Shown in pieces: positions 1-64,000 of a DNA stretch of 64,000 nt. The position numbers were made by a program, and so were the translations under genes. The stretch is from Saccostrea cucullata. Its lineage: Eukaryota. Position 1 is the first letter of the stretch; each line of letters opens with the position of its first letter. The stretch is from assembly GCF_032062105.1 (NCBI RefSeq), contig NW_026927146.1, positions 62,001 to 126,000 on the forward strand, in the 5' to 3' direction. A model generated the notes under the pieces. That model ran no database searches, had not been told where the DNA came from, and saw only the letters and a program-made list of their open reading frames with translations.

Positions 1-14200: not shown

Positions 14201-14714
14201 ATGCATACTGCCTTGCGTTACTTGTAGATTTCTAGTTATGTGGAATAGCCTTCTTGTATAAATAAGTACAATTTAAGCAGGTTAGCAGCAAAAAGCATGT
14301 TGAATCTTTTAATGGATGATCGCCTCAGAGGATATTTCTGCAGCGGAGAGGATAAAAGAACTTATATTGCCTGGCTAAAAATACAGCTTCTCTAGTAGTT
14401 TATTCTATTAATTATTTCAAGTAAGTTAAGCAATGACAAACATCTTCAACTCCTCAATGGGTGACCGTTTCACATTATACGTCATTTTTTCATATCAAGC
14501 CTACCTAATTTGTCTGGACATTTTATGGAATTAGTTTTTACGAATAAATTTGCATTTGCGTTTAAAACAACTGTGATCTTATCCGCCTTAATTACGAGGA
14601 ATGACATATTTTCTTTTACACTTTATAATATTATTATATCAATATAATTTTCAAGGAAAACTTACAAGTAGGCGTTATAAAGGCGAAAAATGTGAAGAGT
14701 ATCACCTGCCACAT
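8728..14714 (-). CDS. SIAE: Sialate O-acetylesterase (SGNH/SASA family), 9 exons, 496 aa
   Basis: Exons 14714-14666, 12747-12431, 12323-12185, 12085-11917, 11787-11702, 11487-11357, 11058-10904, 10475-10277 and 8973-8728 are all GT-AG and phase-compatible (1491 nt). Signal peptide MWQVILFTFFAFITPTSSA. Motifs: YYHDHMVLQ, GDVWVCSGQSNM (catalytic Ser), FSAVCWLYG, WGGTRIEAWS, IKGVIWYQGESN, FPFGFVQL, DLPDFQSPYGSIHPRYK (catalytic His) and VRYAW. Confidence 0.93.
9117..9913. mobile_element. Palindrome-rich non-autonomous element in SIAE intron 8 (possibly Crypton-type)
   Basis: There is a near-perfect 128-bp hairpin at 9117-9244 and a second related hairpin at ~9358-9467. The terminal motif aaccaatcagattttagtatttaacatgaaagtataataa is partly repeated at ~9995-10030. 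No TIR/TSD was seen. The class assignment is from recollection of bivalve repeats. Confidence 0.5.
13352..13470 (+). repeat. Fragment of a common interspersed repeat (probable non-LTR retroelement 3' region)
   Basis: ggatgtgaccggtcaacaggggatgcttactc..ctgacccc. Related copies at ~63940-64000 (+) and ~44025-44115 (-). Confidence 0.5.
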
Positions 14715-16518
14715 GGTCGGTATTTTTGTTCCTTATCTGGCGAGATTTAGAGATCTAGCTCTTATCGGTGTTATTTATGTCATAGATGTTGAACCCAAAG
14801 GGTCACTATGGAGATAAAACTTTAAAAAAAAATCATAAAATGAACTGCATTTCTTTTATTTCACAGTATTTTAATGACGGCAAAAACATAACAAAAAAAT
14901 CAAAGCAAAATGAAAGGAAAAGTTTCCAATTTTTTGGGGATCTAGATTATGAATTAATTATTTTTTTTCATTGCTTTGAACAAAAAAGTCGCAATTTCAA
15001 TTTTATTGCAGTCTGAATTGTACCTGAATATCTTTGTCTTAATTAATTTTAACCAGCTGCAAATCAGTTGATCGTAGATTGAAAAAAAAAACATCCTGGA
15101 AGAACAACTAATGAATCACCTATTCACCATTCTAAATATTGATTGCAAGATCTTACACACTGGAAAAAAAAACAACTTAGTAAAAGTCACTAAGAATACT
15201 AGTAGATTTACTGTCCATACAGTCACCACCTTAAAAGTAGTTTTTAATGGGTATTGGGAGAGATTTTCTAGATAACATTAGTAAATCTTAAATTCATAAG
15301 TAACTTTCACTAGGTACGTTTTTACCTTTCCTCTGCTTCACAGGACAGCCTCTACACACTACCCTAGCTAGTAAACAAAATGATGAAAAATAATAACGAA
15401 AGTTCTACGAAGCAAACTCGTTAATCAAAACTAGGTTTTTCTTTCAGTGTATGTATAATTTATGCTGTGTTTTGCACTTGGCTTTGAAAGATAATTAAGG
15501 ATAAGATAGGAAGGAAAACTTGTGAAAAAATGATAGAATGTCATATTTCATTGCCATCTCAGGAGCTAACGTGTAAGGTGAATTGAGGGCCAGGCAAAGT
15601 GTTATTTTTTTAGTACACTGCACATTGGTGAACAGCGAAATTATTTTCCCGACAAGCATATCTGGCCTGTATCACGTGTATTCGATGATTTCGATGATTG
15701 CAAGGTAAAATATTCAGAGTTATAAAGTCATGTGACGTGATAGTTGAGTTAAGCAGTATGTTTCAGATGGGTTGCAAAATTTTGTGGCATGGTAAACAGC
15801 AGACTTAAGAAGCAAAAAATGATTTTGATTAGAAAAGTTTATAGACCATTACATATCAACTACCTTACTACATGTACTCCTTTGCAGAAAACGTATACTT
15901 TTAGTAAAATATGAATTAAAAGCAATCATTTTTATACGTGACAAAAATTTTCCAAATGCGTAATTTTTCAACATGAATTGCAACATAGCTCAACCTCTTT
16001 CTTCATTTAAATGAAGCACTTTTTGCTGCTGTTATATACTGATCTCCTAAAGAAAGGAGATAACGCATTGTTCTCTTCACTGACTTGCACTTTAAAAATC
16101 GATTATCAAGTGTACCGCAAGAAACTTTATACATTGATGACAACGTCTTATCTCACATTAACATTATCTTACACTGTCTGAGTTAGACACTTGCTTCTCA
16201 TGACGAAAACAATTGCGATAATTTCTTCGGTATATAGAACCTTGATTTAAGACAATGGTGACAAAAGTATTGTTTTTTCACTTTCCTCTTGGAAAAGTGT
16301 TTTTGTAAAAACACCTGATATGCGGGGGAAACCTTGGGTATCGGATTTCAGCGATCATTGTGACGCCATTCATATGTTGTTCTGACAGACCTCAAGTGTC
16401 AAAGTTCAAACCTTTATTATGTTAGAAGAGAATTATTCATAAAACCAAATTTTATTACAAAAGAAAACCTCTTGTCTAATGTCATATTTTAAAGAATGTG
16501 AATCTTGTATCTACGACT

Positions 16519-16663
16519 NNNNNNNNNNNNNNNNNNNNNNNNNNNNNNNNNNNNNNNNNNNNNNNNNNNNNNNNNNNNNNNNNNNNNNNNNNNNNNNNNN
16601 NNNNNNNNNNNNNNNNNNNNNNNNNNNNNNNNNNNNNNNNNNNNNNNNNNNNNNNNNNNNNNN
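16519..16663. other. Assembly gap (145 N)
   Basis: Run of n characters. Confidence 0.99.
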
Positions 16664-19600
16664 CATTTCTAAGTTATTTTTTAAAATTTTATATTCTAAT
16701 CGCTAAAAATATATATTCGTTTTTCTTTTAAAAAAAAAAATAATTGTACACACATAAATTATTTCAACTTTTGAAAATTAAATCCAACCCAAAGTCTTTT
16801 TCTTTTTAAAGATATCAATATTCAAAAGTTAAAAAAACAATTTTTGTTAGGTCACACAAAAAATAATCCTTTGTTGACATTTGTTGACATTGCGTGAAAT
16901 CACCGTCGAAAAATTAAATTTATCGCTTACATGTATAACTCATGAAGAACAAACCCGAGCATTTTTTCCACAACAAAGTGTACATTATTTTTTGCCCTCG
17001 TTACTAAACTCCCTTTTTAAAAAATCTTTTAAAATATCTGAGTTTCCTTTATTCTGTAAATATGCATATTAATATAAAAATTACTATGGATTATATTCAA
17101 TTAATTTCTTAATTTTTAAAAGATATATCATGACTTAGGATTCTACTTAATATAAAAAAAAAACTGGGTTTAATTCTCTTCATAACTAGATATAACCGAT
17201 AAAAGTATTTTTTTTCAAAGGTGACTTCAAAACAGATCTTAACTTCCCGTCAGGAACTGCAGTTTATCAACAAGGTTTTTGGTCTATGTTTTCCATGTAA
17301 GGATTTTTGTTATAAACTATTAAATCAATCTTATAATTAATTTTTATATATTATCTATGTAATGACATACTTTTATTGTTTCAGATAATATGTGCCTGTT
17401 TCGAATGAAGCGGCTTTAAGATTCTTTGCAAACAGGAAGACTGTTCATTTCCTTATTAACTACAATGCATGAATATTTTCATTTTACGTCATAATTTGAC
17501 GTCAAATCTATAATGCAAACTGTTTTGCTTTCCAAATGACAGTTGAATGACATAAAATTGTGGCAAAACATCAGAGAAATAATGTAAATATAAGAAATGA
17601 ATTTCATTTTTAAAGATTAATGAGCTAACACGCTTCATTAAATATGTTGTCGTGAATCTACAACAATGAAATTCATTTCTTAAATATAAGAAAATTGCTA
17701 TACTGATCCCTATGAATGCAACATTCCCCATTTTTAGAAATGCTATTTCACATTTTATTTTTTTTGTTTGGTCTTTAAAATACATTTATTTTTTTCTTTT
17801 CTTACAGTAAATCTGTTCTTTTTATTACATAGTACGTACTCCTCCTTGATGGCCTGTGCTTTGGCAAGAGAAACAGATGTCTATTTTAGTACATTTATTT
17901 GTTTAATACGCCGAAGCCTCTTCTTACACTGAATCTAATACCTTTATATGTCTGTTTTCATGTCTGCCTGTTTTTTTTTTTGTCTGTCCGTTTGTACATG
18001 TAATATCTTTTTTTTATCTTTTAAATTAAAGGAATTATTTTTTTTTTGTATTTTTATCACATGTAGTATCATGCATATTGATACTGCGTTCGAAAAATGT
18101 CATAATAATCGCATCCAAATGCATACGCTATAAAGCTGTAAGGTGTAAAATTTATCTGTCCAAAACTAAATTCATATATATATTTTTAGCTATCACGTAA
18201 ACATTACATGAATTTTGTAGAATACTCAAATACATGTATAATATAAAAGTTCGCTTTCAAGAAAATAATTGCCATTAGAATCAGATTTCATAGTTATAAA
18301 AAAATTTATTTTGCTACCACATTTCTCCTCATCCCTAAAACGTGATCGACCTGTTTTGAGGTGGAAGTTTTGGATTATAAAACCAATATTTTACAGTTAA
18401 TGCAAAAAAGATCATTTTAGCAAATGTTCAGCACCAATACCCTACACGTTATTAGCAATAGTCTCCGGACATAATGTTGATAATTTTTCAGAAGAGTAGG
18501 AGTAGAGTAATGCAACCTTCTTTATTTATTTATCACATTTCGCATAAAAAACCGTAAAAAGCAATAAATACATATTTTATATACATAAAAGAACCCTCAT
18601 CGCTTATGTTCAGGAAACCAATAATTTGTACGTTGTCTTTAGGTCCGTCATTCGTGAAATTTGTTAAATCAAGGATTTTTGAGAAGTATATTTTGAATAA
18701 GAACTCATATAGTGTGACTGAAAATCGCAAATAAAATAGGGGGTCAGTGTGCATCTTACTTATCTACGGTACAATTAAGTTGGCCTTTTTGCACTTAAAT
18801 TTTGACTCTTTGGTTAATTCCTTTAACCTTTATCAAATTATATCAGATGTAACTATGGCAATAAATATAATTTTATTTTACGCAAAATAATTGAAAAATA
18901 TTTATCATTGAACAAATCTTGCAAATTAATGCGCGTAAATTATTATATGACCTTTTTGCACTAAAAAAAATCATATATGAGGTATTAAAATACTAAATTG
19001 GGAAAAAAAATTTTCTTAAACCAAGCTTTTACGGCTTAGATGGTGTTCAGTCACAAGTATTGAGTACTTTGAAATAATGAAAGAAAAAGTTAGGGTCAGT
19101 GATGTTAGTATTGAAATATTGGTCAAAATATGTGATTTTCAGGCAAAAAATGGTGTAAATTTTATCTTGACTTATTTGACACATCTTCATTTTTTTGGCA
19201 AAGTTTGTTAAAGGAAGGTGTAAAACTTGTTCTAAAAATATAAATTAAGACCTATCTTAAATATTCCAATCAATATCATAACGGAAAATATTCTCCGAGT
19301 AAAAGTATGTGAGGCTAAAGTTCCAAGATATTAAATTTAATAAATTTGCAGATTTGCAGAATTATCTGCTAAATATCCTTCCACCACAAGAAATAGTCCC
19401 TAATAAATTTTGCTTCTTTGTAGCTTTTTGAGCAGTATTTTCGTTTAATGTTAGAACATTATCATTGTCAAATTTAAACACATGTTAAATATGTAATAAA
19501 CATTGAATTTTAATAAATAGTTTTGAAATAAGAGGTTCTGTGTGAACTTTTCTAAAATGTGAGGAGTGACATAACTTTTAATCTTTAAGATAGTCTCTAC

Positions 19601-19773
19601 AATTTCTACCATACCTATTTGTTTAATTATGTACTTCTTTCTACAACATCGCTTTGCTACATAATCGGAATCACATTGGTCTATTACTCATTAAAACAGA
19701 ATAACGCTGCATTGTTTTGTTTTTGTGAGTTCAATCATCTCTTGATATTCGATATTGTATTGTTTAATAATTA

Positions 19774-19961
19774 CATTGGACCTTCAGATATCCGGACTCC
19801 AGATATCCGGATGCTTCAGTATCCGGACAATTTTTCATCGGAACAGAATTTTTTTTAATGTTTATTTGTTTTGTTTATAGGGTAATTCAGATATCCGGAC
19901 GCATCACATATTCGGACAATTGACTAGGAACCTAAGCGTCTGGATAAATGAGACTCCACTG
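19774..19961. mobile_element. Tc1/mariner (pogo-like) MITE
   Basis: Ends ca(t/g)tgga ... tccactg flanked by TA on both sides, with an internal repeated agatatccgga motif. Confidence 0.65.
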
Positions 19962-20887
19962 TACATTTGCAAATGTTTTCCTCTCTATGACACAACTGAA
20001 AGCAATGCGTATCTATCACTGAATATTTTTAATGCACATATGCTTTTTGTATATACGGTGATTGGAAATCTATCGATCTAAAACACCATACTACGGACAG
20101 GGGGATAAAGGGTTAAAACATGAGTTTTATTTTGCCGTTACAATAATTGAACGCCGAGGATATGTCATGTCATAAGCGAAATTAAATCAAATATCATGCT
20201 CACCAGAAGTTGTTACGTTTGCTCTCCCATTAATTTTTGTTACACGACGGATAATGTTTTAAAATATAAATCACATTTGCAGTTACAATAGAGAGTTAAA
20301 AAATCTAAATATAATCAAGGAATCAATATTTTTTGATAGATATAGTTTTATAAGGTGCTAAAGCACGATACTTAATTTGATATTAACGTTCGACGTAATT
20401 CAATAGTGACGTCAAAAATGGTCGGCGCGTATACAATGGATTGCAAATATGGCATTGAATTTGAAAAAAAAAACTATAAGTAATTAGCATATGTTTTGTA
20501 TTAATTTTTCATATTGTACATATGTTGTGTATATGAAAAAGTTGATCGTCATTTTGCTAATAAATGACCAATTTCGATTCAAATATGTGTTCGAGTTTAA
20601 TTGATTGAAAATCAAACGGAGTAGTATCATTCTGAAAAAAAAGAGTTGACAAAAAATATTTCATGCATTAAAAATCATTATCAAGCAAACTCATATTTAA
20701 AATATGAATTAGTCACAAATGTAAATATTAGTAAAAAGGTATCATTTTAAAACAAATATTGGGGTATAAATACGTTGATACGAGATCAAATTCCCCATAC
20801 ATGTAACGCCCTTGTAAAAACAAATATTAACTTTAGTTCATGTAATACACCTACAATTGAAAGCACTTAAAAACTAAACGAAAATAC

Positions 20888-21421
20888 GGCTGCATTTCAT
20901 TTCCGGAATTTTTGGTAATTATCAACTTTTCATTTCCGAGATTTTCTAGTTTTCATTTCCGACATTTTTTTGTTTCTATTTCCGACATTTTTCAAATACA
21001 TAGTAGTACCTATAGTTATAAATTTGATAACTTTACTTATGAAAAATTTAAAGTAATAAATCATCAATAAATCATTGAAATCCAATTTTGTAAATCTATC
21101 AGGGACTTGGACATAAGTATGGTGCTGTCACTGGCATTAAATGTGGTGAAAAAGTTTTATGCTCATTGAACTCTTTTACCTAGACTTTGTGCTACATGTA
21201 TGCATATATATATATGTAGTTTTATCTTTTTATATATTAATATTTTGGTAAAATACTTTTAAAATTCCATTTTCTTTTACTTAGGAAACATTGGATTGCT
21301 GCACAGGTAAATTCCGGAAATGAAAAAAAAAATTATGTCGGAAATGAAAACAAAAAATGTCGGAAATGAAATAAAAAAATGTCGGAAATGCTATGCATAT
21401 TTCCGGAAATGAAATGCAGCG
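20888..21421. mobile_element. MITE with 8-bp TSD and subterminal catttccga repeats
   Basis: TIR ggctgcatttcatttccggaa ... ttccggaaatgaaatgcagcg. Perfect TSD gaaaatac (20880-20887, 21422-21429). Confidence 0.85.
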
Positions 21422-23129
21422 GAAAATACATTATTGAGTGCAAAGACGTTTGTGTGAGGCGTCATTTTCAGTGCTTAAATCGGAAACGGCTCTTACTCAC
21501 TTTATACAACGTGTAGAGAAGAATTTACAAAAAATCTCAGCATATATGGTTAGGACTAAAAGGTGATATTATCTGCTTAAGACTTACTTCGGACATTTGT
21601 ATGTAAACGTTCGAATATGGAATTTAGAATCTTGTCGCGTGTTACAGCAAATAAGTTATATTGTACAATTGGACTTTTGCGAGAAGCACTGACTTTTACA
21701 GTATACAGCTGTTTACTTGGTCATTTAAATCTGAATCATGTATGAAAGTACAGAATTGATCATAGATAAGAAAACCTTTATAGCGATTTTAGTGGCACTA
21801 AAATGTGAAGTCCTGGAGATGTTGGTAGATTGGTTGTCATGTTCTTCAAGGGCAACTAATTTTTGCTTTTAAATAGCCTATGACTTTGCTTTTATTTAAA
21901 TGTTAAGACAACTATTTACATCGAAAAAAAGCTTCTGCACATTGTCCTAGTGTAAAAGTAAGCCGTCAACGTTAAAGTCAGCGCTCCTCACAAAATTGCA
22001 ATGTGAGTATTGCTGACAAATTGTATTAGCATAAACATTAACAGAGGTATAAAAACACACCGTACTGTTTAATAACATCAAAGAAAAAACACGTAACGCA
22101 ATTTCTTTATATTTAAAAAAACCCAAAGAAATCCCTGTCAAAACCAAAATTCTGTACGAAAATAAATTTGAGAAGTGGTGTTAATCAGATATTGATTCTT
22201 CAAAATCCCAAGGAACTTTTGAAAATCGATATGGCGATACGATATACTAGCATCTCGGTGAGATGGAAGAACTTTTTATAAGCTATGATTGAATCAAAAT
22301 TACATTATTGTCGTCCTGTACATAAATTTTTATCTTAAAAACTTTATATATTGGATAGTAAAAAGAGGTTTTTCTTCTGCTTTATTTAAGTCTAATGGAT
22401 CATTATGTTCAAGTTACATACAAATTTATCATAACAGCACATTTTAACAGCAAAATAAAATTTTCAAAAATACAGCTCATATTGTTTTAAACTTAAATTA
22501 ACGTACTTCAAATAAATCTACATATTCTAAAGTTCATCGTAAAAAATCTGAAACTATTAAATATGAGAAATATTTCTACTTGAAAATACCTACTTTTTCC
22601 CAAATACTACTTTGAAATGACCCATCTTTGCTCATTTTTATTACAAACAGTAATGATATTATCAGAGAGGAATTTTGGCACATTTAGTGTGCTGAAATTG
22701 ATGAAGCTCAATGGTAAAAAAAACCAAGATGTGTTTGTGAAACACTATGCGCCCGGCGGCAACAGAGTTCTAAAAAGCAATTATTAGCAAATGGGTCTAG
22801 ATCTCGGTCAAGGTTACACAATTATTGTCCTTATTGTCAGTTGAAAGTGTATGCATACCAATTATGAAGTACCTATCTCTCACGGTTCAAAAGTTATGGC
22901 GAAAATTCGAAAAAGATATTTTAAGCATATAGGTCACAGACAACGTCACAAGGTCATTGACCTTGGTGTCAATTGAAGGTGCTCAATTAGTGGAGTAACA
23001 CAATCCAAAACAAAAAGGGAAAATCAAAATTCCCTTTTTTTCACCCAAGGTTTACAATCTGAAGTCATTTTGGTCTTAAAATCCTTATATGTGTCTCCAC
23101 AAGTTCCCTTTTTGAAGATTTTTTTTTAA

Positions 23130-23302
23130 GTATTTGAGGAACGTTCCTCTTTCTACACTTCAGATGCATTTGTTATGACCAGATTTTTGAGGAACGTTCC
23201 TCTTTCTACACTTCAGATGCATTTGTTATGACCAGAGATTTGAGGAACGTTTCTCTTTCTACACTTCTGGTGCATTTGTTATCACCAAACATTTGAGGAA
23301 CG

Positions 23303-23336
<34 letters not shown>

Positions 23337-24080
23337 CTTAAGATATGTTATGACCAGGCATTTGAGGATTGTTCCTCTCTCTGAACTTCAGATGCATTTG
23401 TTATGACCAGACATTTGAGGAACGTTCCTCTCTCTGAACTTCAGATGCATTTGTTATGACCAGACATTTGAGGAACGTTCCTCTCTCTAAACTAAGATGA
23501 ATTTACTATCACCAGACATTTGAGTAACGTTCCTCTCTTACATGTGCACATACAGCGTGTATTTTTAAATACTTTAAGAATCTTAAAACATGAGACATTT
23601 GAGGAACGTTCCTCTCTCAAATTCACTTTTTCTGAAGACATCTCATGAATGGTCAAACATCAGGCATTTGAGGAACGTTGCTCGCTCGAATTTAATTATT
23701 ACTGTAGGCATCTCAAGGATTGTCAAATATCAGGCATTTGAGGAACGTTCCTCTCACAAATGGTTGTCTCATGAATTGTCAAACATTAGGCATTTGAGGA
23801 ACGTTCCTCACTAAAATTTAACATTGTTCACACAGGATACGTACATGTATGAGGAACGTTCCTCTCTCAGATTTGTATATGTTGATACCTTATTCATATT
23901 AAATCAGGCATTTGAGGAACGTTCCTCTCACAAATGGTTGTATTTCTGCAGCTGTTAATTTATACCTCATGAAGCTTGAAACCTGTGCATTTGAGGAACG
24001 TTCCTCTGTCTTGTAATGGATATCTGTTGATACATTGTAAAGCCCATTTAAAAATAACTTTAAAGAAACGTTCCTCTCTA
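23130..24080 (+). repeat. Left subterminal array: ~16 copies of the palindrome GAGGAACGTTCCTC (outer copies in ~53-bp tandem units)
   Basis: The unit tttgaggaacgttcctctttctacacttcagatgcatttgttatgaccaga recurs at 23136, 23189, 23242, 23295 and onward. Inner copies have variable spacers. Confidence 0.92.
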
Positions 24081-24829
24081 ACATTATCATGTGTTTTGTG
24101 ATATTATATTAGTTTTTAACATTTTTTATCTGTACACACTCTACAAAATATATATGAAAAATCAGTTTGTCATTTTATAAAGTACTTTTTGAATTAAGGC
24201 TTTCATAAAGCATAATATAAACTAGGTACAGGAACAAACAAATTTTTCACTTCAGAACAAGCATGTGCAATGTGCAGTGTTCATGTATCAACTCAAAGGG
24301 CTTTTTCACTGAATGGCAGTGTGATCACATATTATAATGTCTTGGTTAACAGGTTAATACCCACAGTATTTTTCCTTTCTACCATGAAATTAAACCATGT
24401 GATGAAGGTCAACCATGTTTCTTTCTCGGTTACATCTTTCCCTCATAATAGAGACGATTCCAATTCCTTGGTCTCCAAGGGTTAAATTCATAGCATTTTT
24501 TATCAGTCACAGTAAAACAGCCTCAATAAGTTTCTTGGGTGTCATCTTCTGTAGGAAAAATCTCACATTCAATACAGCGGCATGTAGTATTATCAAAGAT
24601 GTGATTCAGGCAAAGTTAGAATAATCAAAACAATGTGTACATAATAACAAGTTTTGATGTCTCATCTAAAAATTAAATAGACTGGAAAAATTGATATAAA
24701 AAAAATAGCAAAACTTAAATTAAAATTTTGAACTTTAAATTGCCCATGAATTATGAAAGCATTTCCATACTGTATTAAGAATATTGCAAAATTGACACTT
24801 TCTATCTTTCTCATACTATTTTAATGAAA

Positions 24830-25026
24830 TACTGTAAATGTTTTATATTTAGAGTGTACTATATTTGGCGGAAGTTGATATTTTAAGAAGTTAGCGTAGG
24901 TATGATTTAGCCCATTTTAATGTTTTATGTTTAAGATATTTAGCATTGTACTTAAATTAGCGGATGTTTCTTTCCGCCAAAAAGCTAAAAAAAGAATACA
25001 CCGCCAAATGTTACACGTTTACAGTA
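24830..25026. mobile_element. Small TA-flanked TIR element nested in the foldback element
   Basis: Ends tactgtaaa ... tttacagta, with internal inverted atttggcgg/ccgccaaat. Confidence 0.6.
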
Positions 25027-26818
25027 ATAACTCTGATTTGCAAATTATATCTGAGAACAGTCATTCTCCTTTATATCTTGCATGTAACACTAATTTTAAA
25101 ACTAAGTGACAATTGGAAATGTAAATTATAATAATATATAGGTCTTAAGCCCCGTACTCCTCCAATGAACATTTTATATACATGTATGATAATATAAGTC
25201 ATCAAGTTTAATTTTTTTTCTCTTTTTCCATAGTGCATGCAGCTGTCATATAATATTTCATGGGTTTTATTAATGTATTCTTTAATTTACACGAACCTAT
25301 TTTCATTCTGAATCTCAATTAATTTGTATTATATTGTAGTACTATTGTGTATTTCTTAAAACTGAAGAATTGATTCTTTAATAGGGATTTGTCTAGTAAC
25401 CCTAATTCCTGCATCATTCTCTACTTTAAAGATAAAGACTTTGAGACCTTGATGTCTTCCTGGCCCCAGTTCACAGTGTAATTGTTATTAATCACTGCCA
25501 ATCATATATGCTCATGGAACACTAGCTATAGGCGATCAGCTCTGGCAACTATCTGTCCCCTGTGACTTCATGGACAGTAAAGATCAGTGCTGATGCTATG
25601 ATGACTTGATCGTGTTATAGATAAACATGTCTCTGCAGTCAGAAGATTGAAGCAATTTACATTGTAGAACAGAACTCAAACAGTGAGAGAATTAAGATCT
25701 TGTTAGAGTTTAAAATTTTACTCCCTTAAAATCTGGATAGTTTCAATATATTTAAAAAACAAAAAATGTAATGAACTTTATATACGCTGTAAAACTTTAC
25801 TAATTATTCTAGTTCGGGAATAACAAATATCAGGCTAAAATCTGGTTTGTACATATTAAATGCAAAGAAACATTACACAGAATTATTTTGTAAAAAAAAA
25901 AATAATAATGTGAAAACAGCATCTCCTGCACTTAATTGTCAGATCTTAAGGAAGCAGGAATAAGAATCCATATTTCCAAAAAAAAAAAAACCACCTTAAA
26001 AAATGTTTTATTGATTTAGAATATTTTATTAAATTATTAGCACATGTATTAAAAGAAATGTTGTACTGAGTAATACAGGTATACAATTGTATGTTTTATT
26101 GATTGGCTATTGCTCATCTTCCTTCCCCCTTTTCAAAGTTAGATACTTTGATAATGAAACTATCTTTGATTTAATTGTTAATTTCAGAGACATACACTCT
26201 GAATTTCACAGATTTCCTATATCTTGGATTGCAGTGTGGGTCATTTGGGATTTAATAATTTAGCCAGCTGCAGCAAGGTCAAAAGTCTATGTTATCTGTA
26301 AAACTTGAGGTCAAGTGATATAACCCCGGTCTTATCTGCTTTCATTATTTAGAAATAATTTAAGAAGATTTTCTTCAACTCTTTGAAATTACATTCACCA
26401 ACACTGGAACACTGAGTTTCTAAGAATAAAGAATTTCATTGGTGTACATATCAGCCATGTGTTATAAAAATGAACCTTTCTAATGAAACTGAATAGTGCA
26501 TCTTTACTCCGCTTTAACCTAATAAATAAATAATAACAAAATTACGGTTATACATGTATGCATAAAATGATGGAAGTATCAACTAGTGAAACTGTTACTC
26601 GTATTTTTAGTAATACTATTTTTCTTTTATCAGGGACCGGACACTGAGTACACACGACATGATCTGCCGATCTTAATAACCATACATATAACATGTATAA
26701 CTACCGTAATATACAATTTTTTAAGATCTGAATTATAAATACTTATTTATAATTAAATAATACATGTACTTAAGTTATTGTTAAAGTATTAAACTAATCC
26801 TTAACAATAGGTGTAATT

Positions 26819-27237
26819 TAGGGCTGGGCAATAATATCGATATTTCAATATATTGCAATACAGTGACAAAAAATATCGTATCGCAATACGATTTTGTAAT
26901 ATCGATATATTGGCAATATGCTTAGATTAAGGAATTTTGTCATAATACACATATATTAATATAAAACTGGACTTATGAAAGTTTGTTATTAAGCCAAACA
27001 GTAAGTCAGAAGTTGTTTTGTGGGTATATTCAGAGTATAACTTAAACGAAATCAACAACATTTTTTTCCGTGTTGGTTACCTATCATAGTTATGTACATT
27101 CTGCATGTAAATTAAAGTAAATATAGTAAGAAAATGCCATTTTTATTATATTGAAAATATTGCAATACATATCGCAATACAGTTGAAAATATCGCAATAT
27201 ATCGCAATACGAAATCTCAGGTCAATACCCAGCCCTA
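26819..27237. mobile_element. hAT-like MITE nested in the foldback element
   Basis: TIR tagggctggg ... cccagcccta, repeated atcgcaata subterminal motifs and an imperfect aggtgta duplication in the flanks. Confidence 0.75.
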
Positions 27238-29974
27238 AGGTGTATGTAGGAATATAAATAAGATGCCACCTTTGGATTTTTTTAGAATAAAATATATTTT
27301 TCAGTGGGATAGTGATGATTGACAACTAAAAGAAACTTCATATTCACTCTATTTTGGACTGCATTCCATTTTGATTAATATTAAAAATCTGTTAAAACAA
27401 TTAATGAAATACATAAAATGTGAGTTTGTATTTAATTATTTTTTTTTTTTTAGAAAAGATTAATATATAGAATGACAAAAAACCCTTTGAGATAAATTTG
27501 TTTTGTTATATATGTTTCTTTAAATTGTACACGTGTACTTAAGCTTTGATCATAATCCTTGCAGTTGACAACACAACAAAATATGCCTAGAATTTTTATA
27601 AAAATTAAAAAAATTTTCCCGGTAAATTGTTTCAGAAAAGTGTTTAAATCTTTTATAATTAGTTTTTTTTTAAATTTTATCCTTATTCTAACCGCAGCAT
27701 ATAGTTTAAAAGGATACAATATTGGGATAATAATTTATTGAATTTGTGTCTTTTTTTTCCATAATATTTCAAGATAACCAATTTAGAGTAAAATTTTAAC
27801 ATGTTTTTATAGGAGGGTATGATATCAGACAAGGTCACTATATTGCTAGCAAAGAAAAACACATGATTTTAATATACATGTATTAAGTACTCCTGTTCAT
27901 ACACACAAGTAATAGAGCTAACGATATCTTGGGAAAGAATAAACATTTTACCAGTGACCACTTAGTGAAGCCGATGAAGGGATAATTGTCTCAGAGTTTA
28001 AGATTTCAGCATTGGCCATACATAAACAAACTATACGGCTCTGTTTCATCTAAACACATTAATTCTTTGACACACTAGATTATTCCTTTGAGCCTTGTTG
28101 AATGTGTTCTGCTCTGCTCTAAAACCATCAGAATTAACAGTGCTGAGCATCTTGTGAAGCACGGATGATTTTTGGATTGAACTAGGTGAAACACAGCTAT
28201 TGTTCTCTTTATCAAATCAATTAATGTTTGATTTAAAAAAAAGCAAATAAGACACTGACTTGACATATAAAATATACCAGATCTGTCCAAAACTTTAATT
28301 GAACATAGAGTGTACGTCTCTTAATTATCATATTAAAAGATATACCCGGTAATACAAATTAAAAACACTACATAAATATGTATATTTTGCATATTTTTAA
28401 AAAGTATATAGGATACGTTCAGTGGCAAGGGGGGGGGGGGTATTTTTTTAAGGAGCAAATTCTCAATCAAAGTTTCCTGTGTTAGGAAGCCAAAAAAATT
28501 AGTATGGGCACGGACCCCACCCATCCCCACTCCCATCCCCCAAAAAAATAAATAAAGAAATTGAGATAAGTAAATGATGAATAATAAAAAAAATTAACAA
28601 AATACAGTAAAAAATGAGTTTTGCCAACACACTTATGTTGAATTGAGTTACACAAAGTGCTTTTATTCCCTGTGACTTAATTATGTATTTTTATCTTCAT
28701 AACTAATTTCGCTCATAATAATGCAAAATCATCCGTCGATCCCTGGCACTGCTTTTTATACATGTTTTACTTGTATTCAACATAATTAATCTATTTCCTG
28801 CCATGTACAGCATTTGATAACATATAATATATTGGAATTCATAGAAATTCTAATTTTCCCAACTACCGGTAATAATGAAAATTATGACTACTGTACTTAC
28901 TTGATTTGTTTAGGACATTTTAATCATTTCTCTGAAATGTTGCTGCAAGTGGTGTCATGAGGGTATTCGTTTTCTTTTACATTGAAATCCAGGGCATATC
29001 ATTTTGTCTAAAATTAAAGTAAATTTCTCATTTTAATATACTGGTATTTGGAAGTGTCTGACAGCTTATATTTCAGCAGGATTGATCAACTCTGACTAAG
29101 TTATTGATAAAATATTTTAGTTTAGTTTTTATGCAAACAAAGCATACAAAGAATTTTCATAAATTGATAATATTATTATTTGCATATATACCTTGATAAA
29201 TCCTTAACTGTGAAGAACTGCAACATCCTGTTTTATTCAACAATCTTTCGATGTGATAATCATCTTCTGATTTGAAATTGTGAACATTTTGGTAGGGTTG
29301 AGAGATGGATGTGTCCAAGACTGATAACACACCCAAGATTATCAGTGTGCAGTGTTGATTGACATTTCTTCAGTTAGTGGCACCACATGTGTCCATTCAA
29401 ATATGTATGGAAGGGTCGCAGTTGCACATGTGAACAGCTATCATTTAAATGCAACTGTTGTTTGAAGGGGAATTCGAAATTGGAGAAATTAGACATTGAT
29501 ATATCTGTGTGTTATACTGTGTTATACTGTGATAAAGTTATATAATTAGTTTTGGTCAAAAAACTGCGTGATGAAGTAAGTAGAGACATACATGCATGAT
29601 TTTCAAATGTCAATGGATGTTCAACTTATAGAGAATTTACTGGTCAATGCACTGACTTTTCATAAATTAATCTTGGATGAACTATACTAAAAAAGCTAAG
29701 GGTAAGAATACTTTTCCTGAAAGATTTTTTCATTTAATAAATATCATAAAATTTCAATTGCTAAAGAAAATTGTTTATTTTAGTGTAAGAAAGCATAATG
29801 CTTTATACAACAGTTATTTATATCATAATGGGAAATGCAGGGGACCAGGGGAATGGTATAACTTTTTTGATCAATTCCTTGTTGTAGATTTTGTCTCTTG
29901 CACGATTCAAACAGTTGCCCTTTTTTCTCATTTAAAATAAAAATAAACATTTACTCTTTATTCAGCAGATATAC

Positions 29975-30500
29975 ATTCCTATATCCAGAGATATGACCTC
30001 AAAATAAAATGTGATCATGTATACTCCTAAGGAGTGGTACCAACGAGTTTAATGTCTGTAATAATAAGAGACTTTTCACAAAATTGAGTGAAAAATGATT
30101 TCCTAAAATATTAATTGTCAAGAATGACACGTACTTGATCTTGTGATCGAGTTATGACCCCCAAATTAAAAGTGGTCATATATTTCTTAGGAGGACTACA
30201 GATCTAGTGAATTAAATTATTTTTCAAACATTAGAATCTCAAGTTACTAGTACTTAAATATTGAGTAAACAATACTTTTCTTTTTCTAGATCAGTTTGAG
30301 CCTTGTGCTTTCACCTTGTAACCCAAAATCAGTAGGGTCTTTATTCCTTTGGGAGTACCAGTATACTAAGTTTGATGTCTGTAAAGCAAAGGGTTCCCAA
30401 AATTTTAAGCAGACATTATTTTTCTGTGTCAGAATAGTCTCAACCTTGAAATTTGACTTTATGAAATAAACAGGATTATCTACTCTTTTACGTTAGGGAG
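29975..30500. repeat. Degenerate ~160-bp tandem units (satellite/Helentron-like)
   Basis: The motif tgacc.caaaat.aa..g.g.tcat.tactc recurs near 29994, 30154, 30318 and 30455. Confidence 0.45.
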
Positions 30501-30629
30501 TACCTGGGTGTATAGCTTTCTTCAAATCCAATTATACTCTGATTCATGTATAAGTTATATAATAACATTGAATCTCAAGTTACTTAACAACATAACAAAG
30601 TATTCTACATGAATCCATTGTCAACAGTT

Positions 30630-31556
30630 GGAAGAGGAATGTTCCTCCAGTCCAGTGTCAAATTTTGAAATGGGGAGAGGAACGTTCAGTGTATTAAGAT
30701 TCATGGTAGTAGTGTTTTGATAGGAATTGGTAGAGGAATGTTCCTCAAATGTACTGTTTATATACAGTCATGTAGTATGTATTATCAACAGAAATTGACT
30801 GATGAACGTTTGTGATATTGTGTGTTAAAACTTGTAAATACAGTGTCAAGTTGAAAGAGGAACGTTCCTCCAGTGTATATAGTATCAATATTTGAAATTG
30901 GATGAGGAACGTTCCTCAAATATGTTGTGTTTAGACTAGTAAATCCAGTGTCAATAGTTTGAAGAGGAACGTTCCTCCAGTGTACATGGTGTATATAGTA
31001 TCAATATTTGAAATTGGAAGAGGACCGTTCCTCTAATGCCTAATATTTGAAAATTTATGAGATGCCTACGGTAATAAGTAAATTTGAGAGATGAATGTTC
31101 CTCAAATGCCTGATGTGTTCATTCATAAGGTATTATAAAATACACACTGTATGTGCACATCTTTAAGAGAGGAACATTACTCAAATGTCTGGTGATAATA
31201 AATGCATCTTAGTTTAGAGAGGGGAATGTTCCTCAAATGTCTGGTCATAACAAATGCATCAGAAGTACAGAGAGAGGAACGTTCCTCAAATCTCTGGTCA
31301 GAACAAATGCATCTGAAGTTCAGAGAGAGGAACGTTCCTCAAATCTCTGGTCATAACAAATACATCTGAAGTGTAGAAAGAGGAACGTTCCTCAAAAGTC
31401 TGGTCATAACAAATGCATCTGAAGTTCAGAGAGAGGAACGTTCCTCAAATCTCTGGTCATAACAAATACATCTGAAGTGTAGAAAGAGGAACGTTCCTCA
31501 AAAGTCTGGTCATAACAAATGCATCTGAAGTGCAGAAAGAGGAACGTTCCTCAAAT
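30630..31556 (-). repeat. Right subterminal array: ~17 copies of GAGGAACGTTCCTC (outer copies in 53-bp tandem units)
   Basis: Mirror image of the left array, with copies at 31274, 31327, 31380, 31433, 31486, 31539 and others. Confidence 0.92.
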
Positions 31557-32155
31557 ACTTAAAAAAAATCTTCAAAAAGGGAACTTGTGGAGACACATAT
31601 AAGGATTTTAAGACCAAAATGACTTCAGATTGTAAACGTTGGGTGAAAAAAAGGGAATTTTGATTTTCCCTTTTTGTTTTGGATTGTGTTGGAGTATGCA
31701 TACCAAATATGAAGCCTCTATCTCCCACTGTTCAAAAGTTATGGCGAAAGTTCGAAAAAACTATTTTTAGTATAAAGGTCACAGTCAAGGTCACAAGGTC
31801 ATTGACCTTGGTGTCGGTTGAAAGTGCTTAATTTGTAAAGTTTGCATACCAAATATGAAGTCTCTATCTCTCACGGTTTAAAAGTTATGGCGAAGGTTAA
31901 AGTTGACAACAGACAGACAAACAGATAAACAGATAAACAGACAAAGACAGACAAACAGATAGACAGACAAACAGACAAACAGACAGACAGGACAAAAACA
32001 ATATGCACTCCGAATAAATTCGGGCGCATAATAATTGGACTGCACTATCATGTCCGTTTGTTTTAGCAATCGACAGAGGACTGGCTACATTCTTGTTACA
32101 TAAATTATTCATTTCCATAGTTTAGCAAGAGTTTCACATTGCTGTTATGTCCAAT

Positions 32156-35100
32156 TTAAGAACCCGTATGGAGGGGACTGTCCCCTTCGATGTCAGCTAA
32201 ATTGATTTCGGCACCATTGTCAAGTAAAAGATGTACCGTGCTTTCATGTCCATTTTGACAAGCTATATAAAGAGGACTTGTTCCATTCTTGTTACACAAA
32301 TTGATGTCGGCGCCGTTGTTCAGTAACTGTTGTACCGTGCTATCATGTCCTTTTTTGCAAGCTGTATACAGAGGGCTTTCGCCATCTTTGTTGCATAAAT
32401 TGATGTCGGCGCCATTGGTTAGTAACAGTTGTACCGTGCTGTCATGTCCTTTTTGACAAGCTATATAAAGAGGACTGTCGCCATCAATATCACATGAATT
32501 GATATTGGCGTCGTTGTTCAATAGCAACTGAACCGTGCTATCATGTCCATTTTGACAAGCCATATAAAGTGGACCGACTTTATGTTTTATATCGGAATCG
32601 ATGTGTGCACCATGATTTAGTAATAGTTGTACTGTGTTATCATGTCCATTTTGACAAGCTAAACAGAGGAAACCGACTCCATCGTCGCAATATAAATTGA
32701 TATCGGCACCGTTGTCCAGTAACAGTTGTACCGTGCTATCATGTCCATTTTGACAAGCTATATAAAGAGGACTGAATCCATTATTATCACGCGAATTGAT
32801 GTCAGCACCATTATTCAGTAAAAATTGCACCATCCTATCATGTCCATCATGACAAGCTGCAAAAAGAAGTCCGACTTCATTGTTTTTATAGGAGTTGATG
32901 TCGGCGCCATTGTTTATTAACAGTTGTACCGTGCTATAGTGCATATTTTTACAAGCTATATAAAGTGGACTTAATCCCTTGTTATTACGAAAATTGATGT
33001 CAGCACCGTTGTTCAATAACAGTTGTACAATTGTATTATGTCCATTCTGACAAGCTATATAAAGAGGACTAAATCCATGATTATCACATGAATTTATGTC
33101 AGCACCATTATTCAGCAACAATTGTACCGTGCTATCATGTCCATTGTCACAAGCTATGCAGAGGGGACTGACTCCATCGTTGTTACATGAATTGATGTCG
33201 GCACCATTGCTCAATAACAATTGTACATTGCTATCATGTCCACTTTGACAAGGAATAAAGATGGCTGTGTTTCCATCATTGTCACTTAGATTTATGTCGG
33301 CACCATTTTTCAATAAAAGTTGTACCGTGCTATTATGTCCTTTTTGACAAGCTTTAAAAAGAGGACTGAATCCATCATTATCACATGAGTTGATGTCAGC
33401 ACCATTGTTCACTAACAGTTGTAACGTGCTATTATGTCCATTTTGAGAAGCTATATCAAGAGGACTTGCTCCATGTTTTTCACATAAATTGACGTTAGCA
33501 CCGTTGTTCAGTAAAAGCTGCACCATGCTATTATGTCCATTTTGACATGCAATGTAAAGAGGAGTGAGCCCATTGTTGTTACCTAAATTGGTATCGGCAC
33601 CGTTGTTTAGTAGGATTTGTACTGTGCTTGTATGTCCATTGTAACAAGCTGTTAGAAGGGAACTGTCTCCATTCTTATTACAAAAATTGATGTTGACACC
33701 GTTGTTAAGTAAACGCTGCACCATGCTATCATGTCCATTTTGACATGCAATGTAAAGAGGAGCGAGTCCGTCGTTGTTTCCTAAGTTGGTATCGGCACCG
33801 TTGTTAAGTAAGATTTGTACCGTGCTTTCGTGTCCATTGTAACAAGCTGTAAGAAGGGAACTGTCTCCATTCTTATTACAAAAATCGATGTTGGCACCGT
33901 TGTTAAGTAACAGTTGTACCATGCTATTATATCCTTTCTCACAAGCAATATTAAGAGGACCGACTCCATCATTATTACATGAATTGATGTCTGCACCTTC
34001 ATTCAGTAGCAGTTGTACCGTGCTCTCATATCCGTTTTGACAAGCTAGCCACAGTGGAGTAGATCCACTTTTATGGCAAAGACCGATGTCGGCACCGTTC
34101 TTCAGTAGAAGATTTACCGTGCTATCATGTCCATTATGACAAGCTATACAGAGGGGGCTAACCCCATCATTATCACATAAATTGATGTCGGCACCGTTGT
34201 CCAGTAACAATTGTGCCGTACTATCATGACCATTTTGACAAGCTATAAAAAGGGGACTGAATCCATCATTAGAAGACGAATTAATGTCTGCACCGTTTTC
34301 CAGTAACAGCTGTACCGTGCTACTATGACCATTTTGACAAGCGATATGAAGAGGGCTGAATCCATTATTGCTACATAAATTGATGTCGGCACCATGGCTC
34401 AGTAAAAGCTGTGCTGTGCTATTATTTCCATTTCGACAAGCTATATGAAGAGGACGGACTCCATTCTTATTATATGAATTGATATCAACACCGTGGTTCA
34501 ATAAAAGACGCACAGTGCTAGTTTGTCCGTATTCACAAGCTGCAAAGAGGGAATTGAATCCATCGTTGTTGCATAAATTAATGTTGACACCGTGGTTCAG
34601 TAAAAGCTGCACCGTGCTATCTTGTCCATTAAAACAAGCTGCACAGAGGGGGCTGACTCCGTATTTGCTGCTTAAATTTATGTTGACACCATGGCTCAGT
34701 AAAACCTGCACCACGCTATCATGTCCATTATAACAAGCTGCGCAGAGGGGGCTGACTCCATCAGCGTTACATGAATTGATATCGGCACTGTTGTTAAGTA
34801 ACAATTGAACCGTGCTAGCATGTCCTTTTTGACAAGCTATGAAAAGAGGACTGATTCCATCACTATCATATAAACTGACATCAGCACCGCTGTTCAGTAA
34901 TAGTCGTACTGTGCTATCATGGCCATTTTGACAAGCCATATAAAGAGGACTTAATCCTTCCTTATTACATGAATTGATGGCAGCACTCTTGTTCAGTAAC
35001 AGTTGTACCGTGCTATTATGTCCACATTGACAAGCTACGGAAAGAGGACTTAACCCATCCTTGTTTTTGAAATTAATGTCGGCATTGTTGTTTAGCAAAA

Positions 35101-36931
35101 GCTGCACTGTGCTGTAGTGTCCACTTTGACAAGCTACATATAAAGGACTGACTCCAGTCTTGTTACATGGATTGATGTCAGCGCCTTTCTTCAATAACGA
35201 AGCAATAGTTGCGTTACGTCTTTCTCCCTTATTTGTATTCATTCCAGCTTCTTTCAAGTGTTCTTCGTCATTCCAAGCAGCTAATGATAATGGGTTCCAC
35301 AAATATGTTGTTAACTTGTTTACGTCAGCACCAAGTCGTACTAATTCCCCAATTATTAAAAAATTATGAAATGCAGAGGCAGTGTGAACTGGTGAAAATT
35401 TGCCCCAGATTTCCATCATTGCTGATTTTTTATATTCCTCGCTAAGAATATTTAACAGTTTTAAATCACCATTCGCACATATAGCAGAGAATATAGGAAA
35501 TCCTTTCAACTTTGTTTCAGGGATACTATTTAAGAAATATGAAGAAATATCTGTATGACAAAATACGATGAGCCCGACCAAAGGACATATTTTATCTTCT
35601 GCTTCAAGGAAATCAAGCCTTGAAAATGAAGAACCACTGCCCTCAAATGATTTTGAAAATTCCGACCTGTCCAATTCACATTTAATTTTGACAAGAAGCT
35701 TCCCGAATGAATCCACTTTTTCCTTAAAAGATTTTATCACGCGTTTATTTCGTAAGCATGGATTGAGAAGAACATCTACAAAGTGTTCTGTTTGTATGTC
35801 AGTAATAAACCTTTTCACAAGATCACCAATGTATTCTTCAGGCAAGTAAACAGTTAACGGATCTCGATCTTTCTCCTCTTTATTGCCCTCCATTCTCATC
35901 CGACGTCTCAGAAAACCACTGTCTGCGTACTGAATTAATTTTCTTGGACAATCAACACCAAACACCAGAATCGCTATCTCCATTATAAAGTCGTGAAGAA
36001 ATTGGAAAGCATTTCCAACACGTTTGACAAAAGATCCTGTAAGTTCACGTAGAGTACTACGAATAACTGAAATATCTGTGTTTTCTTGTAACTCACACGT
36101 TGCTAAAATGTCTTTATATTTCATCATTGAAATTTCATTTCTTTCAATATCATCGATTTTCAGATTGTTTTTAAAAGAGAAAATCAAGAAAAGAGAGCAG
36201 AATTTTTTCTTGTCTGTTTTCTTCCAAATTTCTATTTCCTGTTTAATAAATCTGTATGGATTTTTGAAGAAATCTACCCCTTTTTCTTTGAAATTTGTCT
36301 CCCTTGAATAAAGCTTACAAAGCAATGGAAAGTAAGCTTCTGTTTTGATTATTTCCGTTACAATGTTTTCTGATATTTCCCGATTTTTTGAATACTGATA
36401 GTAAATCGCTCTTTTCTCTTCAATCGTCAGTCCATTTTCTTTGTTGTCAATTTCTACTGCAGTGGATTCGTCCAAAAGGGTACCCATGATTCTCTTGTCA
36501 TAAAAAACGCATCTTCTACATGATATCAATAGTTTACAATTATTCAAGCAAATCTCAAGCGTTTTCTGAAAAGTTTTCCATGAATGATATGCAATTTCAT
36601 CAAACGATTCCTTACCAAAAGGATCATTGAATACAAATAATGTCCGATTTTCTGAGACTCCAGGTGAACATATCTTTTTAATTTCTTTTACCGTATTCAC
36701 TGGTATGACATTCCACTCATGGTCTTTAAGATAGAGTGCAACATGTTGAATTAATGCAGATTTGCCGGAACCAGAATTTCCAACCACTGTGATAAAATTT
36801 TGACTTTTAAGCTTTTCATTCACCACTTCACTTGCCTTTGTAGGGATGAAGGCAATGTCGTCTTCCCGCCAATTCTCGAGAATGTCTTCCACAATTCTGG
36901 AACGGTCACCAGGGTCGGGTGCAGAAGCCAT
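32156..36931 (-). CDS. STAND-class (nSTAND3-like) P-loop NTPase fused to ~30 ankyrin repeats, 1591 aa, single coding exon
   Basis: Uninterrupted ORF. Walker A GNSGSGKS (36781-36758), Walker B-like LFVFNDPFG (36640-36614), LLISCR sensor strand, YFPLLCKLY and FQFLHDFIME (winged-helix HD motif). These are followed by 30 canonical 33-aa repeats (SPLxxACxxGHxSTVQLLLNNGADIN). A likely 5'-UTR acceptor lies at 36962-36963, with an in-frame stop before the ATG. Confidence 0.93.
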   Translation of the reverse strand: MASAPDPGDRSRIVEDILENWREDDIAFIPTKASEVVNEKLKSQNFITVVGNSGSGKSALIQHVALYLKDHEWNVIPVNTVKEIKKICSPGVSENRTLFVFNDPFGKESFDEIAYHSWKTFQKTLEICLNNCKLLISCRRCVFYDKRIMGTLLDESTAVEIDNKENGLTIEEKRAIYYQYSKNREISENIVTEIIKTEAYFPLLCKLYSRETNFKEKGVDFFKNPYRFIKQEIEIWKKTDKKKFCSLFLIFSFKNNLKIDDIERNEISMMKYKDILATCELQENTDISVIRSTLRELTGSFVKRVGNAFQFLHDFIMEIAILVFGVDCPRKLIQYADSGFLRRRMRMEGNKEEKDRDPLTVYLPEEYIGDLVKRFITDIQTEHFVDVLLNPCLRNKRVIKSFKEKVDSFGKLLVKIKCELDRSEFSKSFEGSGSSFSRLDFLEAEDKICPLVGLIVFCHTDISSYFLNSIPETKLKGFPIFSAICANGDLKLLNILSEEYKKSAMMEIWGKFSPVHTASAFHNFLIIGELVRLGADVNKLTTYLWNPLSLAAWNDEEHLKEAGMNTNKGERRNATIASLLKKGADINPCNKTGVSPLYVACQSGHYSTVQLLLNNNADINFKNKDGLSPLSVACQCGHNSTVQLLLNKSAAINSCNKEGLSPLYMACQNGHDSTVRLLLNSGADVSLYDSDGISPLFIACQKGHASTVQLLLNNSADINSCNADGVSPLCAACYNGHDSVVQVLLSHGVNINLSSKYGVSPLCAACFNGQDSTVQLLLNHGVNINLCNNDGFNSLFAACEYGQTSTVRLLLNHGVDINSYNKNGVRPLHIACRNGNNSTAQLLLSHGADINLCSNNGFSPLHIACQNGHSSTVQLLLENGADINSSSNDGFSPLFIACQNGHDSTAQLLLDNGADINLCDNDGVSPLCIACHNGHDSTVNLLLKNGADIGLCHKSGSTPLWLACQNGYESTVQLLLNEGADINSCNNDGVGPLNIACEKGYNSMVQLLLNNGANIDFCNKNGDSSLLTACYNGHESTVQILLNNGADTNLGNNDGLAPLYIACQNGHDSMVQRLLNNGVNINFCNKNGDSSLLTACYNGHTSTVQILLNNGADTNLGNNNGLTPLYIACQNGHNSMVQLLLNNGANVNLCEKHGASPLDIASQNGHNSTLQLLVNNGADINSCDNDGFSPLFKACQKGHNSTVQLLLKNGADINLSDNDGNTAIFIPCQSGHDSNVQLLLSNGADINSCNNDGVSPLCIACDNGHDSTVQLLLNNGADINSCDNHGFSPLYIACQNGHNTIVQLLLNNGADINFRNNKGLSPLYIACKNMHYSTVQLLINNGADINSYKNNEVGLLFAACHDGHDRMVQFLLNNGADINSRDNNGFSPLYIACQNGHDSTVQLLLDNGADINLYCDDGVGFLCLACQNGHDNTVQLLLNHGAHIDSDIKHKVGPLYMACQNGHDSTVQLLLNNDANINSCDIDGDSPLYIACQKGHDSTVQLLLTNGADINLCNKDGESPLYTACKKGHDSTVQQLLNNGADINLCNKNGTSPLYIACQNGHESTVHLLLDNGAEINLADIEGDSPLHTGS

Positions 36932-37209
36932 TCTTTTGGTTTTTGAAGTTTAATTACCACTCTGAAATTTCAATGCTATAGTTTATCAATTTGATCGGTA
37001 ATTAAAGCCTAACATACGTACTTAAAGAATATTTTTTCATGTGTTGCAAAGGTTTTTGGGGATGTATTCTTCTCAGGTTTTATAGCGAGACGTAACGAAG
37101 TTGGGAGACCGTTAATTCTCTTTTTTTAAGATTGTGCAACTTGAAAGGAGATGGTACACATGGGTTCAAATTCTAGCAGGGACGTCATGAATACATTTAT
37201 TTCTATTTT

Positions 37210-37720
37210 GTCTGTTTATCCTCAAAAACGTTAACTTTGTCCAAAACATTTAAGTGAGGCTATGGCTTTCATATTTCACAGGTGTATTTCTCGTGACAAG
37301 ACTTTTCTTTTGATACCATTGACCTTTTGACCTTCATTTTAGAGTATGGCCCACTTTAAGATAAAAAACAATATTGACAATAATTTTTGAACAATTATTA
37401 CTAAGGCTTTCATTTTTCACAGGTATATTCCTTGTGACAGGATCTTTCATTGGATACCAAAACGTTTGACCTTTTGACCTTGACCGTAGATTTTTACCAC
37501 TCAAAAACTTTAATCTTTAAAAATTTAACATTTTGAACCGTTAGTACTACATCATCCATATTCCAAATGTGTAATTTCTTATGAGGAGAACTTTCGTTTC
37601 AGTGTATGCCAGCTATTTCGACTTTTTGAACTTGACCTTCGAGTTTAACCTGCAGTTGTGAAATTTCAGACATGCCATAAGCTGCCATTCGGTGGCATCT
37701 GTGTTTCACAAAAGTATCCT
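37210..37720 (-). repeat. Helentron/satellite-type tandem monomers
   Basis: Three related units (ggctttcatatttcacagg...gtgacaagac...gatacca...gaccttttgaccttg) ending with ggcatctgtgtttcacaaa. Confidence 0.6.
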
Positions 37721-39222
37721 TTAATTAAATATATTTTTTTATTAAGAAGTATGTCATCATTTCATTGTTATTTCCTAATTTTCTATTTCATTTTGTGACT
37801 TTTGTAACTACCATTTATTTTTATTACAAATTACTTTGTCTTCGTGAAGCATTCAAATTTTGTTACTTCCATCATCAACATATCTACAGGTAATTCAGAA
37901 GAAAAAAAAACATTAGATTTATAATAATATGCAATTTGTATTATTTGCCTTATCTCTACAAAAATACATAACACGTTATGATTGTATGAAAGATCATCAA
38001 TGGTCATTATGTATCATTATCATTATCGGTTTTGTTTTGTTCTTTATATCGAAACTGAAGGATACGGTTACCAAAACCAGGGTCTACCTAGTAAGTATCA
38101 ACTAGATTACATTTAAATCTCTATACCCCAGCCCTGCCCTAACCCCTGGTTACATGTGCCTGGTCTGGATACGATGTTTTGAACGTGTAAAACTGTAGCG
38201 TGAAGCGTAGCGTCTGAAGTGTAGACCGTCTCCGGTTCCTCAACGGTTACTTATAACAACATGAGGGCCTGCGAAGAGAATCGGATGAAGGCGAAAGCTG
38301 GTCAACTTAAAAGAAAATACCAACACTATCACAATATGTAACTGTATTTATTATAAACATGTATCTTAAACTTGCTTCTAGTCTCCTAATTTGGAATATT
38401 CTAATGTTTTTTCATTATAAAACAATGTAATAAAATGGTTGAATTGTTTTTTTTTTCATCGTTTAAAGCTGTACCTGATCAATACACAATCCTCTCTGTA
38501 CACCTTAAATGAATAGTAACCTTATCGTTTTTAAAAATAAACTGTTAAAATAATTACATATTCTTAAAACATGATCCATGTGAAAAATATCCAGAGCATA
38601 GTTTCCAAGATTTATAACTTTTTTTTACATATCAATAACCTGTGTAAAAGGAACCATTTATGTCAGACGCCATTCCATGTAATATTAGATCGGCATTGAC
38701 GGTGTTTAAATCTATAATGGATATCTAAATACCCACTCTACTGGATGAATAACTTTTTAGTAGCTCTTTTGAAGCAAAAAGATCGTCTTTATATTTACAA
38801 TTCAGTGTACTGAATCAAAAAAACTTATTTAAAAGAGTAAGATTTGATAACAAGTACTGGAAGTTTGTTAGAATATTTGTAAAAAATTCACATATCATAC
38901 TTTATCTATTCGAAAAATACACATATCAATAATATGTACATGTGAACATTTAGTTATGATGATGTATTTACAATTAATGAAATCCATAGCGTAATGCGTA
39001 ATTGTAAGCAACTGTTATTGCTTATACACTCCTTTGTAATCTGTTATCGAAAATAAACAGTGGTAACAATTTCTTTTCATTACAAGTAATTGTTATTTAA
39101 TTGATTACTCAAAAGTCTTGTAATCATGATAACTTTTTTTTTTATTTCTCCATTAATACAATGGAAAAAAAGTGTCATCCTTGCTTGAGACCAGATCTAA
39201 CGACAATTATCTGGTGTTCCAA

Positions 39223-39521
39223 TTTTTATGCGCCCGGATCGATAGATCGGGGCATACATTGTTTTTGTCCTGTATGTCTGTTTGTCTGTTTGCCTGTTCG
39301 TGTCTCTGTCTGTCTGTTGTCAACTTTCACATTCGCCATAGCTTTTGAACCGTGAGAGATAGAGACTTCATATTTGGTATGCACACTTCACTAATTAATT
39401 TTTTTTCAAATGACACCAAGGTCAATCACCTTTTGGCCTTGACTGTGACCTATATACTAAAAATAGCTTTTTCAAACTTTGTTGCTGCTGGGTGCATAGC
39501 GTTTCACAAACACATCTTGTT
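39223..39521 (-). mobile_element. Short intact copy of the Helentron-type HINE
   Basis: Reverse complement of the 22722/32032 element: same aacaagatgtgtttgtgaaac start, one core monomer, the microsatellite and a 3' hairpin. Confidence 0.8.
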
Positions 39522-41302
39522 ACTTATTGTTTTAAATATTAGCCAATTACTTATTGTACTAATGTGCTGTAGAATTTATTCAAGCACTATACATAAAAAG
39601 AAAAAGAAATACTCTGACCTTGACCTCTTTATTCAAATATATGAAGGACGTTTTATCTAAGGTTAAATAATTACTTCTACCTATTTGCCATCTCGATATG
39701 TCCTAATGAACTTGAAAGACACCACAAAATATATATTTGGCTTATTATAGATGAAAATGAAACGATTTAAGATTTTCCATATTAATTTTTATTATATGGT
39801 AAATTGTCCACACATCACCTGCAAATAGTGTTTTTGACACCCAACCTTTTAAGATATTGCTCTAGTTACAAAGACAGATGTTTGACTATTAACTGATGCA
39901 ACTGAGACTTTTTTATTTTTAAATGTTGCATCATTCATAAAGACACCCTAAATCCAGGGTCAAAAAGGAGTCTTTTTCTACCATGTCCTTTATGAACTGC
40001 AGTTTACCATCATTATTGGTTATTTGTTGATGATATTTTCTTCTTGTAAGAAACAAATTTCTTAATCATCCTATGAGCACCGCATCTCCGTAACTGCACG
40101 CATGGTGTTGTTCGTAAAATATCCTCACTAATTTCGATAAAAAAGCAATTATCCACATTTAATGTTAAAAAAAACTAACCAAATGACAATTTAAATTTTA
40201 TTTAAAGTCTTATTTCAAATCTATGTTAAATGACTAAAGGAATCAAAATGAATTTCATTTGCAAATTCAAAGTTATTTTTTTAAGCAGATCTTGCCTGAA
40301 ATAGAGTATCGCCCATAATGTTACAACTGTAATGGTATATATTTGGGTTTAAGTAACACAAAAACGATGCAGACAAATTTCTTAAAAATATCAGAGACCT
40401 AAATATAATAACAAGGGATTCATATGGCTAATATTCATAGGATATGTATGTTTTCGCGTTACGTTAAAAGGCCTGCAACTCTGCGATCTAAGTTAATGCT
40501 CTACTATTCAGGAGTTCTATATTTGAATAGGATATTCATAATGAACTTTATTGTAAAATGGCTGTCGATATTTTTTTTTATCCTTTACAGAAGGCCCTGA
40601 TCGCATGAAAATCTTTGTGTAGACTTCAGATTATCAATATCCCAAATTAAAAAAAATATTTTGAAAAATACTTACAGATTCTAAGAATAAATCCATTTGA
40701 AAGAAACCAGATGTATAATAACTACGATTTAGAACTTTCTGTAGATATGTAATCACTCTAACAGGTTATACATGCATATGGATAAGACGCAAATCAATTA
40801 TTTAAAAATTGCATTCAGAATTCTCAATACAATGACAGAGAGGAGAATTGCCAAAGTTTAAAATCCCTATTGATTATCATTTTACAGCTCTTTTGAAGCG
40901 TAACAATTGTCTTCATACCAATAAATGCAGTGTACGATGGTAAATAAAGCTGATCCCAGAGATAAAGTCATCTTTTCCACACGAGTAAATATGCATATCA
41001 TAATAGGTCCCGTAAAAACACGGAATCAAGATTTTGTATTATATCATTTAAAGTCAAACACATAAATAATCTATTATATATTAAATAAAATACAAAATCT
41101 AAATCAGGGTAAAGTAAAAAAGAATATATACTCTTCAAAAAAAAAGAAACGCATAGTAGAATTTTTGGTGTCACATTGAACATAAAGATTATTTAGTAAA
41201 ATGATGTATTAATAAAACAGAAATGTGGTTAACAACAGGAATACTATCTAAATGTAATAATTACTCAAGAATTTCAAAATCAGAGTTTGAGGTCATTAAA
41301 GA

Positions 41303-42348
41303 TCAATATCTGGTATGCCCCCCCCCGCCGCGCAGACACAAATGATAGCCACAGACGGCATCTAACGGAAGCAAATGTGTGAAATAAATACTTGATAAGA
41401 ATACTCTCCCACTCCAAATGTAGAGCTTTGGTCAGCTTTTGCAGAGTCTGAGGATGCGATTGTCTTTGGCAAATCATGTCAATCCATTTTTGTCCAACAA
41501 TGCTTAATCTGGATTAAATCTAGTGATTTAGTTGAGTGTGGCAGAAACAGGTTACTGTTGCTTTGCAAGAATGGGAGTATCAAACGAGCCGTATGTGGCT
41601 GTTTATTGTAGGATTGCAATACGGCTCTAGGAAGCTGCAAAATTGAATAGGCATGTGTAGGTAGAACATGGTTAGAGTACCTTTTTCCATTCATTTGGTT
41701 ACCAAATTAATGTCACATATATCACTAATTTGGTTAGAATTCAATGAATTCAAGTCCATTGAATCAATCTTACTTTCTTATAATACCGTTTTTCATATAA
41801 TTACATTACCACCACCAACTTTTTTTAACGTCCTGGAGGCAGTTATCTGTCTAACATTCATTACAAAGCACCAGCACTCTTAAACAGATAAGAGGGTTTT
41901 AGATAAACATTCGTGACTAGTAGCGAAACCAAAATGTTCAGCGGTGATGCTGTGGTCATACTCAATTGATCTGAGATCTTTGAAGTCGATATTTGGAGTG
42001 TTGTAGGGTCGGAACAATGGCATGAATAATCCTCTTGGAATAATTCATAGTCAACTGAAATCGGTCTTGTTAGATGATCTGTGCAGTTCAGGGATAGCTA
42101 ATGCTTTAAATGACGTCATTGCTTTACATTCATGCAATATATGTAATCCTCTATAGTGAAGCTATTCCGCTGATGTCACAAGTAGTCTACCGTATTTTTT
42201 CAAACATTGGGTGTTCGGTGTTAATCGTTTATGTTTTATAGGTTAGATATGGCGCTCTGCGTAACATTAAAACCTCTGTAGATTGTGGTGCTCCTGCTTC
42301 CAGTCGCCAATTTTCCTTATTGTGCTATGCAACATTCAGTTGCAGCAA
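41303..42348 (-). pseudogene. Degenerate Tc1-family DDE transposase
   Basis: Frameshifted fragments match the Tc1 layout: N-terminal ..GRLEAG..FNVTQSAIS (HTH), WF..SR (WFSDESRF equivalent), GGGNV, LQSYNKQPHTAR (QQDNARPHTA equivalent), KSLDLIQIKHCW (SPDLNPIEHLW equivalent), HPQTLQKLTKALHLEWESI and terminal GGHTRY-stop. Confidence 0.85.
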
Positions 42349-43287
42349 TTTTAGGAAGGGTCAAATTTCAGATAATATCGGGAACCCCCGCTTTTGATAG
42401 CCCCTTTGTACCTGAAAAAATTGCATCAGAGTTCAAGAAATGAAAATTGAGATCAAATTTTTTAAGGAAATTTTACAAAATCAGGCCTTTTTGCCTATGA
42501 GACTTGTAGAATAGCTGTAAAGTTAACAATTGCATTAAAAATCAAGCATTTCACTCAAATACATCATATTCATCTAAAAATAAAAAGTATGGCAAAACTT
42601 TCATACATTTTTCAGGGCATTGTTACTACTATGCGTTTCTTTTTTTGAAGAGTTTATATATCTTTTATAATCATCAAAGCCATTGTTGTGTTAAGTGACT
42701 TTAAACTGAATGATCCTTTACGAAAGTACACCATTCATCAACTTACCTGTTCCCTGTTAAACAACTTAAGAAATATTTATTGAGAATTAAAATTGATTAC
42801 ATTACAAAAGATTTGGGTAATACTTCACCTTCAGATATGTTTAAATGGTAGTTATAACAAATGTAACATAAAATGGTTGCATTCCTATATTGATGTTAAT
42901 AAATAAACATGCATTTAATTCGAATAACTCTTTGAATCTTGAATCTTTAAAACATCCGTACAATAAACTTTTAAGGCGACATCGAAGAAAAAAAATAGAA
43001 TAGAACTCTGAAAAGCCTAATTGCTTCCCCACTTCAATAAATTTGTTATTTGACCATGAAGAATTTTACAATCCAAAACACAGTGCATGAAATCCTTAAA
43101 TATAATTCAAACTTTAAGAGAACTTCTCAGACAATATTCGAGATCTAAACGTTGTAAGATTACGAATATTGTTTTAAATATATTAAGGTTTCAACATAAT
43201 CATCGGAGCCCATTTGATCTCTCCATTAAAAACTTCACGCACATACGCACATAATGGATAATATCGTCAAGAAATGAAACACAAAGA

Positions 43288-44370
43288 AGATTTTATCTTT
43301 AAAGCCCAACAGTTAGATACTACGCCAGGCAAAATAAAATATCTTTAGAATTTGACTTTTCAAGTTCATATAATCAGTAGTTCTTATCCTATGTATTAAA
43401 TTATATGACACAATTCAAAATATTCTAAACTTCAATATTTGTCATCATAAATCGTACTGCAAATATCAATTAAAATATTATACATGTGCATACAATGCAA
43501 ATGAAATGCAAAAAATGAATGTACAACTACCGAAATTTAACACATACATATGTTTACAATTCATTAGGTAGAACATATTTCTTCCAAAAGGGTATTAATT
43601 TCTATAACATCCGTCTTAGTTCATTAAGTTTTTATTCAACCAGGTAGGTTTTTCAATCTAAAACAAGTCCTTAGATACGATTCAAAATGTTGAATTTATA
43701 ACCACTTTCGATCCAGTTTTTAAAATAAACTGAGAATTTATGAGACCATATCATATATCTAATTGTATTTAAAATACATTATTTTAGATATAAAATTTCA
43801 ACATATAAATAGGGACAAAGGTTAATCATCCATTAAAAACTACTGGCACACACAGTACAATGGATACTTTTGTAAAAGAAAGAGCAATGTTGATTTCTTT
43901 TCATATTTAAAGCCCAAACAGTTAGACATTTCGCGAGACAAAATAAAGATTTGGATGAAAAGTTGTTTAAATCCATGATACGTATGGAGATGATGAACAG
44001 TTTTCAAGATCAAAAGTCCATAAAACAATACAAAGTCGGAGCAGAGTAAACACGGACGTCTAAAACATTGGAGGTAGGGTCAGGTCCCATGGATGAGTGC
44101 GCATTTCCTGTAGACCAATCTGTAAATCTTAGTTCTTACCCTCTAAATATTGAAAGAAAGTGCATATGCCATGCTTGAAAACATTTAAAACTTTAACTTT
44201 TCATCATGAATTATTTAACAAATATCAATTAAAATCTTAGATATACAATGCAAATAGTATAAATATATGTTACTACTTAAATTTTACACATATCTAAAAT
44301 CATAATATAGAACACGTTTTCTACAGACAGGTATAAGAAATCTGTCTCATCTGTCTTATTTTTATTGTTT
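43288..44370 (+). repeat. Old local tandem duplication, second copy interrupted by a retro-repeat fragment
   Basis: tttaaagccca(a)acagttaga...caaaataaa occurs at ~43298 and ~43906. aaatatcaattaaaat...tacaatgcaaat occurs at ~43461 and ~44220. Confidence 0.55.
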
Positions 44371-45984
44371 TATCAACATTGTATAAACATTATCAACCAT
44401 TATCTGTAAACACATACAATGTTATTTGAGGAGTTGTCATACATTTAAGCTTTTTCTTTCATTTGTTTGATCTTTTGTGATAAGTATTATCGATTTTACA
44501 GAATATTTCTTGGAATCATTGATTTAAGCACGTGATTTAATCAAGAATATATATGAAAATATATATATATATGAGTTCTGAATGATGTTTTGAGTTGATT
44601 TTCTCAAAGCTTGCAGTCACGATATTTTTTCTAAATTAAATTTCAATAAAAGTCGAATCATGACTTTACAATATTAGTGTTTTGAACAATTGAAATTTGA
44701 TAATTTCAAAATTTATTCCATGTCTCATGACTGCCGAGATACATCGAGCGCATTTTGGTTACGAGAAAAGAAATAAAAAATAAATGTATGTCAAATTAAA
44801 AAAAACCACGTTGTAAGATGAAATAGCTTATTCTAATTAATTTACAGTAGTATTCGTTGAAATGCAAAACAACTGTTTTAAAAGGCAATCTGTTAATCTA
44901 CTGTAGATTCATTATGTTATTGCCAGTACTTATTACCGCAAATGGGCTCTTCAGCGTCAAGTCGAGAGAATAATAACTCGCGAAATGACGTTTGATCAAG
45001 AGATTTTACATAGATTTCACCACTAAAATCTTAGAATAAAGGCGAATAATTTTATTTTTGCGTGTGGTGTTTCTCGGGAATTAACGCAATCATTAATTCC
45101 ACGGGTATATGTTTAGAAATTTAGCATTTTAATTTATGGTAGAAAAAGAACTTTAAAACTGATAATGACAAAGTCTACCATTATGATTCCTCACGTTAAT
45201 CCATTTTTAATTAAACTTCAATCTGAAGACTTCATATTTCAACGGAACTGTCTAAGGAAGAGGAGGCTATTGATTTAATTAGAGATAGGTAAGTACAAAA
45301 CAAATGTGATAAGTTCGCACATTCCTTTATTTTTTGTCGCACCCTTTTAATTCGATAGTTCTTGGGTAGGTGTTATACTCTTTAGCCATAATATATAAGC
45401 TGCCAAAAGAAGGAAAATCATACAAGTTCATGCACCATCACAAAACAACAGGGGAGGAGGTAAGAATGGTTCTGATATATAATAATAATAATACAAAATA
45501 AATCTATTGAAAAGTTTATTTAAAAAATACGTATACCTGAAATCACAATTAACTCTGCAAATATTATGCAACAAAAATAATTCATAGATTTAGCGCATAT
45601 TTAAGAAAATCATGTCTTCTGGTATTGAAAGGTACTTCTTTTCTAAAGCAATTCTTATAACGTAATATATCTGAAGCATATTTTAATAAATAAATTTTTG
45701 ATTTGTTATAAATTTTACTTTTGAGTCCAAAATATACACGGTCTAGGATTTAGGTAAAATTGCTTCCTTTTACTTTGAAAAAGTAAATTTATATTAAAAA
45801 TAAAACTCGCAAAATTCGCAAATTATTTTCGCTACTGTATATAAAGGAGTACTAGTAAACTCGCAAGTTTAATTAACTTCTTAAGAAAACTCAGGTGCAA
45901 GTACGATGATTTCGTTTTTGTTTGTAAAAAGATAATAAAATATTATATTTAATTTGTCAATTTTTAGTTTCAGGAGACATTAAA

Positions 45985-47582
45985 ATGCAATGGATTACGA
46001 AATTGATCCTGTGTTCCATCACTTTCAACACAATTGCCCATGCACTAATAATTGTACCGCTTATCAACTCTGATTTTGGTAAGACTACGTTCGTCAAATT
46101 GTCATGCACTTTTTAAGACAATTGCAATTAATTTTTTTCTTAGACATATTTGGTTAATTTGAGTAATATTTTCTTATACTGGGATATTTCGACAATTTTT
46201 TTGCATCTGATTGCTGATCTGTTTTTCTTACAGCTTGTGCATGTAACAACAATTTTTAAAAAAATATATATATACGTGTAGCTGTTGAACTAAATTGATC
46301 ATAACAATAGATAAAAAATTACGTAACAACATTATGGCTGAATATTTCTTTTTGTACGTTGAGCTCTATTATATAAATGCTTGCTAATGCTTTCAAGCAC
46401 ATAATCATGTTCATAATTTTTTTTTATATGCCACGTCCAAATGTATAGTTTTTACATGCAAAACATTTTATAATATCATTTTTGCCGCCATTCCAAATTT
46501 CGGGAAAAAAAGATCAACCTTTTGTTGAGTTGTCTGGAATGTATTTTCAATGTCACAGAATACTTTCTTTGTTCAAAATAAGAAAGAGTGATAAAGTGCC
46601 TTATTATAGTACTCTGAATCTTATGTTTTAATTGTAGGGGTTTGAAAATATAAAACCTCTTTGGGTTTCAATATATAAAAATAAATTTCAATTCCAAATT
46701 TGTTCCAAAGTAATTTTCCTATAAAGCAGAATTAAGAAATTCATGCATTTTTTTTTTTATTAGATTCTGTCATTCATTTTAACCAGAAATTTTGTCCATA
46801 TATTTAGCCATATTGTTAGTTTTTTTATAAGTAGAATATCAATACTTGCAAAAAATCAATACAAAATTAAATTAAGACAAACAGCAGGAGAATTAATTAA
46901 ATTATTAATGCGGATTAATGAAATAAATTTTTATTTAATAAACAAAGAAGGAATCCAGCTTTTGATTATACACAAAATAATATTTTCATATTTTTTAAGG
47001 AAGAAAAATCAAACCAATCGTCACTCATTTCCAAAATTATAACCGACTCCTGTAAATACAAGTCAATCAAATTTTATAATGACCAATGACTTTTCATTCA
47101 CATTTACTATATAAATGTAACAATCATTGACCCTCACGCTAAATCTTATTCACACAAATCTGTTATAGAAAGGAGGCGCAAGAATTAATCAACAGTATCA
47201 GATAACACATAAATCAAAAATGTGTGAAACGGAAAAATATTATAATAAAGGATCGGTAAAAATTACCTGGAGTCAAAGGATTATAAAGATTTTTGCCGGG
47301 TGATCAAAAAAAAAAATTCCTTGATTATCGATAAGAAATATAAAAAATTGAAACGGAATCGTAACTGATTATGGATATGATTCCTGCCAAAACAGAATAT
47401 TTATATTCAGTCTCTTTCTAGGGTACGAAAACGACAGCATCATGGATAGAAGATACTCTAAAAGATCGGGAATGGTAATTGAATGTCCTAAAGGTCTTGG
47501 TAAGATGGAATGCTATCAACAACTGATGAACGTGTGGATGAGATTTTTAATGAAGAAACAACAGAAAAGAATAATGTATTAA
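45985..47582 (+). CDS. Small secreted prepropeptide, 84 aa, two coding exons (unrecognised family)
   Basis: Exon 45985-46078 (donor G|gtaaga) and exon 47422-47582 (acceptor tctttctag) join in phase 1 to give MQWITKLILCSITFNTIAHALIIVPLINSDFGYENDSIMDRRYSKRSGMVIECPKGLGKMECYQQLMNVWMRFLMKKQQKRIMY*. There is an acceptor just upstream of the ATG (45973), an upstream donor gtaagt at 45289 and AATAAA at ~47677. Confidence 0.72.
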
Positions 47583-49566
47583 GATAATTGAAAATGATAT
47601 AGAAATTCCACCTGCATTGTTTTGTATATAAAGTTTATATCATATGTAAAAAAAAAATATATTTTTATTGTAATGAAATAAAGAAAATGATCAATCACAT
47701 TTTGTTTGGTTTCATATACGAGTTTATTTCAATGATTATAATCAACGAGGGATGCAGAATCATGCAACTCAGATCAACTTCAAGGAATTTATTTCAGATG
47801 TTGAATTGTTGGTCATACAATTAATCAAATGTTTGGAGTGGCATTTATTTATATTTATTCTTCAGAAGGTATGTGACAAAGAAGAGGTGAACTTTGCCAA
47901 AAAGGACAATTACATGTAATTAATATGTTCTTCCGTACCGTTGATTAATGCAATTTCAGTATTTTTAAAATTTTACGATGGCACCATTCAACCACTGGGA
48001 AGAATAATTTTGATTTAATGATCTTGGGAGAAATGTGAGCTTTAACTTATTTTTGTTAGGTTGTCATGGTTGTGGTTAACATTTTTATTGTGAGGTTGTG
48101 GAAATTGGACCTTGTGGTTGAAAAAAAGACTTTTACTGAATCACTCTTTAAAATTCTGGCAATTAGCAGAGCACAAAATATCTTTATCATCCTCCCAATT
48201 TTTCATACTGATTACAAAGAGTTTTACGGCAAAAACCTTATTCTTTTTGTTTTTGAAGGTATAGACAACATCAACAAATTTCATATTTTTTCAAACAAGA
48301 TTTATGTAAAAGAATAAATGTTTTACCATCTTTGAAATAATATAATATATTATAGCAATACATCTCTAAAGTTAGGTTTGCTGCTGCTCTACTTTTAACC
48401 CCTTAACAGTCTACATTCTTAAAACTTGCTTGATTCATAGTAAACACTATTGTTATGCACTCAAATCTGAATATAATCTTGATATAAAATCTTCTTTGTT
48501 AAGGAGAATATAAAAACTGACTTGTTTTTCTGTCAAATAGTAATGTGTGTAACAATTGTTGCCATGACATACCCTTTTAAATAAATTATTGAAATAAAGT
48601 ACACAAATATCAGTTAAATGCTTAGTGAACTTGTTGGAAATAAAAAAAATTCCAACTACAATTCTGTAATGTGTAATAAGGTTACATGGTGAACATAATT
48701 GATCATAGCTTTTAACAACAAGCATTAATGGTCATTTTAGTACTTCTTTTTCAAAAAGAAAATATATAACGTCTCTGCAAAAAATAAAATTGGGCTACAT
48801 AATCATTGCAACTTAACGAGTCAATACAGTCAATATACATGTATTGGTATCAATGATTTGTTGAATGTTGATAAATGAAATTAAAATCCTATTTATTGAT
48901 TTGTTTTATATGACAAAGCAATCAATGGCTTTTTCTCGGGCAACACTGATTGTGAAAGCCTCTTTAGAAATAATTTCCCTCAACTCTACGTAAAGTCATA
49001 CTTCATCACCCAGGGTTGGCGGGGGTGGGGGTCTTACCATTACCATTATTACCCTGCACTTGTCGATATTTTCATATTGTCATTTTTTTTTGTTCAGATC
49101 AGAATAATTTGACAGAAATTTGGTATGTAAACCTCAATCTGATGAACTTCAAGTTTTGTTTTGGTTGTATCAGCTGTCACATTATTGATTTTCATTTTTT
49201 TTTCCACTGACTCATCACTTCACGGGAGAGGATAATGAATTGTGCATGTGGCGTCATAGAGCGATAATTCAGTGAACAACTCTGAGGGGAATGGACTAAT
49301 TAAAACAGGTAAATTCTCAAAATTACTTAAAGAATATATAAATGTTATTATATAAATTTTGCATGTACATGTACATGTAGTTTAGTGTAACACTGACAAT
49401 TTTCATACGAAGAAAACCGTTTTGCAAATTAATGTGTTGATTTGTTTTCTTTCCTACGTCATACAAAGGGTAAATAATCATATGCAAGGTGAAATGTTTT
49501 TGTCATGATGAATCAGGAAAAAAATAAATCTAATAGTTAAAAAAAAATCACTTATTCCTTTTACAG

Positions 49567-52500
49567 ATGAAGAGCTTTTTGATAATAGGATTATTTGTGA
49601 TATTATTGAAACCAGACATAAATGCGTTGGATAACGGATTGGCGTTAACTCCACCTATGGGATGGCTAACGTGGGAAAGATTTCGATGTAATACAGACTG
49701 TGAAAGGGATCCAGAAAACTGTATCAGGTTTCATTATTTAATGATAAAAAATGCTATTTTAATTGTTTTATATTTATAATTGAAATATTGTTCTATAGAT
49801 ATGTGTTAAAACAATACTGAGAAATATTGTACATTCTTGTGTTATAAATACATGTATTCTTGCAAAGTATTTGCCATGTTTGGTTAATTATATTTTTTTT
49901 TTTTGCAAGTGAACGTTTGATAAAAGAAATGGCGGATATAATGGCGTCGGAAGGTTACAGAGACGTTGGTTATGAGTATGTGATAATTGATGACTGCTGG
50001 CTGGCGCAACAAAGAGATCAAGATGGTCGACTGCTTCCCGATCCAAACAGATTTCCTTCAGGAATAAAGAATTTAGCAGAATATGTGAGCACAAAAAGTA
50101 TAACCATAAAAAGATTACTGAAAAAAGCATAGTGATTAAAAAATATATTTAACCGTTATTTATTGAACGGTAATCTGATTTGACGACATAAAATGACATC
50201 CAAAATAATATCCCTGAAATTAAATGCAAACTTAAAAATGATAAATACATTATATTTAACAGTAAAGAAGTCGGTTCATTTTTTGCATAAAATGGCCCTG
50301 TAGATATACCAATTGATTGACCAACACTTGATTTTAAATTTGAAGCATTAAAATAAAATAGAGACTTAGTGCTTTCATATCGTAATAAAATTTTCTCCTA
50401 AAAGTCCAGGTCTTGGAGAACTGGCTTTATGAAATTGCAGTGTTCTTGAATTTCTAGGCAAACAGGTATAATTGAGTACTTTCAGGGAAGAAAAATTCTA
50501 TGAGCGCACTCTCTGATCTAAAAAATAAAACCTGTCTTTTAATTCTCAAAAACAGTTCTATCATACGAGTTGCATATTTTAGATCAGAGGTTGCGCTCTA
50601 TATTAAATATTGAAAAATAGCTTTAAAAATGGCCGTTTTTGTACACTTTTTCAGAATATGAGGAAATTGACGCAATTTGTGACATCATAATGCATTGACT
50701 AGCCAGAAAATTACGTGATTTTTGATAGATACACAGTCACCAAAGATCTAAGGGATATTTAATGCATTGTTAACTAAAACTATGGAATTTCAGATTTTCA
50801 GAAATACACAGGGCCAAATAAGGCAAAGGTGAACCTTGTTCTTTATACAGTTTTTAATTTTCTTTTGACAGGTGCATCGAAAAGGTCTAAAATTTGGTAT
50901 ATATGAAGACTCTGGAAAGAAAACATGTGGTGGCTTTCCCGGAAGTGAATTTTACATGCAAACGGATGCCAAGACATTTGCAGATTGGGGTGTTGACTAC
51001 TTAAAATTTGACGGCTGTTACTCAAATCTTAATGATTTTCAAGCGGGTACTATTGTAGTTATATTTTAGACAAATAATTAGAAAAAATATCAATTACAAT
51101 AAAAGAAAGTCCTTTCGATCCTTGGATATGATTTTATAACAAAAGTTGTATTTTGTGTTTATTATAAAAAGGTTTGTTGAGTTTTAAAGAAGACAAAAAT
51201 CTAACATAAAGAAAATATCAATTCTTTAAGGTTACGAAGCCATGGAATTCTTTTTGAACAGAACGCGAAAGAAAATTGTTTACTCATGTGAATGGCCATT
51301 TTACAAAATAGTTGGAGGACTTTCCGTAAGTTTGGATTCATACAATGTACATAAATGTATTAAATAAATTTCTGAATTTTCGAAATTAAGCCGTAGATTT
51401 AAATATCACCTTTGTTACAAAACGTTTATATAAAATAATTCTCTCTAGGTTGACTTTGCTGCAGTGAGAAATACTTGTAACTTGTGGAGAAATTACTTCG
51501 ATATTCAGGACTCGTGGTCCAGCGTCATAGATATAATTAATTTTTGGGGAAACAACTCAGAATTATTTTCACAATATGCGGGGCCCGGAGGATGGAACGA
51601 TCCTGATATGGTAATTTCTAAGGTCCATTGATACTCTGATAAGAGAGATAACTCTTAATGATATAAATGTCTATTATTCCTTTATAGATGTACAATTTGA
51701 AGTGTTTCTTTTGGTCTAATTTTACCCTGCAAGCTATGCTAAAATTGTTTATATTTTGCTCATAAAAAATAAAATTGGAAAATTATTAATGTTCAAGTAA
51801 CATTTTATATAAATGCGCAGGGTGTTTATCAACATTAAAAACTCTAAACCCTTTCAAATACCTACTGAATTTGATTTTAAATCATGTTTTAATTATTTTC
51901 ACCCATAGATTATTTTAGGTAATTTTGGTTTGAGCTATGACGAAGAAAGAACACATCTTGCTATGTGGGCTATGATGGCAGCGCCTCTTATAATGTCAAA
52001 TGATCTAAGACACATACGTAGCCAATCAAAAGCTCTTCTTCAAAACAGAAATATTATTTCTATCAACCAAGACAAATTGGGAATTCAAGCCATTCTGTTG
52101 AGAAAGGTAGAGTAAAAGCTGTAGACTTGAAATATGTATACCAGAATATTTTCTTTTGTAAAAATTATTCAAGAGAAACACTAAACATTTCAGCGATGCA
52201 TATTGAATGTCTTTATAAAAATGTAAATATATTTTTGTTACCTATACATATTTGTTTTCATATACATGCTAAATTTTATAAAAGATTTAATGATTGGATT
52301 TAGTATCGAGAACTGCAAGATACTTATTTTTTTCCTAGGTGAATGGAATTCAAATTTGGAGCCGGAATCTTTCGCACAATAGGACTGCACTAGCATTTGT
52401 AAATGAGAACTCCGATGGAATGCCACGATACCTTAAAGTTACATTGGATGACATAAAACTACCGCCAACAAGATCATATAATTTTACAGAGGCGTTTGAA

Positions 52501-52593
52501 ATGAAAATTAATTTTATCATAGCAAAGGGACACTATCTTGAAATGTATGTAAATCCACATGGTGTTCAACTTTTTATCGCTAAACGGATGTAG
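49567..52593 (+). CDS. GLA/NAGA: GH27 alpha-galactosidase A / alpha-N-acetylgalactosaminidase family protein, 7 coding exons, 406 aa
   Basis: Exons 49567-49727, 49910-50084, 50872-51046, 51231-51325, 51449-51610, 51909-52106 and 52339-52593 are GT-AG and phase-consistent (1221 nt). Signal peptide plus [39 protein letters not shown] (nucleophile), [10 protein letters not shown] (acid/base), [10 protein letters not shown] and [10 protein letters not shown]. Confidence 0.95.
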
Positions 52594-53070
52594 ATTGTCA
52601 TAAACATACTACACAGTCATGTAAATGCACGCGCATCTAAACAGATAAAGTTTTCAGCTTATTACATGTATGTTTTTTGCCGTGTATAAGTAAAAGGCAT
52701 TATCGAAAGTATTCAATGACTGGATGGAAATTCGTTTTTTTTTTTACATTTTTTGTAAAGAATCAAGATTATTGTCTTAAGTCACGGCGCCAGGCGGTGT
52801 AAGGATCAATATTTCCATCATCCAAAATTATGGGATCATACCTAGAGAGCTAAAGTTTGCGCAAACTGATTTACATTGGAATTCTTTACCTGCATTTTAA
52901 AAGGAACAATTTTCAAAAAAAGGAATGATATTATATATATTGATGCAAAATACTACTGTACATTGTTTACTTCCTTTACTCTGTTTGCACGGAACATATT
53001 ATTCCATGCCATTCACTGTTCTTGGATTATTCTAGTGTATGAATTGATGTGCTCACTTCCATGGAATTAA

Positions 53071-53783
53071 GGTTTCGTCAAAGGTCAACATGTCCAAAAA
53101 ATTATTATTACAATAGCCCCAAAACTATGTGGGGTATGAAGTTAAAACTTTTACAGTTTATAAATATATCATTGATTAATAGATAGAATGTATCACTTGA
53201 TAAAAAAAAAATACTTGGAAAAAATATTGATTGAGAAAATTTCTTCTTAAAAATGCATATATTTTCAAAAAATACACCTAATTAATGCCGCGCTCTTAGT
53301 GAAAACCATTATTGCAGAAACAAAATATGTTTATCAATGAAGGGCAAGTTGGACTTGGATAGCCTCTGGAAAGTTGTTTTCCCTGTTTATTTTGTCCAAA
53401 TGTTAAGACTTGAAATTGAAAGTACATTGCAACTGGCGTATTTTATAGGGGTTTTGTCTTTATACATGTCATGCTTTCAATAACAGCCTTTCAGGGACCA
53501 TTCACGTCCAACTTGCCCTTCAATGATAAACATATATTATTTCTGCCATGGTGGTTTTCACAAAAAAGACATAATTAAGCAGGTGCATTTTTCTTTAATA
53601 TGCACATTCTCTGATACAATTTTTCTCAATAAATATCTTTTTAAAAATATTTATCAAGCGATACTTTCTATCTATTAATCAATGATATATTTATAAACTG
53701 TAAACATTTTGACTTTATACCACACATAGTTTTAAAGCTATTGTAAAAATGATTTTTTAGTCATGTTGACCTTTGACGAAACC
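53071..53783. mobile_element. Kolobok-like MITE with long TIRs and TTAA TSD
   Basis: Ends ggtttcgtcaaaggtcaacatg ... catgttgacctttgacgaaacc. Inverted homology extends ~290 bp each side. TTAA on both flanks. GG termini fit Kolobok better than piggyBac. Confidence 0.85.
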
Positions 53784-55044
53784 TTAAATGAAGTCTGTCC
53801 TTTTAACCTTCTTTTAATGCTTCAGATGGACATGCAACGCTAATGAAATGTTATTTTCTAATGTGTTTCCCGATCCCGCGCTTTGTTTATTCCATAAATG
53901 GACTAGTCCAATAATAATAAACAACGCAGTTCAATAATCCAAGTGGTCTTTATATGCAGAACAATCTCTTATAAAAAAAGCTGTTACTTGTAATGTTAAA
54001 AGGTGAAAACAGTGCAAAATCTTGGAAATTTCCGCCAAAAGTATATATATTTTGCTTATTTCACTCTCAATATATGATAGTGACACTTCCCCTCCCCCCT
54101 TTTAGGAGGAAAAAAACATTAATGAACAAAATTGGAAATATACAGTCATTTCTACTACACATTTCTTTGAAATTATTGTTAATACAAAACTGTTTACTGG
54201 CAAAATTGGAAATCAGTTACAATCAAAACATTCCGTGATAGACAACGAAATGGGTGGGTACAATTCGACGCGGACGTTTGGAAAACATCGGATTGAAATA
54301 GCAGATCGAAATTCGTTTTCAATCCACCTGAGCTGTTTTCAAAGCAAAGACAATGTAAAAACCAAAAATGTATATTTCAACTTAAATACATATTGTTTAA
54401 AGTTCACATTAATATGAGTTTGATAACAATTTTTATAATGTTACAATGAACCTTGAAATCAATTAAGAAAAAGGAGATATTTGACTTGCAGAACCCCCAC
54501 AGAATATCATACTCTTAACATGACAATATATTTTATTTCTAGGATTATAAGAGTCAACATTTCATATACTTAGGTTCTCACTGAAAACTGTTGGACAATT
54601 TTATTTAAAAAGTACTACTCCCCCCCCCCCCACTCTATCACTCAAAGATATACATATATTTACCAAACAGAAATGAAATATTTCTCCGTTAAATATTTAT
54701 TCATTTAAAACACTGGACAAAAAAAATTTAAACTGTATATATATTTGCTTAAAGTAATAAAGTGCCTTCTCTTTTTGAAAATGAATTTCAATTATATATT
54801 CTTTGAAATTATTGTTAATACATGTCCACAGTTATTGATGCTTATTAATTTCACTTTCACCTTATTTTTCATTCAATTTTGTGTTGCTTTATCCTTTTTA
54901 ATAATTATGTTCTTCTTTCTCTTAATATATTCAATTTGATAGATAATCATTACTATCTCCAATACAGAAGTAAAATCAGTCACGCAAACAAACAAACGCA
55001 ATCAACACAAAATACGAGCCGTGTGGACTTCAATACCATATTAT

Positions 55045-55080
55045 AACTCCAGGAAGCCGGAAGTTCGCGACGAGTGTTGG
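55045..55080 (+). promoter_or_regulatory. Candidate housekeeping-type promoter (ETS motif)
   Basis: caggaagccggaagttcgcga contains CCGGAAGT next to a TCGCGA core in a locally CpG-rich patch. Motif-only evidence. Confidence 0.3.
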
Positions 55081-58000
55081 TAAAATGAGTAGACAAACTT
55101 AGACCTGATTAAATTGAAACCGGGGTTATTCGAGATTTTTCAATTATCTGCTTTACGACTATATTTGAAAAAAAAAAATGTTTACTTGCCCTCTCTCGAC
55201 TAGCTGAAAATCGGCCGACTCTAAATATTTTACTTCAAGGAGGAACCGATATATAATTATATATTGTTTTTACCCTCCCCCCTTTGAATCTTGTCAACAT
55301 GTATGTTAAAAGTTTGTGAAAATTCAGATCATTTGATTTATACTAAACAGGAAGAGGGAAAACAAACATCGTTTTACAGACGAGAAATCAAAATTCCAAT
55401 AATCTTTGTTACATGTAAGTTTTTTTTATGTCTACACTGTAAAGAATTCTATAAAATCCTCAAAGTTTTATAATTTTTTACCATTGTGATTTTCAAAGAT
55501 GGTAGAATGAATTTGGATGTTATCAAGATGGAATTTTACCTATTTTATGCCAAAAGGCCAAAAAAAAAAAAAAAATGTATGATGTGTAAAATTTATCATT
55601 ATAAGCCATTTTCTTTCAAATCTCATTTTGTTGCTTAAATATATATATCACATTTTAAGTAAATCCGGGTCATTAAATATAGATCCAATCATCCGGGATA
55701 AACCTGGAAAATCCAAAACTATTATTAGTTTTCTGTCACTTTAAAAATACATTTTTTAAGTTATTTGTTGGATGATTGAAATTCAGCTTAAAACAAACAA
55801 CAATATTATTAAATATTTTGACAATTATACTCTAACGTATTAAGTTGATTTTTAGGATCCCAATACGTTCCTCCGCTGAACTGACATTTCTTTAGTTCAG
55901 GAAAATAAACGCTGATGCAGTTGAATGATTTTGGGAAAAAGCGGAATATAAGAAACTTTCTCCTTGTTTTAATCAAAATGTGTGATTTTGAACGGAAAAA
56001 ATACTTTCCAATAAAAAATAAATATTTCTTGTTCATGTAAGTAAACAGTGTAAGACTGTGGAATATAATCCCAAATTTTGTAAGTGTCATATTTGCTAAA
56101 AAAAAAATAAATAAATAACCGTACATGTACACTGTCAATTTAAAACTGCCTACCCAATTTACAAACCAATTTACAAACCAACTCACCAATCAAATAAAAT
56201 ACTGTACATTGTCATAAATGGGATTTGAGGCCAACATGAGTTTTGTCAGACAAAACAACCATACAATGTGCCTGAATATTTATGTAAAACTTACATTTTG
56301 ATTTCTTTTTATGTAAGACTTATCTTATTTGCAATTTGAAATTGCGCGACATTAAAAAAAAAACTACAAATGTATTTCATTTCTCTACAGAGAACTGCAT
56401 TACCATTAGAATCTGTTCTATCACTTGAAGTTACCTTGTTCAAGACCAGTAGAGGGACTATATCAAATACCTACGTAGCTATTAATAGATACGGGTAGAA
56501 AATGTCTTTGGTATGGATGTTATTATGTTTCTATCTATTGACAACGTCTAAATTCTTTCATAAACCTTGGACCAGGAAGTTATTAAAGTTAATTCGTGTT
56601 GTAAAGAAACTTGAACAGAATTAAAGATCTAAACAAATAATAAAGGATGATTGTTGCTATTGAAAAATTTTTAATTTGACACGATATGAATATAAGAAAT
56701 GCGCTCGTTTAAAATATATTTTAAAATACTGAGGATTAATCAATTATAGGAGTTTGTGTAAACAATATTTATTCAGTATATACTGAATAGATTGGGCAAC
56801 AGTCTTAAAGCCTATAAATACCCTTTTCAGGGGTTAACCAAAATGTGATTAATTCCTGGGTAACATGTAAGTCTACAAAGTTAGAGAAATTATCTGTGCT
56901 ACATGTAAAAGTAATTAAAAGTTATTTTGTAAAGTTTTCAATGTTCGTGGATATGTTAATACATAAGGGCTAACCACAATAAATTCCTCGAACATTGATT
57001 TCCCACGATCTATGATAATTCAACAAGATCCCACTCCTAAAATTCCTGGGTAAATTTATGGAATATTTTAGATTATTTTTATTTTTCTTATTCTTGCTGC
57101 TAATACTGCTAGTATCTCTAATGAGATCTACTATATCTCTTAGAAGCTGAGGATATTGCGAATGGTATATTTTTTACAGTAAAAATAAAATGCATAAAAA
57201 TGGGTTTTAACAACATATATTCCTTATCATCACATGTCAGTATGCCAAAAAAGTCTTTTAATAACTTTGTGTGGCATAGAAGTTCATAATTAAATCCCTT
57301 TTTTCTGGACATTTTGGTTATATAACTATCTCTCAGTTGTGCTTTAATTTGTACAGTGAACAAACAAAGTGTATGTTGTGAAGAAACATTCTAAAATCAC
57401 AGGCGATCTGTGGCCTTTCTAACCTTTCTTTTCATAAATAAAAATATCCCCTAAGCTACAATAATAAAATGACATATAGAAATCATTAAAGCATATGAGA
57501 TATTTTTATTTGTGAGAAGAAAAGTTAAAAATGCCAAGCGCCTGTTGCTAAGCGCAAATATAATTTCAAAAAGGCTGTTTATGTTTCGATATACTAGCTA
57601 ATTTCAAATTTTGAGTTATTTTTGGCTCTATTTATTTAGTTTCTTTCATTGAATATCTTACTGGCAGCTACTTAGTTTAAACAAAAAGCAAAAAAAAAAA
57701 AAAATGATAGAATGGCGATGTACAGTTGATATAGACAGTACAATGCAGTAGTTCTCTTGGATTGCATTTTTAAGAGGACACAGAGTGCATATAACATGAA
57801 ATGAGCTGCCTGGTGATCATAAAACATTATTAAATCATTATGATAATGTATTTTACAGCCGGTGTGCAAACTAAAGATAACTAGCTAAGAACAATGAAAT
57901 CAGTGAGTGACAATTAAGACATTAAAAATAAAAAAAAAAAAATGAATAAACAAAATTTGAAATGTTGTGACGTCCTGTTCCTTGTGTGTCTGTAAACACT

Positions 58001-58159
58001 GAACAACATCACTTGAAAACATGGGGCGTAAATCAGTGGATCGAGTTGAGCACAGAGGTAAAAGAAGTGATTGCAAAATCTGCACATCACACTCCAAATA
58101 AAACAAAGAATACAATTAAACATACTTGAACGAACAAGGTAGGTTTCAATACAAATATT

Positions 58160-58985
58160 GCCCTGAGATTTGTTTAAATATGAAACTGAGGTAATAAACA
58201 AATGAAAACTTCTTTCTGAATCATTGAAATTCCATGCAGAAAAATAATCCAAATCATTTTTCTCATATCAATTTCTAAATGCCAATTATGATGTCTTAAA
58301 CGTGTGCATTTTCCCGTATTTTCTTAAAAAGAATCAGAAGACACCAATGTTTAATGAAATTTTCATTCAAATAATTATTACATTGTCCACAGGCTATGCC
58401 CACAAAGAATTGTGAATTTGTACGAAATTTTACGCAATATATCCAAATACTAATGTGGGAGAAGGCTTTGGACCCCATTTTCTGAAGGAAAATTACCTTT
58501 GCAATGGTTCATTTTGAGGTTTTTCTGTTTAAAATAAAGAAATGCATCAAACAATGAATTCAGAATGATAATTAAGACAGTAAAATAAAAAGTGTATAAA
58601 AAATAAAATTATTATTATGTCACATTCTTTCCAGAGTCTCTCACCAGTCAATTAATCCCTAATGTTTTAGCCAATTCCAAAATTTTTGAAAACATTTAAT
58701 TTTTATTGCTCCCAACAAAGGATATTTAAACCGTACCTCAATGGTTTCAAGAAAATAACCTTAGATTTGTTTAAATATGAAACTGAGGTAAGAAACAAAT
58801 TAAAACTTCTTTCTGAAAATTGAAATTATGGAAAAATAACCAAAATTAATCATTTTTAAAGCTAATTTTGAGTCAACATGAAATTTTACAGATTTTCTTA
58901 AAAAGAAGCAAAAGACATAAATGTTTAATGAAATTTTCCTTCAGATAATTATTACATTGTCCATAGGCTTAGCCCACAAAGAATT
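58160..58985 (+). repeat. Local direct duplication with ~600-bp offset
   Basis: agatttgtttaaatatgaaactgaggtaa occurs at ~58165 and ~58764. ttttcttaaaaagaa...cccacaaagaatt occurs at ~58319 and ~58893. Confidence 0.75.
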
Positions 58986-60205
58986 TAAAATATGTGAAGT
59001 TGTGCCATGTGCTAACTATCACAATCGGACAAAGTGGAAAATCCGTTAAAAATGCAGTAAAAATAATGACCTAACACTTGTATGAAAAGGGTCAGCCAGT
59101 ATTACACTTGATGATAAATGTATTTGATTGCACTTGCTGACAAGATCATATTCTATTTGCTACGAAAGCCATTGTTTCAACCAAAATGCAAAATGACTTT
59201 AAACGGATATGAAGATATCAATGTTTCATCAACTTGTTTGCCAATAGTTTGCCTCGTTTTTAAAAACCGTTCGGATGTGGAGCATACTCTTGCATATCGA
59301 ATCAGCTAGGAGATTTAAATCCCATATGCATGTAAAAAGGATATTTTACATGTATTAAATAAGAAAGAGAAGTTAACAAGAATCATGGCTTTAGTCTACT
59401 TAAAAAGAGTTTTCAAAAATACGTTGACTATTTTAAACAAAATTAATCTTTGTCATCATAACAAACTGCTCTGATTACCCAACAATAATTCATGTACAAC
59501 AGAAATTTGAAAAGGTGGAAAAAGAATTTTTTTTTTTTACAATTACATACATTTTTAAATTTTTAATTGCAAAGTGTGACAAGAAATTAAAAACAAATTA
59601 TCTGTGGACAGAGTACTATTCTATATTAAGGATGTGGTCCATAGATCGGCGCCAAATGAAAGCTCGTTTAGTTTATTTGCCCAATACCAAAAAAAAATAA
59701 TTCTGGCTTTCAAACATAAATGTCTCCTGCAAAGTTAAAAAAAAATTCATCAAAACGGTTTCTAAAAAATCGCGTGTAAAAAATATGACAGATGCATTTT
59801 TACCACACGGGTTGGAATTTAAAAAAAAATAAAAACACAAAAGAAAATGTCATAGTAAGACCTTGTCAGTTATATACAGGTACAATGAAATTACCTCAAA
59901 TAACCAATTTAACATCAACAATATAAAGATTACATGGAATAAATGCACAGATGACGGATATTTATACCAGGAAGAAAATCTCATAGAAATGACTAAATAT
60001 TTAACAAAATTGAGAGCTAAATTGGGATTTTATTTGATTTGAGAAAAGATAAGACCACCTTGGTCAATCTTCGAGGATGTCAATGGAAAATTGTTCGAAT
60101 TAAAATCCTGCATATCAAATTACGGTTGTTTATTTGTCCATAACCATTATAAATACTTTGGCATTTTGAGATCCCTGAGTCAGACTAATTTTGATCAACA
60201 GCAAG

Positions 60206-63200
60206 ATGGATAATATGGGAGCATTTTCCATCTTCGTAACTCTGCTTCTTGTGTCTGCTGTATATACAGTGGACAAGACCAGAGAAGAGGGCGCGAGCGG
60301 ATCTGCTGTGGTGGAAGCCGTGGTTGATTTACTTAGAGAGCGATGTATCATATCTAATGATAATTTCTTTCTGAGACGAATGGCTTATGCTGCAAGTAAA
60401 GATGGCGAGAAAAGCGACACCTATCGGCAAGGGTTTCATGGTGGTATCTGGCAGGTAGCTTTTACAAAATATCTTTTTTTCTTGTTTGCGATTAAAAAAT
60501 ACCTAAACAGTTACTAAAGTAACTGATGAATTGTCCAATAACTTTGTTTTTAGATCAATAAACAGAATTTTCGTCTTACCAAAACTTCTGACAATCTACG
60601 AAATCAACGTATTCAAGAAAACTTCAGCATAGATTGGTCCCGCGCAACGTGGTCAGACCTTCGTAAACCATTATACTCAGGCATTGCAGCTGCACTGTAT
60701 GTACAATATGTTCTTGAGATAAACAGAACTACCATTCCCCCAACTGTCGATGATCAAGCACTCTTTTGGACAAAATATTTTGGTGGACATGAAAATGATT
60801 TTCTTGCAGTAAATAATCTTCGCCAAGGTACGTTAAAATTTCATTTTTATGCAATTGTTTTGTAAAACACTCTTTGATTGGCCAATGCAATGATGTTAAA
60901 GCATCAACATTCGTTCAGTGTGCCCCCACCGTGCACTCACCGTATTTCGCGGAGGTTTGCATTCATAAAATTAAGCATCATTTTTAGGTTCTAACAAGAG
61001 AACTTAATTCACATTCAAATTAAACTATATTCAATGTCATTTAAAATTAAATGAATTGCAGAGACTATAAAATAAACCAAAAGCATGATTTTCCATTTAA
61101 ATAAAAGGTACTGTTAATTTTAGTTGCCTATTTTTCATGATGGTTGCACACAAAGCTGTTTTTGCTGTGAAATATGTTAACTGGTTCTGAAATATCTCCA
61201 AATTATTTTTTATGAGTACTATCAGCAAAGTGTGACAAATACGTAAATATATTACACTTTCAGAGAAAAAATTGAGCCAATTTATATTATACTTTTGATG
61301 TTCATCTAAATATTCAAGATAACTTTTATTTGCTTAAAACAAAAAAAATATATGACTTTAAAATAATTTTCTTGCTTATTATATTTTCAATGCCGGAAAA
61401 ATACCATTTTATTAGTGCAGAAAGGTCAAATAATTGATTATGCGAAGCAATAGAAACTTTTTTTGCACAATTTTTAAGTGTCAAACAGAAAAATTCATTT
61501 TGTTTCATGCTTTAACATGTTTAATTGGATAAAAATATTGGAGGAAATTCCAGATTTTAAATTTTTGAATAAATAAAATTTCATAGTGTCATAATTTGGC
61601 GCAAAAAACACTACGATGTTTTTGATTTGAAATTTAATTAAGCTATGTATGTAGAAACTAAAAATATACTTGGCAAAAAAAGTTTAAGACTTTAAATATC
61701 AGGATCGAACGTCGTTAACGAGCGTGAAAGCTTTTTCATTGTGACGTCATAACGAGCAGCAAAAATTTTGTGACGTATTTCATTAACAAAATAAAACAAA
61801 ATAAAGCAAACAACAAACAAAATATGGTTGTGTAAAATGGAAATAATTAAATTAATGTGGTAAGACGCTTACGGTATAAACAGTTTACCGCTAAATCTGC
61901 ATTTCCTCGAAATACAAATGAGCGTTATACCCTAATTTTTGCGGTATTCACCGTTCGCTCAGTGCGCATAAACATTCATTCAGTGTGCCCTCGCCGTTCG
62001 CAGTTTATGTTTAATCTGCAACGTTGATTTAGAGAGTTTGAATTCACATTTGTTAGGCATGATGATGTCCTTTAAAATCTAATGACTTGCAAACATATAA
62101 AATGATATTAAATAAAAGTTTGAGAAATTTCATAATTTGATAACAATATTGCCGAATATTTTGAAACAAGCCTTTTATTATTCGTCTCATGTTTTGTAGT
62201 ATCCTGTGACATGAAACCAGTAGATCTCGTGTTTGTGGTAGATGAATCTACAAGCATCGGTGACACAGATTTTGATAAAATGAAGACCTTTCTCGAGAAC
62301 CTTGTGGACCAGATTACCATTTCGAAGACTGCATTTCGGGTCGGACTCGTCAAGTTCCACACATCCGCCACAACAGTGTTTGATCTAAATAGATACAGTC
62401 AGAAATCATATATTCAGGTGAGTTAGATTTTATGGATAAAAAACAGATCGGTAGGTGAATTGAATATTAGGTCAACAACACCTCCAGTGTAAATATTTGG
62501 AAACCCTGAGGAATTTGACAAATTTGCCAAAAATATCGACAGCTCTTTTTTAACACCGCATTTTGATTTAATTTTATCTATTAGACAAATGAAAACCAAG
62601 TTTTAATGCAAAATAATTTTATTTATTAGATAAAGGAAAACCCAGTTAATATCAATATTTGAAAAAAATTTTAAGAAGTTTTGGAAAAGATTGATTATTA
62701 TTGTATATTGTTTAACTTCATATTTTTCACTCATATGGAGACGTTATCGTATCTTGTGAAAAATACAAATCGGCATTCAGGGCCATTAAGCAGTACATCG
62801 TGCCAACGCCTACCGTGACACGGGACCTACGTTTTTAAGGTCATATGAAAAATACAAATGAATTGGAACAGCCGCTACCTATTTTTACGTCTTATTTTTG
62901 ACGCGGCGCTGAAAGAGAAGATGTATAAGTAAATAATTCAACTTAGAATTTGTTAAAAAGATGACGAAAGTAAAAAAACAATATATTTAAAAAAAAAAAA
63001 ATTAAAGTGACAGAAAAATAAAAAATACACAAGTTTTCGTACAGAGAGCGATTCATAGCATGGGTTATGCACAAGGAGGTACACGTATCGGAGAAGGTAT
63101 AAAGAGCGGTCGTTCTGTGTTCAGCCGATCGTCAAGGTAAGTTAGACAAAAATATACCATTCGTCTGATACAAGAAAATTAGAAGTCATCAACAGTACCA

Positions 63201-63899
63201 CACTCATAAAAAAAATAATTCTCGTTTAAATTCCTCAATGAATCTTTTTTGTCCTGTATTCCTAGAAAAGATGCCACAAAAGTAATGATCCTGCTCACGG
63301 ATGGAAAATCCAAAAATAAAACTTTGACAGCCAAAGAGGCCAACAGAACAAAGTGAGAACACATGAAAAAAAAAACAAACAAACAAAGGCGTTCAGTATT
63401 GTTGCGTTGTCATTTTTCTTCCTTATTTAATTAAACATGAGGATGCGATTTTAAAAAGTCTTAGAACAACTAGATTGAGGTGCTGAAACGTTTATTGTTA
63501 CTGCAGTTGATTATTTTTGAAAATAGAGGAAAAAACAGAACCTCAATGCAAGTGTGTATACATGCCCCTTTAAGAGTCATTTGTAATATTTACAATATTT
63601 AACTGAGTGTATAAAAACCCAATAAACTACGACTCCATAGTACGGTATCGGAAAAGCTGAGAAGATAATAACTCATCTATTAAAAAAATGAAAATTTCAA
63701 TCTCAAGGAGAGAAAAAATATACATTTTTTCCCTACAGGTCTGAAGGCGTATCCATTTTCGTGATCGGCATAGGTAATGTTGACAGGGAGGAAATAACCT
63801 CTGCAGCCTCGGAGCCGACTTGTGTTCACGTGTTTATGTTACAGGGGTTTTCGGGAATTAACAATATTCTGTACGATGTCAGAAGACGATCTTGTAAAG
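60206..63899 (+). CDS. Secreted protein: N-terminal putative lysozyme-like domain plus von Willebrand factor A domain (3' end beyond window)
   Basis: Exons 60206-60454, 60554-60827, 62200-62417, 63045-63136, 63266-63352 and 63739-63899 are GT-AG and phase-consistent. Signal peptide present. vWA motifs: DLVFVVDESTSIG (MIDAS DxSxS), RVGLVKF, GGT, KVMILLTDG and IFVIGIG. The last exon ends in a donor. Confidence 0.88.
62770..62910 (-). mobile_element. SINE-like repeat fragment in a vWA gene intron
   Basis: The reverse strand reads tatgaccttaaaaacgtaggtcccgtgtcacggtaggcgttggcacga, a motif I associate with bivalve SINE bodies. Confidence 0.5.
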
Positions 63900-64000
63900 G
63901 TAAAATATATTGACGTCATTTACATAAATAGCATGGGGGTCACGGTGGATGTGACGTGTCGATAGGGAAATTATGCTCCTTCTAGGCACCTGATCCCATT

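What the first reader, a model, noticed from the sequence alone, without database searches (positions are those of the whole stretch)
22998..31689. 8.7-kb foldback-like transposon with unusual ACAC termini and a 7-bp (or 5-bp) target duplication
Seen: ~700-bp TIRs whose outer ~135 bp are almost identical, internal 53-bp tandem arrays, and the duplication tggagta. The empty site can be cross-checked inside the window: the HINE copy at 39223-39521 reads TTAGTGAAGTGTGCATACC where the reconstructed site reads TTAGTGGAGTATGCATACC. Established: long repeat-bearing TIRs with 7-bp TSDs typify Galileo-like P-superfamily foldbacks, whereas CACTA/EnSpm make 2-3-bp TSDs. Inference: the ACAC/AACAC ends do not fit these neatly, so this may be an unclassified family. 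Young-looking ends around a heavily decayed interior suggest trans-mobilisation or TIR homogenisation.
Basis: partly seen in the sequence, partly recalled or inferred. Interest (0 to 1): 0.7.

Follow-up and report, generated by a model that had tools for sequence, protein, structure and literature searches.

The report
Gene-less Sola transposon with palindrome arms
This is one of dozens of copies of a gene-less jumping element, likely from an oyster, whose ends match those of larger relatives that carry a cut-and-paste enzyme and a protein predicted to fold like bacterial ParB; these likely move it and likely grip the rows of mirror-image DNA words in its arms, a design already described in algae.

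Summary
The element is real and multi-copy, but its ends and class were misread. True termini are AACAC…GTGTT (22997–31690). The family makes 4-bp target duplications (20 of 28 distinct paired sites); this copy is one of two 5-bp exceptions (GGAGT), and the 7-bp reading comes from cutting one base inside the element. The interior is not decayed: it is a non-coding ~8.2-kb core, about 2.5% from the family majority, as young as the ends. Elements of 22–56 kb in the same genome share the termini and the 14-bp palindrome GAGGAACGTTCCTC arrays. They encode an eight-exon DDD transposase (DUF7869, RNase H fold) and, head-to-head, a protein predicted to fold like ParB/Noc. So this is most likely a non-autonomous Sola (probably Sola1) element moved in trans, not Galileo/P or CACTA. 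The closest described system is Sola1-1_Ec32 of Ectocarpus (AACCG ends, 4-bp TSD, ParB-methyltransferase gene). The difference here: no methyltransferase domain was found in the ParB partner. Which protein binds the palindromes is untested.

The parts
22997..31690 (.). Whole non-autonomous element, 8,694 bp, termini AACAC...GTGTT
22992..22996 (+). Left target duplication GGAGT (5 bp; family rule is 4 bp)
31691..31695 (+). Right target duplication GGAGT
22997..23126 (+). Outer, non-repetitive part of left TIR; first 50 nt match transposase-bearing family B at 47 of 50 and family A at 45 of 50
31561..31690 (-). Outer part of right TIR, 99% complementary to the left
23132..24076 (+). Left array: 53-bp units then looser 55-80-bp spacing, each with the palindrome GAGGAACGTTCCTC (16 sites at <=2 mismatches)
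30634..31556 (-). Right array of the same palindrome (15 sites at <=2 mismatches), 53-bp units at 31166-31556
24080..30630 (.). Non-coding interior shared by the family (this copy 2.25% from the majority base); no ORF over 94 aa, no Pfam or Rfam match, no splice joints in two poly(A) RNA runs
26819..27237 (.). Nested high-copy MITE-like insertion (419 bp, TAGGGCTGGG...CCCAGCCCTA), absent at this place from the other 23 copies compared
22716..22996 (+). Left part of the HINE-like host repeat that the element interrupts
31691..32030 (+). Right part of the HINE-like host repeat, with its GACA microsatellite

Best explanation
This is a gene-less, multi-copy DNA transposon with AACAC ends and 4-bp target duplications that is likely cut and pasted in trans by the Sola-type (probably Sola1) DDD transposase of larger relatives with the same ends, and whose palindrome rows are likely binding sites for the ParB-like partner protein those relatives encode. 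Shown: the boundaries, the 4-bp TSD rule and a palindromic target preference (tTAC-[A/T]TA[T/A]-GTAa), the absence of coding sequence, and that 22-56-kb elements with the same termini and palindrome carry an eight-exon DDD transposase and, head-to-head, a second gene. Predicted: RNase H/DDE fold for the transposase, ParB/Noc fold for the second protein. Inferred: the transposase binds the outer ~50-120 bp, excises the element and inserts it with a 4-nt (rarely 5-nt) stagger; the ParB-like protein binds the 14-bp palindromes as a dimer, as ParB binds parS, and helps these long elements move or escape silencing; gene-less copies keep the arrays because they are needed in cis.
For: TSD table and target logo. 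Family A: C17319:30174-56467 (TSD TTGT) and C19399:36033-57935 (TSD TTAT); family B: C8521:26716-82309 (4 bp, one mismatch). First 50 nt identical between family B and one subfamily of this element (50 of 50), 47 of 50 for this copy. Same palindrome is the top repeated near-palindrome in the arms of this copy, family A and family B (20, 35, 27 exact). Transposase exons splice at 7 of 7 GT-AG introns into open frames of 724 and 705 codons; PF25273 DUF7869 E=6.5e-69; D473 and D515 invariant and D390 nearly invariant in 111 homologues; model pLDDT 79.7 matches IstA, TnsB and integrases. Second protein: model pLDDT 90.3 matches Noc/ParB/Spo0J (Foldseek E 2.5e-6; VIA Z 10.1 over 98 residues, rmsd 2.9). 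Both genes show pN 0.10-0.30 against pS 0.74-0.88 between families A and B in 6 of 6 exons tested. Three more distant elements (transposases 25-32% identical over the long matches) keep the head-to-head ParB-like gene, AAYRCAWTCC-type ends and their own near-palindrome arrays. Published precedent: Sola1-1_Ec32 (PMC12477816, passages and one supplement row).
Against: No interior homology links this family to families A or B (165 proteins against 29 copies, no hit at E<=0.01), so the link rests on ends, palindrome and TSD length only. Beyond 50-76 nt the TIRs diverge (86-95 of 122 columns), so the true mobiliser may be an unassembled third family. This copy's own TSD is 5 bp. No binding or activity was tested. 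The transposase also has a candidate DNA-binding domain (weak match to the RFX5 winged helix, E=0.0019) that could read the palindromes instead. The ParB-like protein has GGNH(S/T)R and HN where bacterial CTPases have GxxRxxA and EN (canonical motifs recalled), so CTP use is uncertain. Family B's ParB exon holds 2 stops. The family A ParB gene is barely covered in three poly(A) runs (depth about 0-3 per strand over most exons). Sola1 rather than Sola3 could not be checked against Repbase.
Confidence: 0.8

Rival explanations
1. Same Sola element, but the palindrome arrays are transposase-binding sites (as the THAP sites in Galileo TIRs) and the ParB-like gene acts elsewhere or is a passenger.
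For: The transposase profile has a weak match to the RFX5 winged-helix domain (E=0.0019); arrays lie only in the arms, where transposase sites are expected. Multiple transposase sites in long TIRs are reported for Galileo (PMC3688188, search listing and start of abstract only).
Against: The ParB-like gene is kept head-to-head with the transposase in families A and B and in three distant elements and is under constraint; inverted-repeat arrays beside ParB-domain genes are reported for red-algal Plavaka elements (10.1101/2025.02.11.637652, passage). The RFX match is weak.
Confidence: 0.3
2. Galileo-like P-superfamily foldback with a 7-bp TSD.
For: Long, internally repetitive TIRs; read alone, this copy gives a 7-bp repeat tggagta.
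Against: Only 2 of 24 paired copies give a 7-bp match, and these are the two 5-bp cases plus the invariant terminal bases. Relatives with the same ends encode DUF7869 and no THAP or P domain. Galileo has 7-8-bp TSDs and a THAP domain (PMC4168063, passages).
Confidence: 0.02
3. Local inverted duplication or misassembly.
For: None beyond the near-identity of the two outer arms.
Against: 28 distinct paired sites with different flanks; interior present in an independent DNA run at 29 of 30 bins; empty-site sequence present in another HINE copy.
Confidence: 0.01

Closest known systems
Sola1-1_Ec32 of Ectocarpus (PMC12477816; main-text passages and supplement table row read; figure and sequence not seen)
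   Same: AAC-start termini (AACCG vs AACAC), 4-bp TSD, long imperfect TIR, autonomous size over 20 kb, ParB-like gene on the strand opposite the transposase; that paper also reports giant families without transposase that move in trans.
   Different: Animal host; TIR about 700 bp with arrays to about 1,070 bp (282 bp there); partner is 628-703 aa with ParB domain, helical domain, coiled coil and a small C-terminal domain, and no methyltransferase was found (1,104 aa ParB+MTase there); the window element itself has no genes.
Sola superfamily (Bao et al. 2009, not held; features from PMC10741241 passage)
   Same: DDD transposase, 4-bp TSD, TIRs within 11-1124 bp, length 2-9 kb or more than 15 kb.
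   Different: Two of 28 sites have 5-bp TSDs; second gene and palindrome arrays are not part of the basic definition.
Plavaka elements of Bostrychia with PAG3 (10.1101/2025.02.11.637652; one passage read; supplements closed)
   Same: ParB-domain accessory gene plus tandem arrays of inverted repeats proposed as its binding sites.
   Different: Different transposase superfamily; PAG3 carries a 2OG-oxygenase domain; arrays are beside the gene, here in the TIRs.
Bacterial ParB/Spo0J/Noc with parS/NBS sites (structures 7ol9, 7bnr, 6sdk, 6ryk)
   Same: Predicted ParB N-domain followed by a helical domain; short palindromic sites in arrays.
   Different: 13-20% identity; the arginine patch and EN motif (recalled) are altered; whole-model TM-scores are only 0.28-0.44; no ParA partner seen.
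Galileo (P superfamily; PMC4168063 passages, PMC3573991 abstract)
   Same: Long internally repetitive TIRs, exchange between TIRs, palindromic target motif.
   Different: 7-8-bp TSD and THAP transposase there; 4-bp TSD and DUF7869 DDD transposase here.

Membership tests
Sola superfamily | 4-bp target site duplication | tested here: met
   18 of 26 distinct paired sites plus 2 of 2; 3 of 3 paired family A-type copies; the window copy is a 5-bp exception
Sola superfamily | TIRs of 11-1124 bp | tested here: met
   about 700 bp at 88%; range from PMC10741241
Sola superfamily | DDD transposase encoded by the element itself | tested here: not met
   no ORF over 94 aa in this copy, no Pfam hit, no tblastn hit: non-autonomous
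Sola superfamily | DDD transposase in autonomous elements with the same ends | tested here: met
   IIDGMD / QADNCxRENKN / GHTHEDID, conserved D390, D473, D515, RNase H fold; that DUF7869 marks Sola transposases is recalled
Sola1 group | AAC-type termini and 4-bp TSD as in Sola1-1_Ec32 | tested here: met
   AACAC here, AACCG in the supplement row
Sola1 group | Transposase clusters with Repbase Sola1 proteins (e.g. Sola1-1_PPa) | not testable with these tools
   no Repbase or Sola1 reference sequences held; Bao 2009 and Yuan & Wessler 2011 not held
Sola2 group | DF[AS]ENY / SDG..QYKN / ATSHGK motifs | tested here: not met
   compared by eye with part 1 of 2 of the Sola2 alignment in PMC3627910 Additional file 10
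Sola3 group | TTAA target and GAG...CTC termini (recalled) | tested here: not met
   0 of 20 exact 4-bp TSDs are TTAA; termini AACAC; the definition itself is from memory
Sola1-1_Ec32-type giant elements | ParB-like gene opposite the transposase | tested here: met
   in autonomous relatives only
Sola1-1_Ec32-type giant elements | N4C/N6A methyltransferase fused to ParB | tested here: not met
   no such Pfam match in 4 of 4 full-length partner proteins; PF01555 finds 0 in the genome at E<=0.1 (exon-wise search, can miss diverged or split domains)
ParB/Spo0J/Noc CTPases | ParB N-terminal fold | tested here: met
ParB/Spo0J/Noc CTPases | GxxRxxA arginine patch and EN motif (recalled) | tested here: inconclusive
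   GGNH(S/T)xxAL and HN invariant in 9 of 9 rows: conserved but non-canonical
ParB/Spo0J/Noc CTPases | Binds a palindromic site, CTP-dependent clamp | not testable with these tools
   needs biochemistry
Galileo / P superfamily | 7-8-bp TSD | tested here: not met
   definition in PMC4168063
Galileo / P superfamily | THAP-domain transposase | tested here: not met
   Pfam on P0001 and P0002 gives only DUF7869 above cut-off
CACTA/EnSpm, Chapaev, Transib | CAC 5' terminus (recalled) | tested here: not met
   invariant AACAC with TSDs directly outside it

The most novel reading that the evidence does not exclude
An animal Sola lineage uses a stand-alone ParB/parS-like module with no DNA-modifying enzyme: the ParB-like protein loads on the palindrome rows in both arms and bridges or compacts them so that ends 8-55 kb apart can pair for transposition, and gene-less 8-kb copies parasitise both the transposase and the clamp. 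This would be a bacterial-style partition clamp serving eukaryotic transposition, and would argue that binding, not self-methylation, is the core job of ParB accessory genes in giant eukaryotic transposons.
Probability: 0.2. Interest if true: 0.8.

Novelty: new variant of a known kind. Interest (0 to 1): 0.45.

Why it matters
As annotation it is ordinary: a non-autonomous Sola family. The wider system is of moderate interest. ParB accessory genes in algal giant transposons were proposed to carry a methyltransferase or oxygenase to mark their own element. The oyster-type partner appears to lack such an enzyme yet is constrained, and gene-less copies keep about 30 palindromes. That separates cis parts (ends, arrays) from trans parts (transposase, ParB-like protein) and gives a defined test of what the ParB domain does. 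Multi-exon elements like these are missed by screens that need one ORF over 300 aa (as used for bivalves in PMC10294476, passages).

Tried and rejected
7-bp TSD with ACAC ends: rejected. Coding remnant in the interior: six-frame Pfam of this copy gave one sub-threshold hit (E=0.082); no ORF over 142 aa in 24 copies and those seen lay in arms or insertions; no codon periodicity; no Rfam match; no splice joints in two poly(A) runs. A 71-77% relative of part of the interior on C4948 has no TIR or palindrome and ends at a contig end, so the interior's origin stays open. Sequence searches did not name the partner protein (Pfam, Atlas best 0.80, PDB sequences one search gave only chance-level thymidylate synthase matches); only the fold search did. 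Its N-terminal 180 aa and C-terminal domain were not folded; 'Tudor/SH3-like' for the latter is a guess and is not claimed. Presence/absence of this insertion across individuals could not be read, because both flanks are a high-copy repeat. Four further DUF7869 or ParB-like loci (C8205, C12076, C22010, C7801, C3978; five contigs) were fetched only in part and gave no TIRs; they are not counted. Literature searches with no relevant hit: 'DUF7869' (0 papers), 'Sola transpos'+'ParB' (0), ParB+transposon+mollus+Sola (1 unrelated), Sola3+TTAA (2); one search listed the two algal papers. The Majorek 2014 supplement was cut and one file not searched; 21 of 33 supplementary files of PMC10294476 were not searched, so a curated bivalve entry for this family is not excluded. 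Repbase and Dfam were not available.
Full report
1. Observation. The window holds a long inverted repeat: outer arms 22997-23126 and 31561-31690 are 99% complementary, the arms align over 703/687 bp at 88%, and 53-bp arrays lie at 23132-23538 and 31166-31556. The repeat unit carries the perfect palindrome GAGGAACGTTCCTC: 20 exact and 31 near sites, all in the two arms; 1045 exact sites in the genome against 1 for the reversed control.

2. Copies, ends and TSD. The genome (G000, 1.17 Gb, 23,869 contigs) has 124 candidates for the outer 129 bp (40 scored, 97-100% identical), 111 end matches at two mismatches (about 13 belong to families A and B below) and 51 candidates for an interior piece. So roughly 45-55 assembled copies, haplotype duplicates included. 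I fetched both ends of 29 copies, dropped 3 as duplicates with identical flanks, and scored 26. Every copy has A before ACAC and T after GTGT, so the termini are AACAC...GTGTT. TSDs: 18 exact 4 bp, 2 exact 5 bp (this copy, GGAGT; C15373, TGACA), 2 with 4 bp and one mismatch, 4 none. Wrongly paired flanks match at 4 bp in 13 of 870. Two further distinct paired sites both gave 4 bp (C18218; C8319/C16899 is one site seen twice). The 21 exact 4-bp sites (18 plus 3 of family A type) give a palindromic target preference tTAC-[A/T]TA[T/A]-GTAa.

3. Interior. All copies share an ~8.2-kb backbone; longer ones have insertions, shorter ones deletions. This copy has a private 419-bp MITE-like insert at 26819-27237. 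Over reference positions 1200-6800 the 26 copies differ from the majority base by 1.1-4.2% (mean 2.5%; this copy 2.25%), pairwise median 4.5%; the outer TIRs differ by 4.2-5.0% between copies (the first copies were chosen by TIR similarity, which if anything favours closer TIRs). Ends and interior are therefore the same age. There is no sign of a gene or of a spliced poly(A) transcript. TIR homogenisation has some support: an AT variant at positions 15-16 is at both ends of six copies that form one interior clade (support 0.997) and matches family B, while most others carry CA at both ends; own left-right distance is 4.0% against 5.0% across copies (0 of 5000 permutations). This copy's two outer arms differ at 1 of 130 bases.

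4. Autonomous relatives. Family A (C17319:30174-56467, 26.3 kb, TSD TTGT; C19399:36033-57935, TSD TTAT, first transposase exon not found; C20291, left end beyond the contig; 11 ends in all) and family B (C8521:26716-82309, 55.6 kb with a nested element, TSD CTTT/ATTT) start with AACACAATCCAAA and carry arrays of the same palindrome in 68-bp and about 51-bp units. The first 50 nt of family B are identical to one subfamily of the gene-less element and 47 of 50 to this copy; family A matches 45 of 50. Both carry an eight-exon transposase that splices at GT-AG into an open frame (724 and 705 codons, 0 stops), with motifs IIDGMD, QADNCFRENKN and VGHTHEDIDQMFS and Pfam DUF7869. Named homologues come from Saccostrea and Magallana/Crassostrea oysters, so the host is probably a Saccostrea oyster; P0002 and P0153 are near-identical to G000 genes and may derive from the same genome, so they are not independent. 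6,546 representatives match at E<=0.001; in 111 of the best 150 plus P0001/P0002, D473, K480, G508, H509, D515, F518 are invariant and C330, C333, H359, D390 nearly so. The model of P0001 (pLDDT 79.7) matches IstA, TnsB, MuA and integrases in the RNase H core (best E 8.5e-5). The motifs differ from Sola2 (PMC3627910 Additional file 10, part 1 of 2 read).

5. The second gene. Head-to-head with the transposase lies a multi-exon gene (P0153-P0156, 628-703 aa) with no Pfam match above cut-off. A 268-residue core folds with pLDDT 90.3 from a 17-row alignment and matches Noc, ParB and Spo0J (Foldseek E 2.5e-6 to 1.7e-4, TM 0.28-0.44), phage ParB-like proteins and PadC, KorB and pNOB8 ParB (VIA Z 10.1, 9.0, 8.7). 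It is followed by a coiled coil and a small conserved C-terminal domain that I did not fold. No methyltransferase was found. Between families A and B both genes are constrained (pN 0.10-0.30, pS 0.74-0.88; 6 of 6 exons), though family B's ParB exon now holds two stops. Three more distant elements keep the layout: the one nested in C8521 (47223-72428, ends AATGCATTCC, TSD AAAT), C15455 (about 26432-45341, AATGCATTCC, TSD unclear) and C12558 (left end AACGCATTCC at 709, right end beyond the contig); each has its own repeated near-palindrome (GAGGATTAATACCC, GAGGAATGTTCCCC, GAGGAAATTTACTC). Two of them also have an OTU protease exon upstream of the transposase.

6. Mechanism. Shown: boundaries, TSD rule, target preference, non-coding interior, shared ends and palindrome with transposase-bearing elements. 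Predicted: the two folds. Inferred: cut-and-paste in trans by the family A or B transposase (or an unassembled sister), with a 4-nt and occasionally 5-nt stagger; the ParB-like protein binds the palindromes and aids pairing of distant ends or protects the element; arrays persist in gene-less copies because they act in cis. I put about 0.9 on Sola non-autonomous, 0.8 on the whole statement's main line, and about 0.6 vs 0.3 on ParB vs transposase as the palindrome reader. Against: no interior homology to A or B, non-canonical ParB motifs (canonical forms recalled), a weak winged-helix match in the transposase, very low RNA coverage.

7. Comparison and novelty. Sola: DDD transposase, 4-bp TSD, TIRs 11-1124 bp (PMC10741241, passage). 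Sola1-1_Ec32 of Ectocarpus has AACCG termini, a 4-bp TSD, 21.5 kb, best match Sola1-1_PPa and a ParB-methyltransferase gene on the opposite strand (PMC12477816); Plavaka PAG3 in Bostrychia pairs a ParB domain with inverted-repeat arrays. The design is therefore known. Earlier notes of this scan report similar elements in other genomes, animals included (unchecked AI notes, used as leads). What differs here is an animal lineage whose partner seems to lack the modifying enzyme, and a gene-less 8-kb family that keeps the arrays. Galileo/P and CACTA fail their tests. I could not see Repbase, Dfam, Bao 2009 or Yuan and Wessler 2011, so the Sola1 label rests on the Ectocarpus row and on recalled group definitions, and a prior curated entry is not excluded. 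Verdict: new variant of a known kind, interest 0.45.

Noticed in passing
window 32156-36949 (-): Single 1,597-codon open frame with an N-terminal P-loop-like stretch (GNSGSGKS) and about 30 ankyrin-like 33-aa repeats (99-bp tandem), ending about 470 bp from the element's right end.
   Followed up: no
window 826-1428 and 3163-3996 (-): Two open frames that look like exons of a carboxylesterase/cholinesterase-type gene (label by eye).
   Followed up: no
window 53067-53787 and 9117-9244: Further inverted-repeat pairs, probably MITEs or hairpins.
   Followed up: no
window 24751-25184: About ten-fold higher DNA depth than the rest of the interior: probably a small repeat fixed in the family backbone.
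   Followed up: no
G000:C8521:47223-72428 (L092-L094, L115): A distant element of the same kind (AATGCATTCC ends, 4-bp TSD, ParB-like gene, OTU protease exon) is nested inside family B, between the first and later exons of its ParB-like gene.
   Followed up: partly
G000:C15455:about 26432-45341 (L110, L111, L116) and G000:C12558:709 onward (L105-L109): Two more distant elements with transposase, ParB-like gene and their own near-palindrome arrays; C15455 has an OTU exon.
   Followed up: partly
G000:C4688:16879-19077 (L074): 2.2-kb TIR-only derivative of family A (26 palindromes, TSD AGAA).
   Followed up: partly
G000:C4948:18360-20481 (L134, L135): 71-77% relative of part of the gene-less interior with no TIR or palindrome nearby; possible source or older family.
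   Followed up: partly
G000:C7459, C16022 and C21097: A 6.3-kb deletion copy of this family lies next to broken family A transposase pieces.
   Followed up: no
G000:C12076:30148-30600 and C8205:184090-184479: ParB-like exons for which no TIR was found in the stretches fetched.
   Followed up: partly

What the first reader, a model, noticed from the sequence alone, without database searches (positions are those of the whole stretch)
45985..47582. Hidden two-exon gene for an 84-aa prepropeptide releasing a cationic, Met-rich, single-disulfide peptide
Seen: two sub-60-aa exons, absent from the ORF track, splice in phase into an intact ORF. It has a hydrophobic N-terminus (likely cleavage near AHA|L), a short acidic pro-region, the basic cluster RRYSKR, then a 38-aa peptide SGMVIECPKGLGKMECYQQLMNVWMRFLMKKQQKRIMY. 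That peptide has C-X8-C, 6 Met, net charge about +5 and a second KR near the end. An upstream non-coding exon donor and a poly(A) signal flank the ORF. Established: signal peptide + acidic propiece + dibasic convertase site is the layout of both neuropeptide precursors and host-defence peptides. Inference: this is a loop-plus-amphipathic-helix peptide hormone or antimicrobial peptide. I cannot match it to any named molluscan family.
Basis: partly seen in the sequence, partly recalled or inferred. Interest (0 to 1): 0.78.

Follow-up and report, generated by a model that had tools for sequence, protein, structure and literature searches.

The report
Unannotated conserved Cys-loop peptide precursor gene
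The two small exons form a real gene, kept by selection in at least three bivalve-like lineages, for a secreted precursor that most likely releases a 33-residue disulfide-loop-plus-helix signalling peptide of a family found in no database or survey searched.

Summary
Observation confirmed. Exon 45985-46078 and exon 47422-47582 join GT/AG in phase 1 into 84 codons plus stop.

The layout alone is not beyond chance: about 1.4 equally good models are expected per 64 kb.

Comparative evidence shows the gene is real:
- An exhaustive protein search with exon 2 found two unnamed relatives on other organisms' contigs.
- DNA similarity between the loci is confined to the peptide-coding part of exon 2.
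- There, synonymous sites are saturated (pS 0.63-1.0) while pN is 0.07-0.19, and changes pile up at third codon positions.
- Both relatives have the same architecture: acceptor just before the ATG, a 31-34 residue signal-like exon with Cys10 and Ala near position 20, a phase-1 intron in a Gly codon, then KR, C-P-x7-C, Y-Q-x-L-x-NVWMRFLM, KR.

The own genome holds a paralogue type at four loci. Distant multi-copy precursors carry up to about 20 KR-separated units with the same C-x8-C core.

Cationic charge and Met-richness are not conserved, which favours a hormone or neuropeptide over an antimicrobial peptide.

Pfam, PDB and five neuropeptidome surveys hold no match.

Expression, processing and function are untested: no RNA run was listed.

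The scan did not record this family before on other DNA.

The parts
45840..45845 (+). TATAAA, a possible TATA box about 140 nt upstream of the ATG (uncertain)
   Evidence: Read. Such hexamers are frequent in DNA of 28% GC, and no conservation was shown.
45870..45894 (+). Possible end of a non-coding 5' exon with donor CAG|GTGCAAGT at 45894/45895 (uncertain; start not determined)
   Evidence: Read. It is supported only indirectly, by the conserved acceptor before the ATG.
45974..46078 (+). First coding exon: acceptor TTTCAG|, 11 nt of leader, then ATG at 45985. It encodes 31 codons plus 1 nt. The signal-peptide-like part is 45985-46044, with predicted cleavage after Ala20. The donor is G|GTAAGA.
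   Evidence: It is homologous to the exon 1 of L030 and L032: Met1, Cys10, Ala20, Pro25, the same phase-1 donor, and the same acceptor before the ATG.
46079..47421 (+). Phase-1 intron (1343 nt, GT..AG) splitting a Gly codon. GC is 0.265, against 0.35-0.37 in the exons.
   Evidence: The intron has the same phase and position in L030 (90 nt) and L032 (1735 nt). It is not alignable between lineages.
47422..47582 (+). Second coding exon, stop included: propiece, KR, Cys-loop peptide, KR, short tail, TAA.
   Evidence: It is the only part of 5.5 kb alignable to the relatives. Selection in the 29-codon core is purifying.
47460..47465 (+). First conserved Lys-Arg processing site
   Evidence: KR lies at the same distance before the loop in all three lineages, although the MAFFT alignment offsets it by one column.
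47466..47564 (+). Predicted mature peptide of 33 aa. Loop Cys codons lie at 47484-47486 and 47511-47513 (C-P-x7-C). The conserved helix Y-Q-Q-L-M-N-V-W-M-R-F-L-M follows.
   Evidence: AlphaFold2 on alignment A4 gives a helix at exon-2 residues 27-50, with pLDDT 81-86 in the core.
47565..47570 (+). Second conserved Lys-Arg site. The tail 47571-47579 (3 aa) is not conserved.
   Evidence: K and R are invariant in alignments A1 and A6, while the tails differ in length and sequence.
47677..47682 (+). AATAAA poly(A) signal candidate, 95 nt after the stop
   Evidence: Read. It is frequent by chance in this composition. L032 has AATAAA about 70 nt after its stop.

Best explanation
This is a real, unannotated gene with two coding exons and probably one non-coding 5' exon. 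It encodes an 84-residue secreted prohormone-type precursor.

Inferred mechanism:
1. The N-terminal 20 or so residues act as a signal peptide.
2. In the secretory pathway a subtilisin-like prohormone convertase cuts after the two conserved Lys-Arg pairs.
3. A carboxypeptidase trims the basic residues.
4. A 33-residue peptide is released, in which Cys7 and Cys16 close a 10-residue loop (C-P-x7-C) that leads into a conserved, moderately amphipathic helix (Y-Q-x-L-x-N-V-W-M-R-F-L-M).
5. The peptide most likely acts as an extracellular signal (neuropeptide or peptide hormone) on an unknown receptor.

Shown here: the ORF, the splice signals, purifying selection on the peptide-coding part, and conservation of gene architecture, both KR sites and the loop.

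Inferred: secretion, cleavage, the disulfide, and the signalling role.

My probabilities are about 0.9 that it is a real selected coding gene for a secreted peptide precursor, and about 0.6 for the full statement including the signalling role.
For: Relatives. The exhaustive search with exon 2 gave P0001 (E 1.5e-8, 60% identity) and P0002 (E 1e-7, 65% identity), plus three multi-copy proteins.

Conservation pattern. DNA similarity between the window locus (44001-49500) and the relatives' contigs is limited to 47478-47571 (74-83% identity, E down to 1e-14). Introns and flanks do not align.

Selection, on the 29-codon core:
- pS/pN is 0.63/0.19, 0.89/0.17 and 1.03/0.07 for the three pairs.
- omega is about 0.16 where dS can be computed.
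- Differences by codon position are 6/4/13, 7/4/15 and 4/0/18.

Architecture:
- L030 has ATG, a 103-nt exon, a phase-1 donor G|GTAAGA, a 90-nt intron, and an acceptor followed by the homologous peptide exon.
- In L032 the only upstream ATG-initiated phase-1 donor closes a strongly hydrophobic 31-34 aa exon.
- The three exon-1 peptides share Met1, Cys10, Ala20 and Pro25.
- All three loci have a TTTCAG acceptor 11-14 nt before the ATG.

Processing sites. Both KR sites are invariant, while the propiece and the C-terminal tail diverge.

Family:
- A paralogue with the same core and the same phase-1 Gly boundary lies at four loci of the own genome.
- Multi-copy relatives carry 3 to about 20 KR-separated C-x8-C units.
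- One of them has the same phase-1 Gly exon boundary.

Other support:
- Composition: exon GC is 0.35-0.37 against 0.265 in the intron, and GC3 is 0.435.
- The synonymous-codon score is -2 to +0.3. Chance ORFs give -8 to -14, and real genes give -0.5 to -6.5.
- Structure: a helix at exon-2 residues 27-50.

Signalling rather than defence:
- Net charge is +1 in the orthologues and the paralogue.
- The gene is single-copy and under strong purifying selection.
- The nearest ESM-Atlas feature neighbours of P0007 are small neuropeptide precursors, at sub-threshold scores of 0.76-0.82. This is a lead only.
Against: - No transcript evidence. No RNA run was listed for the locus.
- No spliced product of any family member is in the 5.8-billion-protein collection. 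All relatives' contigs are unspliced DNA.
- In the L030 species the first loop Cys is Tyr in an allele seen in at least 3 runs, so the disulfide is not indispensable there, or a defective allele segregates.
- There is no Gly amidation signal, and no similarity to any Pfam hormone family.
- The signal peptide was judged by hydrophobicity, the -3/-1 rule and conservation only. No dedicated predictor was run.
- The window's h-region is only moderately hydrophobic.
- The link to the P0005-type repeats is modest when tested with a P0005-only profile: 4.6-10.8 bits, p about 0.01 to 3e-4.
- The organisms of all relatives are unknown.
Confidence: 0.6

Rival explanations
1. The gene is a host-defence (antimicrobial) peptide precursor. 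The released loop-plus-helix peptide would disrupt microbial membranes.
For: - The window peptide is cationic (+3) with a helix of moderate hydrophobic moment, 0.42.
- A signal peptide, propiece and dibasic cleavage also occur in defence peptide precursors (established knowledge).
- Earlier notes report several candidate defence peptide families in this genome.
Against: - Charge is not conserved: +1 in both orthologues and in the paralogue.
- Amphipathicity is reached by 9% of shuffles.
- The gene is single-copy with strong purifying selection and invariant residues on the helix. Bivalve defence peptides typically form fast-evolving multigene families (established knowledge).
- No assembled transcript is on record, whereas abundant effector transcripts are usually assembled.
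- The distant relatives are multi-copy KR-separated polyproteins, a neuropeptide hallmark.
Confidence: 0.12
2. The gene encodes a secreted peptide with another extracellular role. Examples are a pheromone or gamete-signalling peptide, a toxin-like peptide, or a sorting or chaperone-like propeptide. It would not be a neuropeptide or hormone.
For: The secreted-precursor architecture and the conservation do not say which cells make it or what it binds. The lack of transcripts in general assemblies would also fit expression limited to a stage or tissue, such as gonad or larva.
Against: There is no positive evidence for any of these roles. The two conserved KR sites bracketing a conserved peptide, and the multi-copy relatives, fit classical prohormone processing best.
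Confidence: 0.15
3. Exon 2 is an old coding sequence, but in this genome the locus is no longer a working gene. It would be an unexpressed relic whose ORF is still intact.
For: No RNA evidence. GC and the codon signal are weak in absolute terms. The window lineage has the most diverged peptide: pN is 0.17-0.19 to the others, against 0.07 between them.
Against: - ATG, both splice sites, both KR sites, both Cys, the invariant NVWMRFLM and the stop are all intact.
- This holds at saturated synonymous divergence.
- Third-position bias also holds for the pairs that include the window.
Confidence: 0.07
4. It is a chance ORF: AT-rich non-coding DNA that happens to give two joinable open frames.
For: Comparable two-exon models are common: 13 distinct ends in this window, and 1.38 per simulated window. 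Hydrophobic N-termini, K/R pairs, TATAAA and AATAAA are all frequent at 28% GC.
Against: Relatives at E 1e-7 to 1e-8 against 1.8 billion proteins. Similarity is confined to the exon, with saturated synonymous and few non-synonymous changes. Exon 1, intron phase and the acceptor are conserved.
Confidence: 0.02

Closest known systems
Classical prohormone / neuropeptide precursors processed at dibasic sites (general class, e.g. molluscan and annelid proneuropeptides)
   Same: Signal peptide, spacer, Lys-Arg sites bracketing the conserved peptide, and divergent spacers. Distant relatives have many KR-separated copies.
   Different: The peptide sequence matches no Pfam family. It matches none of the precursor lists in five molluscan or spiralian surveys searched by motif. 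There is no amidation signal.
Calcitonin / DH31-type peptides (disulfide loop followed by an amphipathic helix; class-B GPCR ligands)
   Same: The design principle is the same: an N-terminal disulfide loop leading into a helix. DH31 was among the sub-threshold ESM-Atlas neighbours.
   Different: By my recollection those families have a loop of C-x5/6-C at the very N-terminus and a C-terminal amide. Here the loop is C-x8-C after 6 residues, and no Gly precedes the KR. There is no Pfam hit. This is a resemblance of design only.
Melanin-concentrating hormone and elevenin (single-copy peptides that I recall as having about eight residues between two Cys)
   Same: One disulfide loop of similar size in a small precursor with dibasic processing.
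   Different: No sequence similarity was detected and there is no Pfam Pro-MCH hit. In those families the conserved residues lie inside the loop. Here they lie mainly in the helix after the loop. The comparison rests on memory and is a lead, not a test.
Unnamed multi-copy Cys-loop polyproteins P0003, P0004/P0008 and P0005 (metagenome contigs)
   Same: C-P-x7-C followed by an aromatic residue and a hydrophobic heptad-like pattern, with KR flanks. P0008 has the same phase-1 Gly exon boundary. P0003 matches at E 1.3e-7.
   Different: They carry 3 to about 20 units per precursor instead of one. The helix consensus differs (F-D-R-Y-I..K-L in P0005). The organisms are unknown, with GC of 0.40-0.49. 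Similarity to a P0005-only profile is modest.

Membership tests
Dibasic-processed secreted prohormone (generic class) | N-terminal signal peptide | tested here: inconclusive
   The hydrophobic N-terminus is conserved in three lineages, with a small residue (Ala) near position 20. No dedicated signal-peptide predictor was available.
Dibasic-processed secreted prohormone (generic class) | Conserved peptide bracketed by conserved dibasic sites, with divergent spacers | tested here: met
   Both KR sites are invariant. The core has pN of 0.07-0.19 at saturated pS. The propiece and tail are not conserved.
Dibasic-processed secreted prohormone (generic class) | Expression in neurosecretory or endocrine cells, and a detectable processed peptide | not testable with these tools
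   No RNA run was listed and no peptidomic data are at hand.
Calcitonin/CGRP/DH31 | Pfam Calc_CGRP_IAPP or DH31-like profile match | tested here: not met
   No Pfam family matched at E up to 10 for exon 2, nor at E up to 1 for P0007.
Calcitonin/CGRP/DH31 | C-terminal amidation signal (Gly before the basic site) | tested here: not met
   The sequence before the second KR is K-Q-Q or K-Q-N in all lineages, with no Gly.
Pro-MCH | Pfam Pro-MCH profile match | tested here: not met
   No Pfam hit.
Known bivalve antimicrobial peptide families (defensins, big defensins, mytilins, myticins; multi-disulfide) | Multi-cysteine array (6-8 Cys) in the mature peptide, or a matching Pfam profile | tested here: not met
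   The predicted peptide has only two Cys and no Pfam hit. The Cys counts for those families come from my own knowledge.
Cationic amphipathic antimicrobial peptides (functional class) | Conserved net positive charge and marked amphipathicity | tested here: not met
   Net charge is +3 in the window but +1 in L030, L032 and the paralogue. muH is 0.39-0.45, reached by 9% of shuffles.
New Cys-loop family defined here (window gene, P0001/6, P0002/7, own-genome paralogue, P0003-5/8) | C-P-x7-C followed by [FY]-x-x-[YLM] and a Trp or hydrophobic residue 7 positions after the second Cys | tested here: met
   Cys, Pro, Cys and Trp are invariant in alignment A5. The units are listed.
New Cys-loop family defined here | Peptide exon preceded by a phase-1 intron that splits a Gly codon | tested here: met
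   Seen in the window, L030 and L032, the paralogue and L036. The donor side was seen only for the first three.

The most novel reading that the evidence does not exclude
The gene is the single-copy representative of an old, so far undescribed family of disulfide-loop neuropeptides. The family would share the core C-P-x7-C-[FY]..W and a phase-1 Gly intron, exist as single-copy and as highly multi-copy precursors in different marine invertebrate lineages, and act through a still unknown receptor.
Probability: 0.4. Interest if true: 0.62.

Novelty: new member of a known kind. Interest (0 to 1): 0.5.

Why it matters
Small secreted-peptide genes with tiny exons are routinely missed by annotation. 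This one is under clear purifying selection, yet it is absent from protein databases, from Pfam and from the molluscan and spiralian neuropeptide catalogues searched.

If the peptide is a signal, it adds an orphan ligand family to bivalve neuroendocrinology, which matters for reproduction, growth and settlement in aquaculture species. Its clear motif could be used to mine other genomes, and the peptide can be synthesised for receptor deorphanisation.

Tried and rejected
- RNA evidence: the look-up of sequencing runs (kind rna) listed no run.
- Word-indexed protein search with exon 2 alone: nothing.
- Exact look-ups of both exon ORFs and of the neighbouring 1591-aa ORF: not on record.
- Pfam on both exons and on five relatives: no real hit.
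- My first reading of the four weak own-genome hits as a stop-ridden repeat was wrong. I had translated them out of frame, and they are a true paralogue.
- No exon 1 for that paralogue was found within 8 kb.
- No P0005-like multi-copy gene in the own genome (best E 0.27).
- Profile searches of the protein collection added no new member.
- Metagenome contig scan: the first profile was too diverse. The second found no relative.
- ESM Atlas: P0005 gave no usable hit, and P0007 gave sub-threshold leads only.
- PDB sequence search: chance hits to lipoxygenase.
- Literature: the run accessions occur in no paper. Motif words occur in no relevant main text, and in no supplement of PMC5996578, PMC4200219, PMC8398477, PMC6425005 or PMC8557429.
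- No shared neighbouring gene between the window and the relatives' short contigs.
- The donor-like G|GTAAGA inside exon 2 (47499/47500) is not conserved in the relatives, so I rejected it as a splice site.
- Joined step: following the operators' rule, the joined 84-aa product was sent to no search, fold or look-up tool, and all searches were exon by exon by reference. The join was used only inside local scripts, for phase, composition and codon statistics. So no search or fold of the whole precursor was done.
- I did not verify the organism.

Full report
**1. Observation**

The sequence at the given coordinates is as described.
- ATG lies at 45985.
- The first open frame can be left at a strong donor (..TTTTG|GTAAGA, 46078/46079).
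- A good acceptor (pyrimidine tract, ..CTTTCTAG|GG, 47421/47422) re-enters the frame.
- The frame runs to TAA at 47580-47582.
- That makes 94 + 161 = 255 nt, or 84 codons plus stop, with a phase-1 intron inside a Gly codon.
- AATAAA lies at 47677-47682, TATAAA at 45840-45845, and a donor-like CAG|GT at 45894/45895.
- Acceptor AGs lie at 45967 and 45973.

**2. Is the pattern beyond chance?**

By itself it is not.
- In this window I counted about 700 ATG-exon/GT..AG/terminal-exon models of 80 aa or more. Of these, 18 (13 distinct ends) have an N-terminus at least as hydrophobic as the candidate's.
- In 60 Markov-simulated windows, 1.38 models per 64 kb matched the candidate's splice scores, length and hydrophobicity. 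With GC3 or the codon score added, the figure was 0.05 or 0.02.
- The exons are GC-richer than the intron and flanks (0.37 and 0.35 against 0.265 and 0.28), and GC3 is 0.435.
- I built a synonymous-codon model from 20 actin and HSP70 ORFs of the same genome plus the window's 1591-aa ORF. The candidate scores -2 to +0.3.
- For comparison, chance open frames score -8 to -14 (SD 5-9) and real genes under cross-validation score -0.5 to -6.5. That is a likelihood ratio of only 2-3 in favour of coding.
- Across a scan of many windows, this level of evidence would be matched by many chance ORFs.

**3. Comparative evidence**

The locus is single-copy at the DNA level in its 1.17-Gb assembly.

Pfam and the word-indexed protein search found nothing, so I ran the exhaustive search with exon 2 given by reference. 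It returned five proteins:
- P0001 (104 aa, E 1.5e-8, 60% identity);
- P0002 (117 aa, E 1e-7, 65% identity);
- three longer proteins that carry the motif several times.

None carries a name.

The contigs show that P0001/P0006 and P0002/P0007 are prokaryote-style ORF calls on unspliced eukaryotic DNA.

- L030 carries P0007, which was read on contigs from at least eight runs. It has ATG, a 103-nt exon, a donor ..TACG|GTAAGA in phase 1, a 90-nt in-frame intron, an acceptor ..CTTCTAG|GA, and then propiece, KR, loop, helix, KR.
- In L032 (P0006) the homologous exon 2 follows ..TTTCTAG|GA. Upstream of it, the only ATG-initiated phase-1 G|GTRA donor closes a strongly hydrophobic 31-34 aa exon.
- The three exon-1 peptides share Met1, Cys10, Ala20 and Pro25.
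- All three loci have a TTTCAG acceptor 11-14 nt before the ATG.

**4. Selection**

- blastn of window 44001-49500 against L027, L030, L033 and L032 aligns only 47478-47571 (74-83% identity, E down to 1e-14). There is also a weak match at the acceptor (47397-47430, E 0.02). Introns and flanks are not alignable.
- tblastx of 37001-58000 finds only exon 2, and the proposed frame scores best.
- I ran Nei-Gojobori counts on the 29 codons from the first Cys to the second KR. They give pS/pN of 0.63/0.19 (window-L030), 0.89/0.17 (window-L032) and 1.03/0.07 (L030-L032).
- Differences by codon position are 6/4/13, 7/4/15 and 4/0/18.
- Neutral sites are therefore saturated while the protein is kept. 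The frame is translated and under purifying selection. I take the gene as real, at about 0.9.

**5. What is conserved**

Invariant in the three lineages:
- the first KR;
- the loop residues C-P-x-G-L-x4-C;
- Y-Q-x-L-x-N-V-W-M-R-F-L-M;
- K-Q-x-K-R.

The propiece and the tail after the second KR differ in sequence and length.

AlphaFold2 on alignment A4 predicts a helix for exon-2 residues 27-50. That runs from the end of the loop through the conserved segment. Mean pLDDT is 69.6, and 81-86 in the core.

Net charge is +3 in the window but +1 in L030, L032 and the paralogue. Met count runs 5/4/2/2. The hydrophobic moment is 0.39-0.45, a value reached by 9% of shuffles. So 'cationic' and 'Met-rich' are local traits, probably helped by the AT-rich composition.

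**6. Family**

I first dismissed four weak hits in the own genome after translating them out of frame. That was an error.

In frame they encode a paralogue with the same core (E-C-P-x7-C-Y-Q-H-L-M-x-x-W-x-R-x-F). It follows an acceptor ..TTTTAG|GT, which is again phase 1 in a Gly codon.
- Its peptide exon is identical at four loci whose flanks are about 88% identical.
- It lies directly behind a 72-bp tandem array, of about 12 copies, that repeats its own acceptor and first codons.
- I found no exon 1 for it.

With the broader profile A5, the own genome holds only the window gene and these four loci.

The distant relatives are polyproteins.
- P0003 has 3 units and P0004/P0008 has 5.
- P0005 has about 20 units of C-x8-C, mostly C-x-P-G-x5-C-F-D-[RKQ]-Y-[IV], separated by KR.
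- A profile built from P0005 units alone scores P0003 at 46.8 bits and P0004 at 53.8 bits. The single-copy peptides score only 4.6-10.8 bits, an empirical p of about 0.01 to 3e-4.
- P0003 bridges the two groups: E 1.3e-7 to the window peptide, with 13 of 23 core positions identical in its first unit.
- On L036 the peptide exon of P0008 also starts after ..TTTTGTAG|GT, a phase-1 Gly codon.

I regard common ancestry of the single-copy and multi-copy forms as likely but not proven.

**7. Function**

The design is that of a prohormone: a signal-like N-terminus, a spacer, a conserved peptide bracketed by conserved KR sites, and KR-separated multi-copy relatives.

Four points favour a signalling peptide over a defence peptide:
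- strong purifying selection;
- single-copy status;
- the non-conserved charge;
- the absence of any assembled transcript in public protein collections.

The sub-threshold ESM-Atlas neighbours of P0007 are mostly small neuropeptide precursors. I treat that as a lead only.

Points against a firm claim:
- no expression data;
- no amidation signal;
- no receptor;
- a Cys-to-Tyr allele at the first loop Cys in the L030 species. It occurs on contigs 99.4-99.5% identical to the Cys form, in at least three runs.

**8. Comparison with what is known**

- No Pfam family matched.
- No solved structure is related by sequence.
- No paper prints the motifs in its main text.
- The supplementary sequence files of five surveys hold neither motif subtype. 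The surveys cover scallop, pearl and Pacific oyster, oyster visceral ganglia, pan-molluscan, and nemertean/brachiopod/phoronid.
- These motif checks rely on exact 5-letter words, so they would miss diverged orthologues.
- The loop-plus-helix design recalls calcitonin/DH31-type ligands, and the loop size recalls MCH or elevenin. However, the defining features I could test (profile match, amidation signal) are not met.

I file it as a new member (a new sequence family) of the known kind 'dibasic-processed secreted peptide precursor'.

**9. Limits**

- Earlier notes of this scan call the genome an oyster. I did not test that, though the expanded actin and HSP70 families fit a bivalve.
- The organisms of all relatives are unknown.
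- The joined 84-aa product was sent to no search, fold or look-up tool. It was used only in local scripts for phase, composition and codon statistics.

Noticed in passing
G000 C416:1157243-1158236 (L045 7243-8236); also C107:5560-5703, C3529:8303-8446, C10818:31991-32134: The paralogue's peptide exon (same Cys-loop core) is identical in protein at four loci whose flanks are about 88% identical. It sits directly behind a 72-bp tandem array of about 12 copies, which repeats the exon's own acceptor and first codons (G-M-V-K-R-L..). No exon 1 was found within 8 kb. It is unclear whether these are working genes, haplotigs or a mobile or duplicated segment.
   Followed up: partly
L033-L035 versus L027-L031 (Logan contigs of one species), codon after ..ACC ATT GAG: The first loop cysteine is polymorphic (TGT Cys / TAT Tyr) within one species. 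The contigs are otherwise 99.4-100% identical.
   Followed up: partly
P0005 (773 aa, ENA ERZ27279858 contig of 3056 nt); P0003 on L038; P0008 on L036/L037: These are unnamed polyproteins with 3 to about 20 KR-separated C-x8-C units (consensus C-P-P-G-E-D-x3-C-F-D-R-Y-I). They look like undescribed multi-copy neuropeptide precursors of unknown marine organisms, found on metagenome contigs.
   Followed up: partly
window 47499-47505: A consensus donor-like G|GTAAGA lies inside exon 2. It is not conserved in L030 or L032, so it is probably not used.
   Followed up: yes
Its GC3 is only 0.33, and its exact product is not in the public collection.
   Followed up: no
G000 genome-wide: There are at least 57 actin-domain and 34 HSP70-domain matches, many of them intact intronless-looking copies in tandem (e.g. 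C12628, C5179, C17281, C8140). These are lineage expansions of the kind known from bivalves.
   Followed up: no
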